Below, in pieces: positions 1 through 64,000 of a stretch of DNA of 64,000 bases. The notes under the pieces were generated by a model that was given only the letters and a program-made list of their open reading frames with translations, made no database searches and was not told the origin of the DNA. This stretch comes from an uncultured virus (IMG/VR IMGVR_UViG_3300017998_000010) (Duplodnaviria; Heunggongvirae; Uroviricota; Caudoviricetes): the IMG/VR virus record IMGVR_UViG_3300017998_000010, positions 1 through 64,000 of that record, one strand, 5' to 3'. Position numbers and translations under genes: made by a program. Positions within the stretch are counted from its first letter, which is position 1; the number at the start of each line of letters is the position of its first letter.

Positions 1-472
1 AAAGTGAAGGGTACAACAGCAGGTGAACTTGGTGCTACGTGGGTGAAGCCATCATATGTTGTTGGTGAAGGGTATCCAAAAGGTATAGTGTGGATAGATA
101 AAAACGATAAGAATGATTCAACTATAATGATAGTCAATACAGGAGATAATGAATATCAATTACATGTTAGACACGTACTAAATAATGTGTACACAAAATG
201 GGAACATGTAACATCTTTCCATGATTATGAGTTAGAAGAGTTAGCAATATCCATATTAGAAGGTGCAGTTAAAGACGATATAATAATAAGTAAAGTGATG
301 AATAAGGAGTGGCAACGATGATTATATTATACTGTAAAGTTCCAAAAGAATGTAAATTTATGACCAATGGTGATATATGTAATTACTCCCATTCCTGTGA
401 ACGTCAAGCCACAGACTTTGAATTAAAATGGTACAAAGAACATTTATCTGAGAAAAAAACACCATAGGATGA

Positions 473-491
473 ACCGAAACCTTTTTAAGTA
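473..491 (+). promoter_or_regulatory. Archaeal BRE-TATA promoter (class A, ACCGAAA type)
   Basis: accgaaacctttttaagta, about 30 nt before ATG 521. Confidence 0.8.
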
Positions 492-720
492 TCTTCTATC
501 TTCTTTATAATGAACAAAAAATGAAGATAAATATACAGAAAGCACTTGGAATTATTACAATACTCATTGGTGTTGTTTTAGGAAGTATGTATATATTTAA
601 CACAGTACAAACAGGCTCTATGGAACTTGCTGGTATGGGCAAGTGGACGGGTGTTTTTGTCGTACAAGTTATGTCGTGTTTCTTCCTTGGTTATATGCAA
701 TATTCAATTGCAGATTTGTA

Positions 721-740
721 ACCGAAACCCTTTTAAATGA
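721..740 (+). promoter_or_regulatory. BRE-TATA promoter (class A)
   Basis: accgaaacccttttaaatga before ATG 763. Confidence 0.8.
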
Positions 741-762
741 TCATATATTTACATATTATAAA

Positions 763-903
763 ATGGCAAAGCGTAGGGTAAAATGTGAGTTTTGTGGTTT
801 TGTATGGGATACACAATCACCATTTGATAAATTTATGTGTCCCAACCCAGCTTGCTGTAAACAGACAAAGTTAATATTGGTAAAAGATGATAAAAATGTT
901 TAG
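763..903 (+). CDS. Small Zn-ribbon protein
   Basis: MAKRRVKCEFCG...CPNPAC; start moved to ATG 763, downstream of the promoter. Confidence 0.7.
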   Translation: MAKRRVKCEFCGFVWDTQSPFDKFMCPNPACCKQTKLILVKDDKNV

Positions 904-1225
904 ACCGACCAAGTATATTTGTATAAATTGCAAAAAAGAGTGGATGAACTACCTACCAAAAGAAACACCAAACGAATGTTTTTTTGGACACCAGCATACG
1001 TTTGTAAGAGAAAGGGATTTGATTAAACGTAGGGGTTTTAGTGAATATCGAACAGAGCAATTAATACCACATAAAGAAGATCAATCCAACGAACTTCGTG
1101 AAACCAAGGAAAAGTTACAGATTTGTGAACAAGAATTGAAAGAGGCAAATTCTGATCTTGATAAATGGGATGCCTTTGCAGATAGGGCAGAAAAGGTATT
1201 AAAATCTATTTAAGAACTTAAATAG

Positions 1226-1244
1226 ACCGAAAGGCTTTTAAGTA
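1226..1244 (+). promoter_or_regulatory. BRE-TATA promoter (class A)
   Basis: accgaaaggcttttaagta before ATG 1276. Confidence 0.8.
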
Positions 1245-2556
1245 CCTTTGTGTTTCTATAGTCTGATACTATAAAATGCCAAAACTAAACAAATACATCG
1301 AGTTTGTTCCAAACATTCAACCACACAATACAAAGATATGGTCTGTAATCAATATAAAATCAAGATATTTACTTGGATATATTCGATGGTATCCATTTTG
1401 GAGAGAATACTGTTTCTTTCCACAACCAAAAAGGGTGTTTAGTGCTAGTTGCCAACAAGAGATAGTCAATTTCATTCTGGAACATAAGGATGAACGTATT
1501 GAGGTTGAAAAAACACATGGCTGAACCTGATGGTAATGATTTTAACATTACAGTTGTTGCCTTCTTTATTGTTGTTGTGGTTATTCTTGGATCGATGTTT
1601 TATTTGTTTACTTATCTCCCCAGTACCCAACCATATCCTACAGGATACTTCCCTACATACCAACAAAAAATAAAAATAGGCGTTTCTTTACCATATCCAC
1701 ATAAAATTGGAATGTATGAAGATCGTGTTTATACAGGTTATTTTGATAACGACACAATAGTTATATGTCAATCTAGAACGAATTATTTTATCCACATTGG
1801 TGGGGATTTGTGTGTTCAAGACAACTCTGGAAATTACCTCTATCATTTCGTTTCCATTGAAAAACCATCGGGAAATCTGGTTATCGAGATGATTAGCACG
1901 GATTGATGTTGGTGAAAAAATGAGTAAAAACTATTGTAACTTTAGAGAAGAAGTATGTTCATATAAAGTAGGTAATGATGAAAAAGGCAAGAAGGTTAAG
2001 GAACTTGAGGATAAGTTGATAGAGGCTCAAGAAGTCCTTGTTAAGTTTCCTATAGAAACACAAACTAATACGATGACTTACTATAATTACTCAGATGTAA
2101 ATACATGGAAAAAGAAAATGAAGAAGGTTCTACAGGAGAAATAGAAATGATAAATTCCTTCCCATCTTATCCTGTTTGGATTGGCAAAGGCATTTACAAA
2201 GTTTTTAAAGTTGGGGTAACAGATTTCTATAATAAAGTCAAGGAAGTTTGTGAAGTTTTCTACTTTATGATTAGGGGTATTATAATCGGTTTCTACATCA
2301 TTAATTCAGCTTTATTTGGGCACGAAGATAAACGCATAAAACAACACGGCTGGACATTAAAGGGTATGAAACAAACAGCCCTCTTTTTCTGGTTAATTGT
2401 AGTTGGTTGGTCTGTAGTTTTATTCCAATCGTTTTATGGAATTATATTCTTCTTTGTCTTTGCAGTTGCTATTGGTTCTTATGCGGTTTATTCTGATCAG
2501 AAAGAAGAGTTTTATAAAAAATTATTGCCCTCAGATGGTAAAAGTTAGATACGAAA

Positions 2557-2573
2557 ACCGATAAACTTAAATA
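2557..2573 (+). promoter_or_regulatory. BRE-TATA promoter (class A)
   Basis: accgataaacttaaata before ATG 2605. Confidence 0.75.
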
Positions 2574-2604
2574 CCCGCCACGATGTAAGGTGTAGATGAT
2601 GTAA

Positions 2605-2958
2605 ATGACCAAGAAAGAGGAAATAGATAGTAGCCCACATCAAATGTGTTGTCCAAAGTGCAAGGGAATAGAATTCACACATTTCTTTCAAAATATTCCA
2701 ATTGTACCATTTATACCAAATATGGGTCTTGCTCATTTTATAGCGTATCAGTGGCAAGTCTGCACCAAGTGTGGTTGGAATACAGGAATCCCACCAGAGG
2801 TAAAAAACAAGAGAGACTTCAATAAGCTCATAGAGTGGGTTAGGGCAAAGCAACTTGAGGGGTTGCGGAGAATGACCTATGGATATAAGCCATCACAGGA
2901 AGATATTGATAACTCATTCCAGATGGTGGAGGATGATATTAAGGAGATATTAACATGA
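2605..2958 (+). CDS. Zn-ribbon hypothetical protein
   Basis: CPKC...CTKCG. Confidence 0.6.
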   Translation: MTKKEEIDSSPHQMCCPKCKGIEFTHFFQNIPIVPFIPNMGLAHFIAYQWQVCTKCGWNTGIPPEVKNKRDFNKLIEWVRAKQLEGLRRMTYGYKPSQEDIDNSFQMVEDDIKEILT

Positions 2959-3622
2959 AAAAGTCATATATAGATTTTGTTGCTTTTGTTGAATTCTCAG
3001 CAATGGGGATTCCTGTTGTGATAGTTGATGAGATCAAAAAACCAAAGGATTGGCAAATCTTAGTAGATGGTGGAAAAATCTATAGCCTCAGAGAAGAGGG
3101 AGAAATTTTGTCAATTCTAAAACGAAAGTCTTTGCTACCTGTAAATGAGGTTTATACCAGAGAAGAGAGAATTCACGATCCAAAGGAGAGTATGTAAAAA
3201 TGAGGATAGTTGCACCATTGCCCGGAGAAAATGCTGGTGACTTCTTACATAATCTTTACTTTAGAGCCATTGAGAAAAAAGAAACCATAATAACAAACTT
3301 CAACGGTGTAACAATAGTTTTCTGTCAGGATGAAAGGGGATTTGAACATCCATCTTTCCCGTCAAATATATATGCTGTGAAAGCACACTATCTAAGAGAA
3401 TTGGATAGAGATGATCCAACAGGATATAAGGTAATCGAAGATTATGAAAAACGATTCAAGAAGGACTTTGTAGACCTACATCGTAAGAACAAGGAACTGG
3501 AAGATCGCATTGAAAATGCAAGGGGCTGGTCTAAACTCCATTGCTCAAGAGATCAGAACCGCACTTTACAAAGATTATTGACAGATAAAGACAGTATTGA
3601 AAGAATCATTGAGGGTGTATAA

Positions 3623-3880
3623 ATGAGCAACATAGACTTAGATGAAAAGGTCGGTGAACATCTCTGTGATGCCTGTAAAATAAGAAAAGCCAAGCGAAGG
3701 CTTGTTTTCAGTTATAGGCACAATTTATATCTCTGTGATATATGTTTCGATGATATTAGGGACTTAATGCTCAACACGTTCTGGATAGGCTCAAAGAAAA
3801 CCAGAGAACAGTTGGAGAAAGAAAATCCTGTTGTTTTCGTTAGAGAGAAGAGGTTCGATAAAAGAGGGAATCCACTATGA
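3623..3880 (+). CDS. C4 Zn-finger protein
   Basis: LCDAC...LCDIC. Confidence 0.6.
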   Translation: MSNIDLDEKVGEHLCDACKIRKAKRRLVFSYRHNLYLCDICFDDIRDLMLNTFWIGSKKTREQLEKENPVVFVREKRFDKRGNPL

Positions 3881-4420
3881 TCCTACCAGAAACTTTATAT
3901 AGACCGTTCACAATCTAATATGGAGATGTTGTGGCATGGGTAGAAAGTTAGATATATTTACATTTATTATTCTATTGATTAGCTTCCCAGTTATCTTAAC
4001 AGCACTCTATAATCAAAACTGGACTACCGTTGCAATTAATGGTGGGATACTAATATTACTTACTATAACAATTTCAAGCCCAAAGGTGGAGAAAAAAGGT
4101 GAAAAAAATGGTAACATTGGAAGAACTTGAAAAGAAAATCTCTGAGGTTAGACACGAAGTATGGAAAGAAGAAGAATCATACCACCCAGACCCACAAGAT
4201 GGAACTTCTGCTTGGTTCATTGATGCTATGACTTTACTAGGATATATAGACTCAAAAGAAAGACAGATATTTGATAAGGGCTTCCCAGATCGATATGACC
4301 TTATAATTCAAAGACTGAAGTTCAAGATAGATTATATAAAAGAGAATGGGATGTTCTGCGGAAAAGATCACATAAAAATGCTTCAAAAAATATTAGATTT
4401 CACATTGGACGGGTGAAAAA

Positions 4421-4675
4421 ATGAGATGTAAAATCTGTAAGAAAGAGGTTGGAGAATTCTGGTCTGAGCTAGACACACATCTATGGGAAGATCACGAACA
4501 GGTTCAACTTAAACATCTGGAACAATTCTCCCTACCATCACAGAAAGAGAGATATGAATGTACAGCACCAATATTTGCACCTCACTGTTCTGAACCATAT
4601 TCAAAGGAAAAAGGGTGTCTCACAACCAAGCCATGTGGATACAAAAAGACTTTAGCGGAAATTGAAGGAATATAA
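4421..4675 (+). CDS. C2H2 Zn-finger protein
   Basis: CKIC...LDTHLWEDH. Confidence 0.6.
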   Translation: MRCKICKKEVGEFWSELDTHLWEDHEQVQLKHLEQFSLPSQKERYECTAPIFAPHCSEPYSKEKGCLTTKPCGYKKTLAEIEGI

Positions 4676-4911
4676 ATGTTTGATGATCTTATCTGTCCAA
4701 AATGTAAACATGATATGTCTTACATTTCTGATACACAAAAAAGTAAATTCCTAGAGTTTAAAAAAGATAGTTATCATAGCTATTATGATGGTTCTTTTTC
4801 TGGTCATAGATGGACAGAGATCATAACCTGTCGGAAATGTGGTAACAAATGGGAGGTTACTAACTCAGATATTTAAACCTATAAAAGATACAAATAATGG
4901 GTGACTAAAAA

Positions 4912-5505
4912 TTGCCAAAATGTGAATTATGCAAAGAAGATCACGGAAGAAGGAAAAAGAGACTTGTTAATCGAAGTATTAAGATGCTTTGTTGGGACTG
5001 TTGGTGGCAATTAGAAAATGGAAACCTAGTTGATACAACTTTGGAACTAGCCAAATATCGTAAATATTATTTTGATGCTGAAAAAAAGATAAATGAACTT
5101 AAAAAAACTCGACAATGGGAAATAATTAATCAACCAAAAAGGTATCCTTATTCTAATCCTTGGAGTGCAATACCACCAATTCATGTCTTGAAAAACGCAG
5201 TAAAGGCTCTTGATGATCAGGAAAAATATAAAGGCTTCCCCGAAGTTCTAGGTGATTATTATGGTATTGAAACACCGCCTTATAGTTTTGATGCTTCAAA
5301 AGTTCCAGAGGGTGCTATCGCTTGTTATTATCCCACTACTAATATAGTTTACACGAAAGAAAAAACAATAGACAAGCGGGTAGCCTTCCATGAGATGTAT
5401 CATGCTTTAGAGAGGCATGGCATCATCCCTATGAATTCAGATAGTGAGAAAAATGCTGAGTTCTATGCCTACGCCTGTTTAGCTCGTTTGGAGGGTAAAA
5501 TTTGA
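4912..5505 (+). CDS. N-terminal C4 Zn-finger plus HExxH zincin-like metallopeptidase domain
   Basis: CELC...CWDC; VAFHEMYHALE followed by SEKNAEFYA. Confidence 0.6.
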   Translation: MPKCELCKEDHGRRKKRLVNRSIKMLCWDCWWQLENGNLVDTTLELAKYRKYYFDAEKKINELKKTRQWEIINQPKRYPYSNPWSAIPPIHVLKNAVKALDDQEKYKGFPEVLGDYYGIETPPYSFDASKVPEGAIACYYPTTNIVYTKEKTIDKRVAFHEMYHALERHGIIPMNSDSEKNAEFYAYACLARLEGKI

Positions 5506-6882
5506 CTCTTATAATTGATATAAAGGGTATGTCTGAGGTGAAAAAATGAAAGATATAGATGGGGTTGAGGTTATCCAAGAAAAAAACGTCTTGTTTCCCA
5601 TGCGGTTTTCTTTAATGAAAAAACCAGATCATATTGAAGGAAGTTGTCAAAAATGTAATGAGAGACTTGGACAACTAATCTGGATGTGTCACTCAACACC
5701 CACACTTGAGTGGGAAACGGATTATGCCTTTGGAGAATTTATCCTATGTGAATCATGTGGTTCACAATTTGTTATAAAAGAAACGGAGAAAAAAGAAAAT
5801 GGTATTAACTAAAGAGGAAATGAATGAAAAACTCCTGTATGTTCAGGAAATCAACATCTATTATCCAGCCAAGTGGAATACAGCAAACCAGCTTCAAAAT
5901 GAGTTGATAGATGTTATTGAAAGATACTTTGAAGGTGTAAAGAATATAACCAGAATTGCCAACATCCAATATGGTGTAAGACCTGTGAAAAGAGAAAACG
6001 GAGAACTTATAAGAGAGGAACCAATGACCGAAGATGAATATACCATTTGGAAACATAATGTTCAATATCAAATACCACCAGAACACCCAGAAGCTAAGGA
6101 GAGCAATTAAAATGGTAAGTGGATTTTCATTATCACCCGGATATGTGTACACACACGAACAGGAAATGACATCGAAAGATATTCAAGAATTGGCTAAGTC
6201 TGTAACCAGTGATGAACTGTATAACAAATGCTTGGATTATGGGTTAGAAGAGAACCTATCCTGTGGATGCAAACTCAGCGAACTTGTTAATATGTACAAA
6301 AAACTTCCAACTGAGGATTTGACATGTATATTTACTGAACATGGTGTCTTGCAATCTGCATGTGCTGGTAATGGTTACGATCATCGTATGAATAGGGAAA
6401 AGATTTGCAGAGCATTTGGTGTGTTGGTGTTGGATAAAGCATATAAGAACAATAAGTCAGTATCGTTTGAAATAGGTTGATGTGAAATTAACATGAAAGT
6501 AACAATCATAATTGAAGATTTTAACAAGGAACTTGAAAAAGATACACTGGAATCTAGAATGGTAGATGTTAGATTAGAGTGTATCAAGAAAGAGTTTGAG
6601 AATAATGACATACCTGTAACCATAGATGATAAGAAGGACTTTATGGATAGAATGGGTAAGGAAGTAAGTGATGTCATAATTCGTCTTTTTGAGGTGTACG
6701 GAAAATAATGATAGAAGTCTTGTTTTGGTTTTTTGTTGTATTAGTGTTTATTTCTTCTTATTTTTTCATATATATGGAAGTATGGGAAAATGTTAGATTG
6801 GGGAAAGACCCAAGAAATTATGGTCTAGATTGTTGGTATGATGATAAATTGAGATGCAATCCAGCAAAATTACCTGAAAAAA

Positions 6883-6900
6883 ACCGCAACACTTAAATAT
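6883..6900 (+). promoter_or_regulatory. BRE-TATA promoter
   Basis: accgcaacacttaaatat before ATG 6945. Confidence 0.7.
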
Positions 6901-7183
6901 AACTTCTTACACCGTAGTAATTGCAGAAATGGTGACTGAAAAAAATGAAACTTTCAGATGATGTAAAAAGGATTGCTCATGCGTTTGTACTCAGTGTTTT
7001 GATTTCGGTTCCAGTTGGGATTGGAACTGGGCTAGGACCATTCTTCTTTCATTTAGCATATTATGAGAGCATAGATTGGTATGTTATGTTCTGGGGTCCG
7101 GGTATAGCTTCCTTTGGAATGGTGGTGTTGTACCTATTCTTCATAACTGGGAATGATAACAAAGACACCGAGAAGGTGTAATA

Positions 7184-7741
7184 ATGCTAGAAAGGCTCAA
7201 TAGAAACAGACTCAGTAACAGAGTACATTGGGGTAATGTTTTTGTTCTTCTCTTTTTTACCATTGTAATTATTGGTATAGGTGCAATTTCTTTCTCTCTC
7301 TTTACAAATGCACAACAAACAAACCAATCTCCAACTTTAAATCAACCTTCATCAGCAAACATCTTAATAACTTCTTGGAATGAAAATCAAACAAAGTCAA
7401 ATAATTATATACTTTCAGATATAAAGGTAACGGGTAGTAAAATCGTAAATGGCACAATTTCATCAGGAACAACAATCACCACCACAAGGATCGACTTTTT
7501 ATCCCATTTGAGTAATAAGACTGTTGTATATACTTCTCTAGCAGATAAAATCACATTGAAAACTACAGCAAACCCTTATGGTCAAGAAATCACATTGGCA
7601 AGACCATTAAAATGTAGTGCTATTGTGAATGGTGTCACTTATAGTATAAAAGTTGATATTTATCCACTGACGAAACTTAGAAACAAAGATTTAATATATA
7701 TTATTTGGATCAATGATTACTATTGGTGGGGTGGTGCATAA
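7184..7741 (+). CDS. Membrane-anchored exported protein
   Basis: N-terminal TM helix followed by an S/T/N-rich region with N-x-S/T sequons. Confidence 0.55.
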   Translation: MLERLNRNRLSNRVHWGNVFVLLFFTIVIIGIGAISFSLFTNAQQTNQSPTLNQPSSANILITSWNENQTKSNNYILSDIKVTGSKIVNGTISSGTTITTTRIDFLSHLSNKTVVYTSLADKITLKTTANPYGQEITLARPLKCSAIVNGVTYSIKVDIYPLTKLRNKDLIYIIWINDYYWWGGA

Positions 7742-7758
7742 CCACAACATTTAAATAC
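7741..7758 (+). promoter_or_regulatory. BRE-TATA promoter
   Basis: accacaacatttaaatac before ATG 7790. Confidence 0.75.
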
Positions 7759-7789
7759 CACATAGAATAACATATCGTGTTGATTTATC

Positions 7790-7939
7790 ATGGCTGAAAA
7801 GCTACCAAGTTGCTATGGTGAATATACAGAAACAACCAAATGTGATAAATGTCCCTTGGGTTCACTCTGCTTAGAGCAAAAAGAATGGGACGATGCCGAT
7901 TCTGAAGAGACAGGAGAGGAAATAGATGAGTGTCCTTAG
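7790..7939 (+). CDS. 49-aa Cys-rich acidic protein (not in ORF track)
   Basis: MAEKLPSCYGEY...CDKCPLGSLC...; directly follows a promoter. Confidence 0.6.
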   Translation: MAEKLPSCYGEYTETTKCDKCPLGSLCLEQKEWDDADSEETGEEIDECP

Positions 7940-8156
7940 AAGAAAGGTAAGAATTTCCTATGAGGAAGAGAGAATCCCAGAGGGGAATGTCAGATGCCCT
8001 AGTTGTAAGGGAACTGGTCGATATAGGTTCAGGTGGAGTGAGCCAAGTGGATTAAATGATCCATCTGTGAGTGATTATCGAAGATGTTTCCGATGTATGG
8101 GTATGGGCTATATTCCAATTAGTGAACTGAAAAAAGGGGAAAAATCGGAAGAATGA
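7926..8156 (+). CDS. DnaJ-type CxxCxGxG Zn-finger protein
   Basis: CPSCKGTG and CFRCMGMG. Confidence 0.65.
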   Translation: MSVLRRKVRISYEEERIPEGNVRCPSCKGTGRYRFRWSEPSGLNDPSVSDYRRCFRCMGMGYIPISELKKGEKSEE

Positions 8157-10205
8157 CCTACAAATCATCACCACTAGCACCAGTTCAGTTAAAACCAGAG
8201 ATAAAAGAAAGAATGGAAACCTTGAAAAAGGAACTTAGAGAATATTCAAAAAAGTACGATGAGGAACATAAGGATGTTAAATGCTGTTTCTGGGGATGTG
8301 GACTTTGGAGCGATTGTTCCACAAAATGTAATGGAACTGTGTATGATCATATAAAGACCTGTGGCTCTTGGTGGTATGGTTATATGTATGGCTGTGGTGA
8401 GAGGGATGGAACACTAGACGATAGGAGTTGAAGAAATGAACATAACAGGATGGGATTTTTCTAAAACCTTTATGGGTTTGTTTATAGAACATATAATCTT
8501 TTGGTTGTTAATGCCTAGTTGGTACAACAGCCAACTGTTTTCCACAGAAGTATTAACAAGAAGCCAATATTTGATAATGATACTTGGATTTGGACCAATA
8601 TTATTTGGCGGCTGGGCATTTTTCACTATATATATCGAAGTTCCATATTTTTTGATTAAAAAGAAAATTATGAAGGATCGTTATTTGAGTAAGATGGAGT
8701 TAAAAACATGAACAAAACGGATATTATTTTCTGGGGAAATATGCTTGTAATAGATTTCACGTTCTTTCTTACATTATTTTCACCAACTCTCAAGACGAAT
8801 GATACATTTATGAGTTTCTGTCTTATTTTGTTCGTTCCGTTGGTTTTTATTAGTACAGTAAAGTTCTTGTATAAGCCAATGGCAAGGGATATTGGTGAGA
8901 AATATAAAGTAAGACAAATTTTAAAATCTAACCTGTCAAATGATGAGAAGATAAAACTTATGGAGTTGGAGATGAAAAAGGATGGATGAATGTAAGCTAC
9001 TGAGAGGTTTACCAGCCAACAAACAAGGTTGGCGTTGGGTTTGGGGTCAAAAAGGTGGTAATATTCAAGGTGGAAACTGGTACTGCAAGGACTACAGTGT
9101 GCAATGTGAGATATGCAGAGAATGTGAAGTATGTAGAGAATCAAAACTAATAAAGAGAATTAGTGATCAATATGCGGCAGGAGAGGCAATGAATAAACTC
9201 TATGAAAGGGCTATAACTGCTGAAGATAAACTAAAGGAAATAGAGAATCTAATTTATAACCACAAACACCAATATGACCATATTGCACCAAAACATAGAA
9301 TACATGATATCGGTAAAACAGAGTATATCATCGACAAAGTTGAATTTATTGCAAGGGGTTGGTGAAAAAGGATGAAACTTGAGTATGAAGTTCTGTTGAA
9401 AATTAACACATACAAAGAGACAGGTCTTACGTTCCATGAGTTATGTGACATATTTTCCAAAAACACCAAACTAGAAGTTGCAAAGGCAGTTGGTGAGATG
9501 GAAATGATTGGTGCTACCAGAGGATTCTGGATAATGAATAAAGACAGAAGATGGGAAAGACGATATTTTGTAACGGGTGAGGGAACACCAGATTTTATCA
9601 AGACTCTGCTAGAGAATAAAGAATTTAGAGAATCAGTAATAGGCAAATCAGATACATATCAAGCCGATTTAGATGGTCTTTTCCACTTTGATGATGAGGA
9701 TCAAACGTTCTGTCAGTGTCCAGAGCTACGAGACTTGTACAAAAACCTCTTAGAAATACGTAAGGCATACGAGAAGAAACGACATGCAGAGGGTGTTGTT
9801 GCTGAAGATATGGCAATTAAAAAGTTACATGAGGTTATCTATGCCTATCCATTAAAGGAAACACATGTGATGGAAACAGAACCAAAGTTCATCGTTATGG
9901 GTGTTGGAAATGTACCCGACACAGACACGAACACAATCTACTATAAAAAGGATGGTGTTGTACAACCAGAGGTAACACTTAGGGAAGTATTAACATCATA
10001 TCATAATCATAAGAAACGGGTGAAGAAAGTTTGTTAAGAAACCTATTAGGTATAAAAAAGAAATTCACGGAAGAGGAACTTGAAAATAAGAGCCTTGTCA
10101 CACTCCTACGTGAAGGCATGGAAGATGCTGGATATGATGTCACAATCAATGTGTGTGGTAAGAAAGTTTATCCAAAACCATTAAAAGAACAGGTGAGTAA
10201 ATAAA

Positions 10206-10391
10206 ATGCCAATACCACCACATGTTTATAGAGATATGTTTGATGAAATAGAGGATGAAAAGCCTTGGACATGCCCTAAATGTCAACATGTAAATAAGGT
10301 AAATACTGATATGTGTGAAAAATGTAATAGCTTTAGACCTGTGAAAATCACACTGGCTGGTTGGCATGATTCAGAGGGGAGAGTATATTAA
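10206..10391 (+). CDS. RanBP2-type Zn-finger protein
   Basis: WTCPKCQHVNKVNTDMCEKC fits W-x-C-x2-C-x3-N-x6-C-x2-C. Confidence 0.7.
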   Translation: MPIPPHVYRDMFDEIEDEKPWTCPKCQHVNKVNTDMCEKCNSFRPVKITLAGWHDSEGRVY

Positions 10392-10784
10392 AATGGCTGA
10401 TCTTGAATCAATTTGTATGTTATCCGATAGTCCAATATTCTGGAAGAAACACCCAAATTACCGTGAACCGTTAGAAGTACTTGCAGATAATGAAATACTG
10501 GAACGTGTTGATTATATGGAAGTTTTAGATAAATCACACAAAACCAAATTAGTCAAGGAACCTGATATTTATGAGGCAAGTTATAGATATAAACTTGTGA
10601 AAGGCTATAAAGTTAAATATAATAATCATCTTTCATTTGTGAATGACCTATCGGCAGATAAACTAGAAATGGCTTTGAAAAAGGCAAATATAAACTACAA
10701 TCGTAAAGATGATTATCTTTCAATAGAAGAATCGTGGGACCAAATCGAATCCAGTAGTTATATGCACATACGAATAATAAAGTA

Positions 10785-10802
10785 ACCGAAACACTTATAA
10801 AC
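10785..10802 (+). promoter_or_regulatory. BRE-TATA promoter (class A)
   Basis: accgaaacacttataaac before the AEP-like gene. Confidence 0.8.
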
Positions 10803-10822
10803 AACATCGTCATATTGAGCCT

Positions 10823-11683
10823 GTGATAGCTATGCCTGTGGAATACGTTGAATCAGATGTTAAAGAATTCATAAAACGCCTTCCAGACTTAACAGTAAGT
10901 CCACCAACCGTACATCTTGCAATGCTCTGTGTCAGGTCAAAAAAGGTCAAGGAATTGCTTGGCTACAAACTTAGCGATCTTGTAGTTGAACGGGACATAA
11001 TTCGTGCTATAATGACCAACCCAGATACTGTTGGCGAACAGGATGAATTCAACTATGGAGAGATCAGAGCCACATGGCGTGACAGGTACTTCACAAAAAT
11101 TCACAACTTAGCGATTCTACAACATTACGGCTTCTATGATGTAAAGACAGAAAAGAAGTCAATTCCAAGGATGCCAAAAGAGGCTATGGGCATACTAGCT
11201 ACACTTAGCCCAAGAAGTGTATATCAGGCTGTTGCACAGCTTATGAAGGATAATGTCACTCATATGCTCTCACGTGACCAAAGTTCAGATATAGCCCTTG
11301 GAATGGAGAATTCCCGTTTCTTTGGTGATTTGCACAAGAACAAGGCTAAGGGAACACACTTCTGTACCGTTGATGTTGATACACTTGACCCAACTATCGC
11401 TAAGGATGTTATGGATCATACTTCCTCTTATAAAAAGTTCATGGTCACGGAAACGTCAGGTGGGTTTCATATCATTCTGGACTTATGCAAATCTGAGGAT
11501 GCCACAAATTGGCACGGACAGAATGGTGGTCAACAACAATTGGGACTCAAATATCCACCAATAATGGTCGATGGAAAACCCAAGGCTGTGATAGAATTTC
11601 AAACAGACTCGCAGGAGCCTATCGCCGGGAGCCTCTACTGTCGCAAGGGTGGTGAACATCACTTCGTTAGGATCGTGGAGTGA
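10823..11683 (+). CDS. Divergent archaeo-eukaryotic primase (AEP)/prim-pol-like protein (probable start ATG 10832)
   Basis: hhhDhD motif (CTVDVD) and TSGGFH motif at AEP-like spacing; C-terminal EPIAGS. Confidence 0.5.
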   Translation: MIAMPVEYVESDVKEFIKRLPDLTVSPPTVHLAMLCVRSKKVKELLGYKLSDLVVERDIIRAIMTNPDTVGEQDEFNYGEIRATWRDRYFTKIHNLAILQHYGFYDVKTEKKSIPRMPKEAMGILATLSPRSVYQAVAQLMKDNVTHMLSRDQSSDIALGMENSRFFGDLHKNKAKGTHFCTVDVDTLDPTIAKDVMDHTSSYKKFMVTETSGGFHIILDLCKSEDATNWHGQNGGQQQLGLKYPPIMVDGKPKAVIEFQTDSQEPIAGSLYCRKGGEHHFVRIVE

Positions 11684-12918
11684 TAACAATGTCTCAAGAT
11701 ATGTTAAAAAGAAATAGTGAAATATTAGCACTTGTGATTGAAATTCGTGAATTGAAACGTGAAGCTAAACTCATACCAGATTTAAAACACTTCCCAACTT
11801 TATTGTGGGCTATGGCTGTTGATATTACAACTATACATTCTGTACGTTGGGCAAGAGATGAAGTACCAAATTCTATGGTCTACAAACAATACCACTATAT
11901 AGCACCAAATACAACAATATCAATCAAACTTAGAGAAATACATGATAAAATGAATGAATTGTTTGACAATGTTCCAGATCGGTACACAGCACGACTTTTC
12001 GTGATGCAATATCTCACCGATCCAGATATTGATAGTGAAGTATTGTATGACAATTTATTCCACATTGAAGATGCAAGTTTTAGACTAATAAGTGGGCAGT
12101 GGTTGACATAAAATGGATTTAGAAACCGCTAAAAAATTACAATTCAACGACAAAATATTAATTAAGTATCCGAACACAACTATATTAGGTAGGTTCTTCG
12201 AATTGTCAAGAAATGGTTACATATATTATACAGCCCCTTGGACACCACCAAACCAGAAGGCACATAGGTCAATCGTAGAGCTACATTTTGATACAATGGC
12301 TAGATTGAAGAGAGAAGAGGGTGAAGTTGATTGACAACCGGATGTTCTTATTTTATCGTCTTTTTATTGTGGGGGATGCTTGGGACAGTTTTCATTGGTT
12401 GGACATGGTTATATTGCTATCAATCATTTAGAGATTATTTAAAAGATAAAAATAAAGAACATAGATTGTTTGAACTTTTGATATGTTTGGCGTGGTATGG
12501 TACAGGTTGCTTATTTTTATTTTGCTTGGGAAGTATGATGTTTATTGGGATGTATCGGTAAAGAGGTGAGAAAATAAATGGGTGAAAAAGGAGAACCTAA
12601 AGAGATAACACCAGAGAGTATAGAAGAGAGAAAGTCTGGTGTTTCAAAGAAAGAGAGACAAGTGTTAAGCAGAAATGCTAAACCAAAGCCACATACCAAG
12701 AAAGAAATGAAAGAAAGGCGTATGAAAAAAAGACTCAAGGAAGAGGAACAACAAAGATGAGTGTAATAGCATATGTTTTATTTGGAAAAATAAGAAAAAA
12801 GCCATGTAATATTGCTTACAGTGATTTGTGTGGTATGTATTGTGCCACAGCAGATCATAAGCAACACAAATGTTATTATGGAAAAGTACATCATGTAAAA
12901 TGTTTGAGGAATCGTTGA

Positions 12919-12936
12919 ACCAAAAAATTTAAATAC
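12919..12936 (+). promoter_or_regulatory. BRE-TATA promoter
   Basis: accaaaaaatttaaatac before ATG 12970. Confidence 0.7.
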
Positions 12937-14841
12937 TACCTACGTGGATAGGTATGATGGTAAGCATAAATGACCATAAAAGATTCTGGTAAGTATGTCC
13001 ATCTTGGGCACAGTTACGACAAGGATTGGTGCTTTATAGAGGATGATAAGGAACTTCAAGAATGGCTCAAGGATGGTAGCTTGGCTGAAGATGATATTAT
13101 TGTTGAAGTTAAAGCAATCTACAAGATCAAGAAGAACGTAACTATGTCTCTTGAACTGGACCAACAAAGTGATCTAAGATGAAATACAAAGAAGTTCTAG
13201 AAAAACTCAAACAAGGCTGGTGGCTTACAAAATATAGAGGACTCTATGGCAGACCACCAAGATGGCAATTATTCAATCCAAAAGCACCACCAGAATGGAA
13301 ACAAGCCGACCAAAAAATATTGACGTATGGTGTTGTTTACCATCAGACAGGAGAAAAAATAGTACTGCTCGAAAACATAAAGGAGATAAAGCACTTCCCA
13401 GCATTAACATATGCTTGGGTTGAGAAAGTAAATGGTGAAACGAAATGAAGTATTCTGATTTGGTTGTTTTATCCAACCGTAGCACACTCAACAAGATTGG
13501 TAAAGATGGCAAAATCATTCCACACGACAAGTATGATATTAGTCGTGTCGAATATATCTCTCAAGGATTGGAGATAGATTTAAAGAAAAAGTTATATAAA
13601 ACAATATTTGGTGCAGATTCCAGAGGCACTTACATCCAAAATGGGTTTATCATAAGGAATGGTTGGTATCAGATTGGGACAATAATAATTCCTGATTATG
13701 GGCTTAATGGTTATGGTGATGGTCTGCTTGGAGTCTATGACCGTACCAATTTTAAACATCTGTATAGTATGGTATATGACGTTGTAGAAGCAAATACAGA
13801 TTGGTCAAATGCGGATTGATGAAAAATGGAAGATGAAAAAATAATTAGAATAAATGGTAAACTATTCACACTCGACTCAATATTTTTTAACCACGACCCA
13901 GATGTTATAATTACAACAGATAATGATGAGGTTAATAAAAATCTCTTCACAAATGCAACACTGTGTATCACATATGTTTCGGATGAAATCAGCGATTATC
14001 TAGTTAATGGAAAATTTATAGAAGTTAGGAGAAAGAAAAAGTGATGAAAAATGGACAAAACAAGATATAGAAAGCTGTTGGCATATGCTTCCGTCTGTTT
14101 CAAGCATATGACAAATCCCTTTGAGACTATGCACCTTTCCAAGATGAATGTCACCTTGGATGAGTGCAGTGATCTAAGTGAAGTAATAGCCGATGAACTA
14201 GCTGGTATGGTATTCGACCAAGACTTGGTTGAAGCCGAAAAGATATTTCAGGAAACTCAAGGGTGAATGATATGAGTGACATTGAAGAGAGAGTAAGAAT
14301 CCTACCGAAATTCACTGATAAGAAAGTCACTATGCTAGAATATGAGGGCGAATATGTAGAGTTACCACCAAAAATTGGTAAAGCACTTACAAAAGAGCTA
14401 GAGGTAAAGAGGAAGGATAAGGATGATGAATACTATACCCTGCATCATATGAAAGAAGGTTTAGATGCAATGCGTTGGACTCTAGCACGACTTCATCCTG
14501 AAATGTTTGGTACAGAGAAGGCTGTTAAAGAACTATACAAGTGGAAACCAGAGGAATTCCAAGCTGGTGTGAACTTCAAGGAGAGTGGTTATTACAGTGA
14601 TGGTGATGAGGATGCACCCTTTTTCAGCGAAAAGTTCTTATATAATCTACTAGGCAAAGACGATGCAAGATCACTTCTGGGTATGTTAGATAGGGCACTT
14701 GGCACAAGGGGAAGGGTTTAATTTGAAATGCAACATACTAAAATCAAAATTCTATGGGCAATGGTGTAATAAGAGACAATGTGTTTTACATCCCTGTTCT
14801 CAATTGATTTCTGCACACAAACAAAGGTTGGGTGATGTTGT

Positions 14842-15144
14842 ATTAAAGAAAGTATAGAGACTAAGGAGAATATATTCTATCCAGTATATAGATGCCCAAA
14901 ATGTGGATATAAATCAAGTGTTACAAACATTTGTAGAAAATGTGGTAGGAGTATGTATGCCACAGGCGAATGTGATCGTTTTGATAAATTGACAGAACAA
15001 GTTATAAAGAGAAAATTAGAAAAGACAGATATTCATTATGATTTTGCTATTAGTCATAGTGAAATCACATCTGCTAGTGACATGGCTGAAGGTAGAAAGA
15101 TACCTAAATGGGCTTGGTTTGGGGATAAAGACCAAAACCCTTAA
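14842..15144 (+). CDS. Double-CxxC Zn-ribbon protein, probable ATT start
   Basis: Frame of the 14953 ORF stays open upstream through YRCPKCG...ICRKCG to TGA at 14833; GGTGA SD lies 6 nt before ATT 14842. Confidence 0.55.
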   Translation: MKESIETKENIFYPVYRCPKCGYKSSVTNICRKCGRSMYATGECDRFDKLTEQVIKRKLEKTDIHYDFAISHSEITSASDMAEGRKIPKWAWFGDKDQNP

Positions 15145-15148
15145 ATAC
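15131..15148 (+). promoter_or_regulatory. BRE-TATA promoter
   Basis: accaaaacccttaaatac before ATG 15177. Confidence 0.75.
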
Positions 15149-15766
15149 TCTGATATATCCCTATCTTCCGACAGTTATGAACCTATCTGATATCGAAAAG
15201 AATTGGGAAGTTTCCAAGATTTTAGTTACCGAAAATGCACAACCCAACTATCTTGCATACAAACTTGGTGCTTGGGGAATTTATGTTAGTAAAATGAAGC
15301 CAATCGTTACAGATATAAAAAGGAGTGCTTATCAACTTCCGATGCTCGTTGAGGTTCGTTCAAAGGAAAAGGTAGATGTACAGGCGTTCATTCTAGGTGA
15401 GAGACAATTCAAGGCATATAGAGTGTTCAAGCATGGTGAGGACTTTTACAAGATGGAAGATTGCATAGGACTCATAGCCAACACCATGAAAAGTATGTTA
15501 CACCATTTTAAAGAGCCAACAATCTTCTATATAGATTGTAAGTCTGTGGGTCTACGCAAGGCGTTCTATGAGATGGGTGAAAGAATTAACATGGAAGATC
15601 AAACAGGACACATATTTGACTTTGAGACTTATGATTATAAGCTGATTATCAAAAAGTATGATACCTATATTGGTGAGAACAACCCGTTCTACACAGGTTC
15701 CCAAATATTCACAGTTATAACTGGTAAAGATATGCAGAATACTTGGAATCAAGAAGAGTAGTTCCA

Positions 15767-16297
15767 ATGAGAAATGTTGCAATTGTTGGATCAGAAGGTG
15801 GTGAGTGGACACCGAATCAGAGAACAAAAGCTGTAAAAAAGATCAGAGAAATTCTTATTGATGAAACACCAAGAAAAATTGATCCTACTGGATATGATGG
15901 TGAATATAAGGATAGGACAGATATAACTCTAGTTTCTGGTGGCTGTGGTGGTGCAACTTCTGAAAATGAAAAAATCAAATTCTGTGGTGGGATAGATGAA
16001 TGGGCAGAAATTATAGCTGATAGTTTAGGAATTCCTAAAGATATAAAATATCCAGAAATTAACCAGTTTGAAGATGTTGAGAAACCAACAATGTTGAGTA
16101 AAATATACCCAGATGAAACGTGTCACTATAATACTAAAAAAATGAAGGGATATAAGTCTAGAAACATAGAGGTAGCAGAAATGTGTGATGTTCTTTATTG
16201 CCTCGACCCAAAAGGAAGAAAATGGTCTGGGGGAATGTGGGCAATGAACTATGCTAAAAATATAGGTAAAGAGACACATCACATCATTATTGAGTAA
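15767..16297 (+). CDS. SLOG superfamily (DprA/YAcAr-like) nucleotide-binding protein
   Basis: VAIVGS, LVSGGC..GIDEWAE, GYKSRNIEVAE, SGGMWAMNYA..GK. Confidence 0.7.
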   Translation: MRNVAIVGSEGGEWTPNQRTKAVKKIREILIDETPRKIDPTGYDGEYKDRTDITLVSGGCGGATSENEKIKFCGGIDEWAEIIADSLGIPKDIKYPEINQFEDVEKPTMLSKIYPDETCHYNTKKMKGYKSRNIEVAEMCDVLYCLDPKGRKWSGGMWAMNYAKNIGKETHHIIIE

Positions 16298-16302
16298 ATT
16301 TT

Positions 16303-17160
16303 TTAATATCCATTTTCTCTGTGGTTTAGGTAGAGTACACCGATTATAGCCCCAGCACCCAATACTAGAGAGGCATATACTAAGGTTAAGTCTGCATTTT
16401 CACCCGTAGCCCCTGTAGCACCTGTGTCACCCTTTGCTCCTATTGAACCTGTTGTGCCTGTGTCACCTTTTGGTCCTTGTAAACCCGTAGCACCCGTTTC
16501 ACCAATAGGACCAGTTTTACCTATTGTTCCTGTAGTTCCTGTAACACCTATTGGTCCAACAGGTCCAGTTGTACCAGTAGCACCTTTGGCTCCGGTGGCT
16601 CCTGTTGCACCTCTAGCACCTGTAGCACCAGTTCTACCTATTAATCCTCTAATGTTTGCTGTGAAAACCCATGAACCAGATATTTTCTCATAAACAGTTG
16701 AATTTCCTGTATAGAGGCAGAAATCACCATTTACACCTGTTGAATTTACATTTGGTATTGTAGCACTACTATACCATGTTGATCCATTTGTACCGTTAGA
16801 ACCTGTAACACCTTTTAGAATAGGCACGGTGAAGTTTGCTGAAGTTGTATCAGAAGTGAGGGCAGTATCTACAGCAGTAATTGTAAAGTTCCCACCCATT
16901 TGATCTAGAGCAGTGACCATGCATACAAAACCACCCAGAGAGTCAGAGGTGATGTTATATGGAATTGTAACCATCTGTGTTGTGTTCCAATATATTTTGA
17001 TAGTCTGGTTGGCTTGGAATCCAGAACCCATAATTGTTGTTGTCACACCTGTAGATGGATTCAACATGATCGTAGGTGATGGTGTAGCTGAAGCTAAACC
17101 CAGAGACATTACGCCTAGTATAAGTATAATAAACATTCCTAAACTTAGTTTGTTAAACAT
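16303..17160 (-). CDS. Exported collagen-like protein with Ig-like N-domain and C-terminal membrane anchor
   Basis: Signal peptide, beta-rich domain (GSGF...IYWN), about 28 contiguous G-X-Y triplets, C-terminal TM; own promoter at 17192-17209 (-). Confidence 0.85.
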
Positions 17161-17261
17161 CTTCTATCAGTTATATATGAAAACCGTTCTCATTTATAAA
17201 CTTTGTGGTTGGTTAGAAATATTTATATGATAATAAAAATAAAAAAGGGAAGATAGATGGT

Positions 17262-18071
<810 letters not shown>

Positions 18072-18285
18072 GTTTTCTACCGTATATGAAAATACCGAAC
18101 TTATATAAAAGTGTTTCGGTTTATAGGTTATATCATACAATAGGAGTAGAAAGTGGAAGCGTAGATGGAGTAGAAACCCCAGAATTATATTATATTTATA
18201 TAAGATAACTACTAATATCGGAAGGTTTTTATATCACTGTAATATATCCTACATTAGATGATATAACTGGGAAGAGTGTGTGGGA

Positions 18286-18414
18286 ATGAATATAGTATGT
18301 TTAATACTTGGTCATAAGTGGAAAATTGTGAATAAACATCTCCGATATTGCGAGAGATGTCCTGAATCAGAGAGTTTGGCTTATTTGGTTGTTGATGAGT
18401 ATCAAAAAACATAA
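18286..18414 (+). CDS. 42-aa C-x3-GHKW...CxRC protein (DUF1660-like; not in ORF track)
   Basis: MNIVCLILGHKWKIVNKHLRYCERC. Confidence 0.5.
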   Translation: MNIVCLILGHKWKIVNKHLRYCERCPESESLAYLVVDEYQKT

Positions 18415-18435
18415 ATTAATTCGTGGTGTCTAAAA

Positions 18436-18738
18436 ATGGTATGTGATAATTTCACAATCTATAAACGTAAACCAGAAGATTTTGGTTTTGTATGTCTAAG
18501 GAAAGAGGATGGTTACAAGTCAATTTGGTTATCTCTTTCTGGTGTAGATGTGGATAAGCCAGTAAATTTTGTAAAAGCAAATGGTGACAGACTATTTGAT
18601 GTTAATTTCTTTGATCGTTTAGTAGATGTCATAGGGCACGAATCATTACATTCTGTTATTGCAGACTTAGAGAATTGGGAGGTTTCAAAGAGCTATGATA
18701 AACTCTATCATAATAAGGGTGCTTGGTGGTTGCCCTAA
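18436..18738 (+). CDS. Small HExxH protein
   Basis: VIGHESLHSVI. Confidence 0.45.
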   Translation: MVCDNFTIYKRKPEDFGFVCLRKEDGYKSIWLSLSGVDVDKPVNFVKANGDRLFDVNFFDRLVDVIGHESLHSVIADLENWEVSKSYDKLYHNKGAWWLP

Positions 18739-18942
18739 TATAAATGTTTATAAAAAAATTAACCCAAAGGCATATTTCTTAATTTGTAGAAAGCATCATC
18801 AATAGCTTCGTGCATGGTCATTCCGTAACCAGATTCCTTTGCAACCTCATCGTCTGTCTCAGCATCACGGAGTGTACAAATCCACAACCTCACGGACTTG
18901 GAATAATACGGGTCACAGGTGTACTTCTTTCCCTTATAAATT

Positions 18943-19248
18943 CTAACTCTTTTCAAGTACTTTCATCATCCTTTTAGCTGATCTTTCGGCATTTTTCTTT
19001 AATCTATTGACAACAGCCTTAGAAACATCAGTAATGTTTTCATAGTTTGGTGATAATCCCCAAACTAGAAAATATCTATCCTCAAGTGGTAATCCCCAAT
19101 GTTGGGATAATTTTGGAAGTAATTTATATAGAGCATCTTCATAGGATATAGCATGTGAATATGCAACTCTACGCCAAATTTTTCTTTTTGGTTGGTCATC
19201 ATAGGAATCTGTTTCCCACATCAAAGATACTGTTTTTCTAGTTGTCAT
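18943..19248 (-). CDS. Hypothetical protein (start moved to ATG 19248)
   Basis: Promoter accacaacctttttaag at 19277-19293 (-) lies inside the longer ORF-track call. Confidence 0.55.
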   Translation of the reverse strand: MTTRKTVSLMWETDSYDDQPKRKIWRRVAYSHAISYEDALYKLLPKLSQHWGLPLEDRYFLVWGLSPNYENITDVSKAVVNRLKKNAERSAKRMMKVLEKS

Positions 19249-19276
19249 TATATCGTATATTGCATTATCAACCTTG

Positions 19277-19317
19277 CTTAAAAAGGTTGTGGTTATGAAA
19301 CCGAAACTCTTATATAC
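19277..19317. promoter_or_regulatory. Back-to-back divergent BRE-TATA promoters
   Basis: accacaacctttttaag (-, 19277-19293) and accgaaactcttatatac (+, 19300-19317). Confidence 0.75.
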
Positions 19318-19618
19318 ACCACAGCCGTTGTAGTGTGTGATGCAAAATGGATCGAAAAATAATTCCAATCCTTATGATGTTGGGGATAGATATCTTCCTC
19401 TTTGGTATGTGGTATGAAATGCCGGGTATTGGCACTTATACCAACGCTATGGTTTTTGCCAATACCTATGAACGTGGTGTTGGTGGCTTCCTTATTACTC
19501 TTGGACTTTCTCTAGGCTTAGATAGTGTAATACTCATCTTTTTTGATGAGCTTTTTTAATAAAATATTAGGCAAACAACCGAAATGCTTATAAATAACTA
19601 TGATGCTTATATGTTTCA

Positions 19619-20986
19619 ATGATTGAACTAAAGGTTAATCAAACAATTCGTAGTTTGTTTGCTGGTTTAGATGAAAGAGAAATATATGATGAGTTAGAAA
19701 AAGATATTCAGAAACGTGGCATTTTGGTTAAAGGTGTTGTTGCTAATTCACCTGAAGAGTATAAGGGTACGATTGTATGTGGTGATAAACGTCATACACT
19801 TGCCACAAAGCTAGGAAAGGAATTTCCTTATATTTTGGAGGAATTCAAGGATTTTGAGGAAATAATGGAATATGCTAAGAACGATAATCTTCTAAGACGG
19901 CAACTCACGCCAGCACAAAAATTAAAAGTCGAATCAAATTATATTGAATGGTTACGAAAGACACGCCAAGAACATGTAGATATAAGAGGTGTATCAAGTG
20001 ATACACCAATTGGAAATACAAGAGAACTTTTAGCAGAAAAAGTTGGTATGAGTCCAGCCACAGCACAGAGAGCATTGTATGTTATTGAAAATGCTACAGA
20101 CGAAGTTAAAAAAGATATGTATAGTGGTGAAACATCAATTTCTGGTGCTTATAAAAAAGTGAAGAAAACAAAGGAGAAAGGAGAGAAAGATAAGAAAGAC
20201 AACCTTATAAAAAAATTCAACTTTGATAGTGGTGTTGAGTGGTGTGATTATGGCATCAATATCTATGAGGGCTGTTTCCACAATTGCACATACTGTTATG
20301 CAAAACTAATGAATGATCGTTTCAAGTGGGTAGAAGTGTGGAATGAACCTAAAAAGCGAAATCTAGATTTGGTTGCTTTGGAAAAGGCTCTAGAGGGTAT
20401 TCCACCCGGAGTTTTCTTCTTTTGTTCCACATGTGATGCATATCAACCTTTAAACAAGACGTTGAAATGGGCTAGAGAAGTCTTACAAGTTATGCTCAAA
20501 TCTAAACACCACATATTAATTCTCACAAAATCGTCTGATGTTGAAGATGATTTTGATCTCATATCTCAGTATAAAAATGTTGAAGTTGGCTTCACTATAA
20601 CCTCTCTGGATGATATAACATATAAGAAATATGAACCAAATTCTAGTTTACCATCGGAGAAGGTTAGGGTGTTGAAAAAAGCCAAGGAAATGGGAATAAA
20701 GACACTCGTTTCAATTGAGCCTTGGATCATAGGACATACAGACCCACTTGAAATCATAAAACAACTACATCCTTTTGTTGACCGTTGGATAGTTGGTGTC
20801 GCAAACTATATGGGATTCCAACTCGAATCTTACAGAGTGTATGTACCAACACTCATAACATATCTCATTGAAAATAACATAAACTATAGGTTCAAGGCTG
20901 AGTTAGACCGTGTGGTAAAATCATACCCAATATTAAGTAGAGAAAGTTACGAAAAATCTCTGTCTCAGCAGGTGGGAGATCAGTAG
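19619..20986 (+). CDS. ParB-like N-terminal/HTH domain fused to SPL-like radical SAM domain
   Basis: IVCGDKRH and DNLLRRQLT (ParB-N); LAEKVGMSPATAQRA (HTH); GCFHNCTYCYA (CxxxCxxC); STCDAYQP, ILTKS, SIEPWI; promoter accgaaatgcttataaat at 19578. Confidence 0.85.
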   Translation: MIELKVNQTIRSLFAGLDEREIYDELEKDIQKRGILVKGVVANSPEEYKGTIVCGDKRHTLATKLGKEFPYILEEFKDFEEIMEYAKNDNLLRRQLTPAQKLKVESNYIEWLRKTRQEHVDIRGVSSDTPIGNTRELLAEKVGMSPATAQRALYVIENATDEVKKDMYSGETSISGAYKKVKKTKEKGEKDKKDNLIKKFNFDSGVEWCDYGINIYEGCFHNCTYCYAKLMNDRFKWVEVWNEPKKRNLDLVALEKALEGIPPGVFFFCSTCDAYQPLNKTLKWAREVLQVMLKSKHHILILTKSSDVEDDFDLISQYKNVEVGFTITSLDDITYKKYEPNSSLPSEKVRVLKKAKEMGIKTLVSIEPWIIGHTDPLEIIKQLHPFVDRWIVGVANYMGFQLESYRVYVPTLITYLIENNINYRFKAELDRVVKSYPILSRESYEKSLSQQVGDQ

Positions 20987-21039
20987 TGATCGAAAAACTT
21001 TTATACTACATATTATATATGTTCAAGGTGATATAGAAG

Positions 21040-21867
21040 TTGCCATCTTTGATAACGTGGGAAGAACCGTATAAATACAAGCCATATGAAAATATGCCAT
21101 CACGACATACTTTAGATAAAGAAAAGCTAAACATTAGATTACTGGACAAATGCGGTGGTAAACCAATTAGCACAGACCTAGTACCGTTTATAAGTATGAA
21201 AGGATTGCCAAAAATAAAACCATATAGCGGAGAAGAGAATATAGATAAATATAATATACTCAAATATATATTACATATCCTAGTTGATTCTGGTCTTAAA
21301 TCATACGGAACATTTAGAGATTTATGTTGCAAACGTTCTGATACTTTATTGTCAACGGCTGGTTTGGCTCTAAGTTTTGGGTTTTTTGTTTTTGCTTGTG
21401 GTAATGATGTAAGTGAAATGAAAAGTCAAAAAAAACTTACGTTTTGGGTAAACCCAGATATTACTAAGTCACGATTTATAGGTGAAATATCTTTTGATAA
21501 TTTGGGAAAATATGCTGATTGTTCTGTTTGGGATGCTTGTGGAATAGAAAAAGCACATTCACCCTTTATGGAAGAGGTTGTGAAACATAGTAATAGTACA
21601 ATCTGGTTTCTTTCAAGTCTCTGTGGATTGCCAACAAGTATGTATGGTAATAAAAATAATGTTTCAATATATGGTCATCCATATCCAACAGGTAAAGGTG
21701 CTTTATATGATCTGGTGGAAATTATTATTTATCATTTTAGAGATATTGGTTATAATGCTTATGCTTTAAAAACAAATCATGGTGACTATATAATTGTAAT
21801 CACTAAATTAAAAATTCTGAATAAATACATACCTAATAGAGAGCGAATTATGATAGATATAATATAA
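21040..21867 (+). CDS. Hypothetical protein, possibly a degenerate Rossmann methyltransferase (TcmP-like)
   Basis: KYNILKY...FRDLCC...STAGLAL...VWDACG loosely echoes TcmP-type motifs; adjacent to the radical SAM gene. Confidence 0.3.
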   Translation: MPSLITWEEPYKYKPYENMPSRHTLDKEKLNIRLLDKCGGKPISTDLVPFISMKGLPKIKPYSGEENIDKYNILKYILHILVDSGLKSYGTFRDLCCKRSDTLLSTAGLALSFGFFVFACGNDVSEMKSQKKLTFWVNPDITKSRFIGEISFDNLGKYADCSVWDACGIEKAHSPFMEEVVKHSNSTIWFLSSLCGLPTSMYGNKNNVSIYGHPYPTGKGALYDLVEIIIYHFRDIGYNAYALKTNHGDYIIVITKLKILNKYIPNRERIMIDII

Positions 21868-21891
21868 TAAATATTAAATATTTTGAAATTT

Positions 21892-22986
21892 TTAGTTGGT
21901 TGGTATATATTTATTAAAGTAGTAGTCGAGTGCTTCAATTATAACTTCGCTACGTGTTCGCTTTGTTTCCTTTGCACGTTTAAATATATTGTCTAACAAT
22001 TCTTTGGGTATGTTTGTAATTAACTTATTTTTGAGTGTATGTTGTATAGGTAGTCTTTTTCTAAACTCGTTTGCATAATCTTCTAATGGAAACTTTTTTC
22101 TTGCATAATTTTGTCTCAAAAATTCCAATGTGTTACGTATGTCCTGTGTTTGTTTAACATCTTCTTTTTTACCATCACGGTATACCATATTTCTTATAAT
22201 ATTTACTATTTCTTTCTTTTGCGGTGACTTTGGTACTTTTTGAAGTTGAGAGAGAATATTTGAGTCTTTTATTTTACCCTCACTAATGATCTCTTCCATT
22301 TCTTCATCAACATTTCTTAGCCCTTTTTGAACGGCTAATTTTACTGATTTATTTATGTAATTTTCACTAAAAGTACCATCTGCTAACAGGTCTTGTTTAG
22401 CCGCATTTATTACAAAATGTCGTTCCTTTCTGGATAGATCATCGAGTGGTTTACCAAATGTATCAATAGCAATTTTTGGTGCAATTGTACTATAAACAAA
22501 GTTACCGGGATCATCTAGTTTATTTGGTGTGCTTAAATTATATCTTAATTTTGCCTTCCCAATAGATATTTCATCATATTCCTCAAACGGCTTTTTGTCA
22601 ACTAATATTCTCCAATTAATATCTTCCAAGGTATATGGTGTGCCATCTGGTTTGAGGTGTAAACCTTTTTCAACTTCCCTTGCTATAAGTGTTTTTGTTA
22701 CACCATCTAATGCGTAAAAATTACCAAATTTATCTTTTACAACAATGATGGGTCTTTCTATACCACACCTCAAAACACTTTGTTTTAGTGTTTCAATTTC
22801 GGGTTTTGATCTGAGATTTTTAAAATAAGTAATATTTATCTCAGATGGTAATACATACACATCTTTCTTTGGTATTTCTCTGATTACATTTTCTTTATTC
22901 ATATCGATCCAGACATAGGTGGTATTATGTAGTATAAAAGGTTTTCTATATTTAGTCATTAAAAAAAGAGGCTGTATCATCTGCAA
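21892..22986 (-). CDS. ParB/Srx-like N-terminal domain protein with C-terminal RHH
   Basis: LKQSVLRCGIERPIIVV...YALDGVTK; C-terminal NIPKELLD...RTRSEVIIEALDYY. Confidence 0.7.
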   Translation of the reverse strand: MQMIQPLFLMTKYRKPFILHNTTYVWIDMNKENVIREIPKKDVYVLPSEINITYFKNLRSKPEIETLKQSVLRCGIERPIIVVKDKFGNFYALDGVTKTLIAREVEKGLHLKPDGTPYTLEDINWRILVDKKPFEEYDEISIGKAKLRYNLSTPNKLDDPGNFVYSTIAPKIAIDTFGKPLDDLSRKERHFVINAAKQDLLADGTFSENYINKSVKLAVQKGLRNVDEEMEEIISEGKIKDSNILSQLQKVPKSPQKKEIVNIIRNMVYRDGKKEDVKQTQDIRNTLEFLRQNYARKKFPLEDYANEFRKRLPIQHTLKNKLITNIPKELLDNIFKRAKETKRTRSEVIIEALDYYFNKYIPTN

Positions 22987-23686
22987 TGGTTAAATTTACC
23001 CTTTTTAACGCCATCTCATAATAATTCTTATCTAATTCAATTCCTATAAAATTCCTACCCAACTCTTTGGCAATTACACAAGTCGTTCCTGAACCACACA
23101 TAGGGTCTAAAATTAAATCTCCAACTTTACTATGTCTTTCTATAAGTGGTTGAATCATCCACCTATATTTTTCTGTTGGATGTTCTGTCTCTTTTTCACC
23201 AATATTTCCATAAAAAACATTTATCATTTCATCTTGGCTAAAGAAATTCAGTTTGTATTTCTCCCTACTTAGCCACATTGCTAACTCGAAACCACTTCTG
23301 TAATTATTTTTACGTATGTGCGGTACAGGATTTCTTTTTATAAATGCAAAAAGATTTCTATATTTAAACGCCAGTTTTAGTGGTGAAAGCCACTCATCGT
23401 ATCCTCTATTATAAAAAACAATAACAGAACCATCTTGTTTCAGAATACGTGAAAATTCTACAGCCGATTTTTCCATTATATCATTATAATCTTCTTTGTT
23501 AAAAGTATCGACAAACCCATCATCTCCCCAAGCAACATTTGTAGACATTGGATTGTTGCCAATCATAGTGAGTTTTGAATCACTACCAATATTATAAGGT
23601 GGATCAAATATAATTAAATCTATGCTATTAGCTGGTATTGAACACATTATTTCAAAACAATCACCATTAATAATCTGGTTTAACAT
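22952..23686 (-). CDS. N4-C/N6-A DNA methyltransferase (beta class)
   Basis: GDC, DLIIFDPPY, HPTEK, LDPMCGSGTT, FIGIELD. Confidence 0.92.
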   Translation of the reverse strand: MLNQIINGDCFEIMCSIPANSIDLIIFDPPYNIGSDSKLTMIGNNPMSTNVAWGDDGFVDTFNKEDYNDIMEKSAVEFSRILKQDGSVIVFYNRGYDEWLSPLKLAFKYRNLFAFIKRNPVPHIRKNNYRSGFELAMWLSREKYKLNFFSQDEMINVFYGNIGEKETEHPTEKYRWMIQPLIERHSKVGDLILDPMCGSGTTCVIAKELGRNFIGIELDKNYYEMALKRVNLTIADDTASFFND

Positions 23687-23754
23687 AAACGATAGTTAAA
23701 TATAAGTTTAGTATTTAAACCTTTGTCTTTCTCAATCTTGGCATTAGATGGGCA

Positions 23755-23772
23755 ACCGAAACACTTATATAC
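23755..23772 (+). promoter_or_regulatory. BRE-TATA promoter (class A), divergent from the methylase promoter
   Basis: accgaaacacttatatac; opposite-strand agacaaaggtttaaatac at about 23711-23728. Confidence 0.8.
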
Positions 23773-23790
23773 TCACATGTACATTCGCAT

Positions 23791-23943
23791 ATGGTCAATA
23801 TGGGAAAACCAAAAGTAATCCTTCCAGATAAGCATATCGCAAGAAGCAATGCGGCTAAGAAGGCTTGGGAAACAATTCGACACAATGCAAGAAGCAACAC
23901 AGCTAAAAAGGCTTGGAAAACAAGGAGAGCAAAGAAGAAATAA
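23791..23943 (+). CDS. 50-aa basic protein with two ARSNxAKKAWxTxR repeats (not in ORF track)
   Basis: ARSNAAKKAWETIRHN / ARSNTAKKAWKTRRAK; own promoter upstream and T-tract downstream. Confidence 0.75.
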   Translation: MVNMGKPKVILPDKHIARSNAAKKAWETIRHNARSNTAKKAWKTRRAKKK

Positions 23944-23961
23944 CTGCCGTAATCTTTCCAG

Positions 23962-23977
23962 TTTTTGTTTTTTTTTT
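23962..23977 (+). terminator. Oligo-T archaeal terminator
   Basis: tttttgtttttttttt just after stop 23943 and before the next promoter at 23982. Confidence 0.6.
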
Positions 23978-24027
23978 CTAAACCGAAATGTTTATATATG
24001 TTGTTAAATATTATGGTTTGATAAACA

Positions 24028-24348
24028 ATGAATAAGATTATTCAAAACAACTATAGTTTGTTGGGTAAGGTTTTTTACACAAAGACAAAGGATCAACCTA
24101 CAATCACATCCGATGATTTTAGGGAACTTGGACTTGAACAGTATCTTGACAATGAAACCTTTAGTATTGGTGGTTTCTTTAGATACCTGAGTATGTATGG
24201 TCACATCGTACCGACTGGTAAGATGGTTAGATCAGAAATTCCATCCAGCCATTACAGAAAAATCACTGTCTGGAAATGGAGTAAGGTATCTCACGATACC
24301 AAGAAACATTGTGGTTCCTGTGTTCTGTTAGGTCTAGTTTTAGATTAA
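24028..24348 (+). CDS. Winged-helix-like DNA-binding protein
   Basis: IGGFFRYL...GHIVPTGKMVRS...SHYRKITVW; promoter accgaaatgtttatatat at 23982. Confidence 0.45.
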   Translation: MNKIIQNNYSLLGKVFYTKTKDQPTITSDDFRELGLEQYLDNETFSIGGFFRYLSMYGHIVPTGKMVRSEIPSSHYRKITVWKWSKVSHDTKKHCGSCVLLGLVLD

Positions 24349-24550
24349 AATCCATTTTTTATATTAATTACCACAAACTTTATAGGTAACTGCATATATT
24401 TTATATATGATCAACATGTCTGATGATATTATCAAAAGTGCTATTGAAGGCATCGTGATTGCTGTAAGTGTAATGGTTGTTATTTTTACTATTGTAGCTC
24501 TGGTTGTAGCTTACTTACTTATTTTTCATTAACCTCATCGTGGTTTTTAT

Positions 24551-24568
24551 ATCATAACATTTAAATAC
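24551..24568 (+). promoter_or_regulatory. BRE-TATA promoter (class B, TAACA type) heading the basic-protein operon
   Basis: atcataacatttaaatac. Confidence 0.7.
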
Positions 24569-24638
24569 TACTGAACACAATACTATATTGATTAAATTGG
24601 GAAAGCGTTATGTAATTTACGTGAGGGTGAAAAAGTAA

Positions 24639-24830
24639 ATGCAAGATCATCCATTAACAGCCACATATAGACGTAAATTCTACAGATATGATTCCACTTT
24701 CAGAAAAAAACAAAACTCAGCACTTAGGGTAATAGAAATTATGGAATCTGGAAAATATCAAGCTATCGTTGCTGAACGCAAGACTGATGATGGTAAGTCT
24801 GTATTTGATGTATATAGGAGGAAAAAGTAA
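24639..24830 (+). CDS. Small basic protein, repeated-domain family member
   Basis: YRRKFYRY...A...G.YQAIV...VFDVYRRKK. Confidence 0.7.
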   Translation: MQDHPLTATYRRKFYRYDSTFRKKQNSALRVIEIMESGKYQAIVAERKTDDGKSVFDVYRRKK

Positions 24831-24832
24831 AA

Positions 24833-24997
24833 ATGCCAAAAGGTATGTTAGCAACACAACCAACAACTTTAAATAAGTTGTTTGTGCCAAAACAATCACC
24901 TGTTTTACAGGTAACTACCATAAAAAACAAACCCATACCAATTCCCAAAATAAAATCAGTAAAAAAGAAGGTTAAAAAAACAAGGAGAAAGAAGTAA
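24833..24997 (+). CDS. 54-aa basic protein with Lys/Arg tail (not in ORF track)
   Basis: MPKGML...KSVKKKVKKTRRKK; abuts both neighbours. Confidence 0.6.
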   Translation: MPKGMLATQPTTLNKLFVPKQSPVLQVTTIKNKPIPIPKIKSVKKKVKKTRRKK

Positions 24998-24999
24998 TA

Positions 25000-25086
25000 A
25001 TGAAAAATAGAGGAATGTCACGGAAGGGTGACAAAAGTAGGGCAAAGAAAGCTAGAAGAAGAAAAAAGCAGAGGATGTCTAAGTAA
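25000..25086 (+). CDS. 28-aa ultra-basic peptide (not in ORF track)
   Basis: MKNRGMSRKGDKSRAKKARRRKKQRMSK; fits exactly between two operon genes. Confidence 0.55.
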   Translation: MKNRGMSRKGDKSRAKKARRRKKQRMSK

Positions 25087-25087
25087 A

Positions 25088-25462
25088 ATGGTATTTATAT
25101 ATCAAACTGGTGGGAAGATTCCCAAAGAAGTAACCCATAACGGGTTAATTTACAGGCATGAATGGAACGCAAAGTCCATGTCAGATGCAAAGAGAATAGG
25201 TAAAGATCGCAAACTTTTCAAAGAGTCTATGATTTACATTAAGAAGATTCCATATGCTAGAGAAACAGTATATGCTATCTACATTCATCACTCAACTACA
25301 GATCGTATCCTCAAGGGTACACGATTTGAGATGGCTGGTTCAGCACCCCTAAAAACGCAAGCTGTCAAGATGGGTAAGGACATTTATGGAAGGGGTAACT
25401 ACAAGCTGATAAAACATCCACACGGATATGGTGTTTGGAGAAGGAAGAGAGGAAAAGACTAA
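25088..25462 (+). CDS. Basic protein with two copies of the repeated domain
   Basis: HNGLIYRH...A...VYAIYIH and LKGTRFEM...A...GYGVWRRKR; start moved to ATG 25088. Confidence 0.7.
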   Translation: MVFIYQTGGKIPKEVTHNGLIYRHEWNAKSMSDAKRIGKDRKLFKESMIYIKKIPYARETVYAIYIHHSTTDRILKGTRFEMAGSAPLKTQAVKMGKDIYGRGNYKLIKHPHGYGVWRRKRGKD

Positions 25463-25464
25463 AA

Positions 25465-25668
25465 ATGGTAACAAAGTATATTCGTAGAAAAGGTATTTCT
25501 ATAGATGCTGATTATAGATACTATCTAGGAAGTGAAGGTTTGTATGGTATTCTGTTTGGACATCGTTTGAAACCAGCACAGGCTCGGAAAGCTAACTATA
25601 TTTGGAAAACACTACTTGCACAAGAAGGTAAAAAGTCATACATTTCCAAAAACAGAAGAAAAAAGTAG
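25465..25668 (+). CDS. Small basic protein
   Basis: MVTKYIRRKG...KNRRKK. Confidence 0.6.
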   Translation: MVTKYIRRKGISIDADYRYYLGSEGLYGILFGHRLKPAQARKANYIWKTLLAQEGKKSYISKNRRKK

Positions 25669-25686
25669 GGTGAGGAAAAGACAAAA

Positions 25687-26199
25687 ATGGTAACAAAAAG
25701 AAGTCCACCACTTAGACACATTGTAAGCGGTTATAAGACAAAGAGTGGGAAAAAGATAAGCCCACACACCAGAGGTAGCTTTGGTATACGTATGGGTAGC
25801 TATAAAAAAATGGAGAAAAACCCACTATACTTAGACTCTAAAAAGACAAAGCGTATTGGTGGAAGTAAACCAATGCCCGGAGATGTAGTTAAGCCAATCA
25901 ATTCTCAGGATATGCTTGTTAGATCAACTTCATATGGCGTTATAGAGGGAGCAATTGGTAAAAGTAAATCAGAGTACATGGTAACATTCAACCCATCTCC
26001 TGCACCTTGGTGGGACAGGGGGTTTGTTCAATCTTCAGGTGGACCCGCCTTCTATATAAAAGCCTCAAGAATGAAACCAGCAGGATGGAAGAATCAGACT
26101 TTCCAATATTTCCCACATGGTTTCATGGGTGCTGGTCTTGCTAAAACAAAGACTGTGAAGGTAAAGGTTTGGAAAGTAAACTTAAGGGAAAAAAAGTAA
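25687..26199 (+). CDS. Basic protein with N-terminal H-x-V-x2-Y-K-x3-G-x6-RGS motif
   Basis: SPPLRHIVSGYKTKSGKKISPHTRGS; motif shared with the 36849 ORF. Confidence 0.65.
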   Translation: MVTKRSPPLRHIVSGYKTKSGKKISPHTRGSFGIRMGSYKKMEKNPLYLDSKKTKRIGGSKPMPGDVVKPINSQDMLVRSTSYGVIEGAIGKSKSEYMVTFNPSPAPWWDRGFVQSSGGPAFYIKASRMKPAGWKNQTFQYFPHGFMGAGLAKTKTVKVKVWKVNLREKK

Positions 26200-26200
26200 A

Positions 26201-26380
26201 ATGAAACTAGAGTCTAAATTTCCATATAAGGATTTTAATGGAAAGCCTTATAAGTTCCATGAAGCATATCCTACAAGGAAACTTGCAGAGAAAAGCGTAA
26301 AACATTTGCATGATTATGGAGATTTAGCACGTATTGTGGTTGAAGATCATAAATACGTAGTTTATTGGAGAGAAAAGTAA
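26201..26380 (+). CDS. 59-aa repeated-domain family member (not in ORF track)
   Basis: KDFNGKPYKF...TRKLAEKSVKHL...G.LARIV...YVVYWREK. Confidence 0.75.
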   Translation: MKLESKFPYKDFNGKPYKFHEAYPTRKLAEKSVKHLHDYGDLARIVVEDHKYVVYWREK

Positions 26381-26381
26381 A

Positions 26382-26501
26382 ATGGCAGAGATATTCAAAG
26401 CATTTGGAGATTCTGCTAAAAAAGGGTTTAGGATGGCATTTCCTAAGAAGAAAAAAACCAGAAAACGAAAGAGTAAGAAAAAAGTGGTAAAAAGTAAATG
26501 A
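26382..26501 (+). CDS. 39-aa Lys-rich peptide (not in ORF track)
   Basis: MAEIFKAFGDSAKKGFRMAFPKKKKTRKRKSKKKVVKSK; ATGA overlap with 26498. Confidence 0.6.
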   Translation: MAEIFKAFGDSAKKGFRMAFPKKKKTRKRKSKKKVVKSK

Positions 26502-26770
26502 CACACACAATTATTGCACGCGGTATGAAACTCGAAATTCCAGAATATATTATCTACAGAGGTAAACGTTATGAGGTTATGTCATCTCATAGCACATACA
26601 GACCACATGCTCTAGAATGGGCAGAGTCTGATAGAAAACGTGGGCACAAAACCATAGTAAAAACCTTCCCAACAAAGGAGAAGGGAATCAAGGTTTATGT
26701 ATTGTACAGGCACAGACCAACCAAGGTATATAACCAGAAAACTGGAAAAGCAGAATGGGAAAAGAGGTGA
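26498..26770 (+). CDS. Repeated-domain family member
   Basis: YRGKRYEV...HALEWAESDRKRGHKTIVK...VYVLYRHR. Confidence 0.7.
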   Translation: MTHTIIARGMKLEIPEYIIYRGKRYEVMSSHSTYRPHALEWAESDRKRGHKTIVKTFPTKEKGIKVYVLYRHRPTKVYNQKTGKAEWEKR

Positions 26771-26774
26771 AAAA

Positions 26775-26972
26775 ATGTCATATAAATTAGCGTATGTTTG
26801 GGAAACCAAAAAAGAAGCCGATGAACATGCAAAGAGTCTAAGAAAAACCAAGCATGGTGTTATGAAACATAAGACCTATGTTGGTATAAAGGTAAAGCGT
26901 ACCAAGAAAGGGTATGGTGTTTACTACAAGGAAACCAAAAACTACAATAAGTGGCTGAGGACGGGAAAATAA
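26775..26972 (+). CDS. Repeated-domain family member
   Basis: MSYKL...TKKEADEHAKSLR...VKRTKKGYGVYYK; GAGGTGA SD before ATG 26775. Confidence 0.7.
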   Translation: MSYKLAYVWETKKEADEHAKSLRKTKHGVMKHKTYVGIKVKRTKKGYGVYYKETKNYNKWLRTGK

Positions 26973-27160
26973 ATGATAGAAAAAATAAGAAAAATAGGTA
27001 AAAAGAATATTTTTTTTAATGGTAAAATGATAAAACGAACAGTTTATCAAGACCCTTATAATGGTAATATATGGATTGAATCTAAAGATGGTGGAATACA
27101 TTATGTTAAATGGGTTGGGGATTGTTATGAACCAACAGGACATGGTAGGGGTAAGAGGTA

Positions 27161-27400
27161 ATGTCCGAAACCAAATTAAATAAAAAGCTAGAAAAGGCAC
27201 AGCAATCTTCTGGTAAGAAGGGTGGTCGGGGAACGCACGGTTCAATTACCAAGGCGGGGAAAGTCAGAGATCAAACACCGAAAATAGCCAAGTCCAACCT
27301 CAAGAAACACTCTGGTCCGTTGAAGAAAAACAGGGAAAAGTATTTCAGGTTCACACACAAGCCGAAAGATACAAATACTAGAACAGAATATAAAATGTGA
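27161..27400 (+). CDS. rps30e: Ribosomal protein eS30 (S30e) homologue with basic N-terminal extension
   Basis: THGSITKAGKVRDQTPKI...P.KKNREKY matches the S30e signature HGSLxKAGKVRxQTPK...PR..NR..Y. Confidence 0.9.
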   Translation: MSETKLNKKLEKAQQSSGKKGGRGTHGSITKAGKVRDQTPKIAKSNLKKHSGPLKKNREKYFRFTHKPKDTNTRTEYKM

Positions 27401-28012
27401 TTGAAGATGCCTGAGTATTCTTTTTATAAGAATCACAAACTTGTAAAGGTAACATATGAAAATCTAGGCACTGCCCTCACATTAAAAAAGTTCAAAGACA
27501 TACCCAAGCATACACGTGTTGAAGCAAGGTATAATATCATAAAAGGTAGAAAACCATTCATCACAATACAGGTTGGTTATGGTACTGGTTGGTCAAGGGT
27601 CGATGGTCGTTGGCTTAACCTGATTGACAAAAATATGGATGGTTGGGAATTTCTCAGCCGAAAAACAAAAGGCTTATAAGCAACACAGATAGCTGTGTAT
27701 TTTGAGAGATATTGGTGGATCGTAAAATAAAATTTAAACCAAGTCTGCATGATGTTCATGCCTGTGAGTCATTAATGGATGCTCTTGGTGAAGTCGATGT
27801 GAATGTTGGTCAATTCTGGTATCAACCAGTCATTGAGATGCTTTCATATTTTAAACTTCCAGACAAACGCTGTTCTGAGTGTCACAAAAAAATGCCATTT
27901 ATGGATTATTATATCAAACAGGGCATGTGTGACGAGTGTGCAAGTAAATTCAGTTCCGATGAGAACTAGAAAAGTTTATAAGTAACCTGACATATACTTT
28001 ATTGGATAATGT

Positions 28013-28183
28013 ATGGGCAGAACTGGTCGAAAGTATGTTAAGGGAAAGGGAAGCAAACCTATCCAGTGTAAATATTGCATAGATGTCTTACAGGGAGAAA
28101 CCAGATATGGAAGACATATAGTAGCAAAGCATCCAGAGCATATTGAAGATTATATACAAGGAAGGGCACACTATGGTAAGTAA
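28013..28183 (+). CDS. C2H2 Zn-finger protein (not in ORF track)
   Basis: CKYC...YGRHIVAKHPEHIEDY; promoter actagaaaagtttataag at 27965. Confidence 0.75.
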   Translation: MGRTGRKYVKGKGSKPIQCKYCIDVLQGETRYGRHIVAKHPEHIEDYIQGRAHYGK

Positions 28184-28481
28184 AAAGGTTATGGGTTATA
28201 GTCGTTGTGGAATACCATGCGGTGAATGTTATGACAACTATGACAAGAAGTTAAAGCATGGTTGTGAGAGATACCCGCAAAAGATTACCAATCCAGATGG
28301 TGTGGATGATGAATATAGAATCAAGCAACGAGAAAAGTACAGACCAAAGAAACAACTATCACCAAAAAAGGTCTGCCCAAAGTGTGGGGCAAACATGGTG
28401 TATAAATCTGTCAAAGGATACCGATACACAAACAACTATTTCAAGTGCCCCAAGTGTCGTTGGTTGGAAAGAGTAAAGTAA
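28173..28481 (+). CDS. Cys-rich Zn-ribbon protein
   Basis: CGIPCGEC; CPKCG...CPKC. Confidence 0.6.
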   Translation: MVSKKVMGYSRCGIPCGECYDNYDKKLKHGCERYPQKITNPDGVDDEYRIKQREKYRPKKQLSPKKVCPKCGANMVYKSVKGYRYTNNYFKCPKCRWLERVK

Positions 28482-28500
28482 GTCAGTGGTGTGTTTTAAA

Positions 28501-28647
28501 ATGATATGGACAAAGGATAAAGAAGCCGATGTTTTGAGGCTACATGATGAAGGTTTCTCTGCGGCTGAGATTGCCAAGAAGCTGGACATACAAATTTATG
28601 AGGTGGATTTAAAGCTAGACGATTTTCATAAACTACATTCAAAATAA
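28501..28647 (+). CDS. 48-aa HTH protein (GcrA N-terminal-like; not in ORF track)
   Basis: MIWTKDKEADVLRLHDEGFSAAEIAKKL. Confidence 0.65.
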   Translation: MIWTKDKEADVLRLHDEGFSAAEIAKKLDIQIYEVDLKLDDFHKLHSK

Positions 28648-28690
28648 AGGCTTATGATAATTAAAATATAACTTTAAATTACTCGAAACG

Positions 28691-28733
28691 TGGAATACTC
28701 ATAAACATCTGGAATATTCATAAACATCTGGTA
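28691..28733. repeat. 19-bp tandem repeat, 2 copies plus a partial
   Basis: tggaatactcataaacatc / tggaatattcataaacatc / tggta. Confidence 0.85.
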
Positions 28734-28742
28734 TATAATTTT

Positions 28743-29231
28743 CTAAATTCGGATGCCCCGTCGGTTTATCCGAAATAGTTTTTGTGTTTTATCTTTTTCC
28801 TTTGGATCAAACACCACAATAACCGATGGAAATGGTGCTGGTGATTCACAATTTCCAAATGTCAGTCTACCCTCAACAAACCCAAGGCTTGTACATCTCA
28901 GACAATATTCTTGAAAATATTTTGTATCTGTTCTAGCAGGAATTAACAGGATAACAGTTGCATTATAAAGAGTATATTCATAATAACACTTACTTACCCA
29001 ACTCGATATATCTCCATAAGGTGGATTTACGAATACTATTTCATCTTTCCAATTCTGAATTAGACCATCATCTTCGATTGTGTAGAATTTTGGGCATTTT
29101 GCGTTCTCTTTTATGGCACATGGGTCTAGGGTAAAATGGTATTCTTTGTTCAGTCCATCATAGAAATCTTGGGGGGTTTCCCAGTTATCGGACTTCTTTG
29201 AGAACATTACATCTAAGGTATTCTTGTTCAT
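28743..29231 (-). CDS. Phage-type DNA N6-adenine methyltransferase (Dam family)
   Basis: DNWETPQ, FTLDPCA, VFVNPPY, LIPARTDT, GRLTF, APFPS. Confidence 0.92.
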   Translation of the reverse strand: MNKNTLDVMFSKKSDNWETPQDFYDGLNKEYHFTLDPCAIKENAKCPKFYTIEDDGLIQNWKDEIVFVNPPYGDISSWVSKCYYEYTLYNATVILLIPARTDTKYFQEYCLRCTSLGFVEGRLTFGNCESPAPFPSVIVVFDPKEKDKTQKLFRINRRGIRI

Positions 29232-29351
29232 TGGTATTATGTACTTTAGAAATGTTTATATATCTTTCGATCTATCACAAGTAGTTTTTTGATACTAGAA
29301 ATATTAAATATATCTTGAAAATGCTTTTTCTATTATATGAATTGGGAGTGA

Positions 29352-30320
29352 TTAAAAGTTGTGGCTGAAGTGTTGCCAATTAACTAAATCTTTAAGATCA
29401 ATAGGTCTGAGTTCCACCGACATTTTGGGTACTTGTAATACAATGGCGTATTTGGTCATAAGATCAGGTAGTTTTTCTGGATTATCACAACCCCCAACCT
29501 CAATTATCAGTATTTCATTACCTCTTGTAGCATAGATGTCTGGTGAGTATCTGTGTCCGTTTATTATAACAAATCTCTCACCTGTGGTAGACCAGCTTTG
29601 TACTTTCCAACCAAGCCTTTCAAGTTGGCTACTAATGAGGGCTATGGTGACTGTGTGTGGTGTATTTCCACCTTTGTTGTGGTCGGTTCGTAATTGTTGG
29701 GATTTACTCATTTTTATTATTGACTCTGGTGTGTGATGTTTACCGAACATGGGGGAGGTATTTCCTTTCATTGGAGAGGGTCTGCCTTTATTTTTTTCAC
29801 TTATTTTTTTTACAGTATTTGGTAATCTATGTTTACCATATTGGGGATGGTTCTCACCAGATGTAATGTCACTTAAATATTTTATAGTCTCTGGTGTGTG
29901 TTTCTTGCCATAAAATGGATTTTTCTCACCAGAAAATCTACCTTTCATATCCTTACTGTGTTGTATACACCACTCTGGTGTGCGTTTTTTACCCCACATA
30001 GGGTTATTCTTACCACTATGTTTGCCCCTTCCTCCTTCACTTTGTTTTTTTCTTGTAGCTTCTGATGGGTGTTTACCATAGTTAGGATTTAACGTCCCTT
30101 TTTTATCAAACATATGGTTTTTTTCACCTTTTTGTGCGTCACCTATTTTTTTCTTATGCTCTGGTGTTTGCGACTTACCATACACAGGGCTTAATATCCC
30201 AGACCTACCATACATTGGGTTTTTCTCACCAGATGCAACACCTCTACGTTTACGTGTTTCACTCATTTTTAATTTCTGCTCATCAGACATCTTCTCTCCT
30301 TTCTTCATAATTTCAATCAC
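29352..30320 (-). CDS. NUMOD3-repeat protein with C-terminal PD-(D/E)XK-like nuclease domain (homing-endonuclease-like)
   Basis: Repeated GEKNPMYGKxHT/SxE units; YSPDIYA...IIEVG. Confidence 0.8.
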   Translation of the reverse strand: MIEIMKKGEKMSDEQKLKMSETRKRRGVASGEKNPMYGRSGILSPVYGKSQTPEHKKKIGDAQKGEKNHMFDKKGTLNPNYGKHPSEATRKKQSEGGRGKHSGKNNPMWGKKRTPEWCIQHSKDMKGRFSGEKNPFYGKKHTPETIKYLSDITSGENHPQYGKHRLPNTVKKISEKNKGRPSPMKGNTSPMFGKHHTPESIIKMSKSQQLRTDHNKGGNTPHTVTIALISSQLERLGWKVQSWSTTGERFVIINGHRYSPDIYATRGNEILIIEVGGCDNPEKLPDLMTKYAIVLQVPKMSVELRPIDLKDLVNWQHFSHNF

Positions 30321-30388
30321 CCTACAGAGTGTAAAACTACTATATAAGTCTTACTATATCTTTTTTTATATGAAAGATTTCAACCTCA

Positions 30389-31099
30389 TCACTTAGGCAT
30401 ACGTTCAGGTGATGGTATCAAGTCATCTGCTGTTAGTTCCATGTAGTGATCAGGCATTGGGCTATCTTCTGCCCATCCAAAGAACTTACGTAATTTCTGG
30501 TTGTTATACTCATAATCCCTCAAAAGTTGACAGGCACGAATACTTCGTAATTCATGCGGGAACAGCCCACACCCTTCATCCAAATGATATGCCCAATCCT
30601 TCATAGGAACACCTTCTGGTAACTCCATCCCAATGGTACAAATTCTATAATAGATTTGGCTGTAAGTAAATGGAAATACCTGATCTTTTGGGTTTTCTAC
30701 TTGATCGACAAATTTTAAAAATTGTTTAGAGTATTTTTCATTCTTTGGGAACGCATAAGTTCTCCATCCCTCAATATGCTCAAATCTGTATAGCCTTCTC
30801 ATTCCATCATACATATATTTACCATCTTTATCAACTAATTGTATAGCCTTTTTTTGTTTCTCTAGTGGTTGTGACTTTATAAGAATCATTTCTTTACCTT
30901 TTTCTTTATAGGTATCCACATCTACCATTTGTTTAGTTAATTTGTTTAATTCATTACTTCTCGAACCTGTTTTTAAAAGCCCTATTAAAATTGCCTTTTG
31001 TTCCAAATTTTTACATTTATTGTAAATAGCATCAAACCACTCCCATCCTTTCCAGCCCCCAATATCCAGCCTGAACGTTTCTACACTTCTGTGATCCAT
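30389..31099 (-). CDS. Tyrosine recombinase, catalytic domain only
   Basis: TGSRSNEL (R), PHELRSIR (HxxR), FFGW, PDHY (Y). Confidence 0.88.
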   Translation of the reverse strand: MDHRSVETFRLDIGGWKGWEWFDAIYNKCKNLEQKAILIGLLKTGSRSNELNKLTKQMVDVDTYKEKGKEMILIKSQPLEKQKKAIQLVDKDGKYMYDGMRRLYRFEHIEGWRTYAFPKNEKYSKQFLKFVDQVENPKDQVFPFTYSQIYYRICTIGMELPEGVPMKDWAYHLDEGCGLFPHELRSIRACQLLRDYEYNNQKLRKFFGWAEDSPMPDHYMELTADDLIPSPERMPK

Positions 31100-31152
31100 G
31101 ATTATAACCCTGTATTATATACCAAATCGAGCCTTTTTATATGTTACGTAAA

Positions 31153-31181
31153 ATTTATGAGAGTTACCTACTCTCATAAAT
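31153..31181. repeat. Perfect 12-bp inverted repeat with 5-bp spacer; candidate recombination site or operator
   Basis: atttatgagagt-tacct-actctcataaat, directly upstream of the recombinase promoter (31133-31149, -). Confidence 0.8.
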
Positions 31182-31326
31182 ATACTGATATATAACCATA
31201 GTTTATGAGTATGCGATTGTCTTGTATGACAGGCTATATAATATAGTATATGCTGGCATCCTTTCTGTGAAAAAAACAAAAAACTAAAAATCTCCTGTAT
31301 TACAAAAATTTTTGGGATAGATCATT

Positions 31327-32421
31327 CTATTTTTCTTTTGGTTTGACTAAATAATTTAACATCTGCACCGTGTCCATCGTATCGGTATCTACATCCAGTT
31401 CTCTACACGCCTTTTTAACAAAATTGTCTGGAATCCCACTTCCCAGAAATTGGCGTATTATGGCAGACGCAGAGTTTATGTCTATGCGGTTTCTCTTGGT
31501 CTTTCTGAGCATAGTAGTATGTTCTTTCAATGTGGCAACTATATCAGAAAGCTGTGTCTTTTTCATTTGGGCTTCCCTTCTCTTCTCATTGGCGATCTCA
31601 GCCATCTCTGTCAGGAAGAATTTCTTTTTCCTCTCATATAAAGCTCTTATTGTTTGACATAATGGTGTATTTAGTTCTTCCCATCTGTTTCTAAGTTTCC
31701 ATTGTGGCTGTGCTACACCAGAGTATGGGCATTTTAAACACGAAGAGTGTTCACAGTATTCCGCACCCGGAAGTGTCATTTTCTCATCCTTGCTGATTGT
31801 TCGGGGATAAGGCTTCGTAGAAAAAGGTCCGGTTTGATATGAATACACTCTAGCTCTACCTCTTTTCATTAGATGTATTTTATGTGTTATGACCCACGAT
31901 CTTGCTATAACATCTAGAGTTGCCTCTGACAAACAGACTATGAAGATTATGAATCCCTTTGAACGAATAGCCTCAAGTTGCTTCATCAAGTCCTTCTGAA
32001 TGTCTGCATACCAGTCCCGGCTAGAGATCGCAAATTGACTTTCATCGACCACTATTACCCTGCCAATACCCAAAGGACTATCTGGACCAATCAGTTCCAT
32101 GAATTCATCTGGACCAAATGGAACTTGAACGTCTACATCGAACTTAGGGTCTAAAATTTCTGCAAGTCTCAGAGTGAAATAGGTTTTCCCTTTTCCACCA
32201 CCGCCTGTTACGACAACAATACAAGCCTCAATATTATCCCTTTTTTCCTGTAGCTCATCGAGCAAGAAAGTGCCATAACCCGAACCAAACTCAGCCCTGA
32301 CCCCATGCCAATTTGTCCAACGATTTGCACCCTTGTACCCCTTTGGTGGATCAACGAATTCATCACCACCAACTTTTCTTATTGTGGTTCTTTTAAAAAT
32401 TCTTTTAGATTTTGTACTCAT
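31327..32421 (-). CDS. P-loop ATPase, probably FtsK/HerA-like genome packaging/extrusion type
   Basis: Walker A VVTGGGGKGKT, Walker B VIVVDESQ, RSKG arginine-finger position; Cys cluster CEHSSCLKC. Confidence 0.75.
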   Translation of the reverse strand: MSTKSKRIFKRTTIRKVGGDEFVDPPKGYKGANRWTNWHGVRAEFGSGYGTFLLDELQEKRDNIEACIVVVTGGGGKGKTYFTLRLAEILDPKFDVDVQVPFGPDEFMELIGPDSPLGIGRVIVVDESQFAISSRDWYADIQKDLMKQLEAIRSKGFIIFIVCLSEATLDVIARSWVITHKIHLMKRGRARVYSYQTGPFSTKPYPRTISKDEKMTLPGAEYCEHSSCLKCPYSGVAQPQWKLRNRWEELNTPLCQTIRALYERKKKFFLTEMAEIANEKRREAQMKKTQLSDIVATLKEHTTMLRKTKRNRIDINSASAIIRQFLGSGIPDNFVKKACRELDVDTDTMDTVQMLNYLVKPKEK

Positions 32422-32423
32422 GT

Positions 32424-33425
32424 TTATTCATCTATGTTTTTCATTGTTAATTTTTTCTTTTTTATTGGTTTTGACATAATTGCTTCTGGTTGTGTATTTG
32501 TAGTTGGTATCTCTTCACTAACTAATATAATATTTCCTATCTCCGTTTCTTTTAATTTCTGTTGTGTCTCGTTATCAAACTTTTCTTTATCTATTTTTTG
32601 TTTTAATTTTTTATCTTTTCTTTCTTCTAATATTACTTTATATTCTGCAAATTCCTTATCTTCCTCTTTCTCTAATTCCTTGGTTACCTCATCAATGGTT
32701 TCCTCATATACTTCGTGTTTTATAGGTTCTAGTGACGTTTTTGGTTCATTCATATCCTTATCCTCATCATCATTAATGTCCTCATTTTCATCATCAGATT
32801 CTGGTTCCATTATTGGTTCTGGTGGTGTGGGTTCTAGTGATGCTGATTCTTTATCCACAATTATACCTTCCTTCACACCCTCAATACCTCTTTCAACCAA
32901 TACTCTAACAAAACTTCCATTCTTGAGTCTTAACAGTGGTATTGGTGGTGGGTCGATCTTCTTTTCCACATTACCTCTCGGTTCGATTTTCCAAGTCACG
33001 CCAACATCCTGTAGTTCATTGAGTATTATCTTGTATAATTTCTGGTAGTCTGTCTGTTCGACTTCCTCAACCATCGGAGAAATTCTGATAGGTTCTCCAC
33101 CGTCATAGTTCCAATCTGTTGGTTTGTTACGGAAAATCGGATTTTCCAAAGTTCCCATTGGTTTGCCACAGGAATATTTATATACAGGCTGTTCAACTTT
33201 AGCTGTGTATTGTTCTCTAGTCTTGTCATTTTCTATCCTAAGTCTGTTCTCCTTTGGTAACATTGCCAAGAGAGATTCAACAGCATTTGAGAACTTTATC
33301 TCATCTCCCTCTAGTGCGGCATTATTGCAACGGTCTATCTGTTTCAGTACAAGATACTCAACATTGACTTTCTGTTTAAATTCTGCATCAACAGGTGTTT
33401 CTTCAAAGTCTCTACTATATGCCAT
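32424..33425 (-). CDS. Acidic hypothetical protein co-transcribed with the ATPase
   Basis: 333-aa ORF, E/D-rich C-terminal half, 2 nt from the ATPase start. Confidence 0.7.
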   Translation of the reverse strand: MAYSRDFEETPVDAEFKQKVNVEYLVLKQIDRCNNAALEGDEIKFSNAVESLLAMLPKENRLRIENDKTREQYTAKVEQPVYKYSCGKPMGTLENPIFRNKPTDWNYDGGEPIRISPMVEEVEQTDYQKLYKIILNELQDVGVTWKIEPRGNVEKKIDPPPIPLLRLKNGSFVRVLVERGIEGVKEGIIVDKESASLEPTPPEPIMEPESDDENEDINDDEDKDMNEPKTSLEPIKHEVYEETIDEVTKELEKEEDKEFAEYKVILEERKDKKLKQKIDKEKFDNETQQKLKETEIGNIILVSEEIPTTNTQPEAIMSKPIKKKKLTMKNIDE

Positions 33426-33427
33426 TT

Positions 33428-33583
33428 TTAAACACCATTTTTCCTTTTCTCTTGTAGTAAAAGAATAGCTTCTCTAAAAACATCGTTTGGCGATTCTCTT
33501 GGATTTCTTTTGAGACTATTCATTATGCACCAAACATCATTGGTAATACAAACAGTAGTTGGATCATCATTCTTCTTAGTCAT
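33428..33583 (-). CDS. 51-aa RHH-type regulator (not in ORF track)
   Basis: PTTVCITNDVWCIMNSLKRNPRESPNDVFREAI; first gene of the ATPase operon. Confidence 0.65.
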   Translation of the reverse strand: MTKKNDDPTTVCITNDVWCIMNSLKRNPRESPNDVFREAILLLQEKRKNGV

Positions 33584-33682
33584 ATATGTATATAGGCATA
33601 TAGGCATATTTATATGTTACGAATAGATAAATAGTAGTAGTAATGTTTATAAATGTCTACACTCTAATATATATAGATTAAT

Positions 33683-34210
33683 TTGAGTTCTGACGATGAA
33701 TGGAAAGAGGATGAGGAATGGACTCTTTCACAAAAAATAATAAAAAAGGTAAAGTCTATTCTATTTCCACCTAGAAAGCCAAGAGAGCAAAGAGGAAAAA
33801 GGATAAAGAGGAAAAATAGAAATTTTGATGATGTAGTAATAGATATTTCATCTGTGAAACAACCAGTAGAACAAGTAGTGAAACAACCAGTAGTAGAAAC
33901 AAAAGTAGAACCAAAACCAGAACCCGAATTAAAGTCAGAAAAATCAAGGAAACCAAAACAGGAAGAAAAATGGGATGAAGATAAGCCACAGAAAGCAAGG
34001 TTTATTCCAAACTTAGATAGAACTTTTCCCGGTCCTATGGTTGTCAAGAGGCTTATAGCAACGGTTCTTTTGCTCTGCTTTACAGGTCTTTTGATATTCG
34101 TACTTAGAGACTCACCGATACCAGCAATTATTTGTTTCCTGACAATGATCATATTCATTGATTATCTGATTATAACTGGACCGCAAAAAACGGAGAAATG
34201 GGCTGATTAA
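33683..34210 (+). CDS. Membrane protein with two C-terminal TM helices
   Basis: Charged linker followed by two hydrophobic helices. Confidence 0.7.
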   Translation: MSSDDEWKEDEEWTLSQKIIKKVKSILFPPRKPREQRGKRIKRKNRNFDDVVIDISSVKQPVEQVVKQPVVETKVEPKPEPELKSEKSRKPKQEEKWDEDKPQKARFIPNLDRTFPGPMVVKRLIATVLLLCFTGLLIFVLRDSPIPAIICFLTMIIFIDYLIITGPQKTEKWAD

Positions 34211-34211
34211 A

Positions 34212-34382
34212 ATGTCTATATGTTGTTTAGAATGTGGATGCTATAAAGATTGTCATCCAGAACCAGAACACAAACGTGGTGTTAAAATAAAGTATAATGA
34301 TCCTGTACACGAAGCATGGAGAATATCATCAAGAGATAGTTATATGAAACGGAAAGCAAAGAATGTAGGAGTTGAAAAGTAA
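34212..34382 (+). CDS. 56-aa Cys-rich protein (not in ORF track)
   Basis: MSICCLECGCYKDCH...; fills the gap exactly. Confidence 0.55.
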   Translation: MSICCLECGCYKDCHPEPEHKRGVKIKYNDPVHEAWRISSRDSYMKRKAKNVGVEK

Positions 34383-35056
34383 TGTCTGTAGTAGATATGT
34401 TGTTCTCTCCATATGGAGTGATGGGATTATTAGTTGTCTTGGGTGGTCTTGGTGTATATTACTATTACACTAATATCATGTCAAAAGGTGGTAGTGGAAC
34501 CAAAAAGACACTAGTTCTAATCAGACCCGGAGAAAAGAGAGCCTTAGAGATTCCTATTTTGAAGGAAACAGCACACTGGCTATACTGTAAGACAATCGAA
34601 GATGTCCCACGTAAATTCTATAAAGTTGCACCCGGATATGTTTTCCCAAACGTAACCAAGTTCTTTGCTATTGAGGGAGTTGGATATACAGCAGACATTA
34701 GAACACCCGAAAATACAGCACCCGAACCCACAACAATCGACAGGGCATTACGCATACTTTGGGGAGATGACAAATATGAAAGGATGCCAAAATCCAATAG
34801 GAAGTTGGTTGAGGACACCCGATGGGGTCTTACAATCGCAATCGAAGCGTATGAAGGGGAAGATATGCCAAATATTTCCTCTGAGGCACTTAGAGAGAAG
34901 GATGACGAAGCAATCCTGAAGATATTGGCTGAAGATGCTATGGATCAGCAGAAAAAGAGTAAGTTCGATTTCCAGCAGATTCTTATTGGTGTTGGTATTG
35001 GTGCTTTGGCAGTATATATCATGGTCAATCAAGGTTGGTTGAGAGTAGCACATTAA
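34382..35056 (+). CDS. Membrane protein with N- and C-terminal TM helices, putative morphogenesis protein
   Basis: Hydrophobic termini; lies opposite the ATPase operon. Confidence 0.65.
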   Translation: MSVVDMLFSPYGVMGLLVVLGGLGVYYYYTNIMSKGGSGTKKTLVLIRPGEKRALEIPILKETAHWLYCKTIEDVPRKFYKVAPGYVFPNVTKFFAIEGVGYTADIRTPENTAPEPTTIDRALRILWGDDKYERMPKSNRKLVEDTRWGLTIAIEAYEGEDMPNISSEALREKDDEAILKILAEDAMDQQKKSKFDFQQILIGVGIGALAVYIMVNQGWLRVAH

Positions 35057-35070
35057 AGAGGTAATGTAAA

Positions 35071-35439
35071 ATGGCAGAACAAGAAAGTTTATCACCACAG
35101 TTGGGTACAGACCCAATCGACCTAGAAATGGGTCGTGTAGATATGAGAAGGCTAACTGTCCTGAAACACAACAAGATGGGGGCTGTTCTTTATGCGGCTG
35201 TCAGGGCTAAGAATTCTCCAAGTTGGGCAACTGTCTTGGATTGGTACTTAAACCTAAATGTTGGTTTCGGTGGTCGTGGTAGGCGTGACATCATCCGTAT
35301 GGAACAGGTTTCTCGTGGTGGTTCGGTTAACGTTGAGTCTGAGATTGAAGCCGCAAAACCAACAAGTTGGACACAACGTAATATAACTAAGAGAGATTGG
35401 AAACAGGAAGCTATGGAAGAACTGGGTGAAGAGGTTTAA
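35071..35439 (+). CDS. Hypothetical protein, putative morphogenesis
   Basis: GAGGT SD; LNVGFGGRGRRD motif; operon position. Confidence 0.55.
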   Translation: MAEQESLSPQLGTDPIDLEMGRVDMRRLTVLKHNKMGAVLYAAVRAKNSPSWATVLDWYLNLNVGFGGRGRRDIIRMEQVSRGGSVNVESEIEAAKPTSWTQRNITKRDWKQEAMEELGEEV

Positions 35440-35465
35440 GTAAACTTAATTTATACTAGATAATT

Positions 35466-36360
35466 ATGATTAGAATATTGGTATACAGTAATCCAAAAGC
35501 GAAAGGAAGAAAATATGGTTTAACCTCATTATTAAGTAATATTCCAAATTTGAGTTTCAATTTTGTAGGTACTGGTATTAAAGAAAATATTAAGAATTTG
35601 TTAAGTGCAGATATTGTTCAAATTATGTCTGCTAAACTTAATGGTATAGAGGGCATGTTTTGGATTTTTTTATTTGTATTTTTTAAGATTATTGGTAAAA
35701 AAATATTGTTTTATTGGATTGGATCAGATGTCATGGATTCGGATAAAAAAATAGTGTTAATTTGTTCTAAATTAATAGATAAAAATCTTGTTCATGCACC
35801 TTTGGTTAGTAAATGAATTAAAAGAAAAGGGGGTTGTGGCTGAGTTTGCTCCCATACCATCATGGAATATTAGGGCAAAGAAGATAGGTCCATTACCAGA
35901 AACACCAACAGCACTTGTATATTTTGGAAATAGAGAATATTTTTATGGTCTTGAGATAGTGAGAAGGTTAGTTTCAATGCCATATAAATTTATTATTCTT
36001 GGCAAGAGGGATGTGTTGAAAGCACCAAATATTGAATATTTAGGTCATGTTAATGTTGAGGACATGGATGAAATATATTCTCGAACAACTGTTCTTCTCA
36101 GAATAACCAAACATGATGCTTTATCAAAAATGGTTCAAGAGGCATTGGCTAGAGGAAGATATGTGATCTGGTCATACAAATTTCCAAATTGTTTATATGC
36201 CACCGATTATGACATGGTGTATAAACATATGAGAGAGCTAGAAAATGTAAAACAACTTAATACATCTGGTATATCATTTATAAATAATTATATGAATATG
36301 AACAAATGTGTGAAAATATTTACTAATGTCTACAATCAAACTATATTAGAAAAAAAGTAA
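35466..36360 (+). pseudogene. GT-B (GT4-like) glycosyltransferase split by a single extra base
   Basis: YWIGSDV in part 1; removing one T in cctttgg (35799-35805) joins NLVHAP to WLVNELKEKG; part 2 has HDALSKMVQEALARG. Confidence 0.7.
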
Positions 36361-36362
36361 TT

Positions 36363-36530
36363 TCATTTCCACCCAAGATATTTTGCTATTATTTTTAATG
36401 CAATATATCCAAAGACACCAGTACCAAACGTGTAAAAGAGGGAGTCAAGCCCACCGTTGAAACCAGAAGCTATTGAAATAAAAATTAGACCAATGAAGTA
36501 AAGTGTGTCAATGCTCATTCCCTTTGCCAT
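36363..36530 (-). CDS. 55-aa two-TM membrane protein (not in ORF track)
   Basis: MAKGMSIDTLYFIGLIFISIASGFNGGLDSLFYTFGTGVFGYIALKIIAKYLGWK. Confidence 0.6.
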   Translation of the reverse strand: MAKGMSIDTLYFIGLIFISIASGFNGGLDSLFYTFGTGVFGYIALKIIAKYLGWK

Positions 36531-36569
36531 TATAATCAAAGATATAAGTGTGAGGTGAGTATAAAAAGA

Positions 36570-36728
36570 TTATGCTTTTGGTTTTTTAAATTTATCAGAA
36601 ATGTCTGGATAAAATTTCCTATTAAAATCTTCCAAATTTTCTGGGTGCTTCTTTTTTACATGTTTTCTAACGGCTTCCATACTCAATGATGGATTGCCAC
36701 AGTATGGGCAAATATAATCCGTTAGCAT
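36570..36728 (-). CDS. C2H2 Zn-finger protein (not in ORF track)
   Basis: YICPYCG...VRKHVKKKHPENLEDF. Confidence 0.75.
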   Translation of the reverse strand: MLTDYICPYCGNPSLSMEAVRKHVKKKHPENLEDFNRKFYPDISDKFKKPKA

Positions 36729-36785
36729 GATATTCACTACCATATGTGCCTATTACCAACATATATATCTTTCTATGAGTATCTT

Positions 36786-36804
36786 ATCATAACATTTATA
36801 TAAG
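36786..36804 (+). promoter_or_regulatory. BRE-TATA promoter (class B)
   Basis: atcataacatttatataag before 36849. Confidence 0.75.
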
Positions 36805-36848
36805 AACGAACAGAACATTATGATAGAGTAGTCTGAGGTGTCTGAAAA

Positions 36849-37154
36849 ATGAGAAAATCTCCAATTGAACACACGGTTCACAGATATAAGCGTCAAACAG
36901 GCACTGTGGTAAATGATTATCTTAGAGGTAGTGGAGAGGCAAAAGTAGTAGTAAAAACACCCAAGCTATCAGGAAAAGTCCTAGGGAAAAAAGTAAATGG
37001 TACAGATAAAGGTGGATTCAACATGCTTATAAAATATGCAGATGATAATACTAAAGAGGTTATTTTAAAGGAGAAAACTTATTTGACAGCACTACCAGTT
37101 GGTATAGGATATGCTGATAGGCAAATCAGACGTATTACTCTACGTAAGGTATAA
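36849..37154 (+). CDS. Basic protein sharing its N-terminal motif with 25687 and a C-terminal segment with the 1160-aa protein
   Basis: SPIEHTVHRYKRQTGTVVNDYLRGS. Confidence 0.7.
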   Translation: MRKSPIEHTVHRYKRQTGTVVNDYLRGSGEAKVVVKTPKLSGKVLGKKVNGTDKGGFNMLIKYADDNTKEVILKEKTYLTALPVGIGYADRQIRRITLRKV

Positions 37155-37183
37155 CCTTAGACTACGGAGGTGAAAAAGTAAAA

Positions 37184-37327
37184 ATGGTAAAGAATAAGGC
37201 AACGGCTACAAGTAAGCCAAAGTTGGTCACGGTTGTTACACCGATTGGTTATCTAACAACAACACCAGAGATAGCAAAGAAGATAATTGCGTCACAAAAG
37301 AAGAACGCAATGAAAGTAAAGAAGTAA
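37184..37327 (+). CDS. 47-aa basic protein (not in ORF track)
   Basis: GGAGGTGA SD; MVKNKATATSKPKLV... Confidence 0.6.
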   Translation: MVKNKATATSKPKLVTVVTPIGYLTTTPEIAKKIIASQKKNAMKVKK

Positions 37328-37423
37328 TTAAAAATGCGTATATATGATATATGTGTAGTAGGTATTACACCGATCCTAGATCATATATATCATATTTCTA
37401 AATTTGGTGGTAGTGACTAATAT

Positions 37424-40400
37424 ATGTCAGAAGAATATCAACAATCAGAGCAACAAGCACAAGCATTACGTACACAAGAATTGAATAGATCACAAGCATT
37501 AATTCAACAAAATGTTATAGAACAAACTAGAATACAACCAAAACCAGTAATAGTATCGACACCAATACAAGCCCAAAAAGCAACTATCGTACCATCAAAT
37601 TATGTTGATGCAATAAATAGGGTAAATGTACACAACACATCAATAACATCAATAAAACCAGTAATATCTTCAACACCAGTAAAAGTAATACCACCAGTAT
37701 CATCAATAATGGCAAAGATAGACAATTCACAGAATATGATTGAACAAAGTAGATTAAAACTAACATCAAATCCTTTAGCACTTGCTATAGGAGATAGCCC
37801 ACAAGCCGCCCCAACAGAATTTGGTAGAAGTGATCCAAAAATTAGGGCTGGATTAGAAACAACTCTTCTTAAAGTTAATACGGCTGAGTATGATAAAAAT
37901 GTAGCATCATATACAACTTTTATTAAAGATGGAAATGATGCACTAGCACAATATAATGATATAGTAAAACTACATAAATGGGATGAATATGATTTTTCTT
38001 CATATAAATCTACCAAAAATGGAACGGGTAAACAAGCATATATTAAAGATATGAATGATTTAAAAATGGCACTTTCAACAGCACCAACAGACTTAGATAC
38101 ATATAAGAAAAACTTTGATACTTATACCAAGTCGAAAACACAACTTATATCATCACTTCAAACAGCATCTATAGCAAAGACTTCTTGGACACTTAATTAC
38201 ACGGATAATGGGGTTAAAAAAACACAAATATTTAATAATTATGATGATATGCAAAAGTTTATAGTAGATATTAATACAAAAGCCGCAAGCACATTGATTT
38301 TAAGTCCAGCAGAGGGTTCTACTATACAGAAGTTTGATACAAGTGCAAAGAGTTCTACAGCAAATAAAATAGACGCAACAGAGATGCAATTTAAGACACC
38401 TGATGAATTACATAGATATATTGAAGGTTTATCTGAGACACAAATTAAAGCGAATGTAGATGTTCTCAGCAATAAATTATGGCAACTTGCATCACAAGCA
38501 CCTGAGTATGCACAATCAAATGATTTAAAAGTTGCGTTGGATATGCTTTATCCGGCATTTTCGGCAATAAAAGGTCAAAATGGTGAGTACAATCCCAAGG
38601 GAGTTTTACAGGCAGAGGCTATAATTGCAGAAGCTACAGAAAAACAACTGTCACCATTCTTAAATTTACTACCAAGAAAGGCAGATGGATCAAACTATTT
38701 ATTCCAAGTTCTTCCTGAACAGGAAACCTTTACATATAAAGATTTAGAGGATAGAGGGCTTACACCAGACAAGGTAATTGTTGGCAAGGCAATGGGATAT
38801 GCTACAGAGGGTGCAGAAATATACTTCACATCTATGGTTGAAGGTGCTGTTCTTGGTTTTGCTTATGGTGCGGCAGGTAAACTTGTAGCTAAAATTCCCG
38901 CAATTGGTGGTTTGGCTGAAAGGGGTGGTATGGCATTAACAACAGCAACAGGGGCAAGTTTACCATCAAGTATTCTTTCTACAATAAAAGCAGGTTTAAC
39001 AAAACTAGGTATTATTGATGAGGCTACACAATTAGTGACTGATGAAGAGGGAAAAGTTATACCTCTTACGGTTGAAAGTATTACAACTAAAGCACCAACA
39101 CTTACAGGTCAACTTAAAAATGCTATAACAATTGGTATGGACAAACTATCACTTGGTGTTACTGAGATGGATACATTAAATCAATTAGCGGCAATTACAC
39201 AAATGCCACTGGTTACTATAGCAGGAACGGCTGGTCTTGCCGCATATGAATATGATAGACTTGAAAAAGTGCTACAGACAAAAGGGGCAGAAGATTGGTT
39301 GGGTCAATTTGCTGTAGATTCTTCTGCTTTCCTTGGTGGTATAAAAGGTTTCCAAGTAGGATTCTCATATAGTGATACACCTTTTAACTATATTCAAATG
39401 AAGCTAACAAAAGGACAACCACTAAGTGCATATGAAGTTGCAGAGGCAAATGTTATAGAGGGCAGGGCTAAGTATCCGGGCTTTGAAGAACAACGAATGA
39501 AAGCAACACCAGAAAACTTCAAGATGCTAAGTGTGAACTATACACCACCTGAACTGGAACAGGAGGGGAAAGTTATTGTATATTCAGGAACCCAAGACCC
39601 ACAATTAGTTGCAAGTCTAGCAAAAGTCGGTGTTACAGGTGGAGATGCACCATTACTTTGGGCATCACATAGTTGGAGTACTGCATTTTCTGGTATAGGA
39701 CAAGCAGAAGAGGTAGCTTTGCCAAGTGCTTTTGTCAACCCATTTGCTAAGGCAAGCGTAATCTCAATTGGAATTGATGATGTTACCAATGAAGATTTTA
39801 TAAGTAAGATGGATCGTAAAGACTTAGGAAAACTTTATCAGGATATACTGGATAGATCAGGACAGTATGTCGGTGTTATGCCCTCAGAACAGGGGATGGA
39901 ATCACAAATAATCATTGGACCGGGGCAGAAATTCATAAAAGTTGGTGATCAGTTGTGGGTCAATATAAACGGTAGAATTGTCCCACTACAGATGATGCAA
40001 CCAATTGGTAATGCAGGTACTGTTACAGAAGATGCAATTAGCAAAATTGTGAATCTTGATTCGGGTTCTTCTAGTATTAAGGCAAACACAATGTATATAC
40101 CAACACTCAATGCTGTTTTATCAACCGATTATAGCATCTCAGCAACCACAGGCTCTATAAAATTATCAACGTCACAAATAAATGATTTATCTACTATTAT
40201 TTCAAGTGGGAAACTATCAGCCACACAGTTAGATTCTGCGATTAATGCTTTATCTGCACCTACAATAGAGAAACTTGTTGATATTTCTAGTCCAGAGCAA
40301 GTTTCTAAGATATATAATTCTGTACCAGAGTCTGTGAAGAGTAATCTATCTGAAAGAATTAGTTCAAAAATAGCATCTTCTATTAAATCTGTGCAATCAG

Positions 40401-40906
40401 AAGATAGTATAAGTTCTATAGAATCTGCATCAGAAAAGGTAAGTTCAAATCAGGTAGAGAAATATATAAGTTCAGTAGAATCAGCAAAATCACCATCAGA
40501 TATAAGCTCAATATCTGAGGTAAGTAATATTTCTGAGCAAAGTAAAATTTCATCTGTGTCAGAAACATCAGAACCAAGTGAACTTTCATCTATATCTGAA
40601 TTATCAGAACCAAGTGAACCCTCACCATCATCTCAGTCATATGAAGAAAAAGAATATCCATCTTTGAAACTTCCCGCACCAGCAAAGCCAACAGATAAAG
40701 ACTATGCGGATAAGCCATCAAAAAGCATATCAAAGTTTAAAGTGACATATACATTCATGGATAACGAAAATGAAAAAGAAGTTTCTGCACGTACATTTAG
40801 AGAAGCACTCGGAAATACATGGAACAAGAGAGGATCATTAGAGATACCAAAACAGGTTAGTATAGTAAAAATGCCAAATGTGAAGAGTACGAATGTATTA
40901 TTTTAG
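37424..40906 (+). CDS. 1160-aa putative virion protein
   Basis: No signal peptide; central G/A-rich hydrophobic helices; Ser/Glu-rich low-complexity C-terminal tract. Confidence 0.6.
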   Translation: MSEEYQQSEQQAQALRTQELNRSQALIQQNVIEQTRIQPKPVIVSTPIQAQKATIVPSNYVDAINRVNVHNTSITSIKPVISSTPVKVIPPVSSIMAKIDNSQNMIEQSRLKLTSNPLALAIGDSPQAAPTEFGRSDPKIRAGLETTLLKVNTAEYDKNVASYTTFIKDGNDALAQYNDIVKLHKWDEYDFSSYKSTKNGTGKQAYIKDMNDLKMALSTAPTDLDTYKKNFDTYTKSKTQLISSLQTASIAKTSWTLNYTDNGVKKTQIFNNYDDMQKFIVDINTKAASTLILSPAEGSTIQKFDTSAKSSTANKIDATEMQFKTPDELHRYIEGLSETQIKANVDVLSNKLWQLASQAPEYAQSNDLKVALDMLYPAFSAIKGQNGEYNPKGVLQAEAIIAEATEKQLSPFLNLLPRKADGSNYLFQVLPEQETFTYKDLEDRGLTPDKVIVGKAMGYATEGAEIYFTSMVEGAVLGFAYGAAGKLVAKIPAIGGLAERGGMALTTATGASLPSSILSTIKAGLTKLGIIDEATQLVTDEEGKVIPLTVESITTKAPTLTGQLKNAITIGMDKLSLGVTEMDTLNQLAAITQMPLVTIAGTAGLAAYEYDRLEKVLQTKGAEDWLGQFAVDSSAFLGGIKGFQVGFSYSDTPFNYIQMKLTKGQPLSAYEVAEANVIEGRAKYPGFEEQRMKATPENFKMLSVNYTPPELEQEGKVIVYSGTQDPQLVASLAKVGVTGGDAPLLWASHSWSTAFSGIGQAEEVALPSAFVNPFAKASVISIGIDDVTNEDFISKMDRKDLGKLYQDILDRSGQYVGVMPSEQGMESQIIIGPGQKFIKVGDQLWVNINGRIVPLQMMQPIGNAGTVTEDAISKIVNLDSGSSSIKANTMYIPTLNAVLSTDYSISATTGSIKLSTSQINDLSTIISSGKLSATQLDSAINALSAPTIEKLVDISSPEQVSKIYNSVPESVKSNLSERISSKIASSIKSVQSEDSISSIESASEKVSSNQVEKYISSVESAKSPSDISSISEVSNISEQSKISSVSETSEPSELSSISELSEPSEPSPSSQSYEEKEYPSLKLPAPAKPTDKDYADKPSKSISKFKVTYTFMDNENEKEVSARTFREALGNTWNKRGSLEIPKQVSIVKMPNVKSTNVLF

Positions 40907-41142
40907 AATTTATAATAATACTTATATATAAAATGATTATTTAACTATCTAATTAGTGATTAATAAATAAAAACGGTTCTTTTCTATATAAAATAGATTA
41001 TGAAACTGTTTAAAAATTATTCATATTATATTTGATAAAATGCATTTAAATCTACAGAGTTTACGAATGAATTATACTTATTTAGGTAATTAAAAACCAC
41101 AAACTTTAAATAGTTATGATGCACATCTTTATATGATACAAA

Positions 41143-41493
41143 ATGTTTGAAAGCCTGAAACAGAAAATGAAAGCGAGAGAGATCAATCAAAAAGAGAAAT
41201 CAAAAGAGAGAGCAATTAGGCAAAAAGAAAAAGAAGACAAAGAAAATGAAAAGTATCTAAAAACGCATTGGGAGAGAATAGGAACTTATGGTATGCCAAA
41301 TTCATATCCAGATGAAATACCAAAATGGTTATTGGAAAAGAATAAATCGGGTGGAACAGGAATTTTTAAGGGTAAAACTTTTGTTTACAAGGTTGGTTAT
41401 AATGGTGGTAAAAAACAGGGAGATGGATATTATATATACTATAGAAAGCTACGTTCAGATGTAAAATACGATCCTTCCAAACACAAAGAATAA
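41143..41493 (+). CDS. Basic hypothetical protein
   Basis: Own promoter accacaaactttaaatag (about 41096); FKGKTF...GYYIYYRK resembles part of the repeated basic domain. Confidence 0.6.
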   Translation: MFESLKQKMKAREINQKEKSKERAIRQKEKEDKENEKYLKTHWERIGTYGMPNSYPDEIPKWLLEKNKSGGTGIFKGKTFVYKVGYNGGKKQGDGYYIYYRKLRSDVKYDPSKHKE

Positions 41494-41530
41494 ATCCACA
41501 AACCTTATATAATAGTTTTATATCTATTAA

Positions 41531-42385
41531 TTGATTGAAATGGAATGGTTACTTTCTGATGTTGATGAAATGCCACAACAACATCTCTCAGAAGCAACAA
41601 AAATAAAAATAAGTAAGACCAAGAAAAGTATGGGTAGGACAGGTGAGAAAGCACCTAATTATGGTAAACATCTCACACCAGAAACCAAAGTGAAAATTGG
41701 TAGTGCCAATTCAGGTAAACATTACTCTAAAGAGACAAATATGAAAAAAGGTCATAAAGGTGAAAGTAACCCTATGTTTGGTAGGATAGGTGAAAAATGC
41801 CCTGCGTTTGGTAGAACTGGTGATAAAAATCCAATGTTTGGCAAACACCACTCGGAAGCAACAAGAATAAAAATCGGAAACGCACAAAAAGGCAAGATAG
41901 GTGTGTTATGTCCTAATTATGGTAAACATCCATCAGAGGCAACAAAAATAAAATTAAGTGTGGCAAATAAGGGTAGACCTTCTCCTATGAAGGGAAAACA
42001 CCAATCAGAGGCATCAAGAGAAAAAATGAGAGAAAAAGCACCATTAAAAGAAAAACATAATAGAGGTGGAAAAACATCTCATTTGGTTACGATATCACTC
42101 ATTAGTAATCAATTGGAGAGATTAGGGTGGGCAGTACAGAGTTGGACTACAACGGGAGAGAGATTTGTTAGAATAGATAAATATAATTATGTACCCGACA
42201 TCTATGCCAAGAAGGGTAATGATATCATTCTAGTTGAGGTTGGGGATTGTTCTACACAGAAACTATGCAATCTTATGATCAAATATCCAATAGTGTTGCA
42301 AGTCCCAAAAATGAAAATGGAACTAAAACCTATTGATATTAGAGACTTAGTTAATTGGCATAAATTTTATCGTTGGATGGTGTGA
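41531..42385 (+). CDS. NUMOD3-repeat plus PD-(D/E)XK-like nuclease (paralogue of 29352)
   Basis: NPMFGKHHSE repeats; YVPDIYA...LVEVG. Confidence 0.8.
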   Translation: MIEMEWLLSDVDEMPQQHLSEATKIKISKTKKSMGRTGEKAPNYGKHLTPETKVKIGSANSGKHYSKETNMKKGHKGESNPMFGRIGEKCPAFGRTGDKNPMFGKHHSEATRIKIGNAQKGKIGVLCPNYGKHPSEATKIKLSVANKGRPSPMKGKHQSEASREKMREKAPLKEKHNRGGKTSHLVTISLISNQLERLGWAVQSWTTTGERFVRIDKYNYVPDIYAKKGNDIILVEVGDCSTQKLCNLMIKYPIVLQVPKMKMELKPIDIRDLVNWHKFYRWMV

Positions 42386-42632
42386 TTATCTTATATAAAA
42401 CTAGTAAATAGTAGAAATATATTTATCTAGATATTATAATAACATTTATATGTAAACAATATTACTTATTATTGATGGTTTTTTCATAAAAATATTTTTA
42501 ATATAATCTATATATGTCTTTTTAAAATGTTGTGAAAAAGCTATGATATAGGTGGTATTTTGAATGTTGTTTTTTATACTAACATTTATATATATTTAGT
42601 GTAAATAATATACAGATCATACCGTTAAACCT

Positions 42633-45600
42633 GTGGTAGATAATATGAAGTTTAAATCTTTAGTTGTGTTACTCATTTTCATTATGAGTGCATTTATTAT
42701 GCCACAACAGATTGCACACTCTACCCCATCAATCACAACAACATCACCAACGGCTTTTGGATATAACTTCCAAAGACACACTTTTAATGCTTCAGGTCTG
42801 ACTTGGTACTTCTATTCAGATGGCATAGACATGAAATGGACATCCACACCAGACTATATCACATTTAACACAATTTATACTGCTGTGACAGGTGTTGCTT
42901 CTGGTAATCTATTTTCTGTGTTTTCTAATGGTCCGTATGTTGCTTATGTACGTGTGACCACCGCAGGTGTATTATACTATCGTTATGGAATAACACAAAC
43001 GAATGGTAGTATTGTTTGGTTAATCTCTGAGACAAAAATAAAAACAAATAATTACTATGTAACAGCACCATCAGTTTGCATAGATACTGCTGGATATTTA
43101 TGGATTGGTTATTGTAACTCAAACGGTGTTATAGGTGGAAATGCTACATATACAGCCGCATATGTTATGAGAAGTGACCGTGACAATGGCACAGTTGGAT
43201 ACCCTATGCCAATAGAACTTGAGAGATCACTTGCTTTTGTACAATATGGTGTTTGCCCAACACCAACAGTTGATGGTCATGTCATCGTTGCTTATGGGAG
43301 CGATTCTACACCACTAAAAACTAAGTCTTTTAACTCTGCATATGGTTTAGATGGAGAACCACTTGGTTCAATTCTTGAACAGGGTATAAAGACACTTTCA
43401 AGTATTGTTTTTGATAGTGGATATAGTTCTCAGTCAGAAAATTGTTTGATCCAGTTGAATAGCATAAGTACCTTTACAGCATCAGCCACCATGTATTCTA
43501 CTGGTAGTGGACCTGTTTATGGAACATTTATAATTTATTATTCTGATGGTACAACTCTCACAATACAAGTGCCACTTAATGGTGATGTTTTAGGTGCTAT
43601 TTACAAATATAATGCGGAACATGGTATTTCAAATGCAAAAGTGATAACCAAGATCACTTATAATGATGCTACCATGTGGGAAAACTTTAGTTCAGACTTA
43701 GAATATTATGTTGATGGTATAGCATCACATGATAGATATGGTGGGGATGATTACTATGGTGGTGTTGGCACACTAAATTATATAAAAACTCTACCTGCAA
43801 TATTTGTTTGGCACTCGTATGTTAATAGCTGGTATTATACCACAGACCCAATAACAGGAAGAGATATTATATATTACAATTTTACATCACCGCTAAGTTC
43901 AACAGAACTAAATAATATTGGTATTACATATCAAACAGACCCATCTCATACATTACAACTCAACTGTACGGTTGTATATGGTGATCACACATCAACCAAA
44001 ACTATTATAAATGTTGCTAAAGATAAGCAATTAACATCACCAGTATCCTTTGTTGGTGGGAAGTCTGTCACAAGTTTTGTGGTAAGTACAAGTTCTTATG
44101 GTTTTCTTGATTCTGGTTATGAAATTCAGAATGTCTTATTTAATTCTACCAACACGGAAAATTCACTTAATAATGCAGTTAGTGATGGAACGTACCTTTA
44201 TGAATCACTATATCAAAGTCCATTAGTCATTAAAAAACTAACCGTAGATGGTCTTTTCCCCGTTGATGTTTGGCAATATAATTCAACACTTCCCGCAAAT
44301 AATACACTGGTATATGATGCTGGTTTCTTATATATTGGCTGTGAAGGATACGGAAACTTAGTAATAACTAAAGTAAATGCGGTAACAATGAAAACAGCAC
44401 AATCATACAAAGCAGACCCAAGTTATAATCTTGATTATGCTCTTGGCTTGTGTTCAGATGGCACATATTTGTATGCATTAGCAAGAAATATGGCAACTAA
44501 TCATCTTGTTGTAGTGAAAATTCTCGAATCTACTATGACATATGATTCCAAGGATGTGACAAGCTATATTTATGTAGGTACAAACACGATTATGTATGAT
44601 GCCGCAGATGGTAATGTCTATATAAGTATGTCACAAGCATCAAATTGTGCGGCTATACAGATGAATACTACAACATTATCCACCACAGGCACATGGAGTG
44701 GTGCAGGTTATGGTGCGAATGTTTATAGTAGTTCGGCATATGGTAGTTTCATATACATTGGTGTAGATTCAAAGATCGTAAAGATAAATATAACACCATT
44801 TATGTTAACCGTAGCTAATTGGTCTGTTCTTCCTAGTTATCATGCAAATCCAACATCCATAGTAAATGATGGTACATATCTATATACTGTATATAATTAT
44901 ACAACACCAGTATTGACAAAAATAGACATAAATACTATGAGTACAATATCATATCTACTTCCATCAGTGGGTGGTAAGAGTGCCAAACTTATCTTTACAA
45001 CAGGTATATTTGATGTTTGTTTTGATAGTGATAGTAGTGCAACTTCAATTAGCAATTATATGTTGTGTTTAAGAACATCTGTATTTAATACTGTTTCTCA
45101 AACCTCATATTCTCTGAAATCATTCTCATCATTCAGTTGTGTCAATAAAGATAATGATGTTTTTATTGCTTATACAACATCGACAAACAAAATAGATTCA
45201 GATTTTTATAGTGGTGAAATGGGGGCTATCACAGCAGAAACAATTCTATATACTTCCTTGGGTACAGCACCATCACCAACAATCTCAAGAAATAGCTATG
45301 AGGATATCTCTGTTATTTGGATGAATGATCCAGTAACGGACAAAATATATTACAATATATATAGAAATTCAACATCTTCATGGAGTGGTGTTACAGTAGG
45401 TATTACTAGTTCTGGTATAACAACAGGAACACCGATAATATCTGTTTATCAATCTTTCTCACCAACAGGTGTAGGTTGGATGACAGGTGCTGGACCACCA
45501 TACACAATTGTAGTAAATGGTCTTTTGACAGGTGATGAACCAACACTAAATTATCTGGTAGTACCAGACTTGAGTGCTGGAATTTCAACGTTCAGGAATA

Positions 45601-46895
45601 TTTATAGCATGGATAAGTATTACACTTTTGTAGCATCTACAACCACAGTAAATTCACCCAATGATGTCACGGATATATATATTACAGCTATGAAAGGGGC
45701 ACAGATTTATTTCAAGGTTCATGGTGCAAGCCTAAATACTGTTCCTGTTTGGTCAATAATTTCCAACTCAACAATAATAAATCTTGACACTGCACACTGT
45801 GTCTGGGCTAAATCAGGCACACTTGGAACGGCAACATTCAAGATTGAAACAAAATGGAATTTCCCAACTACGGCTGATTTAGACTTATATCTTGAGGCTG
45901 TGAATGGTGCTGGTTCTTCAGGCATAATTAAAATGCAAACAGCCTATTGTGATGTTATATCCGATTTAGTTGCAACCATAACGACAACAACACCACAGGT
46001 CTTTCTAGGTGTTCAGATAGCCATAACAGGTGGTGTTTTTTATGAAATTTCTCCTGCAAACATTAATCTGTATACAGTTATGGTTTCACCACCAGATGCA
46101 CAATTTACTAGAGTGGAGGTTTGGAATAAGACTTTAGTTGCCCAAGACCCTGCTATCGTAAATGGTACATATCAGGTTGTTTTCACTCCTTACTTAGCCA
46201 CTGGCAATCAGACATATCATCTTAAACTGTTTATGTTATTACCATTTGTTGCTGGTCCTTCGGCAAACAACGCCACATTAACAGTCTATGTTACTGCAAA
46301 CTTTGTTCCAAGCCTAAGCCCACTTACCATATTACTTCAGCCAGTATTCAACCTTTTTGGTATTGGTGGCGGTGTAGTGGCTATTTGGGCTATGATAACA
46401 TCTATTGGTATATGGTTCGTGGCGTCAATAACTATGATGGTGTCATTTGTTACAACGTTGGGAACGATGTTCTTTAACTTCGCAGTGTTCCTATTTACTT
46501 GGATTTCAATAATGGGAAGTTTTATAATTGCACTTGTTACTATAATGATAAATCTTTTGAATGGTACTAGTACAGCTATAACCTATGGCGGTAATGTTGT
46601 AGGTAGTATCAGTTTTGGTTTAGGAAACATTTGGAACCTCTTTGGTGGTACTAATTTGATAATCTTTATGCCATTTGTTATCTTCATTGTTTGGATACAA
46701 AGCCTAGATTCTCGGCAGGAGACAATGGGTATAGGTTTACTTTCACTTGCACTTAATGACTTCCAAACATTGTACGGACTCATAAACGTGTTGACAGGTT
46801 TCGCTATGTTTATATACTCCGTTGTGTCCGACTGGATCAGATGGATATTTGGTTACTTATCGGGTTTCTTCACACGCCTCTTTTCAAGTATATAG
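42633..46895 (+). CDS. 1420-aa exported beta-rich glycoprotein with C-terminal multi-TM anchor; putative adhesin/receptor-binding spike
   Basis: Signal peptide, repeated DGTYLY propeller-like units, many N-x-S/T sequons, several C-terminal TM helices. Confidence 0.75.
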   Translation: MVDNMKFKSLVVLLIFIMSAFIMPQQIAHSTPSITTTSPTAFGYNFQRHTFNASGLTWYFYSDGIDMKWTSTPDYITFNTIYTAVTGVASGNLFSVFSNGPYVAYVRVTTAGVLYYRYGITQTNGSIVWLISETKIKTNNYYVTAPSVCIDTAGYLWIGYCNSNGVIGGNATYTAAYVMRSDRDNGTVGYPMPIELERSLAFVQYGVCPTPTVDGHVIVAYGSDSTPLKTKSFNSAYGLDGEPLGSILEQGIKTLSSIVFDSGYSSQSENCLIQLNSISTFTASATMYSTGSGPVYGTFIIYYSDGTTLTIQVPLNGDVLGAIYKYNAEHGISNAKVITKITYNDATMWENFSSDLEYYVDGIASHDRYGGDDYYGGVGTLNYIKTLPAIFVWHSYVNSWYYTTDPITGRDIIYYNFTSPLSSTELNNIGITYQTDPSHTLQLNCTVVYGDHTSTKTIINVAKDKQLTSPVSFVGGKSVTSFVVSTSSYGFLDSGYEIQNVLFNSTNTENSLNNAVSDGTYLYESLYQSPLVIKKLTVDGLFPVDVWQYNSTLPANNTLVYDAGFLYIGCEGYGNLVITKVNAVTMKTAQSYKADPSYNLDYALGLCSDGTYLYALARNMATNHLVVVKILESTMTYDSKDVTSYIYVGTNTIMYDAADGNVYISMSQASNCAAIQMNTTTLSTTGTWSGAGYGANVYSSSAYGSFIYIGVDSKIVKINITPFMLTVANWSVLPSYHANPTSIVNDGTYLYTVYNYTTPVLTKIDINTMSTISYLLPSVGGKSAKLIFTTGIFDVCFDSDSSATSISNYMLCLRTSVFNTVSQTSYSLKSFSSFSCVNKDNDVFIAYTTSTNKIDSDFYSGEMGAITAETILYTSLGTAPSPTISRNSYEDISVIWMNDPVTDKIYYNIYRNSTSSWSGVTVGITSSGITTGTPIISVYQSFSPTGVGWMTGAGPPYTIVVNGLLTGDEPTLNYLVVPDLSAGISTFRNIYSMDKYYTFVASTTTVNSPNDVTDIYITAMKGAQIYFKVHGASLNTVPVWSIISNSTIINLDTAHCVWAKSGTLGTATFKIETKWNFPTTADLDLYLEAVNGAGSSGIIKMQTAYCDVISDLVATITTTTPQVFLGVQIAITGGVFYEISPANINLYTVMVSPPDAQFTRVEVWNKTLVAQDPAIVNGTYQVVFTPYLATGNQTYHLKLFMLLPFVAGPSANNATLTVYVTANFVPSLSPLTILLQPVFNLFGIGGGVVAIWAMITSIGIWFVASITMMVSFVTTLGTMFFNFAVFLFTWISIMGSFIIALVTIMINLLNGTSTAITYGGNVVGSISFGLGNIWNLFGGTNLIIFMPFVIFIVWIQSLDSRQETMGIGLLSLALNDFQTLYGLINVLTGFAMFIYSVVSDWIRWIFGYLSGFFTRLFSSI

Positions 46896-46986
46896 TGTGA
46901 TTAAACATACCTAGAGAAATAAAAGACGAAAATAATAGGACAAGCCTAATAGATGGTATGTTTAGCAAACATTTGAGATTAAGTAG

Positions 46987-47703
46987 TTAAAGTAGCCTGT
47001 TAAATAAATTCCATTTATATAGTGTGGACATTTCATTCTTAGAGAATTGAAATTCTAACTCCATTTTCAGCTTTGACACATGTAATACCACAGGATAATG
47101 GGACATTAAGTGGCATAGTTTTTGTGTTGTGCAACTTCCAACCTCAACCAAAATTGGATTATTATTATCCTTTGTAGCATAAATATCAGGTGAGTATTTG
47201 TGTTTATCTATCGTGATAAATCTCTCTCCTGTTGTACACCAACTTTCAACTTTCCATCCCAGACTCTCTAATCGACTACTAATGAGTGCTATAGTAACTA
47301 GGTGGGATGTACCTCCACCTTTGGTGTGATGAACACGTAGTTGGTGTGCTACACTTATTTTTACTCTTTCCTCTTGCGTGTGATGTCTGCCATAATTAGG
47401 GCATAACCCACCAGTTTTACCAAACATAGGACTTTTTTCACCTCTATTAGCATCACCAATTAGTTTTTTTGTTTCCTTTGTGTGATGTTTGCCAAACATA
47501 GAGGTTTTCTCACCAGTTAAATGTATACCAAACGCAGGGCATTTTTCACCTGTCACACCAAACATGGGGTTATTCTCACCTTTATTAATCTCACTTAATA
47601 GCTTTTTTGTTGTGTCTGAGAGATGCTTACCTTTCTTAGCCTCACTCTGTAGTTTTCTTGTTACATCTGATGGGTGTTCTCCTTTCTTTGGCATTTCAAT
47701 CAA
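46987..47703 (-). CDS. NUMOD3-repeat plus PD-(D/E)XK-like nuclease (paralogue)
   Basis: MFGKHHTKE repeats; YSPDIYA...LVEVG. Confidence 0.8.
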   Translation of the reverse strand: MIEMPKKGEHPSDVTRKLQSEAKKGKHLSDTTKKLLSEINKGENNPMFGVTGEKCPAFGIHLTGEKTSMFGKHHTKETKKLIGDANRGEKSPMFGKTGGLCPNYGRHHTQEERVKISVAHQLRVHHTKGGGTSHLVTIALISSRLESLGWKVESWCTTGERFITIDKHKYSPDIYATKDNNNPILVEVGSCTTQKLCHLMSHYPVVLHVSKLKMELEFQFSKNEMSTLYKWNLFNRLL

Positions 47704-47815
47704 TCCATAGTGTACGAGACTATTATATAAGGATTATGGTTTAACAGTAATGATCAACCGTTAACAAATATACATTAACATAACCTTTATAAACACATAT
47801 ATAGTATGATCAACC

Positions 47816-48133
47816 ATGTCTAAAAGAAATAGAATAGATGAATTGGGTGAACAAGCTACACAGACTCTTGCTCAAGTTTATGTTAGATCACCAAAACGGA
47901 TGAGGGGTCTTGTCAAGCCACTGGTTAAGACAGCAATACATACAGAAAGAAAATTCAAACCGTATGTAGAAACAAGCAAAGTAAAAGCAGATATGTGGAT
48001 AGAAACCAACATCAAGGGTAACAGGGCTGTTAGAATAGGAAGTGCTATTGTAAAGCCACTCACATCAAAGAAGAAACCAACACCACAAAAGAAAAAGAAA
48101 AGCATGTTTGAGTCTATAATATCTGTATTCTAA
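47816..48133 (+). CDS. Basic hypothetical protein
   Basis: Class B-like promoter aacataacctttataaac at 47777. Confidence 0.6.
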   Translation: MSKRNRIDELGEQATQTLAQVYVRSPKRMRGLVKPLVKTAIHTERKFKPYVETSKVKADMWIETNIKGNRAVRIGSAIVKPLTSKKKPTPQKKKKSMFESIISVF

Positions 48134-48196
48134 AAAAGTCAGGGAAAACATAACATTTATATATCTATGTTATTATTATTATAACACGATTGTAAG

Positions 48197-48334
48197 ATGG
48201 GAACATATTATATACCAGACGAGCTAGTTATAAGAATATCCAAACTTGGAATCAACATCCATTCTTTTATTAAAACCGCTTTAGAGAAAGCAGTATCTGA
48301 GGAAGAAAAGAAAAAAGAGGTGAAAAGACAATAG
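48197..48334 (+). CDS. 45-aa RHH-type regulator heading the glycosylation island (not in ORF track)
   Basis: MGTYYIPDELVIRISKLGINIHSFIKTALEKAV; promoter aacataacatttatatatc at 48147. Confidence 0.65.
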   Translation: MGTYYIPDELVIRISKLGINIHSFIKTALEKAVSEEEKKKEVKRQ

Positions 48335-48462
48335 AAACAGATTTCATATTTACTGTAGCGGCATCAATGCTAGGTGGTATATTCATCTGGGAGGTTGTTG
48401 CTAGAGTACGTTTGGCAAAGTTAAGGAAACAATTATCTAAGGCATAAACTGAAGGTTTTTTA

Positions 48463-48879
48463 ATGTCAACAACAGAATTAGAATTACTCAAGCAACAAGT
48501 TGAAAACTTAAAGTCACAACTCAAAGTAGCTGAGAATAAGAAGGTTATTGAGGTAAATGAATCTACACAAACAATTGACAACCCAATGTCTAGATTAATT
48601 CTTCTCGGTTTGGATAAGATTTCTGATGATTCAGGTCCAATTGCAAGTTTTTATAAGAAAATTTGGAGTTTTGGTAATTATGCTATTATTTGTGGTATAG
48701 GTGGAACTGCCGTAAATTATTTAGTTCTTTCATCTCTTGTTAGTATTTTACCATTAATTATAGCGGATATTTGTGCAATTCTGGTTGCCGCTTTCTGGAA
48801 CTATTCATTAACAGTTGGTGCATTAGGATACTTAACAGGATTAGCACCCAAGAGAAAGAATAAAGGGCAATGGCTCTAA
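48463..48879 (+). CDS. GtrA-like membrane protein
   Basis: YAIICGIGGTAVNY...AILVAAFWNY. Confidence 0.7.
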   Translation: MSTTELELLKQQVENLKSQLKVAENKKVIEVNESTQTIDNPMSRLILLGLDKISDDSGPIASFYKKIWSFGNYAIICGIGGTAVNYLVLSSLVSILPLIIADICAILVAAFWNYSLTVGALGYLTGLAPKRKNKGQWL

Positions 48880-49430
48880 TGTTTGAAGAATTTTATCTTT
48901 TTTTACTTTCCACAATACCTTCTCTTGGTAATATCCACGTGTGGTCTTTGGTTGTATATATTGCCTTTTGTTTAGTTGCATTTTATAAAATCTCCAAGTA
49001 TTATAATATTGTTATTAGTGCATTATTAACTCTTTTAGTTGGTATAATAGCAAATGATTTTTATGAAACTATCTGGACAGCCTTTGCACAGATTCCATCC
49101 AGAACAGTGTTAATACCACAAGATATGATAATTCTAAGTTCTCTTGTTGTCCTTTTGTTTGTCGTTAATAGAAAAACAGTATTTTTAAGAATAAATAAAA
49201 CTTTTGTTATTTTAATTTCTCTTGAAATTCTTTCATTTTTTGTATTATATTTCACAGGGCATTATGAGGTACTTAGACCTTGGTTCTTGTCTGGTGGACA
49301 AACACCAGACCCACATAATTGGTTATGGATGATCAATAAGGGTTTGGGTGCTTTTGCTTTATATCCGCTTATATTGAGTAAGGAACAGCGAAATTTAAGA
49401 TTGAAGGGGGGAAAGAGAAAACGTCAATAA
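48870..49430 (+). CDS. Multi-TM protein, family member 1
   Basis: HVWS, NDFYETIW, TPDPHNWLWMINKGLG. Confidence 0.75.
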   Translation: MALMFEEFYLFLLSTIPSLGNIHVWSLVVYIAFCLVAFYKISKYYNIVISALLTLLVGIIANDFYETIWTAFAQIPSRTVLIPQDMIILSSLVVLLFVVNRKTVFLRINKTFVILISLEILSFFVLYFTGHYEVLRPWFLSGGQTPDPHNWLWMINKGLGAFALYPLILSKEQRNLRLKGGKRKRQ

Positions 49431-49441
49431 TCGACTTCTGG

Positions 49442-49993
49442 TTGTGGATTTATAATCTTTTATTATTAGAAGTTCATATTGGTGGTTATCAGCTTCACGT
49501 TTGGTCATTTGTAACATATGCAGTTTTCTGTTTTGTGGCTTTCTATAAAATATCTAGATATACAAACATTGTCTATGCCCTTATGTTAGCTTATTTATTG
49601 GGTGCTTTTGGAAATGATCTTTATGAATCCATTTGGCAGTATATGACATATGAGACAAATATAAATTCCTATTTTATGCAGTATATTGTTGTGGTTATCG
49701 GATTGTTTGTAGCACTTATTGTCTGTAATTATTTGTTTAAATTCATACATCTAACCAAACTGAGCATTGCTTTATATTTGATTGAACTTTCAACATTTTA
49801 TATCTTCACATTTACAGGTTACTATCCACTAGTACGTGCTTGGTTGGCTTCTGGTATGACAACACCAAATCCACATGATTGGCTGTGGATGATTAACAAG
49901 GGACTTGGCGTATGGTTCCTATACCCAATGATACTTAACAAAAAGCAACATGAGGAACGAACGAAGAAACATGAACAACCCAAAACTAAGTAA
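49442..49993 (+). CDS. Multi-TM protein, family member 2
   Basis: HVWS, NDLYESIW, TPNPHDWLWMINKGLG. Confidence 0.75.
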   Translation: MWIYNLLLLEVHIGGYQLHVWSFVTYAVFCFVAFYKISRYTNIVYALMLAYLLGAFGNDLYESIWQYMTYETNINSYFMQYIVVVIGLFVALIVCNYLFKFIHLTKLSIALYLIELSTFYIFTFTGYYPLVRAWLASGMTTPNPHDWLWMINKGLGVWFLYPMILNKKQHEERTKKHEQPKTK

Positions 49994-50618
49994 AAATATA
50001 AATGTTATAGTGACTTGGGTTATTCCAATTTTGATCATTATATATTGTACCATTCCTATTTTACAGACCAAAAGTATATATGCAGTATCACAGATTCCAT
50101 TCACAATTAATTATGTTCATAGTTATTCTATGATATTGTTTTCAATTGCTTTTATGATGTATCAAAGAGTATTAAAACATATTCCTATTATAACTAGAAT
50201 AGTTGCTTCTTTTCTCATAGTTGCCATACATAGTTACTTTGGTGGATTTCTATGGGACTTCAATAACTTTGCAATAAATGGTGTTTGGAATATCATGTTC
50301 ATCACGGATGTGACCGTAATTGTGTGGTTTTACTGGATTCTTCTAATTTTGAATAAACACTATCCAATATTGAAGAAAAAGTTGAGTATTTCTGATAAAC
50401 TAAAGACAGTAGGGCTTCTACTTTTACAGGGAATTGGTTATCTTGCTTTGTGGATTAATGGTTTCTGGACACACTTTGCCGTCGGTAGTTCCTATAATTA
50501 TGATCCAAACGCCAATGTCTTTTGGCTGTTTATGCGTACAACAACGTTCTTCCTATTTTACTACCTAGTTGAGCATGGTAAAGAAGAAAATTATAAAATT
50601 GAATCACCAAGGTTTTAA
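49950..50618 (+). CDS. Multi-TM protein, distant family member
   Basis: VHSYS, GFLWD, YDPNANVFW at equivalent positions. Confidence 0.65.
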   Translation: MRNERRNMNNPKLSKNINVIVTWVIPILIIIYCTIPILQTKSIYAVSQIPFTINYVHSYSMILFSIAFMMYQRVLKHIPIITRIVASFLIVAIHSYFGGFLWDFNNFAINGVWNIMFITDVTVIVWFYWILLILNKHYPILKKKLSISDKLKTVGLLLLQGIGYLALWINGFWTHFAVGSSYNYDPNANVFWLFMRTTTFFLFYYLVEHGKEENYKIESPRF

Positions 50619-50620
50619 AA

Positions 50621-51292
50621 ATGGATGAAGCAACTTTAATGTCACTATTAGCATATTTTGTGATGTGGATACTTCCTGCTTTTGCAATAATGTTCTACTA
50701 CTATAAAACATCAAAGTTAAACAAAATATATATATTTTTGTATATTGGTCTTTTATTTACACTATTTATGCAAGTATTTTATACATTTATACAGTCTAAT
50801 GGATCATATTTAACATATATATTAAATGCTACTTCTATAACATATTTAATATCTTTTTATGGTTTTATTGGTCTTTCATTTATAATGTACCTTATGGTTG
50901 ATAGAAAATGGGACTTCCCACAAGCATTTGCTATTTCGGTTGTGTCTGTTGGTGTAGGAAGATTTTTCTGGGAAGCACCAACAATTATATATAACGTACT
51001 TCAAAAAGGATTTGTGATAGATATTTTCTTACAGCTTGTTGGTCTTTTGTTTGTTCTTTTCATATATATTACCTGTGGATGGAAAAGTGATAGAAAAACA
51101 ATAATTGCTGTTTTATCTGGTGTTATCATTTCAATATTATTCTTATATTTTAGATCACCAGTTCCAACAGAGAATAGTAGTATTATAGCTAGTTATTGGA
51201 ATTCACCTTATTTTATGATCAACAGGTTTATAAACATCTTGATAGTACTATATTGTGTTAATAAATCGAAACCTATGGAGAAATCTAAATAG
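50621..51292 (+). CDS. Multi-TM protein
   Basis: About 7 hydrophobic helices; FFWEAP and YFMINR. Confidence 0.65.
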   Translation: MDEATLMSLLAYFVMWILPAFAIMFYYYKTSKLNKIYIFLYIGLLFTLFMQVFYTFIQSNGSYLTYILNATSITYLISFYGFIGLSFIMYLMVDRKWDFPQAFAISVVSVGVGRFFWEAPTIIYNVLQKGFVIDIFLQLVGLLFVLFIYITCGWKSDRKTIIAVLSGVIISILFLYFRSPVPTENSSIIASYWNSPYFMINRFINILIVLYCVNKSKPMEKSK

Positions 51293-51334
51293 AATGTCTA
51301 TTGTTAGAATGTGTTGTTTCTGGTGATTTAAAAA

Positions 51335-51967
51335 GTGAAAGGACATAACTATGGACTCTGCCGTAAGTGTGGCAAGGTACACATACATCCGTTTAATGGA
51401 AAGCCCAGAAGCAGGGAATGGGGGGATAATATATCAAAAACTAAGAAAGGTATGTGTGTTTCAGAAGAACAAAAAGAAAAGACATCTAAAAGTTTAAAAA
51501 AATTATATGAAAATGGTGAACGAACCGTTTGGAATATTGGTAAAACTAAGTATAATAATGAAAGTGTAAAAAGAATTAGTGATGCTAATATAGGGCACAT
51601 TCCTTGGAATAAAGGAAAAACAAATGTCTATTCACAAAAAACATTAGATTCAATTAGTAATAAACTTCATATATATTTTGAAAATGATGCTAAATATCTT
51701 AATATTTCAAGAGAGTCTGATGAACATAAAACTATAAAAAATAAAATAGCAAACGAAATACGTTCTCTTGGTATGGTTGTAGAAACAGAGAGATTTATAA
51801 CAATTAATGGACATCGTTATGCTGTAGATGTTTATGCAAAAAAGCAAAATGGTGATGTTATGATTTTTGAGGTAGGAAATTGTAAAAAGAAAAAGATGAA
51901 TGATTTACAAACACATTATTCACTTATATTTCATGTGCCAAAAACCAGTGGTGGTCGTTTAGTATGA
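51335..51967 (+). CDS. NUMOD3-like plus PD-(D/E)XK-like nuclease (divergent paralogue)
   Basis: PWNKGKT; ERFITINGHRYAVDVYA...FEVG. Confidence 0.7.
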   Translation: MKGHNYGLCRKCGKVHIHPFNGKPRSREWGDNISKTKKGMCVSEEQKEKTSKSLKKLYENGERTVWNIGKTKYNNESVKRISDANIGHIPWNKGKTNVYSQKTLDSISNKLHIYFENDAKYLNISRESDEHKTIKNKIANEIRSLGMVVETERFITINGHRYAVDVYAKKQNGDVMIFEVGNCKKKKMNDLQTHYSLIFHVPKTSGGRLV

Positions 51968-52905
51968 TCATTACAAGAACACCTTTACGTATAACACTTG
52001 GGGGTGGTGGAACAGACATACCAGAATACTATCAAGAAAACGGTGGTTTCTGGATTTCAGCTACAATCGACAAATACATATATATAGCTATAAACACTAG
52101 GTTTGAGAAAGAACTTAGAATAGTTTATTCAAATCTAGAAATTACTAAAGGCAATCGAGATATTCAACATCCAATAATCAGGGAGATATTCAAGAAGTTT
52201 AACATATGGCAGAATCAGGAATTTATCACATTTGCTGATCTACCCGGAAGTTCAGGATTAGGTTCTTCTGGTGCTTTCACAGTTGGTGCAATAAAGGCAT
52301 TTAATCCTACAATAAGTAAAACCGACTTGGCTGAACAGGCATATTCCATTGAACGGAACAATCTTTCAAGACCCATCGGAAAGCAGGATCAATATTCGGC
52401 TTCTTTTGGTGGAACTAGAGTTTATATGATTGGTAGGGATGGTAAAGTTGATGATATAATTCTCACAGAACCAGAACTTACAAACCACTTAATGTTAATT
52501 TATACCTCAAATATACGTGATTCGGGAAGGATACTCAATACTGTAAAGGAATCCACACGGCAACTTAAAGATATTGAAGAGATTGGTAGAGAATCCGCTA
52601 AGGCTATTATGAATCTGGATTATCAAAAACTTGGTGAACTTATGGATGATCACTGGAAAATTAAAAAGACAATTTCACCTGAGATGTCTACACCAGAGAT
52701 AGATAATCTCTATGATGAATTGAGACAAAACGGTGCTATTGGTGGAAAATTAGTCGGTGCAGGTAGTGGTGGATTCCTCATGGTAGTTATTCCAGATAAT
52801 AAAACAAGAACAAAAATTCTTCAGTCTGGTTGTTTCGAGAGTAGGGCATATGTTCCATTCAAAATGACATATACAGGCTCAGAGGTGATAGCAGGTGACA
52901 GCTAG
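51964..52905 (+). CDS. hddA: GHMP kinase, D-glycero-alpha-D-manno-heptose-7-phosphate kinase-like
   Basis: TPLRITLGGGGTD, PGSSGLGSSG, GKQDQY, GGKLVGAGSGG. Confidence 0.85.
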   Translation: MIITRTPLRITLGGGGTDIPEYYQENGGFWISATIDKYIYIAINTRFEKELRIVYSNLEITKGNRDIQHPIIREIFKKFNIWQNQEFITFADLPGSSGLGSSGAFTVGAIKAFNPTISKTDLAEQAYSIERNNLSRPIGKQDQYSASFGGTRVYMIGRDGKVDDIILTEPELTNHLMLIYTSNIRDSGRILNTVKESTRQLKDIEEIGRESAKAIMNLDYQKLGELMDDHWKIKKTISPEMSTPEIDNLYDELRQNGAIGGKLVGAGSGGFLMVVIPDNKTRTKILQSGCFESRAYVPFKMTYTGSEVIAGDS

Positions 52906-53464
52906 ACAGGTAATTGATGAAGTTGTAAAATATTTACCAGAAACGAATATAATTCTTATAAAAGATATTGCAAATGCAATTTTCATCAGGGCACACCGTT
53001 TTAATGCTACGGTGTGGTTAGTTGGTAATGGTGGTTCGTCAGCAACGATGAGTCACTTAGCATCAGACCTTACAAACCTTGGAATACAAGCAATCTGCAT
53101 AACAGATAATGTCCCCTCCCTCACAGCCAAGATAAATGATGATGGTTGGGATGATGTTTACTCTTCCGTTGTCAAGGGTAGGATCAAGAATGGTGACATT
53201 CTCATTATGGCTAGTGTGAATGGTTCAAGTGGCAAGAGTCCGAATGATGAGTTGTGGAGTTCTAATTTGTTTAATTTAGCAAAGTATTTTAAATCTATGC
53301 ACGGTTATAGATATGCTTTTATAGGCAATAATGGTGGTAATTTAAAAGAGTTATGTGATATTTCACTCTGTGTAGATACAAGAAATCCTTATATAGTTGA
53401 GGGAATACATAGTGTCTTAGCACATGCATTAGTATCGGAAATAAATGTATTGAAGGTAACATGA
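52895..53464 (+). CDS. gmhA: Phosphoheptose (sedoheptulose-7-P) isomerase, SIS domain
   Basis: GNGGSSA..SH...D, LTAKIND, EGIH...H. Confidence 0.85.
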   Translation: MTARQVIDEVVKYLPETNIILIKDIANAIFIRAHRFNATVWLVGNGGSSATMSHLASDLTNLGIQAICITDNVPSLTAKINDDGWDDVYSSVVKGRIKNGDILIMASVNGSSGKSPNDELWSSNLFNLAKYFKSMHGYRYAFIGNNGGNLKELCDISLCVDTRNPYIVEGIHSVLAHALVSEINVLKVT

Positions 53465-53868
53465 TGTCGATAACAAAAATAACAGAAGATATATTTATAG
53501 GAAACGATAAATATACTTTAGACGATCTTAGAAGTAATAATATTTGTTTCGTTATAAATGTGGGTGGAAGTGATACAGGATTTGAGGATTATAAGTTCCA
53601 TCTAGTGGATGGTCACAATCCTATTAAGCACTATAATCTAGTCTTGAAGAAGATTAGAGAACAAGTTAATAAAAGAAAGAGAATACTAATTCATTGTCGT
53701 GAAGGTAAGTCTCGTTCAGCGTTTGTGGTCGCACTATATCTAGCTAGACACGAAAAAATAACAGTTCTAACTGCTATAGATATGATTACTAAACTGAACA
53801 AAAAGACTGAGATAAATGAAGAAATGTTAAAAACGTATATGGAGGATGTTGGGCTATATTATACTTAG
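53461..53868 (+). CDS. Dual-specificity (CX5R) phosphatase
   Basis: IHCREGKSRS. Confidence 0.9.
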   Translation: MMSITKITEDIFIGNDKYTLDDLRSNNICFVINVGGSDTGFEDYKFHLVDGHNPIKHYNLVLKKIREQVNKRKRILIHCREGKSRSAFVVALYLARHEKITVLTAIDMITKLNKKTEINEEMLKTYMEDVGLYYT

Positions 53869-54533
53869 ATTCGGCAGACTTGAAAGAGATAGATGAGATT
53901 CTTAGCCTTGGTTTATGTGATGGTATTACAACCAACCCAAGTCTAATGGCAAAATCTGGTGTGAAAGACATACAGAAGATGATACATGATATATGTCAAT
54001 ATGATATATATGATGTATCTGTTGAGTTGATTGATCCATTTTTATCTATAGATAAACTTGTTGATGAAGCAACAGAATACTATATGTGTTGTATGGAAAA
54101 GGTAGTAGTAAAAGTACCTATGATTGATACTCGCACATCAGAATTAATAAATGCTTTAAAAAGAAAACATATTCCAGTAAATCTAACATGTCTAATGTCT
54201 GCTTATCAGGCTATCATTGGTCTTGAGTCAGAACCATATTATATCTCCCTTTTCTACAGGAGAATGATTGATTTCAAGAACTTTGATTACGCAAAGGAAC
54301 AGATCAGAATAACAGCCGAATATTTACAGAGATTTGGTAGTGGTGATAGACCACTCCTAATCTGTGGAAGTATCAGAAGTCCAGAGGATGTTCAGGTCTG
54401 TATGGATAGCGGTGCTGATATTGTAACAGTTCCGTACAAAGTCCTAAATGAGATGTACAAACATCCCAAAACAGAGGAAGCTGTAAAAGAATTCACTGAA
54501 AAATGGAAAACAGCTTTAAAACCAGTTGTGTAA
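53856..54533 (+). CDS. tal: Transaldolase (TalC/FSA family), probable ATA start
   Basis: LYLDSAD upstream of the track start; GITTNPSL, VVVKVP, GSIR, GADIVTVP, HPKT. Confidence 0.88.
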   Translation: MLYLDSADLKEIDEILSLGLCDGITTNPSLMAKSGVKDIQKMIHDICQYDIYDVSVELIDPFLSIDKLVDEATEYYMCCMEKVVVKVPMIDTRTSELINALKRKHIPVNLTCLMSAYQAIIGLESEPYYISLFYRRMIDFKNFDYAKEQIRITAEYLQRFGSGDRPLLICGSIRSPEDVQVCMDSGADIVTVPYKVLNEMYKHPKTEEAVKEFTEKWKTALKPVV

Positions 54534-54801
54534 GATAAAATGTCAATCAACATAGACAAAAAACAAATATTTCATATATCTGTCTATGTAGATGTAATTT
54601 CTATTCTTTTTTGTTTCATGGTTTTTTGTCCAATGGGTTATACAACGGCTGTGATACAAACCGAACCTGCTAGGACACTGTGTGCTTTAAGTTATAACCC
54701 AATAATACAAACAATTCTTATTATAACGATTTTATATACAATAATTTTGGTGGTATATGATGATTATTTCTCAAAGAATTCAATTTTGAGAGGTAATTAA
54801 A

Positions 54802-56001
54802 ATGTCTGAATGTTCACTCTGTACTATTCCTCAACGAGAAAAACTTATTTACACAGATGAATTAGTATATGTTGTGGAAACTAAAGATAAGAAAGGGCAT
54901 AAAATTCGTCTGATGTCCAGCATAATTAGACACTCTGATAAACCTACTTTTGAAGAACAGATACGTGTCAAAGCCAAGCTCATAGAATACATGAACAAGT
55001 ATGTCGGTATCAAGCCTTGGTATTTCTGTGATTCTACACACTGCTCAATACCAGAACACTATCATTTTGTTGCCTGTGATGCAGAATCAACCGATCCAGA
55101 GGAAATGGCACTATTAGATAATACACTAAAAGTGAAGTTTCCATTAGGTCATAATATCCTGATTGGTATTCCTGCATATAATGAACAGGATAACATTAAA
55201 GATGTAGTAAAAGAGTCCAAGAAATATGGTGATGTTCTTGTTGTTTCCAATGGATCAACAGATGGAACAGCTTTTCTTGCAAAATCTTATGGTGCTAAGG
55301 TTCTAGAATTTGATTGGTCTGGATATGGCAGAGCTTTACAAGAAATCTTCAAATATGCTAAGGTTAATGATTATGATGTCCTCATTACGCTTGATGGAGA
55401 TGGACAGCATGATCCTAATGAAATTCCAAAGTTTTTAGATAAAATTCAAGATTCAGATATTGTTGTTGGTAATAGGTTTTCAGTAACAAATAATATGCCT
55501 TACCATAGAAGAGTTGTTGTTCAGGGAATTAATATGATCTATGGTATTGGTGATACTCAGTGCGGTTTCAGGGCATATAATAAATTTGCAATTGATAGGC
55601 TACATTTGACAGCAGATGGAATGGAAGCATCCCTTGAGATAATTAATAGGGCAAGAGAGAAGGGTTTAAACATAACAGATGTGCCATGTAATGTCACTTA
55701 TAACAAACCAGAACATCCCACAAAATTTATATATCAGGGTCTGACACTCATTGAGATAATATTCTGGGGTGCTGTATGGAATAGACCCTACACATATATT
55801 GGAATACCAACAGCCATCTTATTCTTAACATCATTATTCTCTGGTCTATACACGACAGGTTTATATCTCGAAACATTCAAACTCAATATATCTATGGCAC
55901 TCATCTGTGGTATAAGTTTTATAGCTTCTCTGATGCTGGGAACCATAACATTTATAATCAGTATGCAACGTAGATTAGTGAAAGAGTTGAATGTCAAATG
56001 A
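54802..56001 (+). CDS. HIT-like N-terminal domain fused to DPM1-like GT2 glycosyltransferase with C-terminal TMs
   Basis: CSLC...RH...SIPEHYHFV; IPAYNE, GSTDGT, LDGDGQH, DTQCGFRAY. Confidence 0.8.
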   Translation: MSECSLCTIPQREKLIYTDELVYVVETKDKKGHKIRLMSSIIRHSDKPTFEEQIRVKAKLIEYMNKYVGIKPWYFCDSTHCSIPEHYHFVACDAESTDPEEMALLDNTLKVKFPLGHNILIGIPAYNEQDNIKDVVKESKKYGDVLVVSNGSTDGTAFLAKSYGAKVLEFDWSGYGRALQEIFKYAKVNDYDVLITLDGDGQHDPNEIPKFLDKIQDSDIVVGNRFSVTNNMPYHRRVVVQGINMIYGIGDTQCGFRAYNKFAIDRLHLTADGMEASLEIINRAREKGLNITDVPCNVTYNKPEHPTKFIYQGLTLIEIIFWGAVWNRPYTYIGIPTAILFLTSLFSGLYTTGLYLETFKLNISMALICGISFIASLMLGTITFIISMQRRLVKELNVK

Positions 56002-56242
56002 GCAAAATTAACGATTTTTATTTTATTTTATTTATAACTGTTTCTACTGCCTTTGCTATATTAACGGTATCTTTTTTGGGTGGATTGTTTGTTGGATCGC
56101 AAGAATTATTTAATACAATGCTTATAACTAATGATGCTGTTGAAATTGTTTGCGGGTTTATTTCAATACCATTCATTTTTATGTATGGTTATATTTTATT
56201 TAAGTTTTGTGAAAAAATTGGTTTTAAGGAATTAAACATCAA

Positions 56243-57196
56243 ATGACCGACTTTACTTTAATTGTTACGGGTGGATCAGGATTTATCGGGTCAAACCTCT
56301 TGGATATGTTGGTTGAGAAATATAAAAAATACTATGATGTTAAAATAATATCTATTGACAAAAGACCACCTGACAAAATGTTCGATGATGTTGAATATAT
56401 TGTGGAAGATTTAGCCGATCCAGAATTCAAATATATAAATGAGAAACCAAGGGCTGTTATTCATTTGGCAGGTTCTCCTTGGTCAAAAGTCAAGGGTGAT
56501 CAGGGCTGGTTAGCAGAGGCAGATAATTGCTTCTATAATAACACGGTTGCAACATATAACGTTCTTTCAAAAATTCGACCAGAGAAAATTATATTTTCCT
56601 CTTCGGCTAATATATATGGTCAAGGCAGGAGAATGAGAGAGATACATCCCATTCAAATCTCAAGTCCGTATGGCTATTCAAAGTGGGTTTGTGAAGAGGA
56701 AATTAGGAAGTCTGGTATAGAGTATGTGATCTATAGATTCGGAACGGTTATTGGAATAAGAGGCAGAACCTTCCCTAATAGGCTTGTTTACTGTGCTGTG
56801 CATGGTATTCCAATAGAACTATTCAACAACGGAAAAGCCTATAGAGATTTAATATCCGTACATGATATTTGTAGGGCATTAATATCTGCCATATACATGC
56901 AGACCTGTGAACCGTTTGAGAATACATATAATGTCTCGATGGGGATGGAGGTAAGTGGTTCGACAATAGCGGAAATTGTTGCAAGGACAGCCACAAAATA
57001 TGGTTATAAACTTGATTATTCCAAGACACCGTTTGCACCAAATGGATATGTGCTAGAATCTACGCTAAATATTGAAAAAATATACAAACGTTTCGGCTGG
57101 AAACCAGAGAAGAATGTCTCAACTGTGTTGGATGAACTTTTCAAGTATTATGTGGAACCAGATGCAAAAATCCCCCCAGCTTGGGAGAGTTTATAA
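56243..57196 (+). CDS. NAD-dependent nucleotide-sugar epimerase/dehydratase (extended SDR)
   Basis: VTGGSGFIG, FSSSA, YGYSK. Confidence 0.9.
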   Translation: MTDFTLIVTGGSGFIGSNLLDMLVEKYKKYYDVKIISIDKRPPDKMFDDVEYIVEDLADPEFKYINEKPRAVIHLAGSPWSKVKGDQGWLAEADNCFYNNTVATYNVLSKIRPEKIIFSSSANIYGQGRRMREIHPIQISSPYGYSKWVCEEEIRKSGIEYVIYRFGTVIGIRGRTFPNRLVYCAVHGIPIELFNNGKAYRDLISVHDICRALISAIYMQTCEPFENTYNVSMGMEVSGSTIAEIVARTATKYGYKLDYSKTPFAPNGYVLESTLNIEKIYKRFGWKPEKNVSTVLDELFKYYVEPDAKIPPAWESL

Positions 57197-57667
57197 ATAT
57201 GGTATTTGAAAATAGAAAAATCGACCCACTTTTTACATGGTTTTCAGCATTAATATTGATTATTGTAATAATCATACTCATGGCTATAGGAAGGTTTACT
57301 AATTGAGTATCGTAGGTGATCCACCAAATCCAGTATCATTATATATGTTTTCTATACTCATATTGGTTGCTGGAATTGTAGATTTTATAAGTCCAGAGAA
57401 ACATTTAGGTACGTTTTTATTAACAATAGGTGGTTTGGGTTTTATCCTTATTTATTTTATATTTCGTAATGATGAGTACAATCTTGAACCACCAACAATC
57501 AAAGAATTTGTCATTGGTTGTGGGCTTTTAACAATTTCTGCAATTACATATTTTGTGCCTTGGTTAAGATTAACATCTCTTGTCCTTATAGGATTTGGTG
57601 CATATACTAGTGGTGTTTGGATTTGGATTTTTTGGGAAATACACTTTGGAAAGGAGAAAGGTAAAAA

Positions 57668-59023
57668 TTGAAAGTTCTTTTATTGAACCCACCGGGAGAA
57701 GCAATAAGAACGGGAAGGCTAGTTCGTAAATCAAAGATTAGTACACAATCATGGTATCCTATCCATCTTGCGTATGCTACTGGAACACTAGAGAAATTTG
57801 GACATGAATGTTATTTATATGATGCTTCTGTGAAAAAAGATTCGTGTTTAGACGTTAAGTTTCTTGTTAATAGTCTGAAACCAGAAGCCATAGCCTATTT
57901 CTGGGCATATGATACGGCAGAATCCGATCTTTCATTCGCTAATGAATTGGGTAAGGATTACCATGTAACTCTCGTTGGTCCTTGGTCTGCTCATATGCCC
58001 GATGCTCTAGATAAATGCCCAAACGTTAATGAAATGACTTTCGGAAATTTTGAATACACGTTACAAGACCTTTATACAGATGAGCCAAAGAGATTAATAC
58101 AAGGTCTAAAATATAGAGAAGGTAAAGATATTCTCTTCAATCCACAGGCTGAACCGTATACACAGGAAGAATTTGATTGGATGCCTTTCGTTACAAAGGT
58201 TTATGCTGAACACTTAGACTTTTTTGATTATCATCAGACAAGTTTCAGGTATCCGTTTATTGATTTATTTTCAGCTTTAAGTTGCCCTCACCGTTGTGCG
58301 TTTTGTAGTTGGACAAATGGTTGTGATCTCTTACATCCAAAGCGTTATGTACAGCGTAGCATCAAGAATGTGATGGAAGAACTTTGGTATGTCAAAAATG
58401 AACTTCCACAGATCAAACAACTTTTCTTTCAAGATTCAACACTTATTGGATCAAGGGCAAGGGAAATCAGTCTTACAATGCTCAGTGAAGGACTCAAATT
58501 GTGTTGGGGTTGCTATTCACGTGCTGATAAGGATTATGATACACTGAGACTGATGAAAGATGCTGGTTGCCGGACTTTGCACGTTGGCTATGAAGTTCCA
58601 ATTCAGAGCTATTTAGATGAGATGAAAAAGGATATTACAGTCAAACAGGAAGCACAATTTATCAAGGATGTCAACAAGCTCAAGCTCTGGACTTCCTCTA
58701 GTTTTATGATCTTCCCTTGGATGTCGAAAGCTGATATAAGATATATGGTCAAATGGATAAAGGATAACGGTGCTACCCGTATTAATGTGGCACAATTGCA
58801 GGAGTATCCAAACACGACTATAGTTGATGTTAGAAAGGCACATCAAGACATGCCGGGAACGTATATGATGAACTTTGAGGAAATGAAGAAATGGGAGCAA
58901 TACTGTTTTAACGAATTCTATATCAAAAACCCAAAGTTCTGGTGGAATGTTGCCACAAACCCAAGAGAGTGGGTTAATGTTTTCAACGATGCCAAAGGTA
59001 TGGTGGGATTCTTATTTGAATGA
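57668..59023 (+). CDS. B12-binding radical SAM enzyme (HpnJ-like)
   Basis: VLLLNPP...WYPIHLAY; SCPHRCAFC; FFQDST; HVGYE. Confidence 0.85.
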   Translation: MKVLLLNPPGEAIRTGRLVRKSKISTQSWYPIHLAYATGTLEKFGHECYLYDASVKKDSCLDVKFLVNSLKPEAIAYFWAYDTAESDLSFANELGKDYHVTLVGPWSAHMPDALDKCPNVNEMTFGNFEYTLQDLYTDEPKRLIQGLKYREGKDILFNPQAEPYTQEEFDWMPFVTKVYAEHLDFFDYHQTSFRYPFIDLFSALSCPHRCAFCSWTNGCDLLHPKRYVQRSIKNVMEELWYVKNELPQIKQLFFQDSTLIGSRAREISLTMLSEGLKLCWGCYSRADKDYDTLRLMKDAGCRTLHVGYEVPIQSYLDEMKKDITVKQEAQFIKDVNKLKLWTSSSFMIFPWMSKADIRYMVKWIKDNGATRINVAQLQEYPNTTIVDVRKAHQDMPGTYMMNFEEMKKWEQYCFNEFYIKNPKFWWNVATNPREWVNVFNDAKGMVGFLFE

Positions 59024-59717
59024 TATAACAACCACAGAAAAACACATACTAAGTGTTCTATATATATTACATAAAAAGTCAATTCCACCAGTATTTATTG
59101 TATCCATTCTGGGGTTTTTGAATAGAAAATATAAAGATCAAAGATTAGTGATATATTTTTATAAGAAGTATTTTAACATAGAAATAGGCAGATATACATA
59201 TGGTGTTATACAGTTACTTAATTCTGAATATCATACACTTAAAAGCATAGGAAATTTCTGTGCAATAGCACGTAATTTGGTTCTTGCTGGATATGATCAT
59301 CCAATCCACAGATTTACTACACACCCAATAACAACCGAACGTAAATATGGTTTTATTGAAAAAGAGTTAGCTGAAGAATATCTCCAAGAAAGTAATCTAA
59401 TTACAATTGGAAATGATGTTTGGATAGGTTCAAATGTGATAATTCTGCCACCTGTAAATATATCCACAGGTGCTGTTATCGGTGCTGGTGCTGTTGTCAC
59501 CAAGGATGTTCCACCATATGCGGTTGTTGTTGGTGTTCCAGCGAAGGTTATTAAATATAGGTTTTCACAAAAGACCATAGATATGTTGCTTAAATCTGAA
59601 TGGTGGAATATGGAAGATTCAAAGATATGTGAAATATGTAGTATCTTATATCATAAAGAAAACAAGATGGATAGTGATTATGAGGGTGCAATACAAAAAT
59701 GTTTTTCAACTCTTTAA
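58947..59717 (+). CDS. Hexapeptide-repeat O-acetyltransferase (CatB/Vat-like; real start probably near 59016)
   Basis: IGRYTY, IGNDVWIG, GAVIGAGAVVTKDVPPYAVVVGVPAK. Confidence 0.88.
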   Translation: MLPQTQESGLMFSTMPKVWWDSYLNDITTTEKHILSVLYILHKKSIPPVFIVSILGFLNRKYKDQRLVIYFYKKYFNIEIGRYTYGVIQLLNSEYHTLKSIGNFCAIARNLVLAGYDHPIHRFTTHPITTERKYGFIEKELAEEYLQESNLITIGNDVWIGSNVIILPPVNISTGAVIGAGAVVTKDVPPYAVVVGVPAKVIKYRFSQKTIDMLLKSEWWNMEDSKICEICSILYHKENKMDSDYEGAIQKCFSTL

Positions 59718-59729
59718 AAACAAGAAAAG

Positions 59730-60446
59730 GTGAATACAATGAATAAAATAAAAACAAAGTATCTATTATCAAATCCACTTGTTCTTGCATCTTATATTGT
59801 CACCAAACCCAGAACATACAGATTAACGTCTAAATTCAAGTGTGTTGTTAGTGATTTTAATTATAGATATATGTTAGGAGATTGTGGACCTGTTTGGTAT
59901 GATTGTTGTGAGTATATATATGCTCTAGTCAGAGAATATAAACCAGAAATAGTTGTTGAAACGGGTATTAATAGCGGCTTTTCCTCTTATTTTATATTAA
60001 GGGCACTTCACGATAATAACATGGGAAAATTATACTCTATTGACCCAGATGAGTTTTGTTTAGGTATAGGTAGATTGGCAGGTGATCGTAACTCAAGTGA
60101 AACAGGTAAGAAAATTGGTTGGTTTGTTCCAGATGAACTAAAGGATAGATGGGAAATAGTGCGTGGTCTTAGCAGTGATGTTTTGGTTCCTCTGTTGGAT
60201 AGACTAGGTTCAATAGATATGTTCTTACATGATAGTGAACATAGTTACGAAGTTATGTCATTTGAATACAATACCGCTTGGAAATATCTGAAATCTGGTG
60301 GTATATTGCTTTCAGATGATGTATTACACACACCAGCATTTAAGGAATTTTCGTCTGGTAAAAACAGTAATATTTATTATTTTAGGCTTGGAGTAGTGAA
60401 GAAAGTCAAAGCACCACTATATTCCATCGTTGATAGTGTAAGGTGA
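59730..60446 (+). CDS. Class I SAM methyltransferase (Methyltransf_24-like)
   Basis: VVETGINSGFSS, FLHDSEHSY, GGILLSDD. Confidence 0.85.
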   Translation: MNTMNKIKTKYLLSNPLVLASYIVTKPRTYRLTSKFKCVVSDFNYRYMLGDCGPVWYDCCEYIYALVREYKPEIVVETGINSGFSSYFILRALHDNNMGKLYSIDPDEFCLGIGRLAGDRNSSETGKKIGWFVPDELKDRWEIVRGLSSDVLVPLLDRLGSIDMFLHDSEHSYEVMSFEYNTAWKYLKSGGILLSDDVLHTPAFKEFSSGKNSNIYYFRLGVVKKVKAPLYSIVDSVR

Positions 60447-61087
60447 TGGTTGGTATGTCTATTGAAGATGTTGCAAGGTTATGGGAAGAGGAATGGATAA
60501 AATCAGCCGATATACATGAACACAGTTCCATTATTGGTAAATTCCTTCGTGTCCAGAGAATGGGAATAATAAGAAAAATGTTAAAATCAATATCTAAAGA
60601 ACTATCAGCAATTGATGTAGGTTGTGGAAGTGGGGAAACATTACTACTCTTGCGAGATATAGGTTTTAAAAACTCAATCGGAATAGACATATCATCACAT
60701 GCAATGAGAAAATCAGAACTACATGGATTAACAGAAAATGTAGATGTTTTCAGAAAAGATGGTTCCAATACAGGCTATCCAGATAGAAAGTTTGATTTTA
60801 TGTTTTCTGAGGGTTTGTGGGAACATTTTAAAGACCCACTACCGTTCATAAAAGAAGGTTGCCGAATCTCAGATAAGTGGTTAATGATAGTTCAACCAAA
60901 CCATTTTTCTTTCTTTGGTGGTCTACTTAATTGGGGTTGGGAACACTTTAGTCAGCAGGGTGTACATGAATATTCATTCCCTATGAGTTATTTCATAGAC
61001 AATGTTACAAGAAATGGGTTTACAATCATTGACAGAAGAGGAACATATTTAAATGAACAAAATGTTTTGTTTTTTAGAAGAGACTAA
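60443..61087 (+). CDS. Class I SAM methyltransferase
   Basis: IDVGCGSG, GIDIS, GLWEHF. Confidence 0.85.
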   Translation: MMVGMSIEDVARLWEEEWIKSADIHEHSSIIGKFLRVQRMGIIRKMLKSISKELSAIDVGCGSGETLLLLRDIGFKNSIGIDISSHAMRKSELHGLTENVDVFRKDGSNTGYPDRKFDFMFSEGLWEHFKDPLPFIKEGCRISDKWLMIVQPNHFSFFGGLLNWGWEHFSQQGVHEYSFPMSYFIDNVTRNGFTIIDRRGTYLNEQNVLFFRRD

Positions 61088-62624
61088 GGCTAAAATCAGC
61101 AAAACTAGCATATGGCTATTTATATTATCTATTGCAGGTATTTTTTACAGATCATATCCGCATCTTTATCTCATACCACGTTGGATTATTGAAGAGGAAG
61201 GATATGTATACACAATTCTTGACTTAATAAAAACAGGTACAACCTTTCGCCTTGGTTATCAACCTGTTTTAGAACAATACTTAGTATATTTTATCTACTT
61301 AATAACACACATTGATCCAACAATTTTATGCCAATATGTAAACCCAATCATCGGTGGATTGACAATAATTCCTATTTATTATATACTAAGAAAAATATCA
61401 ACCCAGAAAGTAGCACTTGTAGCAACAACACTATGGACATTTAGTGAAAATATGATATATAGATCGAGCATATTCAATAGTACAGAATCGTTAGGTTTCT
61501 TTTTTGCAATGCTTGCTCTTTATATGTATTTAAATACAAAAGATAAAGAACAAAGAAACAGCAAAATAAAATTCTTTTGTGGTTTCTTAGTGTTTATAGT
61601 AATATCAATGTATACACACATATTACCAGCAGTTTTTATTATAGGCTTGGTATTGTTAGATATTTTCTTAAATGGAAACTATAGACACAAAGTTTATGTA
61701 GCCGTTGTGTTATGTCTGGTTGTTTTATTTTTGATTTCATCATTAAATCCACATCAAGTAATGACATATTTTATTCTACCTAGTTCAATGTCATCACAAT
61801 TCAAATTATCTAATATATTTTTATACTCCATATCTGATTTATTACTTGGTGTGTCTATTTTCTTTGGTAGTGTTGTTATGGTTATATTATCATTAATATC
61901 AATATTGTTATATAAACCAAAGATAAATATTATGTTTGAATATTTATTTGGTTGTATTTTATTATTTGTCGTTAGTTGGTTATTCTATTCACCATATCTA
62001 ATTGCACCAACAAGAGTAATTTTTTATTTTATTTTACCATTATCATTCTTTACTTCTTTACTAATTAGCAAATTTAAAACAATATTGTCTATTATTTTTA
62101 TATTAATTATTATTACAACTATGATATTAACATCTATAAATGGTGCTAATACTATGTTATATATTAATAATGCAATGACATCGGATGAATATGAATTCTT
62201 AGGACACAGTTCAATTATACACAATACATATAATTTTACCGAATGGTGGACAGATGTACCAATGAAAAATTCACTTATATTTTACTCTTCAGACCTCAGA
62301 TTACCGTTGCTACAGGATAGTTTTTATACTATAGAAAATCAAAGAATTGAAGTAAATTTGAACTTAACTGTATCTACGACAAAAACAACAATAAATGCAA
62401 ATGAAACCACAACCGTAGAGATAATACCACCATTTTTTAAATATATCATTCTGAGTCCTAGAATGGAGAAATCTGCTTTCTTTTTCTTCAAAACCAAGTA
62501 TAGAACAGTTCAAATCAATCAACCAATTCCAGATATTTGGAAAGACTTACCTGATTGGAAATTAGTTGAAGAGTATAAAAACATAAAGATTTATAAATGG
62601 ATAGGAACAAGTATAGATGGATAG
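61053..62624 (+). CDS. Polytopic membrane protein, GT-C/oligosaccharyltransferase-like
   Basis: Many TM helices, acidic EEE in the first external loop, soluble C-terminal domain containing WWTD. Confidence 0.55.
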   Translation: MNKMFCFLEETKAKISKTSIWLFILSIAGIFYRSYPHLYLIPRWIIEEEGYVYTILDLIKTGTTFRLGYQPVLEQYLVYFIYLITHIDPTILCQYVNPIIGGLTIIPIYYILRKISTQKVALVATTLWTFSENMIYRSSIFNSTESLGFFFAMLALYMYLNTKDKEQRNSKIKFFCGFLVFIVISMYTHILPAVFIIGLVLLDIFLNGNYRHKVYVAVVLCLVVLFLISSLNPHQVMTYFILPSSMSSQFKLSNIFLYSISDLLLGVSIFFGSVVMVILSLISILLYKPKINIMFEYLFGCILLFVVSWLFYSPYLIAPTRVIFYFILPLSFFTSLLISKFKTILSIIFILIIITTMILTSINGANTMLYINNAMTSDEYEFLGHSSIIHNTYNFTEWWTDVPMKNSLIFYSSDLRLPLLQDSFYTIENQRIEVNLNLTVSTTKTTINANETTTVEIIPPFFKYIILSPRMEKSAFFFFKTKYRTVQINQPIPDIWKDLPDWKLVEEYKNIKIYKWIGTSIDG

Positions 62625-62650
62625 TATGGTGAAAATAAGGAGAGAATGAT

Positions 62651-63316
62651 ATGAATACAGATTTGATAGAAAGAGTAATAAAAAACAAATGGGAACATTC
62701 ACAAGAGTTAGAAAGAAAATATAATGAGGAAAATAAACCACAGAAATGGGGGGTTCCATATAGTTTCAAGTTTTGGGCAGACCTAATTGAGTTGAAAGAT
62801 TTTGATGGCTTAAATATAGAAGTTGGGTGTGGTTCTGATGGCTTTTGGAGATTTTCGGATAAAATAATTGGGACAGATTCACTAGATTTTAGCCAATATG
62901 GAAAGAATTTTATTCAAGCAAATGCTGAAAACCTACCTTTTGAGGATAACCATTTTAGAGATTGTTATGCCATGAATATGTTAGACCACACCGAACATCC
63001 GCAAAAAGCACTAAATGAAATGATTCGTGTTTCCACAAATAGAATTTATATTTTTTCAAATATTTTCTCACCCATTGTCAAACCAATAATGAATGAGTTT
63101 GATCAGATACACCCATATCATTTCACTGAGAAAGACTTGATCAGTCTTGTACCAGATACGGTTTTTATCTCAATGTCCAAGCGAAAGCTATTTGTAGAAT
63201 CTCTCACAGCAGGAATATTACTAAAATTGAAATTGGATTTTGCTCTATTATTAGGTACACACCGTTTATTGGTGCATCTGGACAAGAAAGACCCATTATT
63301 AATATATAAGAAGTGA
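62651..63316 (+). CDS. Class I SAM methyltransferase
   Basis: IEVGCGS, AENLPF, MLDH. Confidence 0.85.
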   Translation: MNTDLIERVIKNKWEHSQELERKYNEENKPQKWGVPYSFKFWADLIELKDFDGLNIEVGCGSDGFWRFSDKIIGTDSLDFSQYGKNFIQANAENLPFEDNHFRDCYAMNMLDHTEHPQKALNEMIRVSTNRIYIFSNIFSPIVKPIMNEFDQIHPYHFTEKDLISLVPDTVFISMSKRKLFVESLTAGILLKLKLDFALLLGTHRLLVHLDKKDPLLIYKK

Positions 63317-63321
63317 AAAAA

Positions 63322-64000
63322 ATGATGTCCTCTGTTGTTCTTCCGACCCGTAATGCAGAGTGGTGTCTACCATATTCATTAAAGATGTTGTTAGAACAGG
63401 TAGTTCAACCAGATGAATATGTGGTTTGCATAGGTAAAAGTGAAGATAAAACAGAGGAATTAATATTAGACTTTCAGAAAAAATGTAGTGTGCCTGTTAG
63501 ACTGTGCTATGATAGAGAGGGCATAGGTACAGGTTATGCTATGAGTCTATCACTATCAAAAGCTAAGGGGGATATAATTCTCTGGGCAAGTTCAGATGGA
63601 ATCAAGTCAAAACATTGGGTAGAAAGAATGATGGGCTTTTTTGTCAGTAATGAAAATTTGTCTTATTTATGTAATTCGGGCACACCAGAGAATCCAAGTA
63701 AAATATCTGAGGTTGATCCAGAGAAAATTCCAGCTTCGACAGAACTGAAATACACAAATGGTGCTGATCCACTATCTGGAATAATTGCATTTAGGAGAAA
63801 GGATGCTATTGAAGTTGGTGGTTTTGATCCATTATTTACACGTGGTCAAGACTTTGATTTAGTTATACGTTTATCACAGGCAGGAAAAATAGGTGCTGAT
63901 TGTGGCTCGGAAGGATACCATTTTGGTATATATGGAATGAGAAATATAACCAAAGCCCTAAAAACAGGTACTTTTTTCAGGTTTTTTTATAAATATGGTT
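63322..64000 (+). CDS. GT2 glycosyltransferase, running off the window end
   Basis: SVVLPTRNAE, SEDKT, GGFDP...GQDFDLVIRL. Confidence 0.8.
   Translation, partial: MMSSVVLPTRNAEWCLPYSLKMLLEQVVQPDEYVVCIGKSEDKTEELILDFQKKCSVPVRLCYDREGIGTGYAMSLSLSKAKGDIILWASSDGIKSKHWVERMMGFFVSNENLSYLCNSGTPENPSKISEVDPEKIPASTELKYTNGADPLSGIIAFRRKDAIEVGGFDPLFTRGQDFDLVIRLSQAGKIGADCGSEGYHFGIYGMRNITKALKTGTFFRFFYKYG

Follow-up and report, generated by a model that had tools for sequence, protein, structure and literature searches.

A heptose-type operon from a large virus-like element of archaea, with a dual-specificity phosphatase and a HIT-glycosyltransferase fusion at the positions of GmhB and HddC

The pathway to GDP-D-glycero-alpha-D-manno-heptose, used in capsules and S-layer glycans, relies on the enzymes GmhA, HddA (WcbL), GmhB and HddC (WcbM). 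Recognizable relatives of the first two, lying beside proteins of other folds, are encoded in the 64,000-nucleotide stretch of DNA analyzed here (hereafter the window), which originates from a large virus-like element of archaea, and this raises the question of which proteins might perform the two remaining steps. The heptose genes found among the open reading frames of the window are tightly packed in one run on the + strand (51964-56001), with overlaps of 4-11 bases or gaps of 1-11 bases between neighbors of the operon. Read on to the end of the SDR gene at 57196, the order is HddA, GmhA, Cys-based dual-specificity phosphatase (DSP), transaldolase (Tal), small membrane protein, HIT-GT2 fusion, small membrane protein and SDR. 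All five genes that the initial annotation had placed in this interval, for a kinase, an isomerase, a phosphatase, a transaldolase and the fusion protein, are present, and were assigned to families by profile, PDB and structure matches. Gene identities, folds, conserved residues and the equivalence of gene order discussed below are directly established.

The first gene (51964..52905) encodes a 313-residue, HddA/WcbL-like D-glycero-D-manno-heptose-7-phosphate kinase of the GHMP family, containing the Pfam domains GHMP_kinases_N and GHMP_kinases_C. Its best NCBIfam model is HddA (2.7e-37, 129 bits; cut-off 600), and its best solved relatives are heptose-7-phosphate kinases of the WcbL/HddA type (4usk, 3.4e-33; 4n3o; 3k85), behind which mevalonate kinase ranks at 1e-11. 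The following gene (52895..53464) codes for a GmhA-like sedoheptulose-7-phosphate isomerase of 189 residues with a SIS domain, for which gmhA is the best NCBIfam model (1.1e-15, 58 bits against a cut-off of 209) and each of the 12 best sequence matches in PDB is to a phosphoheptose isomerase (top match 1.5e-14). The short, subfamily-5 type transaldolase (53856..54533, or from 53880) matches Pfam TAL_FSA at 4e-26 when read from 53880 and at 3.3e-29 on the extended frame, and its match to true short transaldolases (1vpx, 2.9e-29) exceeds that to fructose-6-phosphate aldolases (1e-12 and weaker). Its conserved N-terminal motif LYLDSAD begins at 53859, upstream of the first ATG, GTG or TTG codon (TTG at 53880). 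Since a start at 53880 would lose this motif, translation probably begins at the ATA codon at 53856, inside the 3' end of the DSP gene.

The layout of the window can be compared with that of L278, a canonical operon from archaea. It lies in a genome of the phylum that was sampled around the 'Thermoprotei' MAG behind locus L018, and its order, HddA-GmhA-GmhB-Tal-nucleotidyltransferase-SDR, is collinear with that of the window operon. The HddA (9074-10156), GmhA (10153-10767) and transaldolase (11346-12077) of L278 are 36%, 35% and 36% identical to their window counterparts, and its terminal SDR (12799-13761) corresponds to the SDR-type NDP-sugar epimerase/dehydratase of the window (56243..57196; Pfam Epimerase, 2.9e-28). 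The two operons thus have in common the first two enzymes of the GDP-heptose pathway and the gene order, including the transaldolase and the terminal SDR, but differ at two positions. Where L278 encodes the HAD phosphatase GmhB (10802-11401; best PDB match 2gmw, a D,D-heptose 1,7-bisphosphate phosphatase, 2.1e-31), the window has the DSP, and where L278 encodes a Rossmann-type nucleotidyltransferase (12084-12806), the window has the fusion of a HIT domain with a membrane GT2 enzyme. Of four canonical archaeal loci whose kinase scores over 170 bits (L275-L278), only one has the transaldolase in this order. Kinases of HddA grade were found in few genomes of the candidate host phylum (four of 301 reach at least 173 bits, and another two about 105 bits), so that a dedicated host GmhB or HddC is not to be expected by default.

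The DSP (53461..53868, 135 residues) matches Pfam DSPc at 1e-12 (48.4 bits, where the cut-off is 33.5) and has an intact P-loop, HCREGKSRS. Its sequence gives no hint of sugar phosphates as substrates, and its nearest solved relatives are protein phosphatases: DUSP10 is the closest (7e-8), and DUSP21 and VHR are also among the nearest. The Cys-X5-Arg DSP fold is not restricted to protein substrates: laforin, SEX4 and PTPMT1 use it on sugars or lipids that are phosphorylated. No specific sequence relation of the window DSP to these enzymes was found. Two independent lines of comparison bear on its role. One is the collinearity with L278, in which it takes the position of GmhB; the other is L218, an unrelated 155-kb virus contig encoding an HddC-like nucleotidyltransferase (no HAD domain), an SDR, GmhA, a GT4 enzyme and an HddA-like kinase (8001-8951), the latter directly followed by a DSPc protein (8944-9393, 8.4e-19) that is 30% identical to the window DSP. 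No HAD protein was detected among the 11 unassigned open reading frames of L218 scanned with Pfam. The proposal of the initial annotation that the DSP replaces GmhB is strengthened by both, and on these sequence comparisons the DSP is a well-supported candidate for a heptose-1,7-bisphosphate 7-phosphatase that stands in for the HAD enzyme.

The fusion protein (54802-56001, 399 residues) combines a divergent HIT fold of about 115 residues (residues 1-115, 54802..55146) with the GT2 domain (55156..56001). Residues 1-118 match no Pfam family, HIT included; the HIT-like fold suggested earlier for this part of the protein was borne out by structure prediction. The AF2 model (pLDDT 95.3) aligns with human HINT2 (hHINT2) at a VIA-align Z of 11.5 (rmsd 2.6 over 99 residues), 16 chains score at Z>=8, and rows 2-11 of the Foldseek search are HIT/Hint proteins. 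When compared with eight canonical archaeal HIT proteins by hhalign (probability 90.7%, E 1.2e-6), the domain retains the CxxC and GH motifs, the upstream histidine (His44) and the second and third histidines of the triad (His86 and His88), whereas the first triad histidine is lost, Glu85 being found there. In the alignment of homologues C4, C7, H33, R36, H44, H86 and H88 are invariant. The HIT superfamily includes the Hint/Fhit hydrolases, Rv2613c (a Hint-like Ap4A phosphorylase) and, in its GalT branch, galactose-1-phosphate uridylyltransferase and ADP-glucose phosphorylase. Its common fold is closest to the window domain in Hint-type hydrolases (Z 10-11.5) and in Rv2613c (Z 10.1), while GalT-type transferases reach Z 4.8-6.0 (6.0 for the GalT-like protein At5g18200); GalT itself consists of tandem half-barrels, in contrast to the single domain found here. 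The homodimer model of the domain scored 0.60, against 0.01 for the best among three controls, with contacts agreeing to at least 96% between runs and pLDDT of at least 88. Of 30 proteins solved as pairs of one chain, 20 attained this mark, as did one of 23 solved as single chains; these counts hold only roughly here, as an author-made alignment was used, and the result may echo resemblance to known structures since HIT dimers have already been solved.

Judged from 38 homologues, the HIT domain is conserved about as strongly as the GT2 domain, with 13/115 against 23/182 invariant columns and a mean pairwise identity of 47% against 52%. The HIT-GT2 family has about 60 other members, and in the 19 GenBank phage or virus records matching the fusion protein the match never extends to its N-terminal domain. 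Window-type HIT domains are fused not only to GT2, but also to a transaldolase (P0129) and to a HAD-like domain with a DVDGTL motif (P0158). Standalone homologues are 28-31% identical; a viral locus (L172) and one of two cellular loci have them in contexts without sugar genes, and the other cellular locus adjoins a BacA/UppP gene. The location at the nucleotidyltransferase position, the fusions to transaldolase and HAD-like domains and the conservation equal to that of GT2 together make it plausible that the HIT domain performs the activating step in the role of the nucleotidyltransferase.

The GT2 part has the GT-A fold of polyprenyl-phosphate glycosyltransferases such as GtrB, ArnC, DPMS and AglJ, and C-terminal membrane helices. 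It matches Pfam Glycos_transf_2 (6e-19, residues 121-230 of the fusion), the NCBIfam models AglJ (3.9e-31) and PpgS (9e-28) best, and ArnC (8.4e-15), DPMS (1.2e-14) and GtrB (1.6e-12) best in Foldseek; its catalytic motifs are intact, and D198, D200, Q202 and H203 are invariant in the homologue alignment. None of the matched solved structures of the GtrB/ArnC/DPMS type is described with an N-terminal HIT domain, and the closest GT2 relatives without it are of about 282 residues and 44-51% identical. The fusion gene is flanked by genes for two small proteins (54540..54800, 86 residues; 55998..56246, 82 residues) with two hydrophobic segments each by Kyte-Doolittle analysis (in 19-mers for the former). 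The first has no significant Pfam family and the second none in Pfam or NCBIfam; the first could possibly be a GtrA-like flippase component. Further downstream are found a B12-binding, HpnJ-like radical SAM enzyme (57668..59023; NCBIfam TIGR03471, 5.1e-56, under its cut-off) and a GT-C fold glycosyltransferase of the STT3/PMT_2 type (61053..62624; Pfam STT3, 9.4e-11, and PMT_2, 1.7e-5). The latter has at least eight hydrophobic segments, does not contain the W-W/Y/F-D-Y/W/F-G motif as searched by simple regex, and is a candidate user of lipid-linked sugar outside the membrane. Phage Gtr systems (GtrABC) follow a three-component logic, and their serotype-conversion modules resemble the window cluster in its small membrane proteins and GT-C enzyme, but the window module forms part of an operon for sugar synthesis.

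Canonical genes for the two steps were sought throughout the window and in the ~28 kb that follow it on an 82-kb IMG/VR contig of the same element. At E<=0.01, the 150 stop-to-stop frames of at least 80 residues in the window contained no HAD, NTP_transferase or CTP_transf_like domain, nor did the 21 open reading frames and 41 frames of the downstream DNA, and custom nucleotidyltransferase, HAD and CTP-transferase profiles gave no match at E<=1 in six-frame translations of the ~92 kb, the nucleotidyltransferase profile having matched its controls. The lack of GmhB and HddC noted for the window therefore extends to ~92 kb. As contigs carrying the identical fusion protein reach 213,709 bases, the searched DNA is the minor part of the element, of which at least 120 kb lies beyond it.

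T4-like phage cassettes (Caulobacter phage Cr30; IMG/VR L183-L259) have an HddA-like kinase, 29-43% identical, adjoining a GmhA-like isomerase, and their nucleotidyltransferase, where present, is of the NTP_transferase or cytidylyltransferase-like type. Of the 77 viral HddA loci compared with that of the window, the isomerase is present in 68 and a transaldolase in 12; 19 have a nucleotidyltransferase of the former type and 29 one of the latter, and 24 have a HAD protein. In 25, neither a nucleotidyltransferase nor a HAD protein was detected within 6 kb by the custom profiles, that for HAD being narrow. Absence near the kinase is thus common and by itself no proof of replacement. The initial annotation had proposed to look for the DSP and HIT-GT2 in clusters with hddA and gmhA but lacking gmhB and hddC; the DSP recurs in L218 only, where the nucleotidyltransferase is kept, and HIT proteins of either kind are missing from the vicinity of the kinase in the 77 viral and in five archaeal loci, which confines the link between HIT and heptose to the lineage of the window as sampled.

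We consider it about as likely as not that these genes form a heptose module in which two steps were displaced in place, the canonical HddA-GmhA-GmhB-Tal-HddC-SDR operon being either its source or the arrangement on which it converged. Of the earlier interpretation, the HIT fold and the lack of detectable gmhB and hddC in ~92 kb hold and the DSP in place of GmhB is well supported, whereas a self-contained route is conjectural, given the DNA beyond the search, the similarly gapped viral loci and the partial set of Cr30. A possible, if rather doubtful, alternative is that the virus only boosts precursor supply, isomerization and 1-phosphorylation, a HAD phosphatase and a Rossmann nucleotidyltransferase of the host, or from a distal part of the viral DNA, completing NDP-heptose. 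The DSP may then be a protein or general phosphatase, and the HIT domain a GT2 accessory, hydrolyzing, for instance, the NDP set free or NMP-adducts against product inhibition, or sensing nucleotides. This would suit the one-third of viral loci with neither gene, the reduced sets of the T4-like loci L229, L213, L246, L255 and L257 (GT4, kinase and isomerase only) and of cultured phage Cr30 (epimerase, GT2, kinase and isomerase only, with no nucleotidyltransferase or HAD annotated alongside), the closeness of the HIT fold to Hint-type hydrolases and of the DSP to protein DSPs, and the unsearched remainder of the element. A commentary on Tang et al. 2024 likewise describes viruses as without the phosphatase (PMC11461863). 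The host-completed reading accounts less well for the DSP and HIT domain lying exactly at the GmhB and HddC positions of a collinear operon, for L218 with its nucleotidyltransferase and its DSP beside the kinase, for the HIT fusions to transaldolase and HAD-like domains, and for the rarity of HddA-grade kinases in the candidate host phylum.

It is improbable that HIT-GT2 acts outside the heptose route, loading another sugar onto polyprenyl phosphate, such as a hexose or an amino sugar produced by the downstream genes that modify UDP-GlcNAc, while the heptose enzymes feed another transferase of the island. AglJ and PpgS do use hexose or HexNAc donors, the nearest HIT-less GT2 relatives are generic, and the island is rich in other sugar genes, including GT2 enzymes from 63313 on and further downstream, a UDP-GlcNAc 2-epimerase, a DegT aminotransferase, a second SDR, acetyltransferases and methyltransferases. 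Against this, the fusion gene lies within the heptose block between tal and the SDR, where neighboring genes are 1-6 bases apart or overlap by 4 bases, P0129 joins the same HIT domain to a transaldolase, and L278 has the heptose nucleotidyltransferase at the corresponding position. Very improbable indeed is a role of the kinase and isomerase with a non-heptose sugar, with no heptose pathway here: both score far under the curated cut-offs, but their top solved relatives are heptose enzymes by wide margins, they adjoin a transaldolase supplying sedoheptulose-7-phosphate, and their operon is collinear with one holding a bona fide GmhB.

For the displaced heptose module we infer every substrate and activity as follows. 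The transaldolase would raise sedoheptulose-7-phosphate, which the GmhA-like isomerase would convert to D-glycero-D-manno-heptose-7-phosphate and the HddA-like kinase to heptose-1,7-bisphosphate; the DSP would then remove the 7-phosphate instead of GmhB. Replacing HddC, the dimeric HIT domain, with His86 as nucleophile, would put a nucleoside monophosphate onto heptose-1-phosphate by GalT-type or phosphorylase-type chemistry, from an abundant NDP-sugar, NTP or NDP. At the membrane, the fused GT2 would load the heptose onto polyprenyl phosphate, and the small membrane proteins and downstream GT-C enzyme would serve to flip this lipid-linked sugar and to transfer it to a target on the surface or the virion, in the manner of phage GtrABC systems. 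If this is true, the canonical phosphatase and activating enzyme would have given way, at the same operon positions, to two unrelated types of protein, and the substitute for the activating enzyme would share one polypeptide with the transferase that places the sugar on its membrane lipid carrier.

ORF calling places six tightly packed open reading frames (ORFs) at 51964-56001 (+), and matches to Pfam families and PDB structures bear out the initial annotation, which had read an operon with an hddA-like kinase, gmhA, a CX5R phosphatase and a transaldolase. The first gene (51964-52905, +) encodes a GHMP kinase whose best NCBIfam model is HddA/WcbL (NF049969); its 129 bits lie under the curated cut-off of 600 bits, a very strict threshold that was reached by none of 14 control genomes and none of 301 Thermoproteota genomes. 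The best solved relatives of the kinase are heptose-7-phosphate kinases of the WcbL/HddA type (4usk, 3.4e-33; 4n3o, 7.4e-31; 3k85, 1.1e-28), with mevalonate kinase next at 9.5e-12, which sets the heptose kinases clearly apart from other GHMP kinases. The second product (52895-53464, +), an SIS protein identified from its solved relatives as a GmhA-like isomerase, also scores under its curated cut-off (58 versus 209 bits, TIGR00441); in the PDB, every one of its top 12 matches is a phosphoheptose isomerase (down to 1.5e-14), and the alignment spans residues 20-179, taking in the GNGGS and H..L.H segments (SIS domain and C-terminal His helix). It is followed by a DSPc-family phosphatase (DSP; 53461-53868, +; PF00782, 48.4 bits against a cut-off of 33.5) with an intact P-loop, HCREGKSRS (Cys-X5-Arg), which by sequence looks like a protein phosphatase, its nearest solved relatives being protein DSPs such as DUSP10 (7e-8). 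The short transaldolase encoded next (+; PF00923, 92-103 bits for a cut-off of 27) resembles true short transaldolases (1vpx, 2.9e-29) far more than fructose-6-phosphate aldolases (FSA, 2.5e-12). Its conserved N-terminal LYLDSAD motif begins at 53859 and, because the first ATG, GTG or TTG occurs only at 53880 and would cut this motif off, the gene probably uses the non-canonical start ATA at 53856, in which case its first bases would overlap the 3' end of the DSP gene. The operon is completed by a protein of 86 aa that has two hydrophobic segments (54540-54800, +, from ORF and hydrophobicity analysis) and by a 399-aa HIT-GT2 fusion (54802-56001, +). Directly upstream, an ORF rich in zinc-ribbon and KGK motifs (51335-51967, +) overlaps the start of the operon.

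The fusion protein belongs to a conserved family. In a word-based search, the first 61 clusters in succession align over 87-100% of the query, with identities of 39-100%, and GT2 forms of about 282 aa that have no N-domain come after them. In the alignment of 38 full-length members, the N-domain is nearly as conserved as the GT2 half (mean pairwise identity 47% versus 52%; 13 of 115 versus 23 of 182 columns invariant). The one Pfam domain detected is GT2, at residues 121-230 (PF00535, 69 bits); in NCBIfam the protein comes closest to two polyprenyl-phosphate transferases, AglJ (108 bits against a cut-off of 325) and PpgS. The DxD motif, D198-x-D200, is invariant, C-terminal helices are predicted at 306-398, and the full-length model (pLDDT 88) matches ArnC (8.4e-15), DPMS (1.2e-14) and GtrB (1.6e-12) in Foldseek; the modelled GT2 half can thus be assigned to the polyprenyl-phosphate glycosyltransferases of GtrB/ArnC/DPMS/AglJ type. 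A motif scan found the fusion in IMG/VR in two contigs alone, both from the element studied here, and among the matches listed from genome and metagenome contigs with GT2 motifs the N-domain is present only in L093, a contig of 1,089 bases, the rest being generic GT2 proteins. Identical copies of the HIT-GT2 protein are encoded by 31 contigs of up to 213,709 bases. A 201-aa relative (P0122), possibly a deletion variant or an artefact of assembly, lacks GT2 altogether: its HIT domain runs straight into the C-terminal membrane helices.

As the initial annotation had proposed, the first ~115 residues of this protein are predicted to adopt the alpha/beta fold of the HIT superfamily. Modelled alone with 39 standalone homologues (pLDDT 95.3), the N-domain retrieved HIT/Hint proteins in rows 2-11 of a Foldseek search (E ~5e-4, range 1e-4 to 1e-3), while VIA-align over 48,161 chains gave a Z of 11.5 to human HINT2 (rmsd 2.6, 99 residues aligned), 16 chains with Z of at least 8, and 20 best rows that by title all belong to the HIT superfamily, including aprataxin, Fhit, DcpS and the Hint-like Ap4A phosphorylase Rv2613c (Z 10.1). 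GalT-type entries score lower (1gup, 1z84, 6k5z; Z 4.8-6.0 versus 10-11.5 for Hint-type proteins) and the protein has a single 115-aa domain, not two tandem half-domains, which leaves it outside the GalT type (HIT branch III); the modelled fold resembles Hint hydrolases more than it does GalT-type transferases. In sequence searches, the N-domain matches neither the Pfam HIT model nor, alone, any Pfam family, PDB sequences gave no match, a homologue profile (A2) reached only sub-significant HIT matches among them (0.03-0.04), and a word-based search with the N-domain alone returned, among near-length matches, only one 72-aa fragment. Profile alignment by hhalign against eight canonical archaeal HIT proteins gave a probability of 90.7% (E 1.2e-6), in a register where C4/C7 form the CxxC, G32-H33 the GH motif and H44 the upstream histidine. 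Since E85 falls at or near the first triad histidine, and H86 and H88 on the second and third, the alignment indicates that the nucleophile position is retained in an incomplete histidine triad; in known HIT enzymes the second histidine is the nucleophile. Invariant in all 38 members are C4, C7, E13, Y17, T27, G32, H33, R36, H44, E52, M64, H86 and H88. A two-copy model of the domain scored 0.60 (best of three controls, 0.01), with runs agreeing in at least 96% of contacts at a pLDDT of at least 88. Among proteins with solved structures, 20 of 30 same-chain pairs and 1 of 23 single chains attain this score, counts that hold only roughly because the analyst's own alignment was used, and since HIT dimers have already been solved, the pass may reflect likeness to known structures alone.

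The HIT domain also occurs outside the fusion. Exhaustive phmmer searching with residues 1-118 retrieved 70 proteins at E<=0.001, comprising eight fused representatives of about 400 aa, one partial GT2 form, 58 short proteins (<=222 aa), one likely spurious repeat protein and two other architectures: P0129, in which a transaldolase (residues 3-230) precedes the HIT domain (238-351), and P0158, in which it follows a HAD-like N-terminus (DVDGTL motif; weak Hydrolase_3 match, E 0.0014). Weak matches to DcpS_C, of the HIT clan, were obtained for 4 of 51 scanned N-domain homologues. A search of 401 Nitrososphaeria genomes did not find the domain, which is present in 3 of 401 genomes of the wider phylum, in all cases as a standalone gene and in one weakly. 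The one viral standalone homologue found by locus scan (L172) is distant and has no sugar genes around it; scans with the DSP and with P0129 yielded nothing new. In two cellular genomes, the standalone gene either precedes a BacA/UppP gene or lies between cdc6 and an ArsR-type gene. The former case (L268, 9908-11284, genome G533), a 130-aa homologue followed on the same strand by this polyprenyl-diphosphate phosphatase gene, is a second hint tying the HIT domain to polyprenyl-phosphate carriers.

The host is probably an archaeon of the Thermoproteota phylum, as suggested by gene content. An archaeal host is indicated by the eS30 gene, the RFC-like genes and the archaeal-type S-adenosylmethionine (SAM) synthetase; the latter is 45-49% identical to cellular enzymes, of which the sole named one comes from a Thermoproteota archaeon, a weak basis for assigning the host. 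The stretch is present in 24 peat or wetland metagenome runs, with no RNA runs among the runs listed as containing it, and GenBank phages gave no DNA match to the heptose operon and no match to the SAM synthetase. In the ~28 kb downstream of the window, the sugar island goes on with genes for two GT2 enzymes, a UDP-GlcNAc 2-epimerase, methyltransferases, an acetyltransferase, DegT, an SDR, a kinase of DAGK_prokar type and the SAM synthetase, after which come replication genes (RFC-like ATPases, a PD-(D/E)XK nuclease and a dCMP deaminase). The SAM synthetase (PF01941, 1.7e-124), downstream of the window, falls in a separate viral clade whose members are 63-99% identical; it lies at 1661-2851 (-) and the lipid kinase at 4573-4920 (-) of contig L169, and two RFC-like AAA+ proteins are encoded at 5202-6167 (+) and 7535-8392 (+) of contig L260. 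Within the sugar island, beside an acetyltransferase and methyltransferases, a B12-binding radical SAM enzyme (57668-59023, +) is closest to HpnJ (TIGR03471, 5.1e-56, below cut-off), the ring-contraction enzyme of hopanoid cyclitol ethers; it may rearrange a sugar carried on a lipid. The eS30 gene (27155-27397, +) matches Ribosomal_S30, an archaeal/eukaryotic small-subunit protein, over its cut-off (Pfam, 2.3e-10).

Several other features of the window deserve mention. Adjacent genes for collagen triple-helix repeat proteins (16303-17160, -, 2.4e-14; 17262-18140, -, 1.2e-29; Pfam) occupy its sole GC-richer stretch (44% GC), and a weak ParB_N-like region is fused to a radical SAM/DUF5131 domain at 19619-20986 (+). 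There are three NUMOD3-repeat proteins of homing-endonuclease type (29352-30320, -; 41531-42385, +; 46987-47703, -) and two very large ORFs without a Pfam family (37424-40906, +, 1160 aa; 42633-46895, +, 1420 aa), the larger of which is unmatched in GenBank phages. A run of five multi-pass membrane ORFs that belong to no family (48463-51292, +) closely precedes the operon; two of them (48870-49430 and 49442-49993) look paralogous by eye, and the first of these has a weak GtrA match (E 0.0017).

Genes for the canonical phosphatase and nucleotidyltransferase (NTase) were sought throughout about 92 kb of the element. All 150 stop-to-stop frames of at least 80 aa in the window are free of HAD, NTP_transferase and cytidylyltransferase-like domains (Pfam, E<=0.01), and neither HAD nor NTase turned up in the next ~28 kb downstream (21 + 41 frames), read from an 82-kb IMG/VR contig that belongs to this element. 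Across these 150 + 21 + 41 frames there is no HAD fold with the DxDGT-type motif I of GmhB and no HddC-type domain (PF00483 or PF01467), and custom profiles for NTase, HAD and cytidylyltransferase had no hits in the same ~92 kb translated in six frames; as controls, the NTase profile recovered the loci L199, L218 and L233, and the HAD profile, which is narrow, L199 only. PF00483 has no match in the nearest record (G001), a bounded 59-kb fragment. The statement in the initial annotation that no GmhB or HddC is recognisable in the window therefore holds, and for the full genome it extends to these ~92 kb, in an element whose contig with the identical fusion reaches 213,709 bases, at least 120 kb beyond the scans.

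HddA-like kinases are common in IMG/VR, where 221 stretches were confirmed and 79 loci kept, 77 of them not from this element. Within 6 kb of the kinase, clustering places a GmhA-like SIS gene at 68 of the 77 loci and a transaldolase at 12, and our profiles detect NTP_transferase-type proteins at 19, cytidylyltransferase-like proteins at 29, HAD proteins at 24 and none of the three at 25. Four true NTase-HAD fusions occur among the clustered loci, and Pfam reveals divergent NTases in L233 and L222 that are absent from the clustering result. With full flanks, Pfam on representatives finds only GT4, kinase and isomerase in L229, L257, L185, L188, L230 and L238, and the cultured Caulobacter phage Cr30 has annotated epimerase, GT2, kinase and isomerase genes with no adjoining phosphatase or NTase. 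A viral heptose set without gmhB and hddC nearby is thus ordinary. More informative is L218, an unrelated virus contig of 154,999 bases, in which a DSPc phosphatase (8944-9393, 8.4e-19), 30% identical to that of the window, overlaps the HddA-like kinase (8001-8951), beside which lie an SDR, a GmhA-like gene and a GT4. This contig also encodes a 235-aa NTase without a HAD domain (PDB 5z09, 4.4e-15; 6jq8, '6-deoxy-D-mannoheptose pathway protein', 6.2e-11); no HAD was found among its Pfam-scanned ORFs (all but two), and one of those two has no PDB match. As to whether the DSP and the fusion co-occur with kinase and isomerase, a check suggested in the initial annotation, the 77 loci hold near the kinase just the DSP of L218, and HIT proteins, whether of this type or canonical, are absent there.

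The L218 genes form a second elaborate viral sugar cluster (2438-14940) with an HddC-like NTase, SDR, GmhA, methyltransferase, GT4, HddA, DSP, GT1-like protein, PfkB kinase, TPP-enzyme pieces, SPASM radical SAM enzyme and a split transketolase, the last of which takes the precursor-supply role that transaldolase has in the window. In many T4-like phage loci with GT4, kinase and isomerase and no NTase or HAD, a conserved ORF of 124-132 aa (34 loci) or of about 371 aa (4 loci among those clustered) follows the isomerase (L229, 9626-10021; L186, 7439-7810; L257, 9568-10680), and a 365-aa hypothetical protein of phage Cr30 is possibly related to the longer type. These ORFs are candidates for other non-canonical steps.

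As gmhB and hddC are commonly missing near viral kinases, their absence alone is no evidence of replacement. The main rival explanation holds that the operon encodes a partial pathway finished by the host or by unseen genes, with the HIT domain as an accessory hydrolase; its Hint-like model would fit such a role, and we consider this explanation less likely than displacement. That both steps were displaced in place is argued most strongly by positional equivalence in gene order, for which there is one collinear comparator. Of 301 genomes searched with the HddA model, from the phylum to which the 'Thermoprotei' MAG behind L018 belongs, four reach 173 bits or more and two about 105 bits, the others having generic GHMP kinases. 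The four best loci are canonical: L275 (kinase, HAD, SIS, NTase, HAD), L276 (kinase, SIS, HAD, SDR), L277 (kinase, SIS, HAD) and L278 (HddA, GmhA, HAD, Tal, NTase, SDR), the last with all genes on one strand, overlapping or abutting. Its HAD protein matches D,D-heptose 1,7-bisphosphate phosphatase (2gmw, 2.1e-31), and the kinase, isomerase and transaldolase (Tal) of the window are 35-36% identical to their L278 counterparts. The order in the window is HddA, GmhA, DSP, Tal, small membrane protein, HIT-GT2, small membrane protein, SDR. Where the canonical operon has the HAD phosphatase GmhB, the window has the DSP, and where an NTase follows Tal, it has a HIT domain fused to GT2; collinearity thus appears to put the DSP in the place of GmhB and HIT-GT2 in that of the nucleotidyltransferase.

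In the displacement route, which we judge most likely with about even confidence in the whole, transaldolase would supply sedoheptulose-7-phosphate, GmhA and HddA would yield heptose-1,7-bisphosphate, and the DSP would take off its 7-phosphate, a candidate step that taken alone is probable. The HIT domain, as a dimer, would make or regenerate NDP-heptose via His86, a tentative assignment that we hold at somewhat less than even, and the fused GT2 would put heptose on polyprenyl phosphate. The small membrane proteins and a GT-C enzyme (61053-62624), in which a simple regular expression found no WWDxG-type motif, would constitute a Gtr-like export-and-attach system, and the downstream SDR, HpnJ-like enzyme, acetyltransferase and methyltransferases may tailor the sugar. 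A bolder reading, which we regard as quite improbable, sees HIT-GT2 as a self-sufficient lipid-sugar synthase of a new kind and the DSP as a phosphatase recruited to sugar bisphosphates by two or more virus lineages, jointly forming a nucleotidyltransferase-free donor route. The HIT domain would then run a phosphorylase-type reaction backwards, converting heptose-1-phosphate and the NDP released by GT2 to NDP-heptose and phosphate; the net conversion would be of sugar-1-phosphate and polyprenyl phosphate to polyprenyl-phospho-sugar and phosphate, with the nucleotide as a recycled cofactor and no NTP spent.

Heptose nucleotides are building blocks of the cell envelope and agonists of innate immunity. 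Viral heptose kinases and isomerases are already known from annotation (e.g., Cr30) and from a survey which, as described in a commentary, reported heptose enzymes in viruses and the phosphatase as absent from them (Tang et al., 2024, per PMC11461863). In the open-access papers searched, we found no description of a DSP replacing GmhB, of a HIT domain replacing HddC, or of a HIT-polyprenyl-phosphate-GT2 architecture. Large virus-like elements, probably of archaea, in peat and wetland samples carry glycosylation islands of at least 25 kb. The presence of a DSP in the slot of GmhB in two unrelated viruses offers a concrete, testable candidate for the reported missing viral phosphatase and, if the enzyme acts in this way, the substrates of the DSP fold would come to include a sugar bisphosphate of nucleotide-sugar synthesis. 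Should the activated donor be supplied or recycled by the HIT domain, this would represent a non-orthologous displacement of a sugar nucleotidyltransferase, and the two domains together would offer a compact means of producing rare sugars in lipid-linked form.
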